A stretch of DNA of 64,000 nt, taken from assembly GCA_050943115.1 (NCBI GenBank), contig JBMNON010000006.1, positions 963-64,962 of the forward strand. The letters run 5' to 3'. The notes under the pieces were generated by a model. That model did not search any database and was not told the DNA's origin. It was given only the letters and a program-made list of their open reading frames with translations. The DNA comes from Patescibacteria group bacterium. Lineage in GTDB: Bacteria; Patescibacteriota; Microgenomatia; UBA12405. Positions within the stretch are counted from its first letter, which is position 1. Each line of letters starts with the position of its first letter. Made by a program: the position numbers and the translations under genes. Below, piece after piece: positions 1 through 64,000 of the stretch.

Positions 1-8
1 GTGTATCT

Positions 9-248
9 GTGATTATGAGGACCGATTTCCCGAATATGAAACTAGCTAAAGAAATTATGGCCAACAATCCAGCTGAGATATTTTTCAAACCAGCAAGCAA
101 GGCGGTGGCACGTGCGACGGGCGTCCCAGAGTCTAACGAACTGACAACCCCTGACGAAGCCATATTAGTAACAATGTATGGAGGAAATCAGAAAATAACT
201 ATAAGTAAGGTTAGACCGAAAGAGATTTATCAGGAGATTTTTGAGTGA
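9..248 (+). CDS. hypothetical small protein (GTG start; frame is open to the window start so it may be the 3' part of a longer gene)
   Basis: ORF track only. Its stop overlaps the next ORF start by 4 nt (ATGA), consistent with translational coupling. No recognisable motifs. Confidence 0.3.
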   Translation: MIMRTDFPNMKLAKEIMANNPAEIFFKPASKAVARATGVPESNELTTPDEAILVTMYGGNQKITISKVRPKEIYQEIFE

Positions 249-931
249 AAAAGATAGGTAAATATATCTTTTTTTTATTGATTGTTTGTATTGTAGGGTT
301 TGGTTTTTATACTTATGAGTTGCATCATTTAGCGATTGAGGGTAATAAAATTTTTGGATTAAGATGTTCAAAGGTTAATCCCCCTTTAATCGCTTACAAA
401 AACTCGTTTCTAAAATGGGCTGATTTTCTTAACAACCCGGAAGCACATAAAGATGATGACATGATGGTTTATTATCTTGACTATGTTGATAATCTGAGAA
501 AGTACGTTAAAGAGGAGAATGCGTGGCTTGAAATACATAAAAAATTTGGAAAGAGACTTGATTTTAAATTAATTGAACCATGGTATTTGAAGCAAGGTTG
601 GGATTATCAATACCAGATGTACTTGGGTTATAGGGACGATGCTCAGGGAATGCTTGATATTTATGACAAGTATCAACAGGAGTCTGAAGACAATCTGATG
701 GCGAAACAAACGGAGGCCAGAAATAGGAGAAATGAAGCCAGTCAGGCTTATTTTGATTTTTTTAACATGGCTTCAGAAATTTCAGATTGGAGGAAAATAT
801 TTGGCAATGTTCCAGAACCAGTGGAATGCAATGATACTAACTTGATAATCCCAGATACAGGAGGGGCAATTTTTTGGAATGGTACCCCGACGCCAGCTCC
901 ATCGCTCTCTAATGACGACGACTTGGGATAA
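245..931 (+). CDS. hypothetical membrane-anchored protein (single N-terminal TM helix, acidic/aromatic ectodomain)
   Basis: The N-terminus KYIFFLLIVCIVGFGFYTY is strongly hydrophobic. There is no recognisable catalytic motif. Start overlaps the previous ORF by 4 nt. Confidence 0.4.
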   Translation: MKKIGKYIFFLLIVCIVGFGFYTYELHHLAIEGNKIFGLRCSKVNPPLIAYKNSFLKWADFLNNPEAHKDDDMMVYYLDYVDNLRKYVKEENAWLEIHKKFGKRLDFKLIEPWYLKQGWDYQYQMYLGYRDDAQGMLDIYDKYQQESEDNLMAKQTEARNRRNEASQAYFDFFNMASEISDWRKIFGNVPEPVECNDTNLIIPDTGGAIFWNGTPTPAPSLSNDDDLG

Positions 932-1016
932 GATCACATATTACCGATGTTTATCCTTAAAGAGCAACTCTCATTTATCGTCTTTCCAGCGATAATGGTA
1001 TCCAAGTGGCGCTAAT

Positions 1017-1079
1017 GGCTTTAAAGGCCTTAGAGGTTTTAAAGGTTGGAGAGGTTTAAGAGGTTTTAGCGGTTTAATC
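1017..1079. repeat. 9-bp tandem repeat, 7 copies, consensus GGTTTTARA
   Basis: Direct reading gives ggctttaaa ggccttaga ggttttaaa ggttggaga ggtttaaga ggttttagc ggtttaatc. It lies in the convergent 3' intergenic region between the 245-931 ORF and lexA. Confidence 0.5.
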
Positions 1080-1112
1080 TTTGGTAAAGTTAGTTTAAAA
1101 GGATCTTTATTT

Positions 1113-1766
1113 TTAACTAATGTCCATGACATTCTTGTTCACCTCCTCTTCTTTTAAGACTGATATTAACTTGCCTTGAATGGTAAACGGACCAACGATA
1201 GGTTTGTGGTCTGGATTTGTACTAGAAGGAAAGAGGATAGGTACACCCTCAACAATTCTATATTTTTTTAGAGTTATCCCACAATTGTCGTGAAGGGCGG
1301 CTACAATATCACCATCACTTGCGACTAACTGGGGCATAATTAAAGCATAATCACCATCGTCAATTCCGACTTTGTTCATACTATCCCCTTTGACCCTAAC
1401 CGCAATAACGTTCCTCACTCCCTTTGTTTGTGTCAGTGAAACTTTTATCTGTGTGTCTACATTTACATCAATAATAGATGGCGATCCCGCTGGGATACAT
1501 GCATCCATTAGGTCAATGGAAATATAGGTTTCTTCGTTGGGGTTTAAAACACTAGGATCAACAATTATCCCTCTAGATCCTTTTTTCCTTTTAATAAAGC
1601 CGTTTATTTCAAGCGCAAGTAACTGTAGAGTTATTCCACGTAAGGATTTTATATCGGTTCTCTCTTTTATCTCTCTAACAGTGGGCGGATATCCGAGCGT
1701 TTTAATATTTTCTACTATTACATCTAAAACTTTTTTTTGATTTTCCGTTAATTTGTTGTAATCCAT
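1113..1766 (-). CDS. lexA: LexA repressor (N-terminal winged-helix DNA-binding domain plus C-terminal S24 autopeptidase)
   Basis: The S24 serine motif VKGDSMNK and the downstream Lys (ITLKKY) are present. The N-terminal region has HTH character (KVLDVIVENIKTLGYPPTVREI). Confidence 0.85.
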   Translation of the reverse strand: MDYNKLTENQKKVLDVIVENIKTLGYPPTVREIKERTDIKSLRGITLQLLALEINGFIKRKKGSRGIIVDPSVLNPNEETYISIDLMDACIPAGSPSIIDVNVDTQIKVSLTQTKGVRNVIAVRVKGDSMNKVGIDDGDYALIMPQLVASDGDIVAALHDNCGITLKKYRIVEGVPILFPSSTNPDHKPIVGPFTIQGKLISVLKEEEVNKNVMDIS

Positions 1767-1769
1767 AGG

Positions 1770-1804
1770 TAGTAGACTTTTGTCTACTAATTGTAGTCTA
1801 CCTA
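1770..1804. promoter_or_regulatory. candidate LexA operator: perfect 8-4-8 palindrome TAGTAGAC-TTTT-GTCTACTA plus an adjacent third half-site-like GTCTACCTA, placed between a sigma70-like promoter and the lexA start codon
   Basis: On the lexA strand the order is TTGACT, 17 nt, TATCAT, the palindrome, then ATG. This is typical autoregulatory placement overlapping the TSS and 5' UTR. Confidence 0.4.
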
Positions 1805-1989
1805 TTTTGATGATAATATATTTTCAGTTATAAGTCAAATTTAGAGGAGCCACCGCTTATGTTGCCTAGCAAGCTTAACAAAAAATAAAGTGGAGGAATG
1901 AAAAATTCACCCCTCCACCACTTGATTCAAATTTATTATTACAGTTATAAAGAAAACTGCAAGGGGTGATGCGGTAACGATTTAAAATT

Positions 1990-2361
1990 GTGGACTTTGA
2001 ATGGAGTGGCTATCTAAGCCTAAATAGGGAGAACGTTAATAGTATCATCGCTTCTACTCCCGGAGTATATAAACTAGCCTTTTGGAATGGAGAGTCTTGG
2101 ACTCCGTTTTATGTAGGTCAGTCGGATGACTTGTCTGTAAGAATGGGACAATATCTAATTCTTGATACTGACAACGATTGTATTAAAAACCATATCAGAA
2201 GATATTCGTGTGGTTTTAATCTGGCCAAGGTTGTCGGTCAAGCAAATCGTGATGTTGCAGAAAGAACTCTATATGACCATTATTCGGCAAACTTTGACCT
2301 GTGCAATGATCCTGACTGTATTCCTGATGTCCAACCAGTACATGTAAATGCGTGGAACTAA
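1990..2361 (+). CDS. GIY-YIG domain nuclease-like small protein
   Basis: It carries GVYKL...FYVGQSDDLSVRMGQY (a GIY...YVG...R...Y pattern) and a later AER acidic residue. It is divergent from lexA. Confidence 0.5.
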   Translation: MDFEWSGYLSLNRENVNSIIASTPGVYKLAFWNGESWTPFYVGQSDDLSVRMGQYLILDTDNDCIKNHIRRYSCGFNLAKVVGQANRDVAERTLYDHYSANFDLCNDPDCIPDVQPVHVNAWN

Positions 2362-2392
2362 TAGTTAGCGCCAGGGTGTAACGACTCTGGCG

Positions 2393-3565
2393 CTATTTTT
2401 TCTTAAAATATTTTTTACCCTTCAACTTCTCAGGCAATAAATCCTCTTTGGTATACATTTCATACCCTTTCCCGTAGCCGATTTCTTTCATCAACTTTGT
2501 GGGTGCGTTTCTTAAATTTAGTGGTATCGGTAAATTCCCAAACTTCTTAACATCAGCCAAAGCGGCCATGTAGGCATCATAAGCACTGCGATCTTTAGGA
2601 GCAAGTGAAAGATAAACCACGCCATGAGCTAAGTTCTCCTGACACTCTGGATAACCGATTGTTTCGACTGCTCTAAACACCTGATTGGCAAGCAGGAGGG
2701 CATTTGAGTTTGCGATACCGATGTCCTCACTGGCAAAGATAACCATACGTCTAGCAATGAACTTTGGATCTTCCCCTGCTTCGACTAAACGTGCTAAGTA
2801 ATACAGTGCCGCATCGACATTTGAAGCCCTCATACTTTTCAATAATGAGCTAATGGTGTTGTAGTGCTCCTCGCCTTTTTTGTCGAAACGAAGATATTTA
2901 TTCTGAAGTGTAGATTTGAGATTGTCGATGGTTAGTTTGCCATAAAGAGTAAAGGCATTGTCCAGCATGGTTATTGCTTGGCGGGCGTCGCCGTTGGCCA
3001 TTTGGATGAGCCAATCCCGGGCTTCTTTGGATATTTTGACTCCAAGTTTTTTGACGGACCTGTCGATTATCTCCCCGACTTCGGAGTTGCTTAACTCATT
3101 TAGAACAAAAACCCGGCAACGGGAAAGAAGAGGGCTTATTACCTCAAAGCTGGGGTTTTCGGTGGTGGCACCAATTAAAGTCAAAAGGCCTGATTCAACA
3201 TAAGGCAGGAGGAAATCCTGTTGGGCTTTGTTGAAACGATGAATTTCGTCCAAAAATAAAATCTTTTTTATAAGGGTGGGATTGCCGGATTTAGCTGATT
3301 CAACAATTTTTCTAATATCGTCCTTACCGGCAGAAACAGCAGACAGCTCATAATATTCAGCACCAGCTTCCTTAGCTAGAATACGGGCTAAGGTGGTCTT
3401 GCCGACCCCGGGCGGTCCCCAAAAAATCATGGAAAAAATTTCTTTGTTTTTAATGGCAATCCTGAGGGGTTTGCCCTGCCCTACTAAGTGATTTTGACCG
3501 ATGAATTCGTCAAGATTTTTGGGGCGAATGGAAGAGGCTAGAGGTTCTCGACTGGCGGTGGTCAT
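2393..3565 (-). CDS. rarA: replication-associated recombination protein A (RarA/MgsA, AAA+ ATPase)
   Basis: Walker A motif GPPGVGKTTLARILA and Walker B motif ILFLDEIHRFNKAQQD are present, with full-length RarA-like C-terminal domains. Confidence 0.9.
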   Translation of the reverse strand: MTTASREPLASSIRPKNLDEFIGQNHLVGQGKPLRIAIKNKEIFSMIFWGPPGVGKTTLARILAKEAGAEYYELSAVSAGKDDIRKIVESAKSGNPTLIKKILFLDEIHRFNKAQQDFLLPYVESGLLTLIGATTENPSFEVISPLLSRCRVFVLNELSNSEVGEIIDRSVKKLGVKISKEARDWLIQMANGDARQAITMLDNAFTLYGKLTIDNLKSTLQNKYLRFDKKGEEHYNTISSLLKSMRASNVDAALYYLARLVEAGEDPKFIARRMVIFASEDIGIANSNALLLANQVFRAVETIGYPECQENLAHGVVYLSLAPKDRSAYDAYMAALADVKKFGNLPIPLNLRNAPTKLMKEIGYGKGYEMYTKEDLLPEKLKGKKYFKKK

Positions 3566-3781
3566 GTTTGGGTTTTATTTGGGTATGACTTTAGAATACG
3601 AGGAAACTATCGACAAGTCAATAATATGTTTATTAAAATATTATTATGATACTAAGAAACATAAATCCAATATTGTCCCTAATTTTTGGAATTCTAATAT
3701 TGACCAACCCGAAGTTGCTGTCGACTTTGGTGGGGATTTATTTGATCATCACCGGATTGCTAGGTTTGGGGATTATCCAAC

Positions 3782-4801
3782 TTAGATAGTCTTCTTCTTT
3801 CTCTTGACTAGGTATACCACAGCTAGTATCGGTACCCAAATGGGTGTGTAAACGAAGAGCCAGATGGCGGCGGAACCGACAGAGCGGAAAGTGCCCAGAA
3901 GTGATCTAACCGAATTTTTGAATATAACCGATGGTCTCCAGGCCTTGTCGGGGGTATAAGGAAGAGCGAGCTCATCTGTAGACAAATAAATATTTATCCG
4001 GCTTAGATTGGCTGATTGCTTATAAAATTCCTGTTGGCCTTTGAGGTCATCAATTTGACTTTGAAGATTCACAAGTTCCCTTTGGACATTAAGAAGATCG
4101 CTGACGGCAACTGCGTTTTCAAGAATTGCCTCATATTTAGATTTGGTTTTATTTAATATTTCCAGTTTTGCCCCCAAATCTTCATAACGGTCGGTGACAT
4201 CCCGCCCATAGACATTTTCGGAAACTACCTTGACGGCATAACCTTTAAAAGCTTCCAGGGCTTCGGGGATACGATCATGAGGAACGCGGACACTGATGGT
4301 ACCACTGGCTGATTGTTCGGGCCGATTGAGATTGGAGTTTATGAGGAAACCGCCAAGCCCTCTGGTTTTTGATTCGATGTCTTTGATTGTCTGGGTAACG
4401 TCTTTAACGACAAGAGAAAGGCTAGTGTCCTGGATGACAATACGATCAGGGCTATCTGACGGTGGAGACGAGTTGTAGGCTAATCCCGGAGTGTAGCTTT
4501 CCCTGACAGCACTCTGCGGACTGAGCTTTAAGCTAGTGCCCAAAGAATCAAAAGATAAACCGCCACCACCATAAGAACTGGTGGAATAGTAATTTACTGG
4601 GAAAAGAGTATTTTTCAGAAGATAGGTAATAACGACAAGAAGAATTACAATAAGCCAGTTTTTCTTTAACCAAGCGATCATTTGATTAATGATATCACAA
4701 GAATTTTTTACTGTAAGCGGGAGATAAGAATTGTAAGAATCGAAGTCGCAAGGTATAATAAGGTATATGCTAAAGAAGATTTTGGTTGTTGAAGACGACA
4801 A
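3782..4801 (-). CDS. DUF4349-family coiled-coil membrane protein
   Basis: The segment VRVPHDRIPEALEAF...RDVTDRYEDLGAKLEILN...VSDLLNVQRELVNLQSQIDDLKGQ...INIYLS matches the DUF4349 signature, and there is a C-terminal TM helix. The annotated start overlaps the divergent regulator gene by 35 nt, so the internal ATG at 4681 (MIAWLKK..., directly preceding a TM helix) is the likelier start. Confidence 0.6.
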   Translation of the reverse strand: MSSSTTKIFFSIYLIIPCDFDSYNSYLPLTVKNSCDIINQMIAWLKKNWLIVILLVVITYLLKNTLFPVNYYSTSSYGGGGLSFDSLGTSLKLSPQSAVRESYTPGLAYNSSPPSDSPDRIVIQDTSLSLVVKDVTQTIKDIESKTRGLGGFLINSNLNRPEQSASGTISVRVPHDRIPEALEAFKGYAVKVVSENVYGRDVTDRYEDLGAKLEILNKTKSKYEAILENAVAVSDLLNVQRELVNLQSQIDDLKGQQEFYKQSANLSRINIYLSTDELALPYTPDKAWRPSVIFKNSVRSLLGTFRSVGSAAIWLFVYTPIWVPILAVVYLVKRKKKTI

Positions 4802-5438
4802 AGATTTAAGAGAATACCTAAAAGAACTACTGATGGAAAACGATTATACGGTTGATTTGGTTAGTGATGGCGCTTCGGCCCTAAATTACATTAAGAAAGC
4901 CAAGCCTGATTTGGTAATTTTAGATTTAGGATTACCAGATATAGACGGCAAGTCCGTTTGTTCCAGTATAAAAAAGGACAGTCCTGAGATGCCGGTAATT
5001 ATTTTGACTGCAAGACACAGCACCAGCGATATTGTGTCAGGTCTGAACTTGGGTGCCGATGACTATATATCCAAGCCTTTTGTCGGCGAAGAACTTCTAG
5101 CAAGAATTAAGGTCCAGTTAAGAAACCAAGATAATGACAGCGGACTACTACGGGTCGATGATTTGCTACTGGATAGCAATGCTATGAGAGTTGAGAGAAA
5201 TGGCAAGTCTATAAAATTGACAAAAACCGAGTTTGATTTACTTCGGTATTTAATGTCCAGCAAGGGTAAGGTGCTTACCCGGGAGAATATATTAAACAGA
5301 ATTTGGCTTTATTCCCCTGATATTGAAAGCCGGGTAGTCGATGTATATGTCGGATACTTAAGAAAAAAGATAGACAACGGATATAAGAAGAAACTAATTC
5401 AATCGGTGCGAGGTTTTGGTTACACCATTAAGGAATAA
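4767..5438 (+). CDS. two-component response regulator, OmpR/PhoB family (receiver plus winged-helix)
   Basis: The receiver has Asp residues in ILVVEDDKDL and VILDLGLPDIDG. The C-terminal trans_reg_C region reads LTKTEFDLLRYL...GYLRKKI. A TATAAT box sits 7 nt before the ATG, so the transcript may be leaderless. Confidence 0.85.
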   Translation: MLKKILVVEDDKDLREYLKELLMENDYTVDLVSDGASALNYIKKAKPDLVILDLGLPDIDGKSVCSSIKKDSPEMPVIILTARHSTSDIVSGLNLGADDYISKPFVGEELLARIKVQLRNQDNDSGLLRVDDLLLDSNAMRVERNGKSIKLTKTEFDLLRYLMSSKGKVLTRENILNRIWLYSPDIESRVVDVYVGYLRKKIDNGYKKKLIQSVRGFGYTIKE

Positions 5439-5477
5439 GAATACCCCGACTAAGTCGAGGCATTCCAAAGACATATT

Positions 5478-5846
5478 TTATATTAGTTGATAGATTTTTT
5501 TGACCAGTTCGTTTGATGAAAATGGCTTGCTGAGATAACTGTAACCATTAGTGCCAATTGACCGGACATATTCCTTGGCTTGATCGTGTCCGGATACCAT
5601 AAGAATGGGAATGCCGTTAGTATCTTTGGCATCTTTGAGGAGTTGGGCTATGTTGATGCCATTTTCATTATCTTTTAGAAAAACATCCAGGATTATTAAA
5701 TTGGGCTGGTAACTTCTAATTTTTTGTTGAATAGTGTTGCTGTCGGAAGTGGCGATATAATCGCATCCGGCGTCTTCCAAAACCGAACTCATTCCTTCAA
5801 GAAAATCACTATCATCATCTAAAATAAGTACTTTAGGTTGGTACAT
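5478..5846 (-). CDS. single-domain CheY-like response regulator (receiver only)
   Basis: Receiver motifs are VLILDDDSDFL, LIILDVFL and the conserved Lys in YLSKPF. Confidence 0.8.
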   Translation of the reverse strand: MYQPKVLILDDDSDFLEGMSSVLEDAGCDYIATSDSNTIQQKIRSYQPNLIILDVFLKDNENGINIAQLLKDAKDTNGIPILMVSGHDQAKEYVRSIGTNGYSYLSKPFSSNELVKKIYQLI

Positions 5847-5935
5847 AATTGCTTAATAAATAACAGTATTGTTTATCCGGTTTTCATAAAATAAAGAGGT
5901 ATGAAAAATGAAAGAGATGTGTAAGAAACAAGAAT

Positions 5936-6853
5936 TTAGTTGTCTGTTGGTAAGGTAAGAAGAGCTGACAGACTATTGTCCGAATTTTCAAAAAGCAAGA
6001 TGTTTCCGGCAAACATTTGGAGTATTTCTTCGGAAAGGAGAAGACTGACACCAGGACGCGGCAAAGTAATCGGACTTTGGTGTTTTTTTTGGGATAAGCC
6101 AGAGGGATAGATCATTAATTCAATAGCGTGGGGCTTATAAAAGGCAGTAATAATCAAGTTGTTAGTATTTGACTTTTCCGTTAAAAAAATGCAGTAGTTT
6201 GTTAGTGATTGAATAAAACGAGTTTCATCAACGAAGATATAAGGAGATTTGCCCTGTGGAATTTCGATGGTTACATTCGGTAACTTTTTTTTAAGTTTAA
6301 TCAAAAGAGGTGAGAGGGGCAGTCTCGTAAAATTAAGTCTAAGGATGTTGTCGTTTAGGCGGACCAAGTCAGCAAAATCATTGATTTCAGAAACAAGGGA
6401 TTCGATCTTGGCATCGATTTTTGACAGGTGGCTTAGATTTTTTTTATCAAGGTTAGTTTTGGCTAATTTTGAGAAAAGAATTTCGGCAAACAATTTGATG
6501 GTGGTCAGGGGTGACTTTAATTCGTGACTAACAAACTGAATAAAGGACTCCTGAGGCAAGGGCTCAACAGAGGGGTAAACAAGGATTTTTATGAGAAGAG
6601 AATTGTCCCGGAACCTTTCTTCCACATTAATTGCAAAGATTTGATGATCGGACTTTACTACAAAACGATATTTTTCTACGTCCTCTAAAAGGGTGAGGAT
6701 TTCCTGATAATTCTCTTGACTTTGGGGAAATAAATCAAAAATTGATTTGGCATCTTTTATATTTGGGAGAGTGTCGGAGGCAATAGAGTTGTAGGTGAGG
6801 ATCCGGCCGCTTTTGTTTGTTAAAATTAGCCGATTTTTCGTAGAAACAAGCAT
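5936..6853 (-). CDS. PAS-HisKA sensor protein with a degenerate (G-box-less) catalytic domain
   Basis: The H-box FVSHELKSPLTTIKLFAEIL is present and the N-terminus is PAS-like. The C-terminal ~120 aa lack recognisable N, G1 and G2 ATP-binding boxes. Confidence 0.6.
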   Translation of the reverse strand: MLVSTKNRLILTNKSGRILTYNSIASDTLPNIKDAKSIFDLFPQSQENYQEILTLLEDVEKYRFVVKSDHQIFAINVEERFRDNSLLIKILVYPSVEPLPQESFIQFVSHELKSPLTTIKLFAEILFSKLAKTNLDKKNLSHLSKIDAKIESLVSEINDFADLVRLNDNILRLNFTRLPLSPLLIKLKKKLPNVTIEIPQGKSPYIFVDETRFIQSLTNYCIFLTEKSNTNNLIITAFYKPHAIELMIYPSGLSQKKHQSPITLPRPGVSLLLSEEILQMFAGNILLFENSDNSLSALLTLPTDN

Positions 6854-6995
6854 ATGTTCTATTTTACCAAAATTGAAAAATTACAGGTATTTTAGGCTTT
6901 ATTACACAGCTCTTACGCTTTTTTGATTAGCGTCTTAAGCTTGGTTACTAAGATTATTTTAATATTTATTAGAGTAAAGGAGGTGAGCAACAAGA

Positions 6996-7241
6996 ATGAA
7001 TTTACTACTATGGATTTTGTTGGGTCTGATAGCCGGCTGGTTGGCGTCTGTAATTATGAAAACTAATGCAGAACAAGGACCGATATTGGATATCGTACTA
7101 GGGATTGTCGGTGCGATTGTGGGTGGACTAGTTATGAACTTATTGGGATTCGGAGGTGTTACAGGATTTAACATAGGTAGCATATTGGTTGCCACCCTGG
7201 GAGCAATAGTGCTCATTGCAATCGGCAGGGCTATTAAATAG
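6996..7241 (+). CDS. GlsB/YeaQ/YmgE family (transglycosylase-associated) small membrane stress protein
   Basis: The sequence LLWILLGLIAGWLASVIMKT...GIVGAIVGG is characteristic of this family. Confidence 0.75.
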   Translation: MNLLLWILLGLIAGWLASVIMKTNAEQGPILDIVLGIVGAIVGGLVMNLLGFGGVTGFNIGSILVATLGAIVLIAIGRAIK

Positions 7242-7266
7242 GACTGCTGAACAACGTAGAACCATA

Positions 7267-7296
7267 CAAGCTGCTTTTTAGCAGCTTGTATTTTTT
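7267..7296 (+). terminator. rho-independent terminator
   Basis: The stem caagctgc/gcagcttg (8 bp) with loop ttttta is followed by tattttttg, 26 nt after the stop. Confidence 0.6.
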
Positions 7297-7502
7297 GAAT
7301 AAAAAGATCGATCCTTAACTATGATTTTTTTGGTCTTCAAGCCTTGTTTTTTGTAATAGAGAGAGTCTTTTTCTAGTCTTGCCGGTTTGGTGAAGATGAC
7401 AATGTGAGCCATGAGTTTTTTTAAAATGTTAACTAGATTAAATTTAGTTTTCAGTAAATAGACTTGAGAGAGAATGTAGTAATAATCTGGTAAGAAGCGG
7501 CA

Positions 7503-8822
7503 TTACCTGGTCCAGATTTCAGAAGTAAGCCCACGAAAATTCTTGATTTCTTGTTGATGAAAACCTAAGTTTTGTAAAATAATAGAATGGTTGAGGCCGT
7601 GGATTTCCTGACCATAGGGAACTACGGTAACTTGATTTTGAGCGGCAAGAGTCTCGGTATTGCGATAATCGATAAGTATTGCTTGAGGAGAATAGTAAGA
7701 TAAAGGGTCGGCGAATGAAGAAATTATTAAGACAGGCTTTTGGGTATCGATGGAAGAGGCCAAATCTTTCCAGTCTTCACGATGTTGATTCCAATCGAAA
7801 AGGTAGAAGAAAGAAAATGATACAAAAATTACAAGAACAAGACTAAGATGTCGCCTATCGGCAAAGGATAAGGCTAAACACATAATTGGAATGAGATACA
7901 AAAAGCGGAAGTACTGGAGCATAGGAGAGGTAAAAGAAAAAAGTGTGGCAATAAATATTGGAAAAAAGAAGAGGAAGAGAACAAGTTTATTTTTTAGAAA
8001 CCCTGTTGATGCGATAAAAAAAGTGACAATAACCGATAGTCCGGAGATTAAATAATAAATAACTTTGGGGTAAAAAGTAACTCTGCCGGCAATAAACTTT
8101 ATGGGTATTAAAAGAAGGTTTTTTAGGGTAACTTGACCTAACACTAGTGTCCAATTTTTTACACTAGAAAGCATTAATGATGAGTTCTTATATTGGGATA
8201 CCAGAAGAGGAAAAATTATAAGTAAGGATATAACAAAACCCGGTAAGAGTTTAGGAAATAGGTATCGGTGATTTTTGCCAAAAAAGACAAAAATATAGAA
8301 GGAAACAATTAAAAACACCGACCCATAAAATGTGAGAAAGGCCAATCCGGAAAATAGATTAAAAAGAAACAAGTGACGGAGCTTAATTTGCGGAGAATTT
8401 AAAATTTTAATGAAGTAAAAAGTTGCGGCGGTCAGTAAAAATACGACCAGAGAATACATACGAATTTCATGGGAATAGTAAATTATCAACGGATTAAAAA
8501 GAAACAGGGATAGGGCCCATACAGCAGCCCTACGATTTTTTATAAATCTGACTAAGTGATATAAGTAAAACCCGGCGGCTAAGGACAAAAATATTGACAG
8601 TAGCCGACCCGAAATGACTGATATTGAAAAAGGGGCGGTCCATAGTTTTAGAAGTAAATAGTAACCTGGGGGGTGGAAATCAGAAGGAGAAAATTTATTT
8701 ATAATTTCAAAGAAGGAATAGTTTCTGACAACATTTAGAGAAATCGCTTCGTCCAGCCAAAGGGACTGATTTATGGCAATAAGGCGGCAAATTAAGGCGG
8801 CTAAGAATACTAACAAAAGCAT
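7503..8822 (-). CDS. GT-C fold membrane glycosyltransferase (GT39/ArnT/PMT-like)
   Basis: It is polytopic, with LWLDEAISL...HPPGYYLL in the first extracytoplasmic loop. That DE plus HPP motif is typical of ArnT/PMT-like enzymes. Confidence 0.6.
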   Translation of the reverse strand: MLLLVFLAALICRLIAINQSLWLDEAISLNVVRNYSFFEIINKFSPSDFHPPGYYLLLKLWTAPFSISVISGRLLSIFLSLAAGFYLYHLVRFIKNRRAAVWALSLFLFNPLIIYYSHEIRMYSLVVFLLTAATFYFIKILNSPQIKLRHLFLFNLFSGLAFLTFYGSVFLIVSFYIFVFFGKNHRYLFPKLLPGFVISLLIIFPLLVSQYKNSSLMLSSVKNWTLVLGQVTLKNLLLIPIKFIAGRVTFYPKVIYYLISGLSVIVTFFIASTGFLKNKLVLFLFFFPIFIATLFSFTSPMLQYFRFLYLIPIMCLALSFADRRHLSLVLVIFVSFSFFYLFDWNQHREDWKDLASSIDTQKPVLIISSFADPLSYYSPQAILIDYRNTETLAAQNQVTVVPYGQEIHGLNHSIILQNLGFHQQEIKNFRGLTSEIWTR

Positions 8823-8942
8823 GGTTTATTTTACCTAAAGCATTAACTTTTTACACCAATTGGCAGTCTCCTTCTTGACAAGCTAGCAGTCTTTGTTCTA
8901 TACTGCTAGTGTTATATATTACTCATATGGAGGTTTTATCTT

Positions 8943-9356
8943 ATGAGATATATTTCTGTCAGACCCTGGTCAAGATCAGGGTTAAGGCCACTTTTTTGGG
9001 ATGAAGAAGACTGGCCAGAGGTTAGTACCTCGGAGGGAATTAATGTTTATGAAGAAGACAATAAGGTGGTCGTAGAAGCCCCTATCCCCGGAATGTCCGA
9101 AGATGACATAAAGGTTACTTATGAAGATGGGGTTTTAAGAATTTCAGCCAGAACCGAAGAAAGGAAAGAGGATAAGGAAAAGGGCCGGGTGGTTCACCAA
9201 TGGAGTAAGGTGGCCAGCTTCGATTATACTACTTACCTCCCCCGCCCCATTGACACAAAATCTCTAGAAGCCAATTTAGATAAAGGAGTCTTGACTGTAT
9301 CAGCCGAAGTTGCCCAAGAAGCAAAACCAAAAGAAGTTAAGGTAAAAGTAAAGTAA
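8943..9356 (+). CDS. Hsp20/alpha-crystallin family small heat-shock protein
   Basis: The alpha-crystallin domain VYEEDNKVVVEAPIPGMSEDDIKVTYEDGVLRISA is present. Confidence 0.8.
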   Translation: MRYISVRPWSRSGLRPLFWDEEDWPEVSTSEGINVYEEDNKVVVEAPIPGMSEDDIKVTYEDGVLRISARTEERKEDKEKGRVVHQWSKVASFDYTTYLPRPIDTKSLEANLDKGVLTVSAEVAQEAKPKEVKVKVK

Positions 9357-9375
9357 GCCTAGATACCTTAAACAG

Positions 9376-9405
9376 ACCCTCCCCTGATCGGCGGAGGGTT
9401 TTTTG
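9376..9405 (+). terminator. rho-independent terminator
   Basis: The stem accctcc/ggagggt is followed by ttttttg, just after the Hsp20 stop. Confidence 0.55.
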
Positions 9406-9418
9406 TTACAATTTTTTA

Positions 9419-10807
9419 ATGAAACTAGCAAACGTAGGGATGGCCTTAATGCCAAAAGCCCCACGTTTAAAAAAAATTTTAGGGCCAAGTTTTATACTGT
9501 TGGGTTTGGGTTTAGGTAGCGGCGAGTTAATTTTATGGCCTTATATGAGCGCGAATTACGGTATGGGAATAATTTGGGGTGCAGTCTTGGGGATTAGTTT
9601 TCAGTTTTTTTTGAATATGGAAATTGAACGATATACCCTGGTAAATGGTGAAAGCGTATTTGTGGGTTTGGGGCGTAAGTTGGGATGGCTGTCGCCTATC
9701 TGGTTTATAATTTCCACTTTAATACCCTGGATGTGGCCGGGAATAATCCTATCGTCTGCAGTTATTGTGGCAGCTACGTTGGGAATACTGAACAGCCAAT
9801 TGCTTGCCGTGCTCATGCTTCTTTTGATCGGAGCTATTTTAACGCTGGGACCGGTAATATATAAAACCCAAGAATGGTTTCAGAAAAACTTAATATTGCT
9901 GGGGGTGCCAATAATTTTGCTAATGGCAGTAATTTTGACAGATGGAAGCAATTGGCAAAGTCTGGCAGCAGGTTTAATCGGTAAGGGAGATAATTACTGG
10001 TTTCTACCGAAAGGAATTGCCCTGCTAAGTTTCATCGGCGCTTTTGCTTATTCCGGAGCCGGTGGAAACTTGAACTTGGCCCAGTCTTTTTATATCAAAG
10101 AAAAAGGATATGGAATGGGAAAATACGGCGGAAAGATCACCAGTATACTTACTGGCAAGAAGGAGAAAATAAGCCTGGTAGGGAAAACATTTAAAATAAA
10201 TGGCGTAAACCTAAAAAGGTTTAAAGAATGGTGGAAAGTGATCAACCTGGAGCATGCTTTAGTGTTTTGGTTTACGGGAGCGTTAACAATTATACTATTG
10301 AGCCTGTTATCGTACTCTACCGTGCATGGCAGCGTAAAAGTTGAAGGGATAAATTTTTTATTTGAAGAAGCAAAGGTAATCGGGATAAGAACCTGGCCCT
10401 TTTTGGGAATGGTTTTTTTGATTTTATCCAGTTTAATGTTGTTCTCAACTCAACTATCAGTGCTGGATGCAACCTCAAGAATAATGTCAGAAAACCTTAT
10501 CATTTTTGACCAGAAGAGATTCAAGGTAAATAATCTGGGTAGATACTATTATCTATTTCTATGGCTCTTGATAATGCTGGGAATTGGGATTATTAGTTTG
10601 GGATTTGAACAACCGCTTAAGCTGGTAATAATCGGAGCCGCCTTGAATGCCGTTTCGATGTTGGTTTATTCTGTAGCAGTTTTATACTTAAACTTAACTT
10701 GCTTGGACAAGAAGGTAAGGCCATCGGCATTAAGAGTGGGTGTAATGTTGTTAGAAATCGTTTTTTTCTTTGTGTTTTGTTTCCTAACCCTAAGGCAAGG
10801 GATATAA
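9419..10807 (+). CDS. divergent Nramp/MntH-superfamily polytopic transporter
   Basis: The N-terminal GPSFILLGLGLGSGELILWP...GAVLG...FQFFLNMEIERYTLVNG parallels the Nramp region around TM1. The canonical DPGN motif is replaced by GSGE. There are roughly 11 TM helices. Confidence 0.4.
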   Translation: MKLANVGMALMPKAPRLKKILGPSFILLGLGLGSGELILWPYMSANYGMGIIWGAVLGISFQFFLNMEIERYTLVNGESVFVGLGRKLGWLSPIWFIISTLIPWMWPGIILSSAVIVAATLGILNSQLLAVLMLLLIGAILTLGPVIYKTQEWFQKNLILLGVPIILLMAVILTDGSNWQSLAAGLIGKGDNYWFLPKGIALLSFIGAFAYSGAGGNLNLAQSFYIKEKGYGMGKYGGKITSILTGKKEKISLVGKTFKINGVNLKRFKEWWKVINLEHALVFWFTGALTIILLSLLSYSTVHGSVKVEGINFLFEEAKVIGIRTWPFLGMVFLILSSLMLFSTQLSVLDATSRIMSENLIIFDQKRFKVNNLGRYYYLFLWLLIMLGIGIISLGFEQPLKLVIIGAALNAVSMLVYSVAVLYLNLTCLDKKVRPSALRVGVMLLEIVFFFVFCFLTLRQGI

Positions 10808-10857
10808 AAGCCCCCGTATTTAAAATACGAGGGCAAATGTTAGATGCTTTTATCCTG

Positions 10858-12831
10858 CTAATTGCAGCGACTTTTATATTTATTGATCAGATCAAGCTTG
10901 TCCTGCCAGACACCTTTCCAATCGTCCTGCAGAATGCCGCCAGTATCGCCCGAGTTCGGGTTCCAGCTCCAATAGAAGGCATCACAAATTCCTTTGTTAA
11001 TAAAGTAGTCGGTGATGGCGTTTTGCCAAATAATATCTTTGGGATCACCGCCATGGCCATATTTGCCACCATATTCGCCAATAACTACCGACTTGCTTTG
11101 GTCTCTGAGGAAACCAAAATGGGTGTGCCAAATTCTTGACATATTCCCGGGAAATTGCCCATCGGAGAAGTAATTTTGGGGATGGACATCCGGACCATAA
11201 ACATGGGGAGAATAGACTAATTTGTTGGCCGGAATGTAGGAATTATCGATCGGATAGCACATTTCCGGCTCAAAGTTACCACCCCACCAGTGAGCTACAG
11301 AGTTGTCAGAACAGGTGGGATTATCCTGGACACCCTGGACGAAGATAAGGAGGTTGGGATTGGCGGAGAGAATTTCCCTGCCGGCTTTTTGGGCAGCAAG
11401 GCGCCAATCGGTACGGGTATCATTGGTGCCCCAAGTGGCAACTCCCTTGGGTTCGTTCTTGATGTCAATACCCATAAAATAATCCAAATTCTGATAACGA
11501 TCGGCAACAAACTTTAGATCCATAATCCAATCGGCTTCCGAATAAGAATCGGTGTACCAGAGATCGGTAATATTCTGGCAATTAACTGTATGGACATCCA
11601 GTAAGATGTGGAGTTTCTGATTATTCATTTCAGTCAAAAACTTATCCAACAGATCAAGGCTGTTTAAATTTCTGAGGTCTTCGTTTTTGTAGTAGTCAAT
11701 AGAGCTGACCGGAGAATTTTTTAAGGTACCCGGGCAGTAAGGAACCCGGACCGCATTAAAACCGGTACTTTTAATCTGGGAGATCATGTCCTTCCAATTC
11801 CTCTCCCAAAGACCATGGGCAACAAAGGTAGTATTTTCAAAACCAAACCAACTGACACCATTAACTTTGACCCTGTTACCGTTGTGATAGATTTTGCCGT
11901 CACTACCGACTTCGTAACTACCGACATTATTACTTGAATCAGGAAGGGAGGGGGTGGGGACAGAGGTGGGAGTAGGGCTTGGAGGAGTGGGGGTCACAGA
12001 AGCAATAGGGGTGGGTTGAGTACCACCAGAAGCCTGGCCAACATTAAAGCTCAGAGAATTGTCAAGCCAGTAATGATTGTAAGCCCAATAAGGGGCAAAA
12101 ATGCCAACTTTGACTTTGTAATCCCCCTGGAGTTGGGGTGTCCAAGTAGTGGTAAAAGTCCGATTTTGGTTGGCTTTCAACTCCTGATTTTCAAAATACT
12201 GCTGATCTATTTTGCGGTTGTTTCCATCATAAACCTCAACGTCAACAATGGCGTTTGGGTGATCGACGGGAGAGGTAATGTTCGTGTTCAGCTTGAGAGG
12301 TGAAGAGACAGAGGGGGTGGAATCGGTGCTGGTATTTATTAAGTATGAGGAGGATGAGGGCTGGCTTTCAGAAGCAGCTTGAAATTGCAAGGCATTGTCT
12401 TCCCAGTAAAAATTACGACTCCAGTTAGAAGTGAATAAGCCAACTTTTACCTGGTAATCACCTTCAATCTGAGGAGTCCAATTGGTCCTAAATCTTGTTA
12501 TTTGATAAGAATTAATATTAACTCTTTCAAAAAAATGCTGATGAACTTTTTGATTTGAAGAGTTATAAATTTCAATATCGACAATAGAGTCATTGACGGT
12601 GTCGGAAGGACGGATATCGACGATAATTTCTGCCGGACTGCGAACCTGAGCAGAATTAACTTTAGCAGAGATAGTAAAACTACCGGAATTGGCGCTAACG
12701 AATTTCCCTGAAGCCAGTCCGGTAATCAGAGAGAATAAAAAAGATAAAAGAACTCCAAGAAAAAACCTGGAGTTAAAGTGTTTGGGTTGACTTGTGACTA
12801 TTCCTGTCAAAGTCGAGATATTTTTAGGCAT
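10858..12831 (-). CDS. secreted/anchored GH5 endoglucanase (cellulase) with two N-terminal tandem ~100-aa accessory modules and a PT linker
   Basis: It has the GH5 acid/base motif IKNEPKG and the nucleophile motif VVIGEYGG. Two paralogous N-terminal modules (VDIEIYNSSNQKV...YQVKVGLF...; VDVEVYDGNNRKI...YKVKVGIF...) precede a PTPT linker. Confidence 0.8.
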   Translation of the reverse strand: MPKNISTLTGIVTSQPKHFNSRFFLGVLLSFLFSLITGLASGKFVSANSGSFTISAKVNSAQVRSPAEIIVDIRPSDTVNDSIVDIEIYNSSNQKVHQHFFERVNINSYQITRFRTNWTPQIEGDYQVKVGLFTSNWSRNFYWEDNALQFQAASESQPSSSSYLINTSTDSTPSVSSPLKLNTNITSPVDHPNAIVDVEVYDGNNRKIDQQYFENQELKANQNRTFTTTWTPQLQGDYKVKVGIFAPYWAYNHYWLDNSLSFNVGQASGGTQPTPIASVTPTPPSPTPTSVPTPSLPDSSNNVGSYEVGSDGKIYHNGNRVKVNGVSWFGFENTTFVAHGLWERNWKDMISQIKSTGFNAVRVPYCPGTLKNSPVSSIDYYKNEDLRNLNSLDLLDKFLTEMNNQKLHILLDVHTVNCQNITDLWYTDSYSEADWIMDLKFVADRYQNLDYFMGIDIKNEPKGVATWGTNDTRTDWRLAAQKAGREILSANPNLLIFVQGVQDNPTCSDNSVAHWWGGNFEPEMCYPIDNSYIPANKLVYSPHVYGPDVHPQNYFSDGQFPGNMSRIWHTHFGFLRDQSKSVVIGEYGGKYGHGGDPKDIIWQNAITDYFINKGICDAFYWSWNPNSGDTGGILQDDWKGVWQDKLDLINKYKSRCN

Positions 12832-12878
12832 TAGGCACGATTCTAGATAACAGGCAGAGGCAAGTCAAAAGTAATTTT

Positions 12879-13616
12879 TTACCGTTTCGGTGATTTTGCG
12901 GTGAAGAAATTTTTCAGCAAAGCCAATTCGGACAAAGTTAGATATCGATACTCTTTTGCCTTTAGTTCCCCTAATTTTATCGGTCCGATAGCTATGCGAT
13001 GCAGAGAAATTATGCGGAGGTTGAGTTTGGCAACCATGCGCCTGATTTGGCGATTCCGACCTTCCCTCAGTTGAATCTTGAGATTGGTCCTGCCGTTTTT
13101 TTGAGAAATTACGGAAGTTTGAGTGGGTAGTGTCACCCCATCCTCAAGTTCAACCCCATGTCGTAGTTTGAAAATTTTTTCCGGGCTAATCCGTCCTTCG
13201 ACGGTAACCAGATAAGTTTTGGGCAGGTGGTAACGAGGGTGGGTGGCCTTTAGTGATAAGTCGCCATCATTTGTTAAAAGAATAAGACCACTTGAATCAT
13301 AATCCAGTCTCCCTATGGGATAAAGACGGGCATCGGAGTCAATTAAATCGAGAACTGTTTGCCGATTGTGAGTATCAGTGGTGGAGGAAATTACACCGGT
13401 TGGTTTATTTAGGGCGATATAAATATAATTTGGTTTTTTATGGTTAATATTACGGCCATTTACTTCAACTTGATCCGATAGCGGATCTATCTTTTGACCC
13501 AAGACAGCCTTGCGACCGTTAACGATTACTTTATTTTTTTCAATCAATTCGTCTATGTGCCTTCTGGAGGCGATACCCAAAGAGGCCAGATACTTATTTA
13601 GACGGACTTTATCCAT
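12879..13616 (-). CDS. pseudouridine synthase, RsuA/RluB family, with N-terminal S4 domain
   Basis: The S4 region reads RLNKYLASLGIASRRHIDELI and the catalytic motif is GRLDYDSSGLILLTNDG. Confidence 0.8.
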   Translation of the reverse strand: MDKVRLNKYLASLGIASRRHIDELIEKNKVIVNGRKAVLGQKIDPLSDQVEVNGRNINHKKPNYIYIALNKPTGVISSTTDTHNRQTVLDLIDSDARLYPIGRLDYDSSGLILLTNDGDLSLKATHPRYHLPKTYLVTVEGRISPEKIFKLRHGVELEDGVTLPTQTSVISQKNGRTNLKIQLREGRNRQIRRMVAKLNLRIISLHRIAIGPIKLGELKAKEYRYLTLSELALLKNFFTAKSPKR

Positions 13617-13635
13617 GAATTATTTTACCTAATAT

Positions 13636-14199
13636 TTGGTTTGTTTTGAGCGATTAGGTTTAATAAAATATGTTATGGCCCAATATTTCATCGGCATAGG
13701 GCTTCCTCCAAATGAAGATAAGTTGTTTTCCCTTATCAAGCAACACTTCCATCATAATGGCAAACTTAGTAGTACTCCACACATTACTTTGGCACCCCCC
13801 TTTGAGCTAGAGGATGAGAACGAATTTTTGGAAAATTTTATAAGTTGGGCCAAGAAAGAAAAAGCTTTTATCATAAAGGTAAAGACGGTGGATAAATTTA
13901 TTCAGCCTAAGTACGGAACAGTTTATTTAGCACCCATAAACGACAAGTATTTGCAGGAATTATATGCGAGTTTGATTAAAAGGTTTAATTTGCTTTCAGA
14001 CCAAGGTAGTTTTATACCTCACTTGACGGTAGCTCAAAGAGTTCCCCTAAGAAGGCTAAACGAAATCGAAGATCAAATTAGAAAGATGGATTTAAGTTTG
14101 AAATTGAAAGTAAAACAGCTAAACCTTTATAAGAAAGAAGTGGGTCAATGTTGGAAAAAATTTGCTGAAGTGAGATTAAAAGAGGGAAGGATTAACTAA
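13636..14199 (+). CDS. 2H phosphoesterase superfamily protein (LigT-like 2'-5' RNA ligase / cyclic phosphodiesterase)
   Basis: It carries the two H-x-T/S-x motifs, HITLAPPF and HLTVAQRV. Confidence 0.55.
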   Translation: MVCFERLGLIKYVMAQYFIGIGLPPNEDKLFSLIKQHFHHNGKLSSTPHITLAPPFELEDENEFLENFISWAKKEKAFIIKVKTVDKFIQPKYGTVYLAPINDKYLQELYASLIKRFNLLSDQGSFIPHLTVAQRVPLRRLNEIEDQIRKMDLSLKLKVKQLNLYKKEVGQCWKKFAEVRLKEGRIN

Positions 14200-15042
14200 G
14201 GATGTGGACAGAATATTGATAATCCAAAGAATAAAAGCCACAAAAAGGATTAGGGCCAAGAAGGCAAGAAGGACATAGACAACCCACCCTTTTTTAGAGT
14301 AGATAAATTCTTTTTCCCGGGGAAGAGATTTTAGATGTTGATAATTAAGATAGACAAAGATTGCCGTCAATGGAGCTGTGACTGAGTTAAAAATTAAGCC
14401 AGCTACTGTTTCCACGGTATTTTTGGAATTATCCGAACCATTAAAAACTGATGAGACAATCATTAACAGCAGATACCAGATAAAAATTCTAATAAAGTAT
14501 TCTTTGGAGTGAGATTTTATATAGTACCAACTTTTCTGAATGGCAATCCTGCCGCCAAGACCTTCAACAAATAGAACATAAACACTTAGAGATGAAAAAA
14601 ATAAGAAAGCTACTCCGGGTAATATCAGTAGGAGTATGCCAAGAAAAGTAATTAAGCCGATCAAAAGAGTGAGGGAGAAAAAGCGGCTGACATATTTCCA
14701 TGATTGATTGTAAACTGTTTTTATACTTAATTTTTTGTCAAGGTTGGAGATGTAGTAGATAAGGGCAGAGCCGGACCACAGGTTAACGATGGAGAGAATT
14801 GACAAAAAAAAGACGGCCAAGGGTAGCATAGATAAAATTTGGACATAGTTTCGGTTTAGCAGCAAAGACAGAAAATTTCCAAGGAAGAAAGTAGCGAAGA
14901 AGGCAAAAAAGGCGAGACTAAGGAGGCTGGGTATGGCTGTAATGCCAACCAGGGAAAGCCAGTTTTTTGAAAAGATGGAGAAAGTATTTGAAAAAAGAGA
15001 GATGAGAGGGGGGTAAGGAATGGTGTCCGACTGCGACTTCAT
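14176..15042 (-). CDS. polytopic integral membrane protein of unknown function
   Basis: There are roughly 7 hydrophobic helices and no catalytic motif. Confidence 0.4.
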   Translation of the reverse strand: MKSQSDTIPYPPLISLFSNTFSIFSKNWLSLVGITAIPSLLSLAFFAFFATFFLGNFLSLLLNRNYVQILSMLPLAVFFLSILSIVNLWSGSALIYYISNLDKKLSIKTVYNQSWKYVSRFFSLTLLIGLITFLGILLLILPGVAFLFFSSLSVYVLFVEGLGGRIAIQKSWYYIKSHSKEYFIRIFIWYLLLMIVSSVFNGSDNSKNTVETVAGLIFNSVTAPLTAIFVYLNYQHLKSLPREKEFIYSKKGWVVYVLLAFLALILFVAFILWIINILSTSLVNPSLF

Positions 15043-15090
15043 GACTTATTATGGCAAAAGTATGGATTTTTTCAATAAACAAGTGACTGT

Positions 15091-15696
15091 TTAGAATAAA
15101 GATATCTGCTCCTTGTTATCTGATTTGGGATAGGAAAAATTGACGTCAATTATCCTTGCAGTATTCCATTCGTCTTTGTACTTCAAATGTTTGTGTTGGA
15201 GGCCATAATCATAGACATCCCGAGTCACCAGGACGTCGGATTCGCAATAGTTTTTAAGCTTATCCAAACTTTCCTTTGTGCCTTGTTTGTAATACAAGAC
15301 AGCGTTTGTACCAACGTCTGTTTTGGTGGTGCCAAGAGTTTCTTTGGCAATAGCGTTGAGACTTAGCCTGAAGCCCAGGGCATCTTTAATTTTTTCCAAG
15401 ATATCGAAGTGGCTTAATTTGTTAAAGCTAAAAGGGCAAAGGGGCGCTAAAGCCGGGTTGTCAAACTTTAAAGAATTAAACCCAATAATTCTGTCGACAT
15501 TAGCAAAATGAGTCCACATCGAGGAAAAATCGTTTTCAAAAAAGCTATACATTTGACCGGAAATTTCATGGTAGTTTTCGTCCAGGTTACGCTTATATAA
15601 AGATACCAGGGAAATACCAAGATCGGCGGGGTTGTGGGTGTCTATCTCTTCAAAAAGTTTTTTGGTTTCTATGTCGAAGATTACTTCAGTGATCAT
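15091..15696 (-). CDS. DEDD-type 3'-5' exonuclease (DnaQ-like fold)
   Basis: The exo I motif VIFDIETKK, exo II motif IIGFNSLKFD and exo III motif YCESDVLVTRDVY are present. The ORF-track N-terminal extension (61 aa, Pro/Ser-rich) is the reverse complement of a structured non-coding region. Start is placed at the internal ATG at 15696. Confidence 0.6.
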   Translation of the reverse strand: MITEVIFDIETKKLFEEIDTHNPADLGISLVSLYKRNLDENYHEISGQMYSFFENDFSSMWTHFANVDRIIGFNSLKFDNPALAPLCPFSFNKLSHFDILEKIKDALGFRLSLNAIAKETLGTTKTDVGTNAVLYYKQGTKESLDKLKNYCESDVLVTRDVYDYGLQHKHLKYKDEWNTARIIDVNFSYPKSDNKEQISLF

Positions 15697-16037
15697 GGAA
15701 TTAGATGATAGGAGGAAAATGAGGAGATTACAAGAAGGAGAAGAATGCTTTTGGTGGTCGGGTGCGATGGGGTAAGAAAAAAGTGGGGGTAAATGAGGTG
15801 TGAGAATAGTGGCGAAAAATATGGGGTAAGAAAAAGTTGAGGTGGGGCTCGGCTCCAAGCACTTGTTTCGGACTACCATAGTCCAAGTACTTAGAGGAGC
15901 CCCAACCTCCGTCCCAGCTTTTCTAAGTGACGACCCTTACGGATCCCCCCCATTATCACTTAGAAAAGTTGCATCATCTCCTGATGTCCGGGACACAGCA
16001 GGAAAGGCTGTGTCGGAGATGTGCAAGACCTTTTGTT

Positions 16038-16062
16038 CAAAAAAAAGAGAACGGTGTTCTTC
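16038..16062 (-). terminator. candidate rho-independent terminator (short hairpin plus T8) within the 15.7-16.36 kb non-coding region
   Basis: The minus strand reads aagaagaacaccgttctc followed by tttttttt. Confidence 0.35.
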
Positions 16063-16362
16063 TTACTTTTGGGACCCAGCTAGAATATTGATATAGATAT
16101 TCCAATTGGGTCCCAAAACGACCACCAAAAGCAAAGAGATGGTTAAAATGTGAAGAAACCCTTGCATTAAAGGGGCTTCGCATCTTAAGACTCTTTGCTT
16201 TCTTACTTCTTGTTAATGAGCGACAGCTGAAAATTTTATAGTAGAAAACTACTCAAATCAAGTACATAATTATACTACGTTTGTAAGACTTGGGAAAGAG
16301 GTTAGTAAAGCTTTGGACAAATGTCGGTAAGACAGTGGGAATTTTTTATAAGAATTATCAGA

Positions 16363-16653
16363 TTAGTTTGGATTGCTTTTCTTGAAGACAATTCGGGGTT
16401 TAGGTTCTTTTTTGATCCATTGTCCTTCTTTGGTTTTTTTAAAATCGTCTTTAACAGCTAACCAAGCGAAGCGGTTGGCCGCCTCGTGACGGGTAGTCTG
16501 AGTATCCCGGGTTAAAGGACTTTCAAAATCATCCCAACCGTCCCGGTAAGCCTCCAGAAAAATTTTTTGGGCTTCGAAGGGAAGTTCGTGTTGAATCTCC
16601 TGAGGTAAGTCGTTTAGTTTTTTGTATATCATATTATTTTCGAATATAGGCAA
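16363..16653 (-). CDS. ChaB-family protein
   Basis: The pattern DLP..IQHELP.EAQKIFLEAY...W...RHE.A.R.AW.AVK matches the ChaB fold signature. Confidence 0.5.
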   Translation of the reverse strand: MPIFENNMIYKKLNDLPQEIQHELPFEAQKIFLEAYRDGWDDFESPLTRDTQTTRHEAANRFAWLAVKDDFKKTKEGQWIKKEPKPRIVFKKSNPN

Positions 16654-16688
16654 TATGGGGCAAGCGATTATAAGATAACGGTAATAGT

Positions 16689-18275
16689 TTGGTAAGAGGA
16701 ATTTTTATTACAACTAGATTCTTACTTGTTTTTGGCAGCCTTTTTACAAAACCAGCTGATAATGAGTGGGTGGAAATTGATTTTAAAAACGAAAAGGCGA
16801 CAATTCCTTTGTGGCTGGGAGATATTGAAACAGGAAATTATCCAGAGTTAAAGAAGGATCTGGAAACGGAAATTCTGATAATTGGCGGCGGTATCGCCGG
16901 GATGACAACAGCATATTTTTTAAGCAAGACAGGTAAGAGAGTGGTGTTGGTCGATGCCGACAGAATCGGGAGAGGGGTAACAGGACATACTACGGCAAAA
17001 ATCACCTCGTTACACCATTTGGCGTATAAAGATATAAAAGAAAAAGTAGGAATTGATAGCGCGAAAAGTTATGCTAAAGCCAGCCAAGAAGCGATTGGAT
17101 TAATCGGCCAAATCGTTAAAAAAGAAAAGTTAAATTGTGAGTTTAAAAAAGCAGATATGCATGTTTATTCCTATGACGGCAGGAGCTTGGGAAAAATTAA
17201 GGAGGAATTTGAAGTATGCCGAGATATGGGACTACCGGCTACTTATATTGAAAAGTCTGAACTTCCCTTCCCCATTAAGGGAGCAATTAAGTTTGATAAC
17301 CAAGCCCACTTTCACCCCTATAAGTATGTTCTGGGTTTGGCTAACACCATCAGTAAAAAGGTGGACATCCGGGAAAGAACCCGGATAGTAGACATGGAAG
17401 AGGGAGATCCGGGTACGGTTATTACAGACAAGGGTTTTAGAATTAAAGCAAATGAGGTAGTGGTGGCCAGCCACTATCCGGTTTTTGACCAAAAGGGTAA
17501 ATATTATGCCCGCCTTATTCCGGACAGGGATTATGCTATGGCCATTAAGTCACCAACTGAGCTGGATGGGATGTTTATAGATACTTCAGGAGATTATTTT
17601 TCGATACGGCCTTATGGAAAGCTACTAATTGTAGGCGGGATCACTCACCGGACCGGCACTGTTTCTGACACCAAAGAATGCTACCGAAAATTGCTAAACC
17701 AGGCGGAAAAAAGGTTGGGGGTAGAAACTGTAGAGTACAAATGGTCAACCCAGGACAATTTTACGGCAGACAACCTGCCTTATATCGGCCGGATCACCAA
17801 GGATAACCGACATGTTTACGTGGCTACCGGGTTTAACGGCTGGGGAATGAGTAACGGTACAACGGCCGGGAAACTTATTGCTGACATGATATCGAGGGGG
17901 GCAAGTCCATATATTGAGACTTTTGATCCATCGCGATTCAGCTTAAAGGCGGAGGGGAAAAAGTTGCTGGAATTTAATACGGGGACAGCCAAGAGATATA
18001 TTCAGGGAGCGGTAACTACGGGTGAAATAATTAGTAATATAAAAAAGGGGCAGGGAGGAATTGTGGAAAAGGACGGGCAAAAATATCTGGTTTACAGAAA
18101 CGAATCAGGCAAGGTATTTGCCCTACACCACCACTGTACCCACATGGGCTGTGTTCTGTCCTGGAATAGTGCCGAAAAATCCTGGGACTGCCCCTGCCAT
18201 GGTTCGAGATTCAGTTACGAGGGAAAAGTAATTCACGGTCCGGCACTTAAAAACCTGAAAAAAGCCGAAATTTAA
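16689..18275 (+). CDS. FAD-dependent oxidoreductase fused to a C-terminal Rieske [2Fe-2S] domain (YhfW-like)
   Basis: The N-terminal dinucleotide-binding motif is IIGGGIAGMTTAYFL. The C-terminal Rieske ligand motifs are CTHMGC and CPCHGS. Confidence 0.75.
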   Translation: MVRGIFITTRFLLVFGSLFTKPADNEWVEIDFKNEKATIPLWLGDIETGNYPELKKDLETEILIIGGGIAGMTTAYFLSKTGKRVVLVDADRIGRGVTGHTTAKITSLHHLAYKDIKEKVGIDSAKSYAKASQEAIGLIGQIVKKEKLNCEFKKADMHVYSYDGRSLGKIKEEFEVCRDMGLPATYIEKSELPFPIKGAIKFDNQAHFHPYKYVLGLANTISKKVDIRERTRIVDMEEGDPGTVITDKGFRIKANEVVVASHYPVFDQKGKYYARLIPDRDYAMAIKSPTELDGMFIDTSGDYFSIRPYGKLLIVGGITHRTGTVSDTKECYRKLLNQAEKRLGVETVEYKWSTQDNFTADNLPYIGRITKDNRHVYVATGFNGWGMSNGTTAGKLIADMISRGASPYIETFDPSRFSLKAEGKKLLEFNTGTAKRYIQGAVTTGEIISNIKKGQGGIVEKDGQKYLVYRNESGKVFALHHHCTHMGCVLSWNSAEKSWDCPCHGSRFSYEGKVIHGPALKNLKKAEI

Positions 18276-19534
18276 CTATTACCAAAAACAAACTGCTCCA
18301 AGTCCTTGACTCCACCAAAACTAATACGGTCAGGAACTAAGCCGGAGGTGTCTATCATCCTGGCCGGAGTAATAATAAAATCTCCCCATTTTTCGTTGAT
18401 CTTATCCAGAGCAGAAGTCAGATGGGATTTTTTGTTAATATCACCAAATAGATCCAGCTGGAGAGACGGATCGCGGGAGAGGTTAAAACAGGATACGGAA
18501 AGATTGGCAACCGGAAAACGATAGGGAGACTTGAGTAAGATTTTAAAAGCTCTTTTGTAGATATCGATAGAATCAAAAAGATCACGGTCAAGGGTAGTCC
18601 CCTGATGCCAAAAGGAATGGTTTTTGTAGAGAATGGCAACATGGATACCGCGGGCACGATAGCCGGTTTTCCTCATGCGGCTGCCCAGTTTCTGGACTAG
18701 TTTGTGAAGAATGGGAGATAAATCCTGAGGAGTAGAGGCGCTAACGGGTAAGGAGTACATGTGACCAAAACTTTTACGGCCCAGTTCGACGTCATCAATC
18801 TCCCAGCCACGAAGGCGAAGATACCAGTAATAGGCAGTAACGGAGTGAAGGGCTGATTTGATATGACTAATCGAGGCATTATAAAAATCCATGACAGAGT
18901 AAATAGAGACTGAATTGAGACGGGCAGTAAGGTTGCGATCAATGCCATGAAGATCGGGCAGAGAAAGCTTCTGATAAATTTCCTGAAAATTGAAAACATC
19001 AATGGTATTCAGACCATCAGGCTTTTTTAGATTCGAAGCGATTTTGGCAAGAAAACGATTGGGGCCGATACCGATAGAAACAGTCAGCCAATCCCCTATT
19101 TCTGATTTAATCCTTTGTTTGATTTCTAGAGCGACAACTTCCATACCCTTGGCAAATCCGGGAAAACCTTCAAGGTCGATGATAAATTCATCAATGGATT
19201 TGGGAATTACTACATTGGTGTACTGATTAAGCAAGTTTTTCAATTTAATGTGGACATGGCGGTATTTCCAGGGATCAGTGCCAAGAACTATCAAGTCAGG
19301 ACAAAGGAGCTGGCCTTCCCTGACCCTCATACCAACCTTAACACCCTGGACTTTGGCTTCGACGGAGGGAGCCAGAATACAGCCGGAAGGAGTAGTGTAG
19401 GCAGCTACAGCAACGGGCCTACCCCGAAGAAGAGGGTTGGCTTGTTGTTCAATTGAGGCAAAGCAGGAGTTGAGATCAATGTGCATAATAGTGGGGATTT
19501 TGGAGTTAAAGGGCAAATTAACCGGGTAAGCCAT
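18272..19534 (-). CDS. dinB: Y-family DNA polymerase IV (DinB/UmuC family)
   Basis: It has MHIDLNSCFASIEQ and full Y-family thumb and little-finger regions. The ORF track starts at a TTG at 19576, but an AAGGAGG sequence 6 nt before the ATG at 19534 supports that start. Confidence 0.85.
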   Translation of the reverse strand: MAYPVNLPFNSKIPTIMHIDLNSCFASIEQQANPLLRGRPVAVAAYTTPSGCILAPSVEAKVQGVKVGMRVREGQLLCPDLIVLGTDPWKYRHVHIKLKNLLNQYTNVVIPKSIDEFIIDLEGFPGFAKGMEVVALEIKQRIKSEIGDWLTVSIGIGPNRFLAKIASNLKKPDGLNTIDVFNFQEIYQKLSLPDLHGIDRNLTARLNSVSIYSVMDFYNASISHIKSALHSVTAYYWYLRLRGWEIDDVELGRKSFGHMYSLPVSASTPQDLSPILHKLVQKLGSRMRKTGYRARGIHVAILYKNHSFWHQGTTLDRDLFDSIDIYKRAFKILLKSPYRFPVANLSVSCFNLSRDPSLQLDLFGDINKKSHLTSALDKINEKWGDFIITPARMIDTSGLVPDRISFGGVKDLEQFVFGNS

Positions 19535-19778
19535 CGGAAACCTCCTTGAGACGCCAGAATAAGTTATCAGTATCAAGAATCAATCGGAAAAAGATATTGT
19601 CGGCAGACACCGAGAAAACATGGTAAAGGGTTCGGCCTGAACGGTAAGTGTGATGATAGCCAAGTTTTTTGATGAGATATTGGCGGCCATCCCAGATAAC
19701 GGTGACGGGCAAAACCTGGCGGGTTTTATGATTAAATTCGAGGGAGACGGAAACCGGCACGTCGATAATCTGAATCAT
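19518..19778 (-). CDS. small hypothetical protein translationally coupled to dinB (its stop overlaps the dinB start region)
   Basis: ORF track only. The dinB Shine-Dalgarno lies inside its 3' end. No motifs recognised. Confidence 0.35.
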   Translation of the reverse strand: MIQIIDVPVSVSLEFNHKTRQVLPVTVIWDGRQYLIKKLGYHHTYRSGRTLYHVFSVSADNIFFRLILDTDNLFWRLKEVSDGLPG

Positions 19779-19929
19779 AGTTTAGTTATACCCGAATAAA
19801 ACCCGAAGTCAATGAAGCAAAAGCAATTATTACCTTCTTCTTACAAATTGCCAACACATTTCATATTTGGTTTTTTTATCCTATTTTTAGACTAAAGTAA
19901 GCTATTAGTAATTCAACAAGGAGAATTTT

Positions 19930-20367
19930 ATGGATAGAAACGATGATGTCATGAGAAAAGTCGGATTAGCATTTTTGGCAGGCGCGGCCACGGGCTGGCT
20001 TGTCAGTATATTTATGCCCGAAGACACCAGAAATAAAGTAAAAAATGAAATTGAAGACAAGACCAGTTATCTTAAGAAAGTGATGACAGACCCGGAAGAA
20101 AGAGAAAGGATTAAGGATGTTTTTAGTGAAAAGACCCAAAATACCAAAGAAAAGCTAGAGGATGTAAAGAACGATATTGCCAACAGATTAGCGGCTTTAA
20201 AGGGCGGTGCCCAAGATATTGATAAAAGGAAATATATGAGGGCAGTTCAGGATAGCATCGAGGATATGAGGGAGGGAAATATACTACCGGAAGACGAGCT
20301 AAACCGGCTTCGCGATTATCTGGAGGGAGACTATGAAAGAATCAGAAGAAGAATGAGGAGGGCTTAA
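19930..20367 (+). CDS. YtxH-like (DUF948) membrane-anchored coiled-coil protein
   Basis: The N-terminal VGLAFLAGAATGWLVSIFMPEDTR is followed by a charged helical region. Confidence 0.45.
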   Translation: MDRNDDVMRKVGLAFLAGAATGWLVSIFMPEDTRNKVKNEIEDKTSYLKKVMTDPEERERIKDVFSEKTQNTKEKLEDVKNDIANRLAALKGGAQDIDKRKYMRAVQDSIEDMREGNILPEDELNRLRDYLEGDYERIRRRMRRA

Positions 20368-20631
20368 ATGAGCCTACAGGAAATGTTTTACCTCCTAGGG
20401 ATAATTTACATGTCTTTCTGGATTTTATTTTTAGTGTTTCTGGCTATTGCTGCTTACAAACTTAAACAGTCCCTGGATGAAGCAAAATTTGAAATCGAAA
20501 GGAAAAAAGCTCAGGCAGAGAATTATTTAAAGAAATTAGCTAATGCTAAGGTTTTAGGGGTGCTTCCGATAGTCCCGGTTGCTGGATATTTTGCCAGAAA
20601 AATTTTTAAGGGAATTGCCAAGAAAATATAA
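20368..20631 (+). CDS. small membrane protein
   Basis: TAA and ATG abut the upstream gene. There is one TM helix and a coiled-coil tail. Confidence 0.35.
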   Translation: MSLQEMFYLLGIIYMSFWILFLVFLAIAAYKLKQSLDEAKFEIERKKAQAENYLKKLANAKVLGVLPIVPVAGYFARKIFKGIAKKI

Positions 20632-20646
20632 ATTGACCTTTGTTTT

Positions 20647-21832
20647 ATGAGCGGAGGATATAAGAAGATAATGCAACAACTGTTTGAAGTGGAGAATAAA
20701 TTATCAGGCAAGGAGTACTTATTATCGATTTATTATCCAACATCGGGCTTTAATAAAGAAAGAGTAAAATTGGAGCTAAAGTCTTTTATCCTGTCCAATT
20801 TCAGAAGGGAGAGTAACTGGCCAAATTTAAATAAACTACACCACCAAATCGTGGAGGGAATTAGCGAGAATATCAATTACTTAGAAAAAGTAGATAAGGG
20901 ATTGGCAATTTTCCTCAAATTTAACCCCAAAGAACTGAAGAAAGGCAGACAGCAAGAAATCGGCGAAGAAGATATATATATCAATATTGGGAAAAGAGCC
21001 GGAGGAGGAGTTTTTTGTAGGAAAAACTTTTAATTACGACCAGTTGCTTTGGCAGGAATATAGGGCTGAGAATGTTCTGCTTTTGAACATTAAACCGGAA
21101 GAAGCGAATGTATATAAGCTGGAAAACGGAGAGCTGGATAGAATTGAAAGTATGAAAAATTCTTTTGTTTCGGATAGGGAAAATGAGTATTTGGAGCGGT
21201 TTTCCCCCACCGGTTATAAAAACGTGGTTCATGGAACCGGTTCTGATAAGTGGAAAAGGGATTTGGAAGATAGAATTGTCGGCTTTTTAAACCAGATTAT
21301 AGAAGCCATAAGAAGAGGGGATAAATATGATGGTGACTATAACGGTTTGGTGATAGTTTATTCCGACAATGTTAAAGATGTGATTAAAAAACTGGTGGAT
21401 GAGCTGGTAAAGATTATGCCGACATTTGACAAACCAATACTTATTAACAAAAATATCCCCAATGAAAATCAATTGAAAGAAGAAGTTATCAGGGCGATAG
21501 AAGATCACAAGAAAAAGAATAAGATGGAGTATCTGACCTGGGTGATGGAGGAGGACCGGGATAACTTTGTTGAGGGATGGAAAAGTGTTTTGAAAGAATT
21601 GAGAAGGCAAAAAATTGAGACATTGTTTTATAAGGAAGGATCTAGCAAACAAGGTTATTTGATGGATGAGGAGCTGCTTTATTTAAATCCAGTAGAGGGA
21701 GCGAATAATTTAAGGAGGTTGAATAATATTGCACCGTGGCTTCTTCGAAATGTTCTAGAGTACGGTGGTAAAGTAATGGTGTTTGATAGGGAAGAAGAAG
21801 TGCCGGAGGTGGCGGCTAGGATCAGATACTAA
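20647..21832 (+). pseudogene. eRF1/Pelota-superfamily (bacterial eRF1-like) protein whose reading frame is split at a T6 homopolymer (ORFs 20647-21033 and 20987-21832)
   Basis: The downstream ORF has a central-domain-like HGTGSDKWKRDLEDRIVGFLNQIIEAI (compare eRF1 HGRGGQSALRFARLR..., with GGQ absent). Its C-terminus GGKVMVFDREEEVPEVAARIRY resembles the domain-3 ending GG..ILRY. Deleting one T from ttttttg at 21011-21016 fuses the two ORFs in frame. Confidence 0.45.
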
Positions 21833-21833
21833 T

Positions 21834-24800
21834 TTAGGAAGAAGCTTTTACATTGAGGCTTCTCTCCTCCACCAAGCGCCGGCGCAGGGAAAAGACAAAG
21901 AAGATGAGGACCAGGAAGTTGAGGGCCGAGGGATAAAGCAGGTAGGAGTAGGCCACGGAGACGATAGCCAGGAGGGTGAGGTGGGAGTAGTAGCGCCGGA
22001 GGAAGGCATCGAGGTGAGGCAGGAGACGGTCGAGAAGACGGGGGCGGGACTGGGGCCGGGCGGTTAGCTCCAAATTAAGTTCCAGGCGAGTGGCCTTAAA
22101 GAGGAGGGGCTGGGTCAGGGGTGAGTAGTTAGCCTTTTTGACGGTCAGGGTGTAGGAACCGGGAGCCGGATTGAGAGTGTAAAAGCCGGAGGCATCAGTC
22201 AGAGTGGAGTAAATGCGGGAGCCGGAAGTCAGGGTGACGAGGGCTTTGACCAGGGGCTGGTGGCGGGCATCAGTCACCTTACCCCAAAGGAGCTGCTTTT
22301 GGCGCTTGAAGCCAAAGAAGAAGGAGACGGGAGCCAGGAAGAAGTAGAGGGTTTGCTGGAGAAGGAGGCGGAGACTAGTCCAAAGAGACAGGGAGGCGGA
22401 TGAGGCCGAGGACAGGGCCGACAGGCTGGTTTGGGCGGCTTGGGCCACCAGGTAGGCAGCCGAGGTAACAGCAGCGGCTTCGGAAGTAGTGGCAGCCACC
22501 TGACCCAACTGGGAGGCGACGGGAGTCTCCTGAAGCTGGTAGCGGGTGGAGTCAATGGTGGTGGTGATAGTCTGGAGAGTATGGGTCAGGGGTTGAGGCA
22601 GAGCGGCAAGCAGAGGCGGAGTTACTTCGGGGACGATCTGAGCCAAGGGCGGCTCAAGGCTGCCGGGAGGCACCTGGTTATCAGTGCCAACCAGAGCGGT
22701 GGTGGGAGTGGGCTGGCTGGAATCGGCCAGGGCAGTGGTCGGGGTGGCAGCCGAAGCCTGGGGGGCGGGAGTCAAACTATCAGTGGCGGCAATGGCGGAA
22801 GAAGTGGGAGTAGGCTCAGAGGCGGAAGTGGTAGGCGTGGGAGTGGAGGTGGCAAGAGGAGAAGAGGTCGGGCTGGCTTCCGGGGCGGGGCTGGTATCCC
22901 CTACTTTGGTAGTGGGTGAAGGCAGAAGAGAAGCGGTGGGAGTCGGGCTGGGATCGGGGGCGGTAGTGATAGCGGTAGGCTGGCTAAGGGGAGTGGGAGT
23001 GGTTGAAGTAATGGCGATGACAGAGCTGGTGGGCGAAGGTTGGGAAGGGGTTGAAGTCGGTTGACCGGGAGCTGGAGTGGCAGTCGGTTCTCCGCCGCCA
23101 ATGGCCGGAGTGGTGGTAGGCTGGCTAAGGGGAGTGGGAGTGGCTTGAGGCAGAGGGGTGGGAGTAGCTTTGCCTTTTTTGGCCAGATAAACTTTGGTAG
23201 CAAAGTCCTGGCGGGAAGAGACGGCCAGGGTACGGCCCTGGGAAGTGGCCTGATAGTAGTAGGTGGTGTCGGGGTTGAGATGAGTGAGAGTGACGATGTG
23301 GTTTTTGGTGAGGGTGTCGGAAGCTACCGAATAGGCCAGGTCGGTGGAGGCGGCAAAGTGAAGAAGAGTGGTGGCCGGGTGGTTGGTGGACCAACGGACC
23401 TGGGCGGTGGTGTCGGTGATCTTGATAACCCGGAGGTTTTTGATCTGGGTGGAGTTTTTGGCCAGCCAGGTCTGGGCCTTGTCGAGGATGTTATCCTTTA
23501 CGGCCTGGGAGACTTTGGCGGGAAGTTTAGTGAGGGTGTCGGTAATGGTGTCAACGATGTGGCTGATGTCAGCGCCACTTCTCTTGGCAATGTTTTTGAT
23601 GGTGTCGGCAATGGTTTGGGCCAGGGAGTTGGCTTTCTTTTCGGCCTGGGCCGGTTTGGCGGATTGGGCCTGGGCGATTTTTTGTTCGATGAGGGCCCGC
23701 TCTTCGGCGGTGGCCGAGGACAACTTGGTATCCAGGAGGGCCTGAAGGTCGGCCAGTTCGCCGGGGGTAAGGTTGAGGGCCAGGGTGGCAAACTGATGGC
23801 GAGCGTCATAGGTGTAGGTCTTACCGTGGGACATGACCTCGTAGTAGTAGGTGGTATCGGGATCGAGGTTACTGAGGGTGATGGTGTGGTTTTTGACCAG
23901 GAGATCGGACTGGACATCGGCACCGTAGTCGTAGGAGGCGCCATAGTTGACCTTGGAGGTTGAGGGGTGGTTGGTTTTCCAGGAGATGAGGGCAGAGTTG
24001 GTGGCAATTTTGGTGGCTTTAACATTGCTAATCTTGGTGCGGGAGTTTTCAAACCAGGTGTTAAACCAGGACTGGGCTGAGGAGAGGAGGGAGTCCTTGA
24101 AGGCCTGAGACAGGTAGGGAATGGAGTTGATAAGGTCAGTGAGGGCGCCCAGGAAACGGGCGGCCGGCTCCCGGCCCAAATCGGCCAGCTTTTTCCAGAT
24201 GTTTTTAAGGGTATCGACGGCCTTGGTAGCAAAGTTGTTCCAGGCTGATTCCTTGTTACTGTCCTTGGCTTTAACAATAGTGTCAGCTTTCTTTTGAAGC
24301 TGCTGCTTGTCCTGGGCGGAGGCCGAGGAGAGCTTGTCATCGATGAGGGTTTCGATTTGCTCTTCTTCCTGAGGGGTAAAGTCACCGACTTTGAGAGTAA
24401 AGGTGATGGTTTTACTGGTATTGCCGGCAGCGTCGGTGGCAACAAGGTCAAAGCGGTAGGAAGCAGGAGGCAGGGGTTCCTGGGGAGTAAAGCTGAAGGC
24501 GGCACACTTGTCGTCGGTCTGGAGGCTATTGTCGGTGACAGGGTCACCACTCTGGCACCAGGCGGCAGAGGCGGCCAGGTTAAGGGTGGCAGTGGAATGA
24601 AGGGAATCGAGCCAGTAGGGATTGAGGCGAGTGATGGAAAGCTCCAGGGTTCGGGGGCCGGCGGCAACTTTGGTGTTCTTGGAGTCACCCTTGAGCAGAT
24701 CCTTGATCTGACCCTGAAGGCTGGGCGTCAGGTTGGAAGTGGAGTAATCAGATTGCTTGGGGTCAAAGCTGAGGTTGTTGAGAGAGGTGAGAGTCAGGAG

Positions 24801-27800
24801 GGGGTCGGTGGTATCGACAAAGACGGTTTTGGAAGAGGACGGCTGGCCTTGGCTGGTGTTGGTCTTGAGGGTGTAGTGGCGGGCGCCTTCCTTGAGAGCG
24901 CCCTTGTTTTGATTGCCGGTCCAGGCCGCGGCATCGTGGGTAGTCAGGGTAACAGTATTGTTGTCCTCGGTGCCATCGGAGAAGCCGGAGTAGCGGGCGG
25001 TGTATTTATCCTGGCGGTAGTCGGAGGTGCCGGAGGCGGGAATGCCAGTTAAACTCCAGTCACCCTTGGAACCATTGTCAACTTCCAGATCAAAGGAGGA
25101 GATACCATGGGCCGTGTCAGAGGACAAGGTCCAGGAGAAGGCCGGACGGGAGGAGTTGGTGTAGGAGTGGTGGGCGGGAGAGTCGAGGGAGACGGTAGAG
25201 ACGGCGGGAGTGGGAGTCGGGGTGGGAGTAGGAGTGGGAGTGGAGGTGGGGGTAGGAGTAGGAGTGGTGGAGGGAGCCGGAGGCTGGGAGGGGGTGGTGG
25301 GAGTGGGAGTGGGAGTGGGAGTGGAGGTGGGGTCGGGGGTTGGAGGTTGCGGATCAGTGCCGGCAACATCACCAATATTGAGTGTTGTAACCGAATACAT
25401 ACCCAAATCAGCATTAACAGGGTTACTTAAGCTTAGGAAAAGAGTTTTGGGAGTTTCGGGTTCAGGATTAAGAATAGAAACGGGTATGGTAGCGTAATAG
25501 GAATCGGAGGGGATAGTGGCAGTACCGGAAGTAAGAAGATAGTCAACCCCATTCTCAGCCGTACCACCAGTAATCTCATAATCGACAGTAACGGGTGAAG
25601 CAGATTTGCCGTTTTGAAGGATTAATTTGATGTCTGTCTCCCCTACTCCCTGAGGAGAAGCAGTATAAGGATGGGCAAACTCAATACGGGGAGGAGCCGT
25701 ATTGCCTATACCATCGCCAAAAGTAGCAAATGAATATTGGGATACTTGGGCGGGCAAGATTTCACTAAATTCTCCACCTACATGAACAGTGTTGTTGTTT
25801 ATAAGAAGTTCATAAACATCACAATAACCATTCTCAGGGGACGGATCCCATGAAGTGGCCGCTCCCGGTGCTTGGATAACACAATCACTTTGCTCAACCA
25901 AAACTACATCATCCAGCCAGCCTTTGTCTTCACCTACGCTAGAGGAACTGTCTTTACCATACAGCCAAGTAAAAGTATGATCGCCGGCATCAATGTTATA
26001 GGTAAATTCCGCCCAATCGGCACTCCCGGAGATACGATGCGTATAGCTGGTTCGCGAACAGGAGGGATTGTTGTGGCAAAAAACAAGATAGTCATATCCT
26101 GACTCGGAGCTAACTTTCCATGAAAATGATAAAGAAGCAGCTTGATCCGCAGTGACATCATAGGAAAGCGATGAAGATTGATTATGGGTAATAACACCTG
26201 ACTCGGCAGACATAGCTCCATCAGATGAATAGGTAGAAGAATGAGACCAGAGCACATCACCACCGCTACTCCAATTTTCCGGGGGGAAGACGTCACCTTC
26301 AAAAGATTCGGCGGGTCCGAGAGGCTCCAGGGGAGGACAGGTGGTACCGACCATGGTGGGCAGGAAAACTTCTGCAGCACAATGCCTTGATTGGCCGCCA
26401 GCATTCATAAAGTAACCTCCGGCTAAAATGGAATCCCGGGTCAGGTCAATAGTATAGACCGTGCTATCAATTTGAGGATCCCATTCTACAGCTGAACCAT
26501 CTTCTGTACTGACTGCAACCAAATAATATTTGTCGTCCTCTTGGTTAAAATCGGGAAAGTCGCCAGCGATATAAAGAATATCTTCGCTTGCAGCCAAATC
26601 ATATACTCCATCGTAGTTGCCACCGGCATCACCGGGGTACCAACTATCAAGCTGACCCGAGGCGATATCAAAAGCAGCAATGTTATATCTGGTGTAGTCA
26701 TCAATATAACTAAAATCGCCGCCCACATAAAGACGCGACCCGTGGGGAAGAATTTTATTTACCAATCCCCAGACAGAAGGGCTCCAAGATGTGGGAATAG
26801 AGTTGCTTCCTTCAAAGGAAGCTAACCCCTCACGGTCATATCCATTAATTTTTTCAAAATATCCTCCGATATAAATAGTATCTCCGGCTACGGCAATGTC
26901 GTAAATATAATCATCAGAATAGGGACTCCAAGATGTGGTTTCACCACTGTCAACGTCTATGGCGCCAAGATAATTTCTTGTCTGGTTGTTTATTGATAAA
27001 AACTCTCCGCCAACAATAATGTCATTTCCTTTACGGGAAATGGCATTAACCATACCACGGACAACAGGTAACCAGGATTCGTCCACTCTGCCGTCGGGAC
27101 CAATTCTAACCAAATTGTTAACTATAGTGCCTCCCGCTGAATTAAAATCCCCTCCCATATAAACCCTGTCGCCGTCAAATGCAAAGCTGTTAACATTCAT
27201 GCCATATTCAATATGGGGTGCCCACGGTGTAAGCTGCCGGGTTGACAGATCAAAGGCAGAGGCACTATGTCGAAAGTCACCATTCATATCCCAATAAACG
27301 CCGCCGACATATAGCAGACCGTCGTTTATGGCCAGATTAACAGTCCAACCCCAATATTTGTTATAAGGACTCCAGTCACGGGCTTCACCCGTAGAAGCAT
27401 CTACCGCAGCTAATTTATACAGTTGACGACCGCCAATTTCGTTGAAATGACCGGCAGCGTAAATATCGGATTCATAAGCGGCAATTGAACGAACCTCGTA
27501 ATTTGGCGCCGGTTGAAAATCGGGAATGGCTACGCCGTTTAAATCAAAAGCTGCTAAATTTTTTATTGGGGTTGAGCCATTGACTGTGGCAAAAGTACCG
27601 CCTACGTAGATATTCCCGCTGGCACCAATATCTATTGTATTTACGATATAGCTGCTGATATTGGGATTCCAATGGGTAAGATAAACCGAGCTATCGACAC
27701 AGGGGTACTGTGTATATTCGTATACTCTAACATTATCAAGCCAACCTCTGTTTGCTCCCGTAGAGTACGTTGACGTTCTCTGGTGCTTCCAAGTGATGGT

Positions 27801-30800
27801 GTGTTCTCCGGCTGAAATTGGAACAAAAACCTCCCTCCAATCCTGGTTACCAGAGATTCTCTGGTGAATGGGCACGTCGGAATATGTACAGTCAGGGTTA
27901 TCAATACAATAGAACAAGTAACCTCCTGCGCTATAAGTACTTACTTTCCAATTAAACTTTAAAACACCATCTTTTGAAAGATTTACCGTGGTTTGCAGGT
28001 AGGATGTTTGGCCGTTTGAAATAACCGGTGACTGGGCTGATTGGCTACCATCAAAAGCTGAAGTGCCTATTCCCCAATTTAAATTGCCCCCGGTGATCCA
28101 GTTATCCGGAGGGAAAGTGACCCCTTCGAAGGATTCTTCTACTACCGTCGAGTCGTTGACACAGTCGGGGCATGAGGGAGTCCAGACCGAGGCTGCTCGA
28201 TTTCTTATGGCAGTAGTACCAACGGAAGCGGTTACTGAAGTAAAATATCCGCCCAAGTAAAGCTGTTTTCCGTCAGAGCTAAGTTTTAGACTTTTGATGT
28301 AACTATTTGTTGTCGGCGTCCATTCTGTTATTAAACTACCATCTGCAGCGTTAAGTGCGGCCAATCGACTTCTCGATTGGCCATCAATTTCAGTGAAATA
28401 ACCACCGACGTAAAGAATTGAATTATCGGGGCTAAGGGCTAAAGAATAAACATCATCGTTGGGGTTAGGACTCCAATCGGGATCAACCGAGCCGTCGGGA
28501 AGAACATGGATTAAGTTGATTATTTCACTTGGTGAGTAGTTAATGTGGTTGAACCAACCGCCAACGTACCAGCCCCCATTCCCATCCGGGACTATGGTGT
28601 AAACTGAATCGCCATAGCTACTAGGGTCATCTAAATGGGGAAAATTACCAGTTACTTTGCCTGTGTTTTTGTCGATAAGTGCGGCTTTCCCGGTAGCCGG
28701 AGCGAACAACTCGAACTCTCCACCAATATAGGTATAACCTTCCGATTCATATAAGGCTTGTGCTTCATAAACAAAACCACTTTCCTGTTCGGGTCCGCGG
28801 CCAAGCATGTAATTATGATTGGAAAATTGCATGGTAGGGGTCATGTCTGTCCCGGTCACAGGTAGGGGTATGGATGCAGCACTAGGTATGGGGGGCGGAG
28901 TAGGAGTAGCTGTAGGAGAAGGGGCTAGGGTTATTGTCGGCCAATAAATAGGATTGGAACAGTCAAGTTCGGATTCAGGTACATAATCATTAAACTGGGC
29001 TAAGCTTTTGCAGGAGCTTCCGTCAACGGTAATAAATTCACCTGCCAGAAATATTGTATTGCCAATAAATTTTGCAGTATTAATAGTGCTACTTATCGAT
29101 GGTTTCCAATCGGCAACCGAATAATCCGACATATTTATTATGGCCGCACGAGTAGCTCCAACCCCGGCAATATTCCAAAAAGAACCGGCAACGAGCAATT
29201 GTGATTCGTCAGAGTTAAATGACATGGATTTAACAGTACCGTTATTAGAATCGGAGACAGAATCCAATAAGTTACCGTCTGAATCTACCACAACAAAATC
29301 AGGACGGTACAGCCTGTTTACATGACTGAATTCTCCACCAATAAATATTTTAGAACCATCGGAGGTAGGTAGGATAGAGTAGACATAAGAGTCGGAGTTC
29401 CCGGATTCTATCGGGCCGGGGTACCAATCGTTGAGAGTACCGGTGGTGGCGTTAACGGATCCAATACGGGTACGGTATTCACCAGCCAAAGCTTCAAATT
29501 CACCACCGATATATAAATTATTGTTATTATAAGCTAGGGCGAGTACCCTGTCGGCAGCGTCAGGAGCCCAGTCAAGCAAAGAGTTGTCTGATGTGTCAAA
29601 AGCAGCTAAGCGATAACGAACTTGGTCCCCTACCCTTGTAAAATCTCCACCTACATACAAAACCGATTTATCATGATTAAACTCGAGTGTCCTAACGGTG
29701 CTATCTAGAAGAGGATTCCAATTTACTATAGTTTGAGAACAAACATCAAGGGCGGCAAGTCTAGAAAAATATTGAGGACCTTCAAAGCTAGTAAAAGAGC
29801 CGCCGACATAAACTATGTTATCTTTGGCAGCTATTGAATACACGTATGAAAAAGGATTTGGGGCCCAATCTTTGGCAGCTCCGGTGACGGCATCAAGAAT
29901 AGCAAAATAACGCCGGTAAACTCCACCTACCGATTTAAAATCACCGCCAATAAACAATTTGGAGGAATCCGGGTCGTAAAAAAGTTCCTGGACATAACCG
30001 TCAGCCATTGGGGGATTAATAATTCCTGAACCATCCGATTTATTTATAACAAAAAGATGGTTGAATATTATGCCAGTCCCAGTGGAGGCATTATCAAAAC
30101 GGCCACCGACATAGATTTTATCCCCGATGCTTTCAAGTGCATATCCGTAGAAGTAATTACTGGTTGGCAAGACTGGATTCCAGTCGAGTGTTTCTCCAGT
30201 CAGGCTATTAACAGCAGCGACCCTATTTCTAGAAAGACCACCAATGGTAGTAAAAGAACCGGTTAACCAAACTTTATCATTGTCATATAAAATGTCATAA
30301 ACATAACCATTTGGTGCCGGGTTGAAGTCAAGAGCAGTTGCCGTTGAAGTGTTAATGGCCGCAAAATAAGTCCTAAGTTGGCCTCCGATATTTATATCCC
30401 TAAAGTCCCCGGCTAAATAAATAACGCTATCGTCATTATTTAAGTCGATGTCAGCAATGTTATATTGATAAACTGAGCTTATGGGATTGAAGTCAGTGGG
30501 CTGACCTGACAAATCAATCTGGGCTAAACGATTACGGGTGACACCACGGATGGTGGTGAAATTTCCAGCTACATATATTAATTCTCCGGTACTATTGGTA
30601 GTAATTGCCCTAACGGTGTTGTTGGAGTTGGGGTTCCAAAGCCTGGCTAAACTGGTGCCGCCACCGCATGGATAACTTTCATACTCATAAATCCGGACAT
30701 TATCCAACCAGCCACGGTTGGCACTGTAATTCAAGGTCGAGGTTCTCTGATTCTTCCAGGTAAGAGTATGACTACCGGCGATAAGGGGAACGGTAACTTC

Positions 30801-31670
30801 TGCCCAATCTGTAGTCCAATTTATTCTGGCAGTATAACCGGAGCTATAAGTGCAAGAAGGATTATCAACACAAAAATAGAGATAGTTACTTGAAGCAGCG
30901 CTGATTTTCCAAAAAAACTTTATCTCACCATCTTTGGCCATATTGACAGTGGTTTCCAAATGGGAGGTTTGGCCGCTTTGTAAGATAGGTGTTTGGGCTG
31001 ATTGGCTGCCATCAGTTGCCGAGGTACCGATCTCCCAATTGGCATGTCCACCGGTTATCCAACCATCCGGTGGGAATGTTCCTCCCTCAAAAGATTCTGT
31101 GACAGAAGAAGATACCGAGCATGTTTCCGGCTGAGGCGTGGTTCGCAGGGCAGCAATACGGTTTCTGGTAGTAGAACCATTATCTACAGTTGTAAAACTA
31201 CCACCTGCATACAAAGTTGACTTATCAGGGCTGAGTGTTAATGCTCTGACTTCATAGTTTGGGTTGGGGGCCCAACTGGTATCGATGCTACCGTCGGCAA
31301 GAATATGGGCGAGATTTTTGATATTAGTACCTGGTATTGCCGGGAAGGTACCGCCAACAAACCAACCACCACTACCATCCGGAACGGAAGCGTAAATTGA
31401 ACCGTTTCCGATTTTTAAAAAGTTAGGTGTTACGCTACTACTGCCAATATCATATAAAGCACCAGCGCCGGTTTGAGGTCCAACATATTTAAAATCACCC
31501 CCCAGGTAGACATTATTACCGTCAACTTCCATATCATAAACCTTGCCATTAGTAACCCAGAGATTACTGTTTGGTGTGGTTGATTGGGCGTTGGTAAAAG
31601 AAGAGGAAAAGAAAAAAAGTAACAATAGGAATATTGATAAAAATAGCGGCTTTAATTTTTCTAAATGCAT
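21834..31670 (-). CDS. giant (3,278 aa) secreted, membrane-anchored surface protein: delta-60-type beta-propeller repeats, 3 MAM-like modules, Calx-beta, 2x(helical plus FN3), PT/S/A tract, CarboxypepD_reg-like domain, C-terminal TM plus RRR tail
   Basis: There is a signal peptide [29 protein letters not shown]. Dozens of ~55-60-aa repeats follow the pattern YVGGxFTxVxGxxRxxLAAxDxxxGxxxxWxP. Three copies of an ESFEG(G/V/D)xFPP(D/E)xW... module are present. A Calx-beta-like segment reads [18 protein letters not shown]...[12 protein letters not shown]. Two FN3-like segments end in DTTYYY. The C-terminus has a hydrophobic helix followed by RRRLVEER. Confidence 0.85.
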
Positions 31671-31739
31671 GAATAGTTACAATCTTTAATTTATTGTAGA
31701 CTAAAAATGCAAGCCCTTCTATGATTAAAACCGAACTCC

Positions 31740-32894
31740 TTATTGCTCTTGATATTCTTGGGAACCGTTGCGGATCATGAGCTCTTTGGGCAGGAATTGG
31801 CGCTGGCTATTGAAGCGCTGATCTTCCTGACCGTGGATGGTGATTTTGACGGCTTTGACACCCGGAACTTGCAGAAGTGTTTTATTGAGCTGAAATGAGG
31901 CTCCTTTTGCCTGACAGTCATCTAATTCCGCTAGCTTTTTATTAAAATCAAGAGTAATAATTCCATCACTATTATCGACCTTTTCCAGTTTTATATTTTT
32001 ATTAAAATTGGTGAAATGTTTTTTCTTGTCATCATCCTGACGAGGGCCTTTAATTAAGGCATCGACAATAGAATTGATTACCTTACCCTTAATTTCTACA
32101 TCCTGCTTTACCGGACTTACTCTGGAACAATCTTTTTCAGAGTTGTTGCTACTGGGAAAGTACAAATTAAAATTACGATCATATTTAACATCAAGCTTTA
32201 GAGATAACTTGACGGATTGAGTGATCTTACCTTTTTCGTTTTTGTGGAATACTTCCAACTGAAGCGGATCTTCACTTTTAATGTTAACCGTCAACAGATC
32301 GAAATTTATAGGAAAAAAGAACTCCGCATACTCTTTACCGCCATCAGAGTTTATATCACAAGAAGCATCTTTGATGAGATAATCACCGGTGCGGCGGTTT
32401 TTTAAATTCAGATAAACCTTTGAATCCTTAATATTTGTAGAACCATAAATTATTTTGCCAAGCGAAATCAATTCGTTTGAACTTACTGAAGTTAAGACTA
32501 TAGAGGGGGCGGTTTTTATCTGAAGCTTGTCGGCAAGGTAATATTTTTTGTTTTCCCTAAAAGCCCCTTCGATATTAACCCAAAACCCCGGCTCCAGGGC
32601 GGTTATTTGTATGGAATTGTTTTTTTCATCAAAAGCTGCGGTTGACGGAGTGAGAGCCACCCTTATTTCCCTATTTTTTTTGTCCTCAACGACGAGGATA
32701 TTTTGACTGGGAAGATAATCAATAACCCGGGCGTAGATATTTTTTTCCGGAAACAGACGATTTTTTATTATTAGTAATACGGGAACTAGAAAGACCGCCA
32801 AAACAATGATCTTTGTTTTTTTATCTATTTTGGTGAAGCCGAGTTTAATTTTTTCTAAATAGAACTTAAGTTTTCTCTGGGTTCGCCTTTTCAT
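31740..32894 (-). CDS. membrane-anchored GerMN-domain protein
   Basis: There is an N-terminal TM helix. The C-terminal segment ALIKGP...GIITLDFNKKL...LLQVPGVKAVKITIHGQ has the GerMN pattern. Confidence 0.55.
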   Translation of the reverse strand: MKRRTQRKLKFYLEKIKLGFTKIDKKTKIIVLAVFLVPVLLIIKNRLFPEKNIYARVIDYLPSQNILVVEDKKNREIRVALTPSTAAFDEKNNSIQITALEPGFWVNIEGAFRENKKYYLADKLQIKTAPSIVLTSVSSNELISLGKIIYGSTNIKDSKVYLNLKNRRTGDYLIKDASCDINSDGGKEYAEFFFPINFDLLTVNIKSEDPLQLEVFHKNEKGKITQSVKLSLKLDVKYDRNFNLYFPSSNNSEKDCSRVSPVKQDVEIKGKVINSIVDALIKGPRQDDDKKKHFTNFNKNIKLEKVDNSDGIITLDFNKKLAELDDCQAKGASFQLNKTLLQVPGVKAVKITIHGQEDQRFNSQRQFLPKELMIRNGSQEYQEQ

Positions 32895-32923
32895 ACTTCC
32901 CTATTCTACCTCATCCGGATTTC

Positions 32924-32985
32924 TCTCTCCTCCACCAAGCGCCGGCGCAGGGAAAAGGCAAAGAAGATGAGAACCAGGAAGTTGA
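32924..32985. repeat. 62-bp near-identical (60/62) direct copy of the 3' end of the giant gene (copy 1 at 21860-21921), encoding the TM plus RRRLVEER tail; remnant ORF fragment
   Basis: Direct comparison shows tctctcctccaccaagcgccggcgcagggaaaag[a/g]caaagaagatgag[g/a]accaggaagttga. On the minus strand the fragment translates to [26 protein letters not shown] and stops 18 nt upstream of the GerMN gene start. Confidence 0.7.
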
Positions 32986-33090
32986 AGTGGGTAATTATAA
33001 ACAAACAAGCATTTCCATGGATAAATGTTGTTTAAATCCAGTCTTTTTAAGTAATTGATTGTTTTATCTTAGTATGGTTTAATCAGGGCG

Positions 33091-33303
33091 ATGGCTGAAA
33101 GAAAAATAAGGACGAAGCCCCAACAATATGTTTTGAAAGGTTTCGAAATGGTGGACGGCGAATCTCCTGCTACACCTTTAAAAAAGAATACTGAACCAAT
33201 CAGGGTGGTTATGAATGAACTGACCGGAGAAGAATTAGCGAGAAGAAGACGGGAGGATCTTTTGGAGGATATTGAGGACAGAGCTAGTCCTTATAGAAGG
33301 TAG
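33091..33303 (+). CDS. small hypothetical charged protein
   Basis: ORF track only. Confidence 0.25.
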   Translation: MAERKIRTKPQQYVLKGFEMVDGESPATPLKKNTEPIRVVMNELTGEELARRRREDLLEDIEDRASPYRR

Positions 33304-33459
33304 AGAAATGCCGATAGCCTGGCTGTTAATTTCAGGTATATCCTTCTTACATTCCCCTTACAATATTTTCACACTGGTCTTATTCTTGAGACATATATTA
33401 GGGTTGAAATTAAATTTTTGGGCTGAAACAAGCTAACGATTCCCCCTGAAAGGCTTTAA

Positions 33460-34512
33460 GTGGTGTTTATGTCGAAACTGATTAAATTAATATTTAGTGA
33501 ATCTTTCAAGAAATTATTGTTTTTTGGTCTGTTGATGAGTCTCTTCTATTTGACCGCTAGAATCGGAGACCCTTATTATGGAAAAAAAGAGAAGGTGAAT
33601 TCGGAAAAGGAAGAAATTATCATTGCTGACGCTAAACAACCGGTATTCGGTTTAATTTATGTTGCCCAGGAAATGGGATATTTTGAAGATGAATCTTTGG
33701 AAGTTAATTTTAGAGAATTTACTACAGGCGAGGAAGCACTAGGCAGTGTAATCAACAAAGAGGCTGATTTAGCAACAGTGTTTAGCAGTCCTGTAATCAA
33801 GGCGGTTTTTGAAGGAAAAGATTTAAGCTTAATATCAACTCTGCATACGTCCTCGGAGAATATTTCCCTTTTGGCCAACAAAAGTAAGGGAATCGATTGT
33901 GTTGAAAAGTTAAAAGGAAAAAAGGTGGCGGTCGAGAAAGGAACCAGTGCTGAATATTTTTTGCACGCTTTAATTAGTGAAAGCTGTCTAAACTTGTGCG
34001 AAATAGAAGTTATTAATCTGCCCAACAGTGAAGGATTAGAGCTTTTTGCCCAAGGCAAAATTGATGGTGTCATGACCTGGAACATGCCTCTTTACAGAAC
34101 AAGGAAGTTATTAGCACCAAACGAAACAGTGGCAATAAATTCCAGGAGTTTAAACGAATATTCGATATTGGTAGGAACAAGGGAGTTTGTAGAGAGTAAC
34201 CCAACAAAGATTAAGAAGTTGCTAAAAGCCCTCTTGAAAGCTGAAAACTTTACCAGAAACAACAAAGAAGAAACAATTAGAATACTGGCTGAAAAATCTT
34301 TTGGGGTTAGTGAATCAGAGATGACTGAAGTGTGGGATCACTTTGAATTAAGACTGGGGTTGGACAATCTGTTTTTAAGTTCGATGGAAAGAGAGGCCCG
34401 ATGGCATATTAATCAGGGGATGTATGAAGCGAGCAATTTGCCAAATTTAAGAAAGATTATTAAGATAGATTATTTGAGTGACTTATCATCGGATAGTGTC
34501 ACCATTTTTTGA
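33460..34512 (+). CDS. NMT1/SsuA-like periplasmic substrate-binding protein
   Basis: It has a signal/anchor sequence. PVFGLIYVAQEMGYFEDESLEVNF...EALGSVINKEADLATV matches the NMT1/THI5-type substrate-binding fold. Its stop overlaps the kinase start by 4 nt. Confidence 0.6.
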   Translation: MVFMSKLIKLIFSESFKKLLFFGLLMSLFYLTARIGDPYYGKKEKVNSEKEEIIIADAKQPVFGLIYVAQEMGYFEDESLEVNFREFTTGEEALGSVINKEADLATVFSSPVIKAVFEGKDLSLISTLHTSSENISLLANKSKGIDCVEKLKGKKVAVEKGTSAEYFLHALISESCLNLCEIEVINLPNSEGLELFAQGKIDGVMTWNMPLYRTRKLLAPNETVAINSRSLNEYSILVGTREFVESNPTKIKKLLKALLKAENFTRNNKEETIRILAEKSFGVSESEMTEVWDHFELRLGLDNLFLSSMEREARWHINQGMYEASNLPNLRKIIKIDYLSDLSSDSVTIF

Positions 34513-36095
34513 TGGAAGCGAAAAAAGCTAAAAATTGGTTTAAGTATTTAAGTTTGGAGAAGAAGGTTTTGTTGCCCATTGTAGTTTTACAGGGATTGCT
34601 TATAGGGACCTTCATATTCTTTTCATTTAACTTAAGGTGGCACGAGAATATTTTTAACGAGAATACTATAAAAATTGAAGAAATTAACAAATTATCAGCC
34701 AGATTGTATGAGCTAAGGAAGAGAATGGACGCCAACGTGTTGACTTACCGATTTGAAAAAGATGAAGATATTGTCAGATTGATAAAACAGGACCAGGAGG
34801 AGTCAGAAATTATTATCGAAAAACTTGGTGATATGGGCAACAGCGAAACCGGGCAAAGGCTAATTGAAAACTATCTGAACATGCAGAGTGGGGCTGAGTC
34901 AATGAGGGACGACTTGATTGCAGCAATAAGAAACGGCGATAATAATCAAATTAGTCAAGCATACCAGCGCTGGTCGGTTAAGACGGACAGTATTGATGCC
35001 GCCCTGGCGGATTTGACCAACTATAACTCAAAAAATATCAGCAGGCTGGCAAATTTACACCAGGGAGTACTGGGCAGTGTCTACCAGATTATTATTCTAA
35101 CGATCCTGTCAACAATTTTTCTGATTATCACCCTTTATTATTATCTGCGAAGAACGGTAACTAAGCCGGTCTTAGAATTATCCAAAGCGGCCAATAAGAT
35201 ATCGGCAGGAAGATTAAACATCAAAATGAAGGTTGAATCCAACGATGAAATCGGCCTTTTGGCGAAAGATTTGGAAAAAATGGAGGTACAACTAAAGGAC
35301 TACTATAAAGGGCTCAAAAATGAAGTAAAGCTAAAGGAAGAAGAGCTGCGAACAACAAGAGAACTTGATAAGAGAAAAGATGACTTTATAAGTATCGCCA
35401 GCCACGAATTAAAAACGCCGATTACCAGTATGAAAATTTTTGCCGAACTTCTCAAAAGGAGGGCCGATATGTCGAGGGATGAGAAATCAGTTGCTTATTT
35501 AAGCAGGATAGATGACCAGATTGACAGACTGATAAGTTTAGTTAGCCAGCTTTTGGATGTATCAAAAATTGAGGCCGGAGGACTGAAGCTGAATAAAAGT
35601 ATTTTCAGGCTTGATGACCTGGTCAAAGAAACTATAGATGAGCTGGAGGAAAACATCCCCAACCATAAAGTTATTACCGACCTTCAAAGAAAACTGAGAG
35701 TCCGTGCTGACCGGGACAGGGTCCAACAGGTGTTAATAAATCTGTTAACCAATGCAGCCAAGTATTCGCCGGATGCCGATAAAATTATTGTTAAGGGTAA
35801 AGTTAATAAAAATAATGAGGTGATTATTAGCGTTAAGGATTATGGAATGGGGATACCAAGAGAGCATCAAGGAAAAATATTTGAAAAATTTTTTAGGGTG
35901 TACGAAGGGAGGGACAGAACTTTTCCAGGGTTGGGGATGGGGCTACACATTGCCTGGGATATTATCAGGAAACATAAAGGCAAGATCTGGTTTGAAAGTA
36001 AACCTGATAAGGGTTCAACATTTTATTTTAGCTTGCCATTAATTATTAAGAGGGAAAGGAGAACCTGGGATGATAAAAAGAGTACTAGTAATTGA
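34509..36095 (+). CDS. sensor histidine kinase (periplasmic helical sensor, TM, HAMP, HisKA, HATPase_c)
   Basis: The H-box is SHELKTPITSMKIFAELL, the N-box is LINLLTNAAKYS, the G1 box is DYGMGIP and the G2 box is GLGMGLHIA. Confidence 0.85.
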   Translation: MMEAKKAKNWFKYLSLEKKVLLPIVVLQGLLIGTFIFFSFNLRWHENIFNENTIKIEEINKLSARLYELRKRMDANVLTYRFEKDEDIVRLIKQDQEESEIIIEKLGDMGNSETGQRLIENYLNMQSGAESMRDDLIAAIRNGDNNQISQAYQRWSVKTDSIDAALADLTNYNSKNISRLANLHQGVLGSVYQIIILTILSTIFLIITLYYYLRRTVTKPVLELSKAANKISAGRLNIKMKVESNDEIGLLAKDLEKMEVQLKDYYKGLKNEVKLKEEELRTTRELDKRKDDFISIASHELKTPITSMKIFAELLKRRADMSRDEKSVAYLSRIDDQIDRLISLVSQLLDVSKIEAGGLKLNKSIFRLDDLVKETIDELEENIPNHKVITDLQRKLRVRADRDRVQQVLINLLTNAAKYSPDADKIIVKGKVNKNNEVIISVKDYGMGIPREHQGKIFEKFFRVYEGRDRTFPGLGMGLHIAWDIIRKHKGKIWFESKPDKGSTFYFSLPLIIKRERRTWDDKKSTSN

Positions 36096-36432
36096 TGACG
36101 ACGAGGCGATTTTGGAGGCGGTAAAAATGGCTTTGGAAATGGAAGATTACGAAGTGGAAACCTTAAGCCGGGGAGATAATGCTGTTGATGCAATCAAGCA
36201 ATTTAGCCCAAAACTAATACTGCTCGACTATCTTCTTTCCGGCGAGGACGGGAGAGAGGTGGCAAGCAGAATAAGAAGCAATAAGGAGTGTAGAGACGTT
36301 CCGATTATTATGTTTTCAGCCCACCCTAATGCTGAAAACTATGTCCGAGGTTATGGAGTCAACGGGTTTTTACCCAAACCATTTGACTTGGATGTGCTGA
36401 TCGACATGGTGGGCAAATACACTAGGGCTTAA
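36070..36432 (+). CDS. single-domain CheY-like response regulator
   Basis: It has VLVIDDDEAIL, LILLDYLL and LPKPF. It overlaps the kinase 3' end by 26 nt. Confidence 0.8.
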   Translation: MIKRVLVIDDDEAILEAVKMALEMEDYEVETLSRGDNAVDAIKQFSPKLILLDYLLSGEDGREVASRIRSNKECRDVPIIMFSAHPNAENYVRGYGVNGFLPKPFDLDVLIDMVGKYTRA

Positions 36433-38056
36433 GTTGTCCCAAAGATGAATAGTTTGGTAGCTGCCGGCTCTCTGAGTCTTCCAACTCATAAATATCAGCA
36501 AAGGGAAAAGAGCCTACAATTTTATATTTGTCCAGAACCCCCGAGTCCTTGACTAGGCGGAAAGTTAAATCATTAATATCGTAAGTCCGCATGACAATCC
36601 ATTTAGCCCATCGGTCGGGTGAGCTGGTAGCACTTTGCCAATAGTCGCCAGTACCTTCATGAATAAATCTTTTCATTGGTAAATCCGACGAAAAGATGAT
36701 GGCGTCATGGGAAGCAGCAGAAATCAGAATGAACTCCTGTGTATCGGAGGCGTGTTCCTTGAGCCAATTGCTGACTTGGGTAACATTTTTTTGGCTGGAA
36801 CCGAAACGGGCGTCGTCAATGGTAACAGCATCAAGGCTTATAAAGGCAAAAAGAAAGATAAATCCGAGTATGCCGGTTATTAAGGGTTTGAATTTTGAAG
36901 CCCTATCGAAAAGGTAACCGACAAAAATGGCAATACTGGGAGCCAGCATGACCCCATAGCGGATATTAAACCAAGTTGTGCCAGAAATACCCTGAACGTA
37001 TAAAACTGAGTGACCCATGAATAAAGCCAAGATGTTGAATATAAGAGGAGCGATTAGTGTAAGTGATCCAAGCTTAATAGAAAAAGGTTGTTTTTTGCCG
37101 AACAGGAGCAGGATAAGACCGATAAAAGCCAGCAGTGCCGGAATGGTGTAAGAATTGTAAAGCAATGAATAGAGATAAATTTTTGAAGATAACAATAGGT
37201 TATATTTGGTAGGCAGGGTGCCGGCCTCTTCAAGCTGGGTCTGCTGGGCGTGAGCCGAAAAAGGCCCAAATATAAAGTAAAGTGGATCCCTAAAAATTAA
37301 AGTATTCCAGGCAAACCAAAGAAAAACTCCAAAGAAAGCCAGAGTAGAAAACAAGATAACAACTCCTTCTACGGTTTTATTTGCGTATTTCTTCCAAAGG
37401 AAAACTCCTAGTAATATCACAGAAAAAGCTAGAAGGAACCAGCCATCATAACGGACCAAGGTAGAAAGCATAATGAAAAAAGCCGATTTTATCAGACTTA
37501 GGACTCTTTCTTCCTTAAAGTACATGGTAAGGTAATAGGCGCCCGCAGTCATGGTAGCAAGGAGAAGCAGTTCTGTCATGGCGGTTGATTGTAGATAGAG
37601 AACATTGATATTGAATACAAAGACCATAACAGCGACCAAGCGGCCTAACATAGCAGTGCCAATCTTTTTTAGGAATACATAAATAATTACAGCTGTAGCC
37701 ACGTAGGAAATCATGGATTGAAGAGCACCTGAAAGACCACTGTGCCACATGAATTCGCTCCAAATGGTTGGAATCATAAGAATATGGGGCAGGGGTAACC
37801 AAACCGATCCCAGCTGGGCCAAACCAGGCTGAATGCCTTCAACAACCCGGCGACCAATATTGAGATGGGAACGGGCATCGTTGTATGCCAAACCCAAGCC
37901 ATTGTTGAAAAAGGCGATGTAGGCGGCAACAGAAATTAGGGTCATATAAAAAACCAAAATGACGACATCATGATCCTTAAAAAATCTAAAAACTTGTTTT
38001 GTATAGTTGGTTTTAAGAATGAGGCTTAGGGTGCCATTTTTAAAAGTTAGTTTCAT
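36422..38056 (-). CDS. GT-C fold membrane glycosyltransferase with a C-terminal extracytoplasmic domain
   Basis: There are roughly 11 TM helices. The first loop contains YNDARSHLNIGRR. The soluble C-terminal domain is about 170 aa. Confidence 0.5.
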   Translation of the reverse strand: MKLTFKNGTLSLILKTNYTKQVFRFFKDHDVVILVFYMTLISVAAYIAFFNNGLGLAYNDARSHLNIGRRVVEGIQPGLAQLGSVWLPLPHILMIPTIWSEFMWHSGLSGALQSMISYVATAVIIYVFLKKIGTAMLGRLVAVMVFVFNINVLYLQSTAMTELLLLATMTAGAYYLTMYFKEERVLSLIKSAFFIMLSTLVRYDGWFLLAFSVILLGVFLWKKYANKTVEGVVILFSTLAFFGVFLWFAWNTLIFRDPLYFIFGPFSAHAQQTQLEEAGTLPTKYNLLLSSKIYLYSLLYNSYTIPALLAFIGLILLLFGKKQPFSIKLGSLTLIAPLIFNILALFMGHSVLYVQGISGTTWFNIRYGVMLAPSIAIFVGYLFDRASKFKPLITGILGFIFLFAFISLDAVTIDDARFGSSQKNVTQVSNWLKEHASDTQEFILISAASHDAIIFSSDLPMKRFIHEGTGDYWQSATSSPDRWAKWIVMRTYDINDLTFRLVKDSGVLDKYKIVGSFPFADIYELEDSESRQLPNYSSLGQLKP

Positions 38057-39629
38057 AGGTGTCTTTTTCCAAATAAATTTTTATGGTATGGGTCAGGGCG
38101 ATAACAGAAACGATGGAAAGAACAATCTTAAAGTAATCGTGGGCAGAAAAATTTTCTGAGTAAGTTTGGCGGAAATATAGAGCTTTGGATCGGTTATTTT
38201 CGAGATGATCCAAATTGCGTTCAAAGGTATATTTTTGCTCTTGTCCGGTTTGTTCTTCAAGGGACAATACCTCGACTTGAGGAGGATTGCTAACACTGGT
38301 CAGGGCACCGGCGGTGTTAACGTAAAGAGAATATGAAAACACCGCCGTAAACAACAAGAGGAGGAGAGGTTTTGTCTTGAACTTGTTTAGATATTGAGAA
38401 ATGGCTACGGATAAAAATGCAAAACCAGGAATAAGATAACGCGGACCAAAAGACCAACCTCCCCACGGATCACCCCAGGACGAATAAATAAGAAGGTTGG
38501 TGATAAAAACCGAAAGTATTAAAACCGCAACCTTCTGGTGTTTTTGATATAGAATGGCAACCCCAAAAAAGGCAATAATGACAAGCGGCCAGTAATTGAT
38601 AACTCCCCTATCGGGGCTAAAGATAAGAATATTCATTCCGTTGACCAGATTTCTAGTGTTGAAAAAAGATAGTGCTGAGCGCTGCGATGCCAACTTTTCT
38701 AACTGAGCTGAAGTATTCGGATCAGCGGAATTGTCAGGTTGGGCTGGCAAGCCATTTTCGTCGATACTGCGAATGTTTTTAACCGTACCGGCTAGCTGTA
38801 AGGGGTTACCATAGCTTTTGTCGTGAACCCAGAAGAAAAACAATAAGGTGGATAGTGAGAAAAGAGGAATAAGAAGTAGGTATTTAAGATTTAGACTGAT
38901 TGCCAGATTATTCTTTAGTTTCCTAAAATTAACCAAACGAATTAGGGAATATACCAGTAAGGGAGAAAACAAAAAAGCATTGGGGTAATCTATCGCTAGA
39001 CTCAGGGGAAATAGAAACCAGGTGATAGACAGAGACTTAAGAGGACTAAACTTCAACAAACTATAAAAGGAAGTAAGGAGAAGAAAAACGGAAAGGTGGT
39101 GCTGGTAAAGGTTGACGGCATAAGCAAAGGCAGTGGAGGCAAAAGTAAAAGACAGGGCGGAAACAAAGGAAGAGTTGGAAGATGCTCCAAGTATTCTTGA
39201 GATTGCTTTTATTAGTAAAAAGTTTAAAAAAGCAAAAAGCAAGATGACAGCATAAGTGCCGATTTGCGAGGAACCTAGGAATTTGCCAATCAAATACCCA
39301 GGAATAAGTACAATGGCAGATCCCGGAGCGAAAAGGGAAACATACGAACCATTATGATAGCCGATATCGGGGATGGCAAACCGGGCGACCGGAAGAGTGT
39401 AACTAAAGGAATCTTCTTCGACGATGGAATAAACAAGTGCGAAACGGCCTCTTTCGGGAGAAGTGTCAAAGGGTCCGGCGTCTTTCCAACTGGAAGTGTT
39501 CAGTTTGGCTACATCGGGATTTCCCGGAATGCCACGAAGGGCGAGAACAAGAACCAACAAGGTCAGGAGATAGGGGGCCAGCCTACCAACCGACAATAGG
39601 GATTTCCCAAGGACTTTTAAAATTTTCAT
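38040..39629 (-). CDS. GT-C fold membrane glycosyltransferase (PMT/ArnT-like)
   Basis: It is polytopic, with a first-loop SPERGRFALVYSIVEEDSF motif and an extracytoplasmic C-terminal domain. Confidence 0.5.
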   Translation of the reverse strand: MKILKVLGKSLLSVGRLAPYLLTLLVLVLALRGIPGNPDVAKLNTSSWKDAGPFDTSPERGRFALVYSIVEEDSFSYTLPVARFAIPDIGYHNGSYVSLFAPGSAIVLIPGYLIGKFLGSSQIGTYAVILLFAFLNFLLIKAISRILGASSNSSFVSALSFTFASTAFAYAVNLYQHHLSVFLLLTSFYSLLKFSPLKSLSITWFLFPLSLAIDYPNAFLFSPLLVYSLIRLVNFRKLKNNLAISLNLKYLLLIPLFSLSTLLFFFWVHDKSYGNPLQLAGTVKNIRSIDENGLPAQPDNSADPNTSAQLEKLASQRSALSFFNTRNLVNGMNILIFSPDRGVINYWPLVIIAFFGVAILYQKHQKVAVLILSVFITNLLIYSSWGDPWGGWSFGPRYLIPGFAFLSVAISQYLNKFKTKPLLLLLFTAVFSYSLYVNTAGALTSVSNPPQVEVLSLEEQTGQEQKYTFERNLDHLENNRSKALYFRQTYSENFSAHDYFKIVLSIVSVIALTHTIKIYLEKDTYETNF

Positions 39630-40402
39630 ATACTTTGTTTGGCCGATTTAATAACTAAAGACTCAAAGTCAACCTGATCGAAAGCGATAATTATTTTTAT
39701 AATTTGTGAAAGGGTCCGAGGAGACAGAAAGCGATGGGAATTAAAGGACATAAAGGTCTGAAGCGTGCCCGGCATGAGACAAGTGACTCGGATACCAAAG
39801 CTTTTTAGTTCCCGGGCAAGAGCAAAAGAGAAGCCTTCCAGGGCATACTTGGTAGCCGCATACAATGTCTTGCCGGGAGAGATGTTGGTATTGTGACTGA
39901 TCTTGGAGCCAATATTAATAATTGTGCCGTTTCTTTGAGATTTCATTGGGGGAATTACGGCTTTGGACATAAAAAAAGCGCCTTTCAGGTTGGTGTCGAA
40001 AATCCGATCATACTCTTCTTCGGAGACATTCTCCAGTGGTTTTTCCAGAAAAGTTCCAGCATTATTGATAAGTACATCTATTCTGCCGAACTTGATGGCA
40101 ACATCGTTTATAAATTTTTGGGTTTGGACCGGTTGGCAGATATCGACAGAACGGAGCATAACCTGGTCTTGGCTATCAGTTGTGAACTCCTTATTCAAAT
40201 CAGTCAGATTACGTGAACAGAGAGCCAGAAGAGTACCGGAATCAATCAGTTCTTTTGATATGCATTTCCCAAGCCCCCTGCTAGCTCCAGTAACAACTAC
40301 GACTTTATCTTTTAGATGGGTGTCAAGCGAGCTGACATCGGGAGGGGATTTATTATTTAATTTTGGCAGAAGAAACATGAATGTCTTCGATTGTTGAACC
40401 AA
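39626..40402 (-). CDS. short-chain dehydrogenase/reductase (SDR)
   Basis: It has the TGASRGLGKCI Rossmann motif, NNAG, and a Y...K catalytic pair (YAATK). Confidence 0.8.
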   Translation of the reverse strand: MVQQSKTFMFLLPKLNNKSPPDVSSLDTHLKDKVVVVTGASRGLGKCISKELIDSGTLLALCSRNLTDLNKEFTTDSQDQVMLRSVDICQPVQTQKFINDVAIKFGRIDVLINNAGTFLEKPLENVSEEEYDRIFDTNLKGAFFMSKAVIPPMKSQRNGTIINIGSKISHNTNISPGKTLYAATKYALEGFSFALARELKSFGIRVTCLMPGTLQTFMSFNSHRFLSPRTLSQIIKIIIAFDQVDFESLVIKSAKQSI

Positions 40403-41582
40403 TAATTTTTTCTCTGGTTTTTTGGTAAAAGTCCCTCATCCGAGCCGAGACCTGCCGCCAGGAGTTTTTACGGCCATAAATTATATTTCGCCTTTGCATA
40501 GCCAGTACATGCGGGGAATTTTTATTACTCAGGACATAATTGATTTTTTGGCCTAAGGCTTGGTGATCCTTGGTATCAATTAGAAAACCGTTGATGTTGT
40601 CGTCAATCAAGAAAGGTAGGGCTGTATTGTCGGCAACTAAGCAAACCAAACCTTGGCTTAAGCCTTCATGGACCACATTACAGAAACTTTCCCAAAGAGC
40701 CATATGAACCATCATTTGGGCATGTTTGATGAGGTAGAATTTGTCGATACCATTCACTACACCAACAAATATGACTCTCTTTTCCAGACCCAAATCGGTT
40801 ATCAGCTGAATAAGGGAGTCGTAGTAGTTGCGATCCGAAATGGGACCGGCGATGACATAACTAAGATCGGAGGGGGTCGAGACAAGAGCTTTTATGGCTG
40901 TTTCGTAATTTTTGATGGGATATATGCGACCAATTTGAATGATATATTTACCAAATTCTTTTACCTGATTTTTTATCTGCTGGCTAGCTTGATTTTCTAA
41001 ATCGGCAAAAGCCTCATCCTCAATACCGTTATCGATAACTTCAATTAGTTTAGGATTTAAATGTTTTTTAACCATTTCCTGTTTTTCCCACTCCGAAACC
41101 GCCCGGACACCATCGGCTGACAGGTTAATAAGAAGAACCCCGAGAGTAAAGTGGTAAATCCTTTTTAGAAAAGCGACAAGAGGGGGAAAGACAGACCACT
41201 CCGGATTAAAACCGCCGTGAGGAGTAATAATCAAAGAATAGTTTTTCCTATTAATAATTTTTAAAAAAAGGGTGAAGAGCATCAGCTGGAAATGAGGAAA
41301 GACGTTGAAGTTGTGCAGGCAAAGAAAATCTGTCTGTCGCCAGTCAATGTTCGGAATAAAACCAAAAAGACCAAAGGGGTACCTCCTGACCTTTAGGCCT
41401 TTTATCCTGCACTTTCGAGGCAGGCAGTTTTTGTCCAGCAAGGTGTTTTGGGAAGTGTGGACAGTAAGGCTCCAATTTTCCTCTATAAAATGACAATAAG
41501 TTTCGCGAATATTTGTTTCGATGCCGGCAGTTACCGGACAAAAATATTTTGTAACCACGTCAACTTTTAATTTGTTTTTCAT
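40353..41582 (-). CDS. GT4-family (GT-B) glycosyltransferase
   Basis: The C-terminal half has an E..E-type GT1/GT4 motif (WESFCNVVHEGLSQGLVCLV). Confidence 0.7.
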   Translation of the reverse strand: MKNKLKVDVVTKYFCPVTAGIETNIRETYCHFIEENWSLTVHTSQNTLLDKNCLPRKCRIKGLKVRRYPFGLFGFIPNIDWRQTDFLCLHNFNVFPHFQLMLFTLFLKIINRKNYSLIITPHGGFNPEWSVFPPLVAFLKRIYHFTLGVLLINLSADGVRAVSEWEKQEMVKKHLNPKLIEVIDNGIEDEAFADLENQASQQIKNQVKEFGKYIIQIGRIYPIKNYETAIKALVSTPSDLSYVIAGPISDRNYYDSLIQLITDLGLEKRVIFVGVVNGIDKFYLIKHAQMMVHMALWESFCNVVHEGLSQGLVCLVADNTALPFLIDDNINGFLIDTKDHQALGQKINYVLSNKNSPHVLAMQRRNIIYGRKNSWRQVSARMRDFYQKTREKIIGSTIEDIHVSSAKIK

Positions 41583-42520
41583 AGTCGGGCATATGAAGGG
41601 AAATAATTTTTAACAAATTGGCGGAAACTGACTCCCCTGTCAGAGTACGCTGCCTTGAATTCCCTAAAATCATGTGAATTATCGACACCAATTCGGGGGA
41701 TAGCCAGAGGATCGGTGGTGGGAGAAATTTGGCTGTCATCCATAGAAAAAGCAAGGGAATAACCAGCGGCCTCCACCATGTCCCGAATCATTTTGTTGTA
41801 GACTCCTTTAGGATATGCGAAAAATTTAATGGGAATTCCGTACTTGTCTTCCAGTTGTTTTTTAGAAGTAACAACTTCTTTGTAAAGATGGGATGGGGTA
41901 AGTGTGTTGAAATCAGCGTGGGTAGCGCTATGGCAGCCGAATTCCCAGCCGTCTTTGTCTAAGATTTTAATTTGATCTTTCGTAAGAAAACCGGAAACAG
42001 CTCCGAGCTGAGAAAAATTGGCATTCGCGGGGTCAGAAAGCAGGAAGACAATCGGCTTAAAGTAAAGTCGATTGATAATATCTCTTATGTCAAAAATGCT
42101 TTGAAGGCCATCGTCAAAAGTAAGAAGAAAGCCAGAAATATTTGATTTGTGTCCGGTAACAAAATCATAAAGTTTTGACGAAGAAATGAAGTTGGCGTAA
42201 GTTGCCAGATGAGTGAGTTGTTTCTCAAACTGGTCCGGGTTAACGGCAAAACGCCAGTCGCTTGTGACGATGTCATGGTAACAGAGAACTTTTATTCCGG
42301 GATACTCCCCTTTTATTAAGTTGTTGGAATGGTCAATCAAGTGATAAATTAACCTTCTTATCAAGGTTTTTGGTTCAGTCATGGGGGTAATCCAAATATT
42401 TAGTTGAAGAGGAGATTTGCCAGATCCCTTTGTTAAAGACATAAGGTTTAATCTTGGCCTTAATCTTTGAAATTGCCAGAATATATAAGTAAAAAAAAGT
42501 ATGAAGAGGATACTGGGCAA
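41579..42520 (-). CDS. polysaccharide deacetylase (NodB-homology, CE4)
   Basis: The NodB motifs TFDDG and HSATHADF are present. The annotated start overlaps the upstream GT2 gene by 146 nt, so the internal ATG at 42382 or 42442 may be the true start. Confidence 0.75.
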   Translation of the reverse strand: MPSILFILFFTYIFWQFQRLRPRLNLMSLTKGSGKSPLQLNIWITPMTEPKTLIRRLIYHLIDHSNNLIKGEYPGIKVLCYHDIVTSDWRFAVNPDQFEKQLTHLATYANFISSSKLYDFVTGHKSNISGFLLTFDDGLQSIFDIRDIINRLYFKPIVFLLSDPANANFSQLGAVSGFLTKDQIKILDKDGWEFGCHSATHADFNTLTPSHLYKEVVTSKKQLEDKYGIPIKFFAYPKGVYNKMIRDMVEAAGYSLAFSMDDSQISPTTDPLAIPRIGVDNSHDFREFKAAYSDRGVSFRQFVKNYFPSYARL

Positions 42521-43313
42521 AGATTCTTAAGAAAGCTTTTAGGGCCGGAGCAACAGGGATGCTGTAATGATTTTTTACGAATTGGTAACCATACTCAGAG
42601 ACAAGTTCATCTCTGGCCTGAAAAAACCTCTGACTTTGTCGTAAATGATCCTCAACATTTTGGGGCAATTTGAAAATGGCGACCGCATCTTTAGCGTACT
42701 GATATTTAAAGCCAAACTTTTTGGCGAATAAGTAAGAATGAGCATCTTCGGCCGTAAACTGTTTAAAGTCAATTTTATTGTAGAGCCTTTTGGAAAAAGC
42801 CCGGGCAATACCTTTGCAGGTATATATATTATTGCCTTGGTTGATGTTTTCAAAAAGATAATTTTTGAAAATGTTGCTGACAGCAATTGTCTCCTCAATA
42901 AAATTTTGGGGCGGGATTTCTCGGAGCCTAACAGACGTCAGGTCTGACTTTCTGTCAATAATGGGTCTGACTAACTTTTCAATAAATAAGCTGTCTTGGG
43001 GCAGGAGATCGGCATTAAGAAGAACAAGGATGTCGGTGTCGGTATAGGAAATGATTTGATTTTGGCGGTAAGGGGCACCTTTACGGAAATAGTTTTCCAG
43101 AACAAGAAGGCCGGGAAGGTCAAAACTACTGGCGATTTTGACAGTATTGTCATTACTGCCATCGGAAGCAACAATTACTTTTTTTAAGATATAATCTTTT
43201 TGCTCCTGTTCTTTTAGAAGATTTAGTAAGTTGCCGATATTAGCCTCTTCATTGAAAGCGGGAATGCCAATTGTAACCGTAAGTTTATTTTTATTTCCCA
43301 TAACTACTTTCAA
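42375..43313 (-). CDS. GT2-family glycosyltransferase
   Basis: It has IGIPAFNEE and a DxD-like VASDGSNDNT. Confidence 0.75.
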   Translation of the reverse strand: MKVVMGNKNKLTVTIGIPAFNEEANIGNLLNLLKEQEQKDYILKKVIVASDGSNDNTVKIASSFDLPGLLVLENYFRKGAPYRQNQIISYTDTDILVLLNADLLPQDSLFIEKLVRPIIDRKSDLTSVRLREIPPQNFIEETIAVSNIFKNYLFENINQGNNIYTCKGIARAFSKRLYNKIDFKQFTAEDAHSYLFAKKFGFKYQYAKDAVAIFKLPQNVEDHLRQSQRFFQARDELVSEYGYQFVKNHYSIPVAPALKAFLRIFAQYPLHTFFYLYILAISKIKAKIKPYVFNKGIWQISSSTKYLDYPHD

Positions 43314-46300
43314 TAATTTTTAAAAACTGGTCAGTGCTCTTGGACCAGGAAAAGTTTTTAGACCATTTCAAGCTACCCTTTTCCAGCTTATGCCTTAACT
43401 TTTCGTTATTTATCAACAGGTTTATTTTTTTTGCAAATTCAGGCGCATTGCCCTTGGTGACTAAAAAACCGGTGTGGGGGTTTTGGACGGAATCACGAAG
43501 ACCCGGGACATCTGAAGCAATAACGGGAGTACCGGAAGCATTGGCTTCTATGGCTGATATACCCCATCCTTCCATAGATGAAGGCTGAACAAATATCCAG
43601 GATTGGCTAAGTAGTTTTACTTTTGCTTCTTCGCTAACTTTACCTAAGAATTGAACAAACTTGTCCAACCTTAAGTCTTTTACTAACTGCTCCAGATACT
43701 CTCTACTTTCTCCAAATCCGGCAATTTTTAAAGTCGCCTGCGGGTTTTTCTGAACTACCAGCTTCATGGCTCTTATTAGGGTATCTATAGATTTGTAGGC
43801 TTTAAGACGGCCTAAATACAGAATCGAAGGGTTAATGGTTTTTTTCTGAGGATGAAACTTACTATCTTCGACTCCCGGATTAATAATTTCGATAGGAAAG
43901 CTAGTGCCGAATCCGAGTTTTTCCATGTCTATTTTTGAAGAAGGAGAAATTGTGACCATTTGAGTATTTTTGTAAACCTTGGGCATAAGTTTTCCTTCCA
44001 GAAAGCAGGCCAAAGAAGCCATGGGGGCAGAGAGATTTTGGCGAAAGACATTCTGATGGATGTGATAGAGAAGCCCAATTTTTGGTTTACGACTAAAAAG
44101 AGGTGAAAAGAAAGGGACTCCGTTTATAGAGTCTATGATTACATCTGTCTTTTTTCTAAAAGAGAAGAAGTATTTGATGAAGGCCCACAAATACACCGTA
44201 TAAAAACCGCCTTTCCTAACAACTTTCACACCATCAATATATTCTTGCGAGGGTGAGCGGCGATCATTGCTGCAAAATAAAGTGACGTTGTGACCAAGCG
44301 ATACCAGCCTTTTGGCGATTTCATGAACATAAACTTCGGCGCCCCCTGACCAAATGTGCCGGATATCCCGCCAATTGAAAATTAGAATGTTTAACTTTTG
44401 CTTTTCTTTTTTCGGAGAGTCTTTTAGGTGAAGTCCATGAATAGTTTTCTCCCAATAGTGGGGCTTAACTATAAGTTGATAGAAAGCAATTCCGGCGGCC
44501 ACCGAGGCCATCAACCAGTAAAAGGGTACGAGAAAAACATACTTCATCAGCCACCAGTATTTCCTTTTGGCCAAACCTATCATGTAATAGTAGAGAAAAA
44601 GAAAATTTCCAAATACAAAGGATGCCGCAGCCATATAGAAAATTACGGGGGGATAAAGGGACTCGATAGTGGGGCCGACCAGACTGTTGAGGGCAAAGTA
44701 AGAGATGGTTGTCAGCCACATAAACGGATTAATAAGCATAAAGGCAATCTTGCCACCAATAGAAAGATGAAAAAGTACAGTATGCCAGCCATGACGACGG
44801 AAAAAGCTGATGGGGTCACGAAGATGAACAAGATAAGTTTGAATGTAGCCTTTAACCCAACGGGAACGCTGCCGAAGCCAGTTTTTGGGGTTACTGTTAG
44901 CTTCTTCAAAAGTAACGGAGTCGACGATGGCGGTTTTGGCTCCCCTTTTGAAAAGGCGAATACCAAGATCCGCGTCTTCGGTGACGTTAAAAGGGTCCCA
45001 ACCTTCAAGTTCGAGTAAATCTTTGGTTCTAAAATGATTGCTGGTTCCGCCAAGAGGAATTACAGTATTAACAGTTTGAAGCCCGGTGAGAATAACGTCA
45101 AACCATAGGGAATATTCGGCTGTAAAAAGGCGGGTAAGAAGGTTTTGGTTGGAGTTATAGTAGTTGAGTTTGGCCTGAATGCATTTAACGTCAGAGCTGA
45201 CTTGCTTAAAAGCCAGGTACACCTTTTTTAATTGAAGAGGATCCGGCGAATCTTCGGCATCGTAGATTACAAGGAAATCCCCCTTGGCATGATTTAATCC
45301 GTAATTACATGCCTTGGGTTTAGTTTTAGGTTGAGATTCGGGGACAATTAGGATACGGATATATGGAGGCAAATCCAGTTCATAGGCGGTTTGAACGGTT
45401 TCCTTATCGTCCTTCTCCAAAAGGAGGATAACATCTAGTTTATCTTTGGGCCAGTCAATTTTACTTATAGAATTAAGCAAGTCCGGCAACACCTTAGCTT
45501 CCCGATACATGGGGCAAAGTATGGTATAGACAGGCAGCTCTTTGTCGCGAAGGGTATTAATTTTTTGCGAAGAGATTTCAATTTCCGGCGGAAAATGAAG
45601 ACTGCGTAAAATCAGAATCAGATTGAAGGTGAGATCAATAAAATAAGCAAAAGTGAGAATGGCGGTAAGGGCGATTAGGGTGTTTAAGGGAGAGATTGCT
45701 AAAAATCCCAGAATCAAGGCGATTATCGATAGTAAGGCAATTTTTTGCCAGAGAACCAGAGTATGAACAGCGGAATATTTATGTTCAAGGGTTGTGTGAG
45801 TAATAAACTTAGCCCGATGGTGGATAACTCCAGCCCCGGTCATGGAATTAACGTCACCGGGATCTATCTTTAGCGGTTTTTGCGAAGTAAGATTGAATTT
45901 AACAAATTGATTGCCAAATTCCCTGAACAAAGAGAGTAGTTTTATTTTGGATTTACGGTATGAATGACGATTAATCAATGCTTTAGTCTGGCCGACGGTA
46001 AATCCCATTTCGAGAGAGGTCCGGATTAGAGGGGTTAGTAAATTAAATTTTGTAATATCGACGGCTTCAATTTGTCTGAGAATGTCACTTTTGACCACAA
46101 AGGGTTCGATGGTGCCGGAAAGTCTAATTTTTTTGTAAGAAAAAGATCCGGGTTTCTTTTCTACCCTTAATTCAGAAGCGAGAACAAGTCCGTAAAGCTG
46201 TGTTAGTTCGAACATTTCAGACATAATTTCAGGGGGATAATCAGAGTCGATATCCAATACGGCGATGTAAGGAGAGAAAGATAGAACTAAAGCTTCCAGG

Positions 46301-46542
46301 ACTGAAAAGGTCTTGCCCGATTGGCTGCGCTTTTTTTTGTACTCCAAGGGGTAATATTTAGACAGCACTCTTACAGTCTGCCGCAGGCTACCGTCCCGAC
46401 TTTCATCTAAAATTATGGCTTTATAAGCAATGTTGTTTTTGGTTAATTCGAGATTTAAGCGCTTCAAATAGGATGATAAGGGCTTGGTCTGACTTTTGGT
46501 CAAAATAATCACATCCAATAGTGTCAAGGCATTTTTTGGCAT
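43291..46542 (-). CDS. 1,083-aa tripartite fusion: N-terminal GT2-like domain, a processive cellulose-synthase-like GT2 (D, DxD, TED, QxxRW) with TM helices, and a C-terminal GT4 (GT-B) domain
   Basis: The synthase region has YDAEDSP, VTEDADLG and QRSRWVKG. Multiple TM helices flank the synthase domain. The GT4 region has EGWGISAIEANASGTPVIASD. Confidence 0.75.
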   Translation of the reverse strand: MPKNALTLLDVIILTKSQTKPLSSYLKRLNLELTKNNIAYKAIILDESRDGSLRQTVRVLSKYYPLEYKKKRSQSGKTFSVLEALVLSFSPYIAVLDIDSDYPPEIMSEMFELTQLYGLVLASELRVEKKPGSFSYKKIRLSGTIEPFVVKSDILRQIEAVDITKFNLLTPLIRTSLEMGFTVGQTKALINRHSYRKSKIKLLSLFREFGNQFVKFNLTSQKPLKIDPGDVNSMTGAGVIHHRAKFITHTTLEHKYSAVHTLVLWQKIALLSIIALILGFLAISPLNTLIALTAILTFAYFIDLTFNLILILRSLHFPPEIEISSQKINTLRDKELPVYTILCPMYREAKVLPDLLNSISKIDWPKDKLDVILLLEKDDKETVQTAYELDLPPYIRILIVPESQPKTKPKACNYGLNHAKGDFLVIYDAEDSPDPLQLKKVYLAFKQVSSDVKCIQAKLNYYNSNQNLLTRLFTAEYSLWFDVILTGLQTVNTVIPLGGTSNHFRTKDLLELEGWDPFNVTEDADLGIRLFKRGAKTAIVDSVTFEEANSNPKNWLRQRSRWVKGYIQTYLVHLRDPISFFRRHGWHTVLFHLSIGGKIAFMLINPFMWLTTISYFALNSLVGPTIESLYPPVIFYMAAASFVFGNFLFLYYYMIGLAKRKYWWLMKYVFLVPFYWLMASVAAGIAFYQLIVKPHYWEKTIHGLHLKDSPKKEKQKLNILIFNWRDIRHIWSGGAEVYVHEIAKRLVSLGHNVTLFCSNDRRSPSQEYIDGVKVVRKGGFYTVYLWAFIKYFFSFRKKTDVIIDSINGVPFFSPLFSRKPKIGLLYHIHQNVFRQNLSAPMASLACFLEGKLMPKVYKNTQMVTISPSSKIDMEKLGFGTSFPIEIINPGVEDSKFHPQKKTINPSILYLGRLKAYKSIDTLIRAMKLVVQKNPQATLKIAGFGESREYLEQLVKDLRLDKFVQFLGKVSEEAKVKLLSQSWIFVQPSSMEGWGISAIEANASGTPVIASDVPGLRDSVQNPHTGFLVTKGNAPEFAKKINLLINNEKLRHKLEKGSLKWSKNFSWSKSTDQFLKIIESSYGK

Positions 46543-46723
46543 AAAAACAATGAAATTTTTACTAAGGAGAGGATAAGATTTTTATGTAATTAAACCGACA
46601 AAGCTGTGTAATAAAAAGGTAAACTAGGAAGCGTGGTATTTATTTCTCCTTTTCGTCCTAAATTGTGAACTGCTTTATTAGAAGTTGTGGAAATAAGTTT
46701 GTCGATTGGGAAAATCAGCTAAG

Positions 46724-47209
46724 TCAGGTTATCACCGCCTCAAGGGGGGTGGCAATTTTCCTGTAATCATGGGAGCTAATGGATATAGATACTCCCCTAT
46801 CACCAGCGTTAAAAATTATTAATTTATTTTCAAAAAGAGACGGGTCAACAATAAGGGGTATTGAAAACAGGTTACCAAAAGGAGGAATGGCACCGGGCAA
46901 AATGCCTTGAGTAAGAATGCTGATTTCTTCGGGAGTAACAAATTTAAATTCTTTAATATTGAGAAGGATTTTAACTTTTTTGTTGTCAAACTTCCGGTCG
47001 GCCGGGAAAACCAACATAACAAAGTCGCTGTGGTAAAAAGGCCTAGGGATTTTAATAATAATTGCCTTAGCCCCTTGTTTCAGGGAATAACCAGTTCGGA
47101 GAGAGGCGGCCTCCTGGCTGGTTTTAACAGAGGGGTGTTCAAAATACCGATAAACAAGATGATGGCTTTCAAAAAATGAAACCAGTTGGCTAACAAAAGG
47201 GTGGGGCAT
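46724..47209 (-). CDS. YbaK/ProX-type aminoacyl-tRNA deacylase domain protein
   Basis: The pattern H..V.T.EEAA..., K..IIK, ...PPFG matches the YbaK fold. Confidence 0.6.
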   Translation of the reverse strand: MPHPFVSQLVSFFESHHLVYRYFEHPSVKTSQEAASLRTGYSLKQGAKAIIIKIPRPFYHSDFVMLVFPADRKFDNKKVKILLNIKEFKFVTPEEISILTQGILPGAIPPFGNLFSIPLIVDPSLFENKLIIFNAGDRGVSISISSHDYRKIATPLEAVIT

Positions 47210-47283
47210 TTCTTCTTACAATTTTATTACATTATTCTGTAGCTAACAAAGAAACACTATTTTAGAATTATATAGGCAAAAAG

Positions 47284-48102
47284 ATGAAGAAATTAAAGCT
47301 TAACGACGAGACTAAAATTCCCATAATTGGCCTAGGAACATGGCAATTGCATGGAGATAATTGTGTCAGGGCTGTGGAAGAGGCCTTGGAGGTCGGTTAC
47401 AGGCATCTTGATACCGCTGAGGCTTATGACAACCAAGTGGAAGTGGGCCGGGGAATCAAAAATATCGGCCTGAGTCGTGAAAAGATCTTTATCACATCCA
47501 AAGTCTGGATGACACATCTTAAGAAAGATCAGGTAGAAGGTGCCTTGAATAAGACACTGGAAGAGCTGGACACGGAATACCTTGACCTTTATTTGATTCA
47601 TTGGCCGAACAGATCGGTTCCCATAGAGGAAACACTTGAAGCGATGACAGAATTAAAAAGAAAAAATTTGATCAAAGCAATCGGAGTCTCTAATTTTACA
47701 ATTAACCATTTAAAAGATGCCTTGAAAACCGGGATGGAGGTAAGCAACAATCAAGTGGAATTTCATCCCAGTTTAAACCAGGAGGACTTGAAGGAATTTT
47801 GTGATGAAAACGGGATAACCTTAACAGCCTATTCCCCGATAGCACAGGGCAGGGATTTGAATTTGGAAATTATTGAAGGACTGTCACAAAAATACAAAAG
47901 AAGTCGGTCTCAAGTGATCTTGCGGTGGTTAATACAAAAAGAAATAATTGTCATTCCCAGGTCGGAAAATCCGGTTCATATCCGAGATAATTATGAAAGC
48001 TTAAACTGGGAGATGGAAAGTAGCGATATTGATTTGATTGACAGTGTTGACAGGCTGAGTAACCGAATAGTCAATCCTTTGTTTGGCGACTTTAATTATT
48101 AA
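47284..48102 (+). CDS. aldo/keto reductase
   Basis: It has IPIIGLGTWQ, HLDTAEAYDNQ and IHWP. Confidence 0.85.
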   Translation: MKKLKLNDETKIPIIGLGTWQLHGDNCVRAVEEALEVGYRHLDTAEAYDNQVEVGRGIKNIGLSREKIFITSKVWMTHLKKDQVEGALNKTLEELDTEYLDLYLIHWPNRSVPIEETLEAMTELKRKNLIKAIGVSNFTINHLKDALKTGMEVSNNQVEFHPSLNQEDLKEFCDENGITLTAYSPIAQGRDLNLEIIEGLSQKYKRSRSQVILRWLIQKEIIVIPRSENPVHIRDNYESLNWEMESSDIDLIDSVDRLSNRIVNPLFGDFNY

Positions 48103-48329
48103 GTTGTTCTGGGTTTTGAACTAAGAGCAAAAAGTACGTAGAGGGCCGATACTCCAACCAGAATATAAATAATACGGGCAATAATCGGCACACTACCAAA
48201 AAGGGCCAGCACCAAATCAAAACCGAATAAACCAATAAGGCCCCAGTTTATTCCGCCAATAATAAGCAGTACAAGAAAAAACCAGTCAACGGCAGATAAA
48301 TTTCTCATAAATAATATAATTTGTAACAA
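48099..48329 (-). CDS. DUF378 small membrane protein
   Basis: It has FLVLLIIGGINWGLIGLFGFDLV. Confidence 0.6.
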   Translation of the reverse strand: MLQIILFMRNLSAVDWFFLVLLIIGGINWGLIGLFGFDLVLALFGSVPIIARIIYILVGVSALYVLFALSSKPRTT

Positions 48330-48459
48330 TTCAATTGTAAGCTTGGGGAGTAAGGAAGCAGTAATAAAAGATTAAGAAATCGTTAATAGTTTTTGATTGA
48401 TATATTACGAAAGATTAACAATAGTCTTGCGCAATTATTAAGAAATTGTCATAGAGTAA

Positions 48460-49293
48460 GTGTTTATGATAAGAAAACTGGTGATTTTCGCAGTAATGGT
48501 AGTAGCAAGCACATTCTTGCTCATGGCCGGAAGTGTTCAAGCTGGTGACCGGTGCATATACCGAGACACGCAAGCCAGGGTTCAGAAAAATATTAGTGAC
48601 CCATGGAAAAAGGAAATGTCTTTGAATCGGGGAGAGTACTTTAACGTAGGATCATTCCACAACGGTACAGGGCAATTTGCCAACGACACTTGGATAAAAG
48701 TAAGTGACCCAGGAGGTAGAATTTTTTGGGCAAGCAACGGAGAGAGTTTGCAGACAACAATACCCGGGATATACAAGGTGGAAGTGGGCACGCATAACCA
48801 AACAGGATTAGGGTGTTTTGAAACAGCTTGGATAAGGGTGATGCCGATAAAAAGTGTTGTGCGAGATGATATTTGTCTTTATGGAAGTACCCAATCAAGA
48901 GTACAGCAAGATATCTTCCACCACTGGGATCACTATATAAAGATCAATCAGGGAGGCTATTTTAATGTCGGGTCTTTTCACAACCAAACAGGCCAATTTG
49001 CTCATGATACAACTATTGAGGTTGTCGGACCGGAGGGAGAAAGGCGGTTTTTAAAAAATGGCAATCGGATTAAAGCCGAGAGGTCTGGTATTTATAGAGT
49101 AATTGTTAGAACCGGCGGTCAAAGCGGATCCGGATGCATGGATACTTCAACTGTCGAGGTAATACCACGGCCGGAGCTTAAAAATTATTACGAATCCTGG
49201 GTAGTCCCAATGTGGAAAAATTTCGAACCATCAAGAGAGTGCCAATGGACTAATTGGGGGTCGTATATTTGTGATCACGACTACAATAATTAA
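48460..49293 (+). CDS. secreted hypothetical protein built from two tandem ~115-aa paralogous modules, each with a conserved Cys pair
   Basis: There is a signal peptide. Module 1 reads GDRCIY...GEYFNVGSFHNGTGQFANDT...GIYKVEVGTHNQTGLGCFE. Module 2 reads DDICLY...GGYFNVGSFHNQTGQFAHDT...GIYRVIVRTGGQSGSGCMD. Confidence 0.5.
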   Translation: MFMIRKLVIFAVMVVASTFLLMAGSVQAGDRCIYRDTQARVQKNISDPWKKEMSLNRGEYFNVGSFHNGTGQFANDTWIKVSDPGGRIFWASNGESLQTTIPGIYKVEVGTHNQTGLGCFETAWIRVMPIKSVVRDDICLYGSTQSRVQQDIFHHWDHYIKINQGGYFNVGSFHNQTGQFAHDTTIEVVGPEGERRFLKNGNRIKAERSGIYRVIVRTGGQSGSGCMDTSTVEVIPRPELKNYYESWVVPMWKNFEPSRECQWTNWGSYICDHDYNN

Positions 49294-49958
49294 GGGGTGA
49301 GAGTGGGTTGAACAAGCGTTGTGGTGGGCTGAGGACTGGGAGTCGGTGAATTTTCTACCTGATAAATAAAGTTCTTTTTTAAAAGCACCTCATTGCCGGT
49401 AGCCACGCTTTTTACTCTAACTTCCAATCTTTTTTCGCCCGAAGTCAGATTGTAAAGATAAATGGCTTTATCAGTAAAATCGGTCCAAGGTTGGCCGTTT
49501 AGGCTATATGACCAGACAACAGCACAATACTCATCCTTATTATGGTTAATGTCGATTAGCACCGGATCCTTGCCGACTACTTCCCCTTCTCTGGGTGAAA
49601 TAATTTCTACCGGACCAATTTCGTTTTTACATACTTTTGGCGTGGGAGAATCCGGCTCACTAGTTGGTGACGGGGTAAGGGTGCTTTCCTTTATTGTCGA
49701 ACTGATAAGAGCTTCGATTTCTGAGGCAGTTAGATTATCTTCCTTTACCCGGCTTTGGGTCGGAGACGGGGCAGGTTCGGTTGGAAGGGGCTGATTGCCA
49801 GGGGGGGTGTTTTTCTTCATATTGTTTAAATTGTTGACATTCATGAGAATGACGGTAATCAAAACAGGTAGGGACAGGAAGGCACTAAAAAATTCGACAT
49901 ACCTCTTTTTGTCGGGCAGACCTTGAACACTTTTTCTAACTTTACCGAAAATAGACAT
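49290..49958 (-). CDS. membrane-anchored hypothetical protein with a PT-rich linker
   Basis: There is an N-terminal TM helix and a Pro/Thr/Ser linker. The C-terminal ~100-aa domain is unassigned. Confidence 0.4.
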   Translation of the reverse strand: MSIFGKVRKSVQGLPDKKRYVEFFSAFLSLPVLITVILMNVNNLNNMKKNTPPGNQPLPTEPAPSPTQSRVKEDNLTASEIEALISSTIKESTLTPSPTSEPDSPTPKVCKNEIGPVEIISPREGEVVGKDPVLIDINHNKDEYCAVVWSYSLNGQPWTDFTDKAIYLYNLTSGEKRLEVRVKSVATGNEVLLKKNFIYQVENSPTPSPQPTTTLVQPTLTP

Positions 49959-50151
49959 AGTAGTGATATCAATTTTATCACCTTAGTGCTGATTTCAAGG
50001 GGTGGATTGAAAGCTGATATTAAGTATTACATACAGGGTCTATGGAGGTAGCAATACGAGAAACACATAAGCAATAGTATTATCCAAGTTTAACTAAGCT
50101 GCGGATACTTATCGCCAAAATACTTACGACCATATTCCCATAATAAGTATG

Positions 50152-52350
50152 TTACCGGGCAATATATATTTTTAGAGTTTTTTCGGCAATTATATTGTCC
50201 TGGTTGTCTTTAGCTACAAATTTTAGATTGTAAGGACCATTTCCCTGCCAATCCCAGGAGGAGACGTCGACCAAAATTTCTTTATGAGGATGATCTTGGT
50301 TATTGTCGGGCATTTCATTTAATTGACCATCATCCACCTGCCAATACATTTTGTAGTCTGATAGATTGTAGCCCTTTAGGAGAGCCTTGAAAGGCTGGGT
50401 GCCGCCAATGGTGACGCCGTCAGAAGGCCACCAAACTTCAATCTCGTTTTCAGTTGGCGCAGCAGTTTGGGTCGGAGTAGGAGTGACTGGATTTTGGGTA
50501 GGAGTGGCGGCGGGTGTCGAGGGTGTTTGAGTGGGTGTGGCGCTCGGGCCTGATGTCGGATTCGGAGTGGCCGTTGCCGGAGGAGTGGTAGGTGTCGGAG
50601 TGAGGGTTGAGGATTGGTCGACAGTAACATTATCAACGTTATCGAACCAGATAATTAAAGAGGACCAATAATTTTCAAAGACACCGACTTTTAAACGATA
50701 TTCTCCGGTCTGGGTTGGTGCCCACATGGATTTGAAGTTTGTTACTTGTCCTTGGGTTAGGTTCTGATTATCAAAAACTTTTTGATAAACTTTATTTCCA
50801 GAAGAATTGTAAAGCTCAATGTCAACGATTACGTTACTAAGGTTGCGGTCAGGAGTAATATCTGTACTAATTTCCACCGGCTGATTTACTAGTGGAGTTG
50901 AGGGAGTGAAAGAAGATACGGCTTTAAAATTAGACGGCATATCCGGTGTTGAACTGTCAGACTGAAGAACTCTGAAGTTTAGCAGATCATCCTGCCAATG
51001 ATATAAAGACGACCAGCCGGAGGCGAATATGCCCAATTTCAACTGGTAATCTCCAGGGTTAGAAGGATTCCAGTCAACATTAAATGTCGAAACTTGGGCT
51101 GAATTTAGATCTTTATTTTCGAGGTAGCGTTGAAAGACTTTATTGCCGGAGGAGTCATATATTTCAATATCGACAATGACACTACTTATGTTATTTTGAG
51201 GTTTAACATTGACAGTAACCGTAACATTTTGACCGCTATGAGGAGAGGCGGGCTCGAGGCTGACTGAAGTTTCAAAATCCTGGGGAGATTGGGGGTCGCC
51301 AGGATTGGAAGAAGAACCGCTACCAAACCATTGAGCCATAACTTCTTGGGCAGGTTTATTCTGGGGAGTATAGCTACTGGAGCCGGTACCGCCGGCATTG
51401 GGATTGGCTTCCCACTCCCACCAGTGAATCCCCTGCATAAACGAATGTTCATTCCAAAAGGAGAAAAGGGCTTCATAGTCCCGTGATTGTTCTTCCATGT
51501 CAACAGCGTCGTTACGCCACCAGGCGGCAGGTTCTTTGTGGGCACCGTTAACACTTCTGTACCCAATTTCAGTAAAAAGAACCGGTCTCCCCCACCGAGA
51601 TGATAAAGGGGCAATTATTTCGCTATTCCAATTACTCCAAGATTCTTTAAGTTGATCGACGGTGGGCTCGTCTATACCGGTAGCCAGGGGAAAATAGGCA
51701 GCATAACCGATATAATCCAACTGATCCCAAAATTGAATTTCACTTCCCTCCCGGGGAGTAGTGTGTTGGGCACTATAAGTTAAGGTTCCGGAAAAACGAG
51801 ACCGGACTTGAGAGATTAAATCAATCCAAAGCTGAGTATTGCGGGGATCATGATTATGGCTGGTAAGGTTATAAGTTTCAGAACCCAGACAAATTTGAGC
51901 AACCCCTGTTTCTGAAGCAATATCAGCATAGTAATTGAGAATACTGCCATAAGTCTGAAACCAAGTATCTTTATCAGATGGTTCTATATAACGGCGCCAT
52001 TCGCCATTCGAAATCTCGGGATGAACCTTGAGCATAACGCTTAGCCCAATTGATTTGGCGTAGTTTATCCCGCTTCGCAAAGACTCGTCAGTGGGCGTAT
52101 TCCAGCCTCGATATAGATTATTAGAATTGCGGCTGTCCTGATAATAGGGAATGATTAAGGTAACAAAGTTAGCATTGGCGGATTTGAGATTGTTCAGAGA
52201 CTGCCGGAAGGAGTCGGATGAATAGATGGTGGTCGAATTGGGCATAATAGTAGCACCTTTTTGCCAGGAAGAAACCTGAGCATTCACTTTTGTAGTAGAA
52301 AATAAGAAGAACAATAGAAGCAGGATTTTTGCCAGGACTTTTTTCAGCAT
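50152..52350 (-). CDS. secreted clan GH-A (TIM-barrel) glycoside hydrolase, possibly mannanase-like, with two tandem ~100-aa modules, a PT linker and a C-terminal beta-sandwich domain
   Basis: It has a signal peptide and a nucleophile-like VLFTEIGY. The two modules (VDIEIYDSSGNKVFQ...YQLKLGIF...; VDIELYNSSGNKVYQ...YRLKVGVF...) are paralogous to those of the GH5 gene at 10858-12831. Confidence 0.65.
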   Translation of the reverse strand: MLKKVLAKILLLLFFLFSTTKVNAQVSSWQKGATIMPNSTTIYSSDSFRQSLNNLKSANANFVTLIIPYYQDSRNSNNLYRGWNTPTDESLRSGINYAKSIGLSVMLKVHPEISNGEWRRYIEPSDKDTWFQTYGSILNYYADIASETGVAQICLGSETYNLTSHNHDPRNTQLWIDLISQVRSRFSGTLTYSAQHTTPREGSEIQFWDQLDYIGYAAYFPLATGIDEPTVDQLKESWSNWNSEIIAPLSSRWGRPVLFTEIGYRSVNGAHKEPAAWWRNDAVDMEEQSRDYEALFSFWNEHSFMQGIHWWEWEANPNAGGTGSSSYTPQNKPAQEVMAQWFGSGSSSNPGDPQSPQDFETSVSLEPASPHSGQNVTVTVNVKPQNNISSVIVDIEIYDSSGNKVFQRYLENKDLNSAQVSTFNVDWNPSNPGDYQLKLGIFASGWSSLYHWQDDLLNFRVLQSDSSTPDMPSNFKAVSSFTPSTPLVNQPVEISTDITPDRNLSNVIVDIELYNSSGNKVYQKVFDNQNLTQGQVTNFKSMWAPTQTGEYRLKVGVFENYWSSLIIWFDNVDNVTVDQSSTLTPTPTTPPATATPNPTSGPSATPTQTPSTPAATPTQNPVTPTPTQTAAPTENEIEVWWPSDGVTIGGTQPFKALLKGYNLSDYKMYWQVDDGQLNEMPDNNQDHPHKEILVDVSSWDWQGNGPYNLKFVAKDNQDNIIAEKTLKIYIAR

Positions 52351-52412
52351 AAGGACAGAATAGGCAAAAAGATTTAGAACAATCTTATAGCCAAGTAATA
52401 AAAAGGTAAGAT

Positions 52413-53108
52413 TTATATCCGTCCGGAAGAAAGGCGGTTTTCAAAGTCAAAAAGCATATCAGAAAAATTTGCGACAGAAACAACGTTTTCAGGGAGAGAG
52501 AGTCCGTTGCGCCTTAACAGCAATGGAGAGTTCGATGGGTTTCGGAGAAGATAACAGAGAGTATGACCCTCTAGACGGGCAATACGAAGCACAGGCCGCA
52601 GATCATCATCGACATGAATGGTGGTGCGGTAGCCTTCATTTTTTAGATTACGAACCTGCCACTCTTTCCAGGCTGAAGCACTTACGCTTTTGTTAAGACG
52701 GCTCTCGGGTATTTTTGCTTTTAGTCCAGTTTGACACAACCGCCTTTCAGTAAGAGAATGAAGAAGAGGTTCGCGGCCTGACAAGACGAAATGGTCAAGT
52801 TGCCGGTGGTAGTGTGAACCTATTAAGTTTAGTAAATCAATTGTTTGGAGAGAATCGGGATGAAGAGGGCGGCAGCTGTGAAGCGCATTTTTTATCTTAT
52901 TTTCCAAGCGTGTCAGGAGACTATCTTGGGCAACAAAAGGTTCCGGTTCAACTTCCTGGAGGGGAAGTTTTAAATCCCGACGGATGAGTGAGAGGGTTGT
53001 TTTAACAGGAGGTGGGGCAAAAATAAAATGAACTCCGTCAAGATCGTGAGTAAAGGCAATATCTTTTTCCCTGGTCATTTTCGAAATTATAGCAGTAGGA
53101 GGAATCAA
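52413..53108 (-). CDS. hypothetical protein, weakly HAD-like
   Basis: It has an N-terminal DLDGV and a later HVDDD. The evidence is weak. Confidence 0.3.
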   Translation of the reverse strand: MIPPTAIISKMTREKDIAFTHDLDGVHFIFAPPPVKTTLSLIRRDLKLPLQEVEPEPFVAQDSLLTRLENKIKNALHSCRPLHPDSLQTIDLLNLIGSHYHRQLDHFVLSGREPLLHSLTERRLCQTGLKAKIPESRLNKSVSASAWKEWQVRNLKNEGYRTTIHVDDDLRPVLRIARLEGHTLCYLLRNPSNSPLLLRRNGLSLPENVVSVANFSDMLFDFENRLSSGRI

Positions 53109-53203
53109 ACGTTTTTTCTTTTACAAACTTCTTTTTTGTTTATAACAATATTCTTAGAGTGTTGGGGTAGATTTTTACCGTTAGAGTTTAATTTGGAGAA
53201 AAC

Positions 53204-53632
53204 ATGGCATCGACGGGACTAGCTACTTTTGACAACACCATTCAAGAGACTAATGAGTTACTAAAAGAAATTGAGGTTTCGATGGGTTGGACTGACAGGA
53301 GAGAACAATCTTATTCAGCTTTACGAGTGGTACTTCAGGCACTAAGAGACAGACTGCCTTTAGTAGAAGCCGTAAATTTGGCCGCCCAACTACCTATGTT
53401 GATAAGAGGGCTATTTTATGAAGGCTGGAATGTAAGCGATGTACCTATAAAAATGGATAAGGAAGAATTTCTGGATAGAATAAGGGAAAATTTTGTTTAT
53501 TCGATAGATGTTAGTATTAGTGATATGGTCAAAATAGTGCTTTTGGTAGTGATGGAGAGTATCGATTTGGCTGAAGCAGAAAAAATAAAGGCCGTATTGC
53601 CGAAAGACGTAGCTGATCTTATAAAGGTTTGA
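53204..53632 (+). CDS. DUF2267 family protein
   Basis: The sequence SYSALRVVLQALRDRLPLVEAVNLAAQLPMLIRGLFYEGW matches the DUF2267 signature. Confidence 0.5.
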   Translation: MASTGLATFDNTIQETNELLKEIEVSMGWTDRREQSYSALRVVLQALRDRLPLVEAVNLAAQLPMLIRGLFYEGWNVSDVPIKMDKEEFLDRIRENFVYSIDVSISDMVKIVLLVVMESIDLAEAEKIKAVLPKDVADLIKV

Positions 53633-54248
53633 TTAGGGCTGGATTGTCATTGTCCGGGGAGTTGACGGCTGCAGATACCGGGTGGAAATCGAGAGGGTAT
53701 TTGGGAGCATCAGTTAATATGGAATTTAAGACGGGATCATCGTCTGGCGCCCGCAACCACAGCGTTTCTTGACTTGGGGCCAGGATCAAGGGCATGCGAT
53801 TATGGATACTTTTTACGGTACTATTGGCGGCGGCAGTAATAATGGTGTAGGAATCATTTTCGTAAATACCAGCAAAAGAAAAATATTTAGATTCCCGGGA
53901 GTAAAAGTAGAAAGGAATTTTGCCATTAGAGCTATTTTGCCATTCATAGAAGCCACTGGCCGGCACAAGGCAGCGCCGATGACGAAAAGCTGAGGCGAAT
54001 GAAGGTTTGTGTGCAACCGATTCCACCCTGGCGTTAATTATTTGTCGAGAAAGAGATTTGTCCTTTGCCCAAGCGGGGATAAAACCCCACCGCATGGATT
54101 GAAGCGTGTTTTCGCCATTTGCAACTAAGATTATTGGAAGTAGTTGTGATGGAGAGATGTTGTAGTGGGATTCGAAGTTCACGGTGCCCGGTAGCGAAAA
54201 CCTTTGGTTAAAGGAGGAATGATACTCAAGGGTATAGCGACCACACAT
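53619..54248 (-). CDS. SOS-response-associated peptidase (SRAP/YedK; abasic-site DNA-protein crosslinking)
   Basis: The catalytic N-terminus is MCGRYTL. It also has YNISPSQ, MRWGFIPAWAKD, INARVESVA and CLVPASGFYEW. The upstream 20 codons of the ORF track are discarded because SRAP proteins start at Met-Cys. Confidence 0.85.
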   Translation of the reverse strand: MCGRYTLEYHSSFNQRFSLPGTVNFESHYNISPSQLLPIILVANGENTLQSMRWGFIPAWAKDKSLSRQIINARVESVAHKPSFASAFRHRRCLVPASGFYEWQNSSNGKIPFYFYSRESKYFSFAGIYENDSYTIITAAANSTVKSIHNRMPLILAPSQETLWLRAPDDDPVLNSILTDAPKYPLDFHPVSAAVNSPDNDNPALIKPL

Positions 54249-54252
54249 AGTT

Positions 54253-55413
54253 CTATGATTCTTTGGGAGATGCAGAAAATAACGACAATAAAAAGCTTCC
54301 CAAGCCAAAAAGGAGTACGAAGAACCAAATAATTACTCCAAGAACGGGAATGAATAAAATAATATATAAAAGAATAAGACCGATAATAAAGGTCCAAAAC
54401 GAGGAGATGTTAAGATTAAGTTTCTGACTTAACCAGGTCCCAAACCAGACTGCGGGAAAGATTTTAGCAACAAATAAAGTTATCAAGAAAAGAGTAAATA
54501 AAATTAACGCCAAGGGAATAGTCAAGGCCAAAACAAACAACACAAACAATAGAACCGGGGCAAGCAGTAAGGTCAGGAAACCAACACCCAGAGACTTGAA
54601 GGGTTGTCGGGCAATTAAGTAAGATGACTTGTCTACGAGTCCGGGCAGATAACGAAGCAGAAGAAGGCCGATAATTAGGGAAGAAATAAAGTCAGCTAAA
54701 GATGCACCAAAAAAGATGTTACCAAGAACCCGAGGGGCTTCCCTTCTAATTCTGCCGTTATCCCCATCCAATTTGAAGCGAGATTCTCTTTGGATTGTTT
54801 CGCCACTTATTTGAGCATCTTCACTAATAGATACCCGGGCGTCCTGATTATAAGCCAAGTCCCGGTTTACGCGAGTATTAGAGGCCAGAGTTAAGTTGGA
54901 AACAAGGGCTTCAACACGACCGCCAATCTGGTTATCTACTAACAGACTTTCAGAAGCGACAATCAGGTCGCCCCCGATCGGAGCTAAAACATTAATGTTC
55001 CCGGCAGCAGCCAGGATTCCTCCGGAAACCGTAGCTTCCGGTGTAAGCTCGAGGTTTCCCGCAGCAACCGTCAGATTGTCACCAATATCCCCTGTTACAG
55101 TGACCTGACCCCCTATAATGACAAGATCGTCCCGGATAGTTCCGGACACAAGAACAGTTCCACCGACAGCAATAAGATCTCCGTTTATTGTGCCGCTAAC
55201 AATAACCTGTCCACCGGCAACATATACATCGGCAGTTATAGTTTCAGAGATTGTAACAGTATCGTTGGCGGTAATATAAAAGTTGTTGGTAAAAAGGTTG
55301 TTTTCGACAACAGGTGGTCCTTGGGGGAACTGTGTGGACGTTTGGGCAAAAGAGATAATCCGGCATGTAAAGAAAGTCAATAGAAGAACAGAAATAATTG
55401 TCAGTTTCTTCAT
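54253..55413 (-). CDS. secreted beta-helical repeat (bactofilin/DUF583-like GDL repeats) domain fused to a C-terminal polytopic membrane domain
   Basis: There is a signal peptide. The repeat region reads VSGTINGDLIAVGGTVLVSGTIRDDLVIIGGQVTVTGDIGDNLTVAAGN. The C-terminal part has about 6 TM helices. Confidence 0.4.
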   Translation of the reverse strand: MKKLTIISVLLLTFFTCRIISFAQTSTQFPQGPPVVENNLFTNNFYITANDTVTISETITADVYVAGGQVIVSGTINGDLIAVGGTVLVSGTIRDDLVIIGGQVTVTGDIGDNLTVAAGNLELTPEATVSGGILAAAGNINVLAPIGGDLIVASESLLVDNQIGGRVEALVSNLTLASNTRVNRDLAYNQDARVSISEDAQISGETIQRESRFKLDGDNGRIRREAPRVLGNIFFGASLADFISSLIIGLLLLRYLPGLVDKSSYLIARQPFKSLGVGFLTLLLAPVLLFVLFVLALTIPLALILFTLFLITLFVAKIFPAVWFGTWLSQKLNLNISSFWTFIIGLILLYIILFIPVLGVIIWFFVLLFGLGSFLLSLFSASPKES

Positions 55414-55509
55414 AGTAGTTATTGTAAGGTATAAAAGTAAGAACTTGATGAAAGACAGGTAAATATTTCTTCTTACTTTATTATTACCCTAATTTTAATC
55501 AGATTTGAA

Positions 55510-55989
55510 TTGTCGTCTGATAAATTGAATAAGGTGAAAATAGACAAGTATAGATTCGTAGTTCAAAAGCATAATTCTTCCCGAAAACATTTTGACCTAA
55601 GATTAGAATTTAAGGGTATGTTGAAAAGTTGGGCCGTACCCCAAGGAATTGCATTAAATATAAACGAAAAAAGGCTGGCTATTGAAACAAAAGACCATCC
55701 CATGGAATTTCTAGATTATGAAGATAATTCAAACGGCCATAACGGCGAAAATAAAAAAATGGAAATTTGGGATAAGGGAACCTACGCGCCAATTAAGATA
55801 AAACCAAGTGAATCAAATGAAGAGGTGCTGGAAAGCGGTTTTAAGAGGGGTAAAGTTAGCTTGTCTTTAGAAGGGGAAAAACTGAACGGAGAATATGCAT
55901 TGGTAAAAACCAGTTTTAAAAGCAACGACCACTGGCTTATTATTAAAAAACAAAAAAAGACGAAAAGAAGTAGTAAAATTAATATATGA
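55510..55989 (+). CDS. standalone LigD 3'-phosphoesterase (PE) domain protein
   Basis: It has RFVVQKHNSSRKHFDLRLE, SWAVPQG, RLAIETKDHP and IWDKGTY. Confidence 0.75.
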   Translation: MSSDKLNKVKIDKYRFVVQKHNSSRKHFDLRLEFKGMLKSWAVPQGIALNINEKRLAIETKDHPMEFLDYEDNSNGHNGENKKMEIWDKGTYAPIKIKPSESNEEVLESGFKRGKVSLSLEGEKLNGEYALVKTSFKSNDHWLIIKKQKKTKRSSKINI

Positions 55990-56171
55990 AAAAATTAACC
56001 AGACCTAAAGAAGGAAGAATTGTGGCCGGAGTCGCTGCTGGAGTAGCAAAATATTTTGAGATTGATGTAACACTGGTTAGACTAATTTGGGCTTTACTTT
56101 TCATTCCGGGCGGTTTTCCAGGTTTAGTTCCCTATCTGATTGGATGGCTAATTATTCCCTCCGAAAGATAG
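55986..56171 (+). CDS. PspC-domain protein
   Basis: It has GRIVAGVAAGVAKYFEIDVTLVRLIWALL plus one TM helix. It overlaps the LigD-PE stop by 4 nt. Confidence 0.7.
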   Translation: MKKLTRPKEGRIVAGVAAGVAKYFEIDVTLVRLIWALLFIPGGFPGLVPYLIGWLIIPSER

Positions 56172-56236
56172 AAGTTATTATCTTTTTATTAAAAGATTCT
56201 TAAACACTTCTTACAGTAGATAAGGATAATTGGGGT

Positions 56237-56707
56237 ATGAAAATAAGCAGCCCTAAGTTTGGGGACGGAGAAGAAGTTCCTATTGAATATACTTGTGAGG
56301 GGGGAAATATCAGTCCACCGCTTGAGTTTAGCGACATACCAAAAGAGTCAAAAAGTTTATCCTTAATAGTTACCGATCCCGATGCACCAGCAAATCCATG
56401 GGTGCATTGGGTGGTGTTTAACATACCGGCAGACACAAAGTATTCAGAAGAAGGAGAACTTCCAAAAGGAGGAGTAGAAGGAATAGCTAATGGCGGAACA
56501 TACGGTTACGAAGGCCCTTGTCCGCCCGAAGGCTCACACAGATACGTGTTTAAACTATATGCCCTTAATAAAATGCTTGATATACCAAAAGACTCTGACA
56601 GGAATAAGGTTTTGGCAGCTATGGAAGGGAATATCGTCGGTGAAGCTGAGTTGATTGGTTTTTACCGATTAAAAGACCCGGAGAAAATATATGGCAGAGG
56701 AAAGTAG
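56237..56707 (+). CDS. YbhB/YbcL-family PEBP (phosphatidylethanolamine-binding protein-like)
   Basis: It has SPPLEFSDIP, LIVTDPDAP, WVHWVVFNIP, GPCPPEGSHRYVFKLYAL. Confidence 0.8.
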   Translation: MKISSPKFGDGEEVPIEYTCEGGNISPPLEFSDIPKESKSLSLIVTDPDAPANPWVHWVVFNIPADTKYSEEGELPKGGVEGIANGGTYGYEGPCPPEGSHRYVFKLYALNKMLDIPKDSDRNKVLAAMEGNIVGEAELIGFYRLKDPEKIYGRGK

Positions 56708-56778
56708 GATGACACAAGACCAAGAAGTGATTGAAGCACGGGTGGGGAAAAGCCGATTTTTTATGTTTGTAAGGGAAA

Positions 56779-57876
56779 ATGGATTGGGAAAGGATAACTA
56801 ATGTAAAAAAAATAGCCGTGCTAAGAGCCAATGCCATAGGTGATTTTATCTTTGTGTTGCCGGCCATAAGAGCCCTTCGAGAGACGTATCCGGAAGCTGA
56901 AATTGTGTACTTGGGAAAACCCTGGCATAAATCATTTCTAAAAAGCAGACCAAGCGATATTGACAGAGTTATCGTAGTTCCAGTTTCACATGGGGTTAGA
57001 GAGGAGATAGGAATAATAGAGAAGAAAGAAGAACAGGAAGATTTTTTTAAAGAAATTAGAAAAGAAAATTTTGACCTTGGTGTACAACTTCATGGGGGCG
57101 GCAAGAATTCAAATCCATTTTTATTAGGCATAGGCGCTAAATTTAACATAGGAACAAAAACTCCTGATGCCGTTGAGTTAGACAGGTGGGTGCCATATAT
57201 CTATTATCAGAGTGAAATATTGAGATACCTTGAAGTAGCGGCGTTGGTGGGTGCAAGAACAGCAGAAATAGAGCCAAAGCTGATGGCAACAAAGGAAGAC
57301 AGGGATGAAGCAATAAAAGCCATCGAAGGAGTTAAAGATACTTTAGTTGTGATGCACCCCGGCGCTTCCGATATAAGAAGACAGTGGCCGGCGAATAACT
57401 TTGCCAAGATAGGAGACGAACTGGCCGAAAAGGGAGCAACCATAGTTCTGACTGGTGTTGATTCAGAAAAAGATACTACGGATACGATAATGAGGATGAT
57501 GAGACAAAAAGCATTTAATTTGAACGGTAAATTAAGCTTGGGAGGAATGCTGGGATTGCTTTCTTTAAGTGATTTGGTGATTTCAAACGACACTGGACCG
57601 CTACATCTGGCTGAAGCGGTAGGAGCCAAGACGGTGGGGATATATTGGTGCGGCAATCTGATTAATGCAGGACCCATGACAAGAACAAAACACCGACCCT
57701 TGCTTTCATGGACAATAAACTGCCCTATTTGCGGTTACGATGTAGCAAAACTCGGATTTCCTTTCTACACAAAACCTTTGGACTGCAAGCATGCAACATC
57801 ATTTGTAATTGACATATCAGTCGACGAAGTCAAACAAAACGCAATGGAGCTCTTGAACCAGAAGGCGGCGAAATAA
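56779..57876 (+). CDS. GT9-family glycosyltransferase (heptosyltransferase-like)
   Basis: It has KKIAVLRANAIGDFIFVLPAIRALRETYPEAEI. The C-terminal GT-B half reads SNDTGPLHLAEAVGAKTVGIY. Confidence 0.75.
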   Translation: MDWERITNVKKIAVLRANAIGDFIFVLPAIRALRETYPEAEIVYLGKPWHKSFLKSRPSDIDRVIVVPVSHGVREEIGIIEKKEEQEDFFKEIRKENFDLGVQLHGGGKNSNPFLLGIGAKFNIGTKTPDAVELDRWVPYIYYQSEILRYLEVAALVGARTAEIEPKLMATKEDRDEAIKAIEGVKDTLVVMHPGASDIRRQWPANNFAKIGDELAEKGATIVLTGVDSEKDTTDTIMRMMRQKAFNLNGKLSLGGMLGLLSLSDLVISNDTGPLHLAEAVGAKTVGIYWCGNLINAGPMTRTKHRPLLSWTINCPICGYDVAKLGFPFYTKPLDCKHATSFVIDISVDEVKQNAMELLNQKAAK

Positions 57877-58242
57877 AAAATTTTTTGAGGGTTTTATTGA
57901 TATATTTTTTCTTACAGGCCTTTTACTTCTTACGAAAATATTAATTCTTCAGTAAGTTAGGTTACCCTTGATAAAGTCATAATTGATTGCCTTACCTTGC
58001 GTATTTACTAGAATTACTTGAAGAATTGATAAAAGGGTTGAGGTAATAAATAATCTTTTTCTTGCCCAGTGAGCTAATACAATAGCAGAATTTTTCAAAA
58101 GACGTACGTGTAATAATGCCCTATATTTATGGATTCTTTAAAATGTTTTCTTCCCCTATTCTTACCGTCTTATTACTATGATCTCACTGCTTGAGAATAA
58201 GATACAAGAAACATATTAAGTTCAATATTATTTTGATATAGG

Positions 58243-59292
58243 ATGAGAAGTAGCAAGATTTATCAGGTGTTGGGGAATAAAGTAAAAAAAATAGCAATTT
58301 TCAGAGCATTAATGCTGGGAGATTTAATGTGCGCCATCCCCTCAATCAGAACAGTAAGGTATAGCTTTCCTGATGCAGGGATATTTTTAATAGGATTACC
58401 TTGGTCTAGAAACTTTACAGAAAGATTCAACCACTATTTTGACGGATTTGTCGAGTTTCCGGGCTATCCAGGACTTCCCGAGAGAAAAACCGAAACAAAA
58501 AAAGTAGTCAATTTTCTCAAACAAGTTCAGAGAGAAAAGTTTGATTTGGCTTTACAAATGCAGGGCGATGGTTCAATCGTCAATCCATTAGTTGATTTGT
58601 TTGGGGCAAAAGTAGTAGCCGGATATCGACTGAAAGGGACATACAAGGACGGAGACGATATGTTTCTGGAATATCCTGCCAAGCTGCATGAGATTAAGCG
58701 ACATTTGGCCTTGATGGAGTATTTGGGACTTGAGAGTCGGGGTGTAGATTTGGAGTTTCCCGTAGAAAATTGTGAACAAGAGGGAGCCGACAGACTACTT
58801 GGCAGCTTTGGAGTCGAAAATAGAAAATTTGTGGTAATCCACGGAGGGGCAAGAGATGAGAGGCGAAGATGGAAGGTCGAGTATTTTGCCCGAATGGCTG
58901 ATTATATTAAGGATAACGGCTATGCCGTGGTAATTACAGGCAGCAAAGAAGAAAGAGAAGTTACCCAAAATATTAAAAGATTAGCGACAATCGAAGTTGT
59001 CGATCTTGGTGGAAAGACTAACTTGGGAATTTTTGCGGGCGTACTTAAAAGGGCCAGATTAGTGATTAGCAATGATACAGGAACTTCCCATTTGGTGGCT
59101 GCATTAAAAATTCCAAGCGTAATAATTTTTTCACCATATTCTGAATTAAAAAGATGGGCCCCTTTAAACAAAAAAATTCATAAGACGGTAAGTGCCAGTA
59201 AATCAAACAATTTTGAATACGTTTTGGAGCAAGTGGCAAAGTCCTTGAAAAAGAAACTGCCAAGAGAAGTTGAAAGTTATCAAAAGGCATGA
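58243..59292 (+). CDS. GT9-family glycosyltransferase (heptosyltransferase-like), paralog of 56779-57876
   Basis: It has KKIAIFRALMLGDLMCAIPSIRTV and SNDTGTSHLVAALKIPSVIIF. Confidence 0.75.
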   Translation: MRSSKIYQVLGNKVKKIAIFRALMLGDLMCAIPSIRTVRYSFPDAGIFLIGLPWSRNFTERFNHYFDGFVEFPGYPGLPERKTETKKVVNFLKQVQREKFDLALQMQGDGSIVNPLVDLFGAKVVAGYRLKGTYKDGDDMFLEYPAKLHEIKRHLALMEYLGLESRGVDLEFPVENCEQEGADRLLGSFGVENRKFVVIHGGARDERRRWKVEYFARMADYIKDNGYAVVITGSKEEREVTQNIKRLATIEVVDLGGKTNLGIFAGVLKRARLVISNDTGTSHLVAALKIPSVIIFSPYSELKRWAPLNKKIHKTVSASKSNNFEYVLEQVAKSLKKKLPREVESYQKA

Positions 59293-60293
59293 AAATAAAA
59301 GTTCTGACGTGGCATGTCCATGGCAGCTATCTTTACTACCTGAGCCAATGCAACTGCGATTTCTATCTTCCGGTAAAAGCTGACGATAGTCCCGGGTATG
59401 GGGGTAGAGCCGGAAGCTTCAAATGGGGCAATAATGTAATAGAAGTTGAAGCAAACGAGGTTAAAAAGCTAAGGGATATAGATGTAATATTATTTCAATC
59501 CAAAGACAATTATCTTAAAGATCAGTTTGAAATACTAAACGAGAGACAAAGACTGCTTCCCAAAATATATCTGGAACATGATCCCCCAAGAGAACACCCC
59601 ACCGATACCAAACATGTTGTTAACGATCCCAATTCGCTTTTGATAAACGTGACTCATTTCAATGACCTCATGTGGGACAGCCAAGCGACGCCATCAAAGG
59701 TCGTAGATCACGGTGTTATTATTCCGAAAAATGTTGTTTACAGCGGAGAGCTGAACAAGGGAATAGTCGTGGTCAACAATCTCGCCAAAAGAGGCAGGAG
59801 ATTGGGCTGGGATATTTTTAAAGAGGTCAGAAAGGAAATTCCGCTGGATTTAATCGGAATGGGTTCTGAGGAGATCGGAGGATTGGGAGAGGTGCCTCAC
59901 GACGAAATCGGGGAATTTATTTCAAAGTACAGATTCTTTTTTAATCCAATCAGATATACCAGCTTAGGGTTGGCAGTACTGGAAGCAATGACGGTGGGGC
60001 TGCCGATCCTGGGGCTAGCAACAACTGAAATGGTCACAGCAATAAAAAACGGAGTGAACGGATACATAGATACTGACATAAATATTCTTGTAAAAAGGAT
60101 GCGGCAGCTTTTAACAAATCCGGAAAAAGCAAAAAAATTAAGTGCGGGGGCAAAAAGAATGGCCGATAAACGGTTTGGCATTAAGCGCTTTGTTGCCGAA
60201 TGGGAAGGGATTTTGTCGCAAACTGCAGCCAGAATAAGTTATTCGAAGATGCAGGGTATTTTATTTAAGTCAACGGAGGTATTTAAGGAATGA
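59289..60293 (+). CDS. GT-B fold glycosyltransferase (GT4-like C-terminal half)
   Basis: It has LGLAVLEAMTVGLPILG. Its N-terminal half is atypical. Confidence 0.55.
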   Translation: MKIKVLTWHVHGSYLYYLSQCNCDFYLPVKADDSPGYGGRAGSFKWGNNVIEVEANEVKKLRDIDVILFQSKDNYLKDQFEILNERQRLLPKIYLEHDPPREHPTDTKHVVNDPNSLLINVTHFNDLMWDSQATPSKVVDHGVIIPKNVVYSGELNKGIVVVNNLAKRGRRLGWDIFKEVRKEIPLDLIGMGSEEIGGLGEVPHDEIGEFISKYRFFFNPIRYTSLGLAVLEAMTVGLPILGLATTEMVTAIKNGVNGYIDTDINILVKRMRQLLTNPEKAKKLSAGAKRMADKRFGIKRFVAEWEGILSQTAARISYSKMQGILFKSTEVFKE

Positions 60294-62218
60294 AGAAAAG
60301 AAGGATTATGTTTATTTCCGAACACGCCTCCCCCTTGGCCTCTATAGGGGGATCTGACAGTGGAGGACAAAATATTTACGTGGATAAGGTGTCGACGGAA
60401 CTAGCAAAAAGAGGCTTCTTGGTTGACGTATTTACGAGGAAAGACGACAAAGACTTACCGGAAGTCGTTGATTGCCATAATGGGGTCAGGGTAATTCAAG
60501 TTACGGCCGGTAAACAATGTTTTGTGCCAAAAGAAGAGATGCTGCCCTTGATGGGAGAGTTTGAGGCGGAGATAGAAAAATTTGTAGCAAGGGGAAAGTT
60601 AATGTATGACCTAATTCACGCTCATTTTTTTATGTCAGGGTTGGTGGCAATAAACTTAAAAAGGAAACTTCAGACCAAAGTGGTGATAACTTTCCATGCT
60701 TTAGGTAAAGTGAGAAAAATCTACCAGGGAGACAGTGATAAATTCCCCGAAGAAAGATTGAAAATTGAAGAAAGGATAGTCGGAGAAGCTGATGCTATCG
60801 TTGCTGAGTGCCCTCAGGACAAGGAGGATTTAATTAATTTGTACCAGGCTAATAAGAAAAAAATTTCGATAATCCCCTGTGGATTTGATCCGAATGAGTT
60901 AAAGCCGATTGATAAGGTGTTTGCCAGGAAATTGCTAGGGCTGAATGTTGACGATAATATTATTTTGCAATTGGGAAGGCTGGTGCCGAGAAAAGGAATT
61001 GCCAATGTCATTAAGGCCGTCGGGATCCTTCATAAGGAAGAAAAGATTAGCGCAAGGCTTCTGGTGGTGGGCGGTGAAAGTGAAACAGCCAATCCGGAGA
61101 TAACTCCGGAAATCGGTAGGTTGCAAAAGATCGCCAAAGAGAGTGGAGTTTTTGATAAGGTAGCTTTTTTAGGTAAAAAGGGCAGACACGTAATAAAAAA
61201 TTATTATTCTGCCGCAGACGTATTTGTTAGTACACCCTGGTATGAACCATTTGGCATTACGCCCTTGGAATCAATGGCCTGCGGGACTCCGGTGATAGGA
61301 TCCAGGGTCGGCGGAATTAAATATTCGGTAGCAGAAGGTGAAACTGGACTTTTAGTGGAGCCAGAAAAACCAAGAGAGCTGGCTTATGCATTGAAGGACA
61401 TATTGAGCAATAAAACGATGGCTACAAAAATGGCAATAAGATCAATTTATCGAGTTAACAAATACTTTAAGTGGTCAGATGTAGCCAAAATGATGGAGAA
61501 CTTATACGAGGAAGTATTGCAGCCTGATAAGGACAAAGCATTGAGTAAAGGTAATTATTCTAAGGTTGTAGAGGCAAATTTTCAAAGACTGAGGGAAGAT
61601 CTATTGAAAACAAAAAGTGAGATAAGCCAATCCATCGTAAGTACAACAAAGCTTCTTGTAGGTGTTCTCCAAAATAAAAAGAAGGTCTTTGTAGCAGGCA
61701 ACGGCGGCAGCGCCATGGATGCCCAACATTGGGCAGCGGAAATGGTAGGACACTATATGCTTGATGACAGAAAACCCCTGGCAGTGCTATCTTTGACAAG
61801 TGATACGGCAATTATTACGGCATTAGCCAATGATTTTAGCTTTGATGAAATTTTTTCAAAGCAAGTTGAGGCGCTGGGTGATGAGGGCGATGCTTTAGTT
61901 TTAATTAGCACCAGCGGAAATTCCAAGAATTTGCTGAACGCGGCAAAAGCCGCCAAGAAACAAAAAATGTTGGTGGTTGGACTACTAGGTAAAGAGGGAG
62001 GAAAGTTAAAAGAACGGTGCGATATCTCCATAGTGATACCATCCGATAGCGCTCAAAGTATTCAGGAAATCCACATTAACATTATTCACACCATTTGCGA
62101 GCTGACAGAAAAAGAATTAATTGGTAAGGCGGAAATATCTAAGAAACAAAAAGAATATCTAAAAAGACAGTTAACAAGTCCAGACAAAGAGGTGTACTAT
62201 GGAAATTTTGAAAAATAA
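60290..62218 (+). CDS. gmhA: fusion of a GT4 glycosyltransferase (about 400 aa) with a C-terminal SIS-domain sedoheptulose-7-phosphate isomerase (GmhA)
   Basis: The GT4 region has EPFGITPLESMACGTPVIGSRVGG. The GmhA region has VFVAGNGGSAMDAQHWAAEM...DALVLISTSGNSKNLLNAAKAAK. Confidence 0.8.
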   Translation: MKKRRIMFISEHASPLASIGGSDSGGQNIYVDKVSTELAKRGFLVDVFTRKDDKDLPEVVDCHNGVRVIQVTAGKQCFVPKEEMLPLMGEFEAEIEKFVARGKLMYDLIHAHFFMSGLVAINLKRKLQTKVVITFHALGKVRKIYQGDSDKFPEERLKIEERIVGEADAIVAECPQDKEDLINLYQANKKKISIIPCGFDPNELKPIDKVFARKLLGLNVDDNIILQLGRLVPRKGIANVIKAVGILHKEEKISARLLVVGGESETANPEITPEIGRLQKIAKESGVFDKVAFLGKKGRHVIKNYYSAADVFVSTPWYEPFGITPLESMACGTPVIGSRVGGIKYSVAEGETGLLVEPEKPRELAYALKDILSNKTMATKMAIRSIYRVNKYFKWSDVAKMMENLYEEVLQPDKDKALSKGNYSKVVEANFQRLREDLLKTKSEISQSIVSTTKLLVGVLQNKKKVFVAGNGGSAMDAQHWAAEMVGHYMLDDRKPLAVLSLTSDTAIITALANDFSFDEIFSKQVEALGDEGDALVLISTSGNSKNLLNAAKAAKKQKMLVVGLLGKEGGKLKERCDISIVIPSDSAQSIQEIHINIIHTICELTEKELIGKAEISKKQKEYLKRQLTSPDKEVYYGNFEK

Positions 62219-62927
62219 AGTAGCGATTGTAACAGGTGCTGCCCAAGGATTGGGAAAAGAGATAAGTATGACTCTGGCTAAAGCAGGAATGAGGGTGGTG
62301 TTGGCAGATTTAAATGAAGAGAAACTTATAGAAACAGTGACAGAATTACAAGGTGGGAACTTAATCGTGGAGGGGGTGGTTTTAAATGTAGCTGATGTAG
62401 AGGAAAGTAAAAATATCATAGACGATGTATTTGCAAGGCTAGGAAGGTTGGATGTGTTGATTAACAATGCCGGGATTGATGTCACCAAGTCGGTTAAAGA
62501 AATGAGTCCGGAAGAATGGGATAAAGTAATCGCTGTTAACCTAAGAGGGCCATTTTTGATGACCAAACAAGCTATGACGAGAATGGCTGACCAAGAAGAA
62601 GGCGGACATATCGTAAATATTACTTCAACAGCAGCCAAAAGGGCCTGGGCAAATGCCGGGGCTTACCATGCCAGCAAATGGGGGCTTTTAGGATTCAGCC
62701 ATGGAATGCATGTAGAAGGAAGAGGAGATGGGGTGAAAGTGACGGCGATAATAGCCGGAGGTATGAAAACCCCATTCATTTTAGACCGGTTTCCCGATGT
62801 TGACCCTAGCGTTTTGCAGGACCCAAAAAATGTCGCTAACGTAGTGAAGTTTGTCCTGGAACAACCGGAGGGAACCGTTATTCCGGAAATTATGGTTTTG
62901 CCTGTAAAGGAAACATCATGGCCATAG
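62199..62927 (+). CDS. short-chain dehydrogenase/reductase (SDR)
   Basis: It has VTGAAQGLGKEI, NNAG and YHASK. Confidence 0.8.
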   Translation: MEILKNKVAIVTGAAQGLGKEISMTLAKAGMRVVLADLNEEKLIETVTELQGGNLIVEGVVLNVADVEESKNIIDDVFARLGRLDVLINNAGIDVTKSVKEMSPEEWDKVIAVNLRGPFLMTKQAMTRMADQEEGGHIVNITSTAAKRAWANAGAYHASKWGLLGFSHGMHVEGRGDGVKVTAIIAGGMKTPFILDRFPDVDPSVLQDPKNVANVVKFVLEQPEGTVIPEIMVLPVKETSWP

Positions 62928-63508
62928 TAAATAATAGAGCAGTATTCGTAGATAAAGATGATACGGTCAATTTTGACAAACCTTTTTACAACTACAATCC
63001 TGACTTGATCAAGATAATACCAGGAGCCAGTGAAGGGTTGTCCATGTTAAGGGAGAAGGGCTATAAGGTGGTGTTGGTAACAAACCAAAGCGGTGTAGCC
63101 AGAGGATATTTTGAAGAAAAAGATTTGGCTCCCCTTTTTGAAAAGCTGCAATATCTTTTAAACTTTCGGTTTGATGGGATTTATTACTGCCCACATTACA
63201 TTGGAGGATCTGTAAATGACTTTGCGGTTGCTTGTGAGTGCAGAAAACCGGAGATTGGACTGTTGCTTAAGGCAGCAAAAGAGTTATCTTTTGATTTGAA
63301 CAGCTCCTGGATGGTCGGAGATCGCACCAGTGATATGGAGGCAGGAAAAAGGGCGGGGTGTAATACCGTTATGATAGACAGGAACTGCGAATACACAGCT
63401 TTCCCCCTGGCTGATTATATTTGCAGAAATATGAAAGAAGCAGCAGAAATTATTGTTAGCAGTCTGGAGGACAACAAACATGAAAAAGAGGCTAAGGGAA
63501 ATCATTAA
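62918..63508 (+). CDS. gmhB: D,D-heptose 1,7-bisphosphate phosphatase (GmhB, HAD-IIIA)
   Basis: It has AVFVDKDDTVN (HAD motif I), VTNQSG, CECRKP and GDRTSDMEAGKRAG. Confidence 0.8.
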   Translation: MAIVNNRAVFVDKDDTVNFDKPFYNYNPDLIKIIPGASEGLSMLREKGYKVVLVTNQSGVARGYFEEKDLAPLFEKLQYLLNFRFDGIYYCPHYIGGSVNDFAVACECRKPEIGLLLKAAKELSFDLNSSWMVGDRTSDMEAGKRAGCNTVMIDRNCEYTAFPLADYICRNMKEAAEIIVSSLEDNKHEKEAKGNH

Positions 63509-64000
63509 AAACTTTGTTGGTAAAAAGATATTGGTAATAGGCGATATTATGCTGGACGGTTATTTTCAGGGGCATTCTGAAAGGATAAGCCGGGAAGCAC
63601 CAGTTCCAATTGTTGATGTGGAAAAGGTTTATGAGGTACCCGGGGGAGCTGCCAATACAGCAGTTAATATAGCGGATATGGGGGCAAGCTGTAGAATCAT
63701 GTCGATTGTCGGTGAGGATGGTAATGGGAGAAGATTGGTTTCAAAGTTAAAAAATAAAGGAATCGGAGTCGAGGGAATATTGTGGGATAAGACCAGGAAA
63801 ACCTTGGCTAAAAGAAGAGTGATGGCTGATGGTCAGATGGTGGCCAGATATGACTTTGGCGAAAAAAGTTGTTTGACTCGAATACAAGAGAGATCGGTGG
63901 TAAAAAACTTAAAAGGAAGTTTCCCGGATGCAGATGCCGTGATTATTTCCGACTACGATTACGGGTTTTTGACGGATCGAGTAAAAGAAGAAATTGAGAG
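63480..64000 (+). CDS. hldE: heptose-7-phosphate kinase (PfkB-family RfaE/HldE domain I), 3'-truncated by the window end
   Basis: The ATG at 63480 overlaps the gmhB 3' end. My own translation gives KKILVIGDIMLDGYFQGHSERISREAPVPIVDV...VPGGAANTAVNIADMGA, matching the HldE kinase N-terminus. It is not in the ORF track because no stop falls inside the window. Confidence 0.8.
   Translation, partial: MKKRLREIIKNFVGKKILVIGDIMLDGYFQGHSERISREAPVPIVDVEKVYEVPGGAANTAVNIADMGASCRIMSIVGEDGNGRRLVSKLKNKGIGVEGILWDKTRKTLAKRRVMADGQMVARYDFGEKSCLTRIQERSVVKNLKGSFPDADAVIISDYDYGFLTDRVKEEIE

Follow-up and report, generated by a model that had tools for sequence, protein, structure and literature searches.

The closest named relative of the locus described here is the sigmaE-controlled "cell wall glycan" (cwg) operon of Streptomyces coelicolor, SCO6179-6190 (Hong, Paget & Buttner 2002), the likeness being drawn from its published description rather than from the SCO sequences. 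This operon is induced by cell-wall antibiotics, and cwgA is induced by salt. As published, cwgD encodes a dehydratase, cwgE a putative heptosyltransferase, cwgH a phosphoheptose isomerase (GmhA) and cwgI a bifunctional kinase/transferase (HldE), with a deacetylase encoded divergently by SCO6178; the literature searched contained no structure determination for the product. Enzymes of NDP-heptose synthesis have been reported outside Gram-negative bacteria (Tang et al. 2024), including the supply of ADP-heptose for septacidin and hygromycin B in Gram-positives, and the ADP-heptose pathway has been noted in Paceibacteria of the CPR (Chiriac et al. 2022). For Patescibacteria a Gram-positive-like envelope is predicted (PMC9166423).

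Here, a stretch of 64,000 nucleotides from a Patescibacteria group bacterium (the window) was analysed together with a 9.5-kb extension from Logan contig L001, which shows 0 mismatches to the window across an 11,083-nt overlap, giving 73.5 kb of DNA in total. At the end of the window an initial annotation had proposed a heptose pathway (GmhA fused to a GT4, GmhB and a PfkB-type kinase) and two GT9 paralogs, accompanied by GT-B enzymes and SDRs, in a genome without LPS hallmarks. We consider it on balance probable that these genes belong to a heptose-glycan cassette of the type represented by Streptomyces cwg, one that is self-contained, is distributed horizontally and here resides in a bacterium without LPS.

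The cassette is a ten-gene kit with the gene order GT9a, GT9b, GTBh, GT4-GmhA, SDR, GmhB, HldE, GT9c, GT2, and all of its window genes lie on the plus strand where the initial annotation had placed them (Table 1). Profile matches at these positions confirmed that the heptose pathway is real, and the two GT9 paralogs were recovered together with a third, GT9c, which follows HldE on L001. One SDR lies within the interval; another SDR and other GT-B enzymes that had been counted with it belong to a second glycan locus, encoded at 36422-46542 on the opposite (minus) strand. GT9b and the downstream window genes adjoin or overlap by 4-29 nt, a spacing that points to one operon running from GT9b onward; the AT-rich gap parts GT9a from the rest, and every other cassette gene lies within this tightly packed unit. 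The promoter of the GT9b-to-GT2 operon probably sits in the gap, where promoter-like sites were in no excess over chance. For GT9b the longer open reading frame was used, as it is required for strand beta-1 and the GD motif, and the start of GT9c was moved to the ATG at L001:12076, restoring the same two elements. No membrane segment was found in any cassette protein.

Table 1. Features of the heptose-glycan cassette (window positions, or L001 positions where indicated)
Feature	Position	Strand	Supporting match or remark
GT9a, family-9 glycosyltransferase, 365 aa	56779..57876	+	PF01075 E 5.6e-30
AT-rich non-coding gap, 366 nt	57877..58242		no ORF, no Rfam match
GT9b, core family-9 glycosyltransferase, 349 aa	58243..59292	+	PF01075 E 5.1e-30
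GTBh, short GT-B enzyme, 334 aa	59289..60293	+	Glycos_transf_1 over aa 198-290 only, E 7e-12
GT4-GmhA fusion, 642 aa	60290-62218	+	Glyco_transf_4 + Glycos_transf_1 aa 25-382; SIS_2 aa 435-567
GT4 domain of fusion, aa 1-412, SPS/MshA type	60290..61525	+	PDB matches 6kih, MshA
GmhA (sedoheptulose-7-P isomerase) domain, aa 425-642 with disordered tail	61562..62218	+	TIGR00441 E 7.5e-54
Classical SDR, 242 aa	62199..62927	+	adh_short E 2e-54
GmhB-like HAD-IIIA phosphatase, 196 aa	62918..63508	+	NF006506 E 2e-43
HldE N-terminal part (PfkB kinase), leaves window	63480..64000	+	rfaE_dom_I E 6e-49 on window part
HldE in full, 511 aa	L001:10563-12098		NF008454 391 bits
GT9c, third GT9	L001:12076-13161		after HldE
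GT2, 276 aa	L001:13154-13984		after GT9c

Heptose supply is covered in the cassette by the GmhA domain, the HldE kinase, GmhB and the HldE adenylyltransferase. The GmhA domain matched NF010546 (E 5.9e-58) and PDB GmhA 1tk9 (E 8.7e-46), and its residues H480, E484, Q592 and H600 are invariant. The heptose kinase previously read at the window edge is indeed a kinase domain and turns out to be the N-terminal domain of a bifunctional HldE, whose gene runs ~1 kb past the window end and joins PfkB (heptose-7-P kinase) to CTP_transf_like (heptose-1-P adenylyltransferase). The adenylyltransferase, which the initial annotation had suggested seeking downstream, is thus present as HldE domain II (rfaE_dom_II, 200.6 bits on L001, above the cut-off of 181.5). 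The motif (F/L)XXGRSTT (STTR5), which marks CDP/UDP-heptose promiscuity (Tang et al. 2024), is absent; the window sequence reads RIGDKSTS. The GmhB-like HAD scored under the cut-offs of NF006506 (148 bits, cut-off 178) and TIGR00213 (134.9, cut-off 149.6); within the PDB it comes closest to E. coli GmhB (3l8e, E 8.7e-33), and the DxDxT, TNQSG, CxH..CxC, RKP and GD motifs are all present. No HldD epimerase is encoded in the cassette, and the heptose would be expected in the D,D form. The classical SDR is distinct from HldD and has a (3R)-hydroxyacyl-CoA dehydrogenase domain as best PDB match; it carries the TGxxxGxG and YxxxK motifs, is probably NAD-dependent and has orthologs (48-65% identity) in 50 loci.

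Relatives of the GT4, in cassettes fused or split, were found in at least 593 species of ~12 phyla, so that the Patescibacteria copy is one more member of a widespread cassette and no oddity. The fusion itself had been thought unusual, which did not hold: the best 120 database clusters are all fused (621-726 aa, 48-57% identity), as are ~31 of the best 80 species-level loci, and with further loci examined the fused forms span eight phyla. We infer that the GmhA-GT4 fusion is a sign of membership in one pathway, the direct channelling proposed in the initial annotation being conjectural. An AlphaFold model of the fusion (pTM 0.64) shows two well-folded domains with a low-confidence linker between them (pLDDT < 50 over aa 414-423). 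Deinobacterium, Chloroflexi, Balneolaceae and Roizmanbacteria have cassettes with identical gene content and order. In the constant backbone an SPS/MshA-like GT4 is followed by a GmhB-like phosphatase and this in turn by a GT9; the HAD comes after the GT4 in 68 of the 74 loci that were informative. Around this backbone, related cassettes vary by carbamoyltransferase, pyruvyl transferase, UXS and membrane-anchored GT2 genes, decorations typical of envelope glycans. Cassettes from Chloroflexota, Cyanobacteriota, Patescibacteria, Deinococcota and Myxococcota carry their own GmhA and their own HldE (each in 20/22 loci), and those of Pseudomonadota have GmhA in 0/14, HldE in 1/14 and the HAD in 13/14. 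The supply genes are co-inherited with the cassette where the host has no heptose-LPS and are lost in Proteobacteria, which argues that the GT9 enzymes would indeed use NDP-heptose as their donor. Taken together, these observations led us to propose that the cassette is self-contained and distributed horizontally. Within it, the GT4 would act on a phosphate-bearing or otherwise anionic acceptor, which the GT9 enzymes and the other transferases would then extend on the cytoplasmic side into a heptose-containing oligosaccharide, in an assembly resembling that of the LPS core minus lipid A. The end product would be a wall-associated glycan or glycolipid of the cell envelope, with carrier and export functions encoded elsewhere; export is assumed because the cassette contains no flippase, ligase, lipid-carrier glycosyltransferase or membrane protein.

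Against an envelope product stands the observation that the nearest characterised relatives of the GT4 make soluble phospho-sugar products. The best PDB matches of this domain are T. elongatus sucrose-phosphate synthase (SPS) 6kih (E 2.4e-67) and C. glutamicum MshA (E 6e-65), which together with GlgM are all users of phospho-acceptors. The SPS residues that bind the acceptor phosphate (R105, R178) correspond to K81 and R156, and the catalytic H158 and E331 to H136 and E319, all invariant. These features suggested that the GT4 might instead glycosylate heptose-7-P from the fused GmhA, or another sugar phosphate, with the HAD dephosphorylating the product as SPP does sucrose-6-P and the other transferases extending this primer into a non-reducing oligosaccharide, a stress solute or an MGLP-like cytoplasmic glycan. 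The near-constant pairing of HAD with GT4, its retention in Pseudomonadota despite the loss of the supply genes, the cassette having no membrane protein, the functional parallel in T. elongatus, where the genes for SPS and glucosylsucrose synthase are neighbours, the stress-type neighbours (BON, DUF892) of Burkholderia cassettes and the salt induction of cwgA are consistent with this scheme. However, the HAD looks like a genuine GmhB, an activity that HldE needs anyway, and the GT4 has F113 and A137 in place of Y110 and T134, the phosphate ligands of MshA. Nor does GTBh show specific similarity to glucosylsucrose synthase in a PDB profile search, where only its C-terminal ~110 aa matched generic GT4 enzymes; it combines a GT4-type donor half with an N-terminal half that matched nothing and bears an invariant His cluster (W8, H9, H11, G12, H97, H109 and H141 invariant in 32 orthologs), and it occurs in 67 loci, as a rule immediately before the GT4. 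With the decorations and the membrane-anchored GT2 of related cassettes also pointing to the envelope, we regard a soluble cytoplasmic heptoside as unlikely.

The envelope glycan remains our preferred reading of the GT9 enzymes as well. Active-site residues are kept in these enzymes, as in GmhA, GT4 and GmhB. GT9b, present in 63 of 83 related loci, has the N-terminal GD motif and an NDTG motif, and GT9c may use a different donor because Asn occupies the position of HepI Asp261. GT9a is an accessory member that tends to co-occur with the 276-aa GT2, and it carries a C-terminal CPxC...CxH insertion (C315, P316, C318, C336 and H338 invariant in 30 orthologs) at the place in the C-lobe where TibC has an iron finger for substrate recognition. 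This finger raised the question of whether at least one GT9, especially GT9a, heptosylates a surface protein, with the other transferases elaborating the glycan; the window encodes a Thr/Pro-rich secreted protein of 3278 aa with (TP)n linkers, and two sortases are encoded downstream of the cassette in the L001 extension. We do not favour TibC-like heptosylation of a protein and hold it to be improbable. TIGR04414 (AAH/TibC) did not match GT9a and matched GT9b only at E 0.009, and the GT9a model (AF2, pLDDT 92.6), with 3tov, WaaF and WaaC as its best structural matches, is closer to WaaF/WaaC (E 1e-18 to 1e-13, TM 0.66-0.79) than to TibC (E 1e-7, TM ~0.54). Moreover, GT9a is missing from most cassettes, no candidate substrate gene is conserved beside the cassette across 80 loci, and cytoplasmic enzymes would need to act before protein export.

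The host context agrees with a glycan made without lipid A. An identical database protein carries the NCBI label 'Patescibacteria group bacterium' and stems from a MAG. Domains of Lpx, Kds or WaaA were absent from the window ORFs scanned (~40 of at least 150 aa, plus GT9a, with the giant ORF set aside) and from the gene table of the L001 extension, and no lipid A, Kdo, outer-membrane, Lpt or Bam gene was seen within the 73.5 kb. Because the host is annotated as Patescibacteria and lacks these genes over this interval, a non-LPS role is supported, and with the downstream sortases the no-LPS context of the initial annotation is supported across these 73.5 kb. A conventional inner-core locus of a diderm, on a misbinned contig or with lipid A made elsewhere in the genome, would account for GT9, GmhA, HldE and GmhB as the classic set and for cassettes in LPS-bearing Bacteroidota and Proteobacteria. 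It is nevertheless very improbable, as all three GT9 enzymes score well short of the equivalog cut-offs for HepI, HepII and HepIII, the same cassette occurs in Streptomyces, Chloroflexota and Deinococcota, and the proteobacterial copies are extra modules carried by megaplasmids, separate from the core locus. A septacidin- or hygromycin-like heptose natural product, or a GT4-using anti-phage conflict system as hinted by the Pfam GT4-conflict model (E 2e-15, much weaker than the generic GT4 and SPS/MshA matches), is hardly credible given that the cassette proteins and extension gene table hold no PKS, NRPS, aminotransferase, nucleoside-forming or resistance gene, that 0/9 proteins match any PADLOC model, and that the cassette is a conserved core locus in Streptomyces and here sits in a ~1-Mb Patescibacteria genome type.

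Compared with the LPS inner core (GmhA, HldE, GmhB, HldD; WaaC, WaaF, WaaQ), the heptose-glycan cassette shares the ADP-heptose pathway enzymes, the GT9 fold with its catalytic GD aspartate and a cytoplasmic-side assembly by enzymes that are soluble or peripheral, but it differs in having no lipid A/Kdo acceptor pathway and no HldD, in its GT9 scores and the Asn of GT9c, and in having an SPS/MshA-like GT4 at its centre where the inner core has WaaA or WaaG. With SPS/SPP and MshA/MshA2 it has in common this GT4, including the catalytic His/Glu, the donor-phosphate Arg/Lys and the two basic residues for the acceptor phosphate, and a HAD phosphatase almost always next to it, although this phosphatase is of GmhB rather than SPP type and the GT4 scored below the equivalog cut-offs for both MshA (286 vs 462.5) and SPS (124 vs 576). 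TibC and AAH (BAHT family) likewise use ADP-D,D-heptose outside LPS and have a Cys-based metal finger positioned like that of GT9a, whereas GT9a has no N-terminal beta-barrel and offers three Cys and one His instead of four Cys. The reports on NDP-heptose enzymes outside Gram-negatives show that homologues of GmhA, HldE and GmhB occur widely in organisms that make no LPS, CPR included, but they concern sugar-nucleotide supply and do not describe this transferase cassette. Streptomyces clusters that match cwg, linked to the SCO genes through the published description, share with the window the order HAD/GT9/GTBh/GT4/GmhA/HldE/GT9 at 31-38% identity. They differ in having GT4 and GmhA as separate genes, in lacking the classical SDR and the GT2 and GT9a pair inside the operon, and in carrying additional genes for a UXS-like dehydratase, a carbamoyltransferase and a GT2, in some cases also for a pyruvyl transferase; the likeness to cwg lies in a heptose pathway combined with a putative heptosyltransferase and further transferases in a Gram-positive organism.

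ORF listing and profile searches recovered, all on the plus strand, every gene that the initial annotation had placed at 56779-64000, and an exact-protein look-up extended the set past the 3′ end of the window. The extending Logan contig (L001; 44,958 bp) overlaps the window by 11,083 nt with 0 mismatches, and the joined 73.5 kb holds a ten-gene heptose-glycan cassette. An AT-rich gap of 366 nt separates the first two family-9 glycosyltransferases, GT9a and GT9b; from GT9b onward neighbouring genes overlap or abut, and this part was therefore read as an operon. The start of the third family-9 enzyme, GT9c, was moved to an ATG at L001:12076, since with this start the canonical strand β1 and the GD motif are recovered. 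Beyond the terminal GT2 the gene orientation on L001 becomes convergent; a few kb past this point are two sortase genes. A promoter and terminator scan of the cassette gave no signal above shuffles. Searching the window with Rfam at gathering thresholds gave no match, even in the GC-rich stretch where an rRNA had been suspected.

Features of the window and of its 3′ extension (unprefixed positions refer to the window)
Feature	Position	Strand	Length and assignment
GT9a	56779-57876	+	365 aa; PF01075 E 5.6e-30
GT9b	58243-59292	+	349 aa; PF01075 E 5.1e-30
GTBh (short GT-B)	59289-60293	+	334 aa; group-1 glycosyltransferase match restricted to C-terminal half
GT4-GmhA fusion	60290-62218	+	642 aa; GT4 domains aa 25-382; SIS_2 aa 435-567; TIGR00441 E 7.5e-54
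SDR	62199-62927	+	242 aa; classical short-chain dehydrogenase
GmhB-like HAD-IIIA	62918-63508	+	196 aa; NF006506 E 2e-43
PfkB kinase	63480 to window end	+	partial; rfaE domain I E 6e-49
GT9c	L001:12076-13161		third GT9, 3′ of HldE
GT2			276 aa; next after GT9c
DNA-damage genes	1113-1766; 18272-19576; 53619-54308; 55510-55989	-; -; -; +	
Secreted glycoside hydrolases	10858-12831; 50152-52350	-; -	GH5 cellulase-like and GH113
Giant secreted protein	21834-31670	-	3278 aa
Second glycan locus	36422-46542	-	

Judged by sequence, the locus would be able to make ADP-D,D-heptose. The isomerase (GmhA) domain of the GT4-GmhA fusion matches a GmhA structure in the PDB at E 8.7e-46, and its catalytic and metal residues H480, E484, Q592 and H600 are invariant, which places it in the GmhA family; its scores against TIGR00441 (182 bits, cut-off 209) and NF010546 (196 bits, cut-off 276) fall below threshold, as expected for a fused domain. 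The HAD-IIIA phosphatase, a candidate GmhB, has E. coli GmhB as its top PDB match (E 8.7e-33) with all motifs conserved, and lies slightly below the cut-offs of both GmhB models (148 against 178; 134.9 against 149.6). An adenylyltransferase, which the initial annotation had proposed to seek by extending the contig, is present on L001 as the second domain of a 511-aa bifunctional HldE, whose N-terminal domain is the PfkB kinase that runs off the window. This kinase/adenylyltransferase scores 391 bits with NF008454 and carries the GAGD and HPGH motifs; its rfaE_dom_II score (200.6 bits) exceeds the NCBIfam cut-off of 181.5, and its rfaE_dom_I score (251.9) is below the cut-off of 345. Neither an HldD 6-epimerase (an extended SDR) nor an Epimerase domain was found in the cassette or elsewhere in the 73.5 kb, the cassette SDR being of the classical and not the extended type. 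The STTR5 motif linked to CDP/UDP-heptose synthesis, a promiscuity marker, is not present.

The closest solved relatives of the GT4 domain are T. elongatus sucrose-phosphate synthase (SPS; E 2.4e-67) and C. glutamicum MshA (E 6e-65), followed by H. orenii SPS and GlgM, all of which glycosylate a sugar or cyclitol phosphate. In T. elongatus SPS the acceptor phosphate is contacted by R105 and R178, with H158 and E331 as catalytic residues (PMC7264703). By alignment these correspond to K81/R156 and H136/E319 of the GT4 domain, and all four are invariant in 22/22 fusion proteins. Where MshA has Y110 and T134 the domain has F113 and A137, and it scores below the equivalog cut-offs for MshA (286 against 462.5) and for the SPS N-domain (124 against 576). 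By these comparisons the GT4 domain is predicted to work like SPS/MshA enzymes while being a member of neither family. An AlphaFold model of the fusion contains two confident domains; because the linker between them is disordered and the pTM is 0.64, the model does not support rigid coupling or a fixed interface between the GT4 and GmhA domains.

In GTBh, similarity to other GT4 enzymes is confined to the last ~110 residues, and the N-terminal ~200 aa matched no solved structure. Its N-terminal half instead carries a His-rich signature, WHxHG ... EHDPP ... H ... H, invariant in the window protein and 32 orthologs, which stands in place of the glycine-rich loop usual in GT4 enzymes. Kinship with glucosylsucrose synthase was considered and rejected, since it amounted to generic C-terminal GT4 similarity alone.

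All three GT9 proteins belong to the family: GT9a and GT9b score 104.9 and 105 bits with PF01075 (gathering cut-off 22), GT9c matches heptosyltransferase models at E 5e-28, and each has the N-terminal GD catalytic motif, in GT9c once the start is corrected. None is a WaaC, WaaF or WaaQ equivalog: the best scores (79, 74 and 98 bits) fall short of the cut-offs, which range from 134.6 to 185.3. Both HepI-type Asp motifs are kept in GT9a and GT9b. In the clade of GT9c, the most conserved GT9 of the cassette, NN(T/S)G replaces ND(T/S)G in 39/41 scorable orthologs; this Asn occupies what we take to be the HepI Asp261 position, and the exchange may signify a different donor or a different mechanism. 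An invariant CPxC...CxH insertion occurs in GT9a alone among the cassette GT9s. The AlphaFold model of GT9a (pLDDT 92.6) has a Veillonella GT9, WaaF and WaaC as its top fold matches. Plant chloroplast NDH-PSI supercomplex subunits (9grx_1, 7wff_a, 7f9o_6) were also among the top matches, at E 7e-13 to 1e-9, which suggests a GT9-like fold in a subunit of a photosynthetic complex.

The initial annotation had described the GT4-GmhA fusion as unusual; it proved to be common. In a search of 5.8 billion proteins the best 120 clusters were all fused (621-726 aa, 48-57% identity), with Balneolaceae, Chloroflexi, Anaerolineaceae and Deinobacterium among the named sources. With one genome per GTDB species, relatives of the GT4 domain occur in at least 593 species, and ~31 of the best 80 species-level loci have the fused form. 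Fused versions come from Chloroflexota, Cyanobacteriota, Bacteroidota, Actinomycetota, Patescibacteria and Myxococcota; the unfused versions among these 80 come from Burkholderiales, Planctomycetota, Acidobacteriota, Gemmatimonadota and others. Gene tables show the window set in essentially the same order in Deinobacterium chartae, one Chloroflexi MAG and one Balneolaceae MAG. The literature searched held nothing specific on a GT4-GmhA fusion, or on the cassette in cyanobacteria, Chloroflexi or CPR.

To describe the family, ten window proteins were mapped onto 83 loci. The core comprises GT4, the GmhB-like HAD, GT9c, GT9b and GTBh, and recurs in >60 loci. Its steadiest adjacency is GT4 followed by the HAD, with GmhA or the SDR optionally between them (68/74 informative loci), and GT9c comes next in 61. 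The SDR (50 loci), HldE (35 loci) and GmhA are optional modules, and the pair of GT2 and GT9a that this locus has is uncommon in the others. A carbamoyltransferase occurs in 43 loci and a GT2 with membrane helices at its C terminus in 41; the window has neither. Across Chloroflexota, Cyanobacteriota, Patescibacteria, Deinococcota and Myxococcota (22 loci), GmhA, HldE and the HAD are each present in 20; among the 14 loci of Pseudomonadota, GmhA is present in 0, HldE in 1 and the HAD in 13, counts to be read with the ranking of 80 loci by similarity to a fused query in mind. Pseudomonadota make ADP-heptose anyway, for LPS. The loss of supply genes in hosts that already make the donor is good indirect evidence that the GT9 enzymes would use NDP-heptose. 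These distributions show a single cassette family, present in about 12 phyla, that brings its own sugar supply only where the host has none.

The locus places six soluble glycosyltransferases in one operon-like block. In the mechanism that we favour, the SPS/MshA-like GT4 would start on an acceptor that bears phosphate or is anionic in some other way, the other transferases, the GT9 enzymes among them, would lengthen its product on the cytoplasmic side, and functions encoded elsewhere would hand that product to the envelope. We infer an envelope glycan from the precedent of the cwg ('cell wall glycan') operon of Streptomyces coelicolor, from the WaaF/WaaC-like fold of GT9a, and from the surface-glycan-style decorations and membrane-anchored GT2 that occur in many related cassettes.

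In the chief alternative, the cassette would follow SPS/SPP-like logic and make a soluble heptoside. Here the GT4 would glycosylate D-glycero-D-manno-heptose-7-phosphate that the isomerase fused to it supplies, the phosphatase would act as sucrose-phosphate phosphatase does on sucrose-6-phosphate, and the heptosyltransferases would then extend the primer, giving a heptose-based counterpart of sucrose and glucosylsucrose that might serve as a stress solute or cytoplasmic glycan. The identity of the GT4's relatives (SPS, MshA) favours this reading, as do the fixed adjacency of GT4 and phosphatase, even in hosts already having GmhB, and the lack of any membrane component, a hydropathy scan having found no credible membrane segment in any of nine cassette proteins. 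We think it improbable that soluble, non-reducing heptose glycosides of a new class are what the GT4/GmhB-like phosphatase/GT9 backbone makes. If they were, hundreds of species would be involved, including the ultra-small Patescibacteria.

Protein heptosylation is less likely. An AAH/TibC-type enzyme would be recognized by a TIGR04414 match, an N-terminal β-barrel and a four-Cys iron finger; TIGR04414 did not match GT9a or GT9c and matched GT9b at E 0.0094 (14.9 bits, cut-off 200). TibC does appear among the fold matches to the GT9a model, but 13th (TM ~0.54) and well behind WaaF/WaaC, and the family model and fold ranking together led us to reject GT9a as a TibC-like protein heptosyltransferase.

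A conventional LPS core is also less likely, although heptose and GT9 enzymes are commonly taken as signs of LPS. No Lpx, Kds, WaaA, Lpt or Bam domain was found among the window ORFs scanned, which were GT9a and about 40 others of 150 aa or more, all apart from the giant ORF. At NCBI, the identical fusion protein lies on a 69,286-bp contig and carries the label of a "Patescibacteria group bacterium" MAG. This group is predicted to be Gram-positive-like, and for one CPR class ADP-heptose biosynthesis is already on record (PMC9166423). Taxonomy and context make a lipid A pathway unlikely, in keeping with the non-LPS reading offered initially. A natural-product pathway is likewise a less likely reading of the cassette. 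So is a defence system; PADLOC defence-system models gave no match to nine cassette proteins at E <= 0.001.

The locus combines what is predicted to be a full ADP-heptose pathway with three GT9 enzymes, in a bacterium that has a reduced genome and is predicted to lack an outer membrane. For a ~1-Mb genome type, a 10-kb cassette is a large investment. ADP-heptose is an innate-immune agonist. Solving the product would identify a non-LPS source of this sugar nucleotide, may reveal a decoration of monoderm or CPR envelopes, and would annotate hundreds of genomes, since the only named relative, cwg, has lacked a known product since 2002. The window version is compact and fully self-sufficient, and well suited to heterologous expression.

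Several other features of the window were recorded. The second SDR and extra GT-B enzymes of the initial annotation derive from a separate, unrelated glycan locus, which encodes two 8-TM proteins (544 and 529 aa) without a Pfam match, an SDR, a GT4, a polysaccharide deacetylase, a GT2 and a 1083-aa membrane GT2-GT4 fusion. The giant secreted protein has β-propeller, Calx-beta, fn3 and CarboxypepD_reg domains. Its codon usage shifts abruptly (GC3 0.39 over the first 1890 aa, 0.63 over the last ~1330 aa); the DNA of the 3′ part is 53-60% GC, against ~40% elsewhere, and encodes Thr/Pro-rich sequence with long (TP)n linkers of O-glycosylation type. It could be a mosaic gene, a product of horizontal transfer or an assembly chimera. 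Each of the two glycoside hydrolases carries a Wzt_C-type carbohydrate-binding domain, best known from O-antigen ABC transporters, an unusual pairing. The scattered DNA-damage genes encode LexA, a Y-family polymerase (IMS), an SRAP peptidase and a stand-alone LigD 3′-phosphoesterase domain.

A plasmid protein search located the cassette on Burkholderia-group megaplasmids and Streptomyces linear plasmids. On the Burkholderia multivorans plasmid NZ_CP020399.1 (307311-326531) the GT4 lies among stress-type genes (BON domain, DUF892, DUF4142, DUF2795) and beside two sigma-54 regulators, a PIG-L (MshB-like) deacetylase and UXS, which suggests stress regulation of this variant and possibly a GlcNAc donor. 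The S. rimosus plasmid pSRIMHP has the order GT9 / pyruvyl transferase / UXS / carbamoyltransferase / GT / HAD-IIIA / GT9 / GT / GT4 / SIS / rfaE2 / GT / GT; by tblastn and gene tables it shares 31-38% identity with the window and the order GTBh-GT4-GmhA-HldE. On a Streptomyces chromosome, a divergent deacetylase and a few unrelated small genes are followed by dehydratase / carbamoyltransferase / GT2 / HAD / GT9 / GTBh / GT4 / SIS / HldE / GT9.

The cwg operon of S. coelicolor is described as 12 genes (SCO6179-6190) with a divergent deacetylase (SCO6178), in which cwgD encodes a dehydratase, cwgE a putative heptosyltransferase, cwgH a phosphoheptose isomerase and cwgI a bifunctional enzyme. 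The operon is under sigmaE control and is induced by antibiotics that act on the cell wall; its first gene also responds to salt (PMC13011467). The literature searched contained no report of its product. Compared through these published gene descriptions and the Streptomyces proxies, the Streptomyces clusters fit cwg, which is the sole named representative of the cassette family. The window set has the collinear GT9 / short GT-B / SPS-like GT4 / GmhA / HldE / GT9 arrangement and the HAD-IIIA phosphatase that define a cwg-type cassette, and the locus is a new, compact, self-sufficient member of this widespread family.
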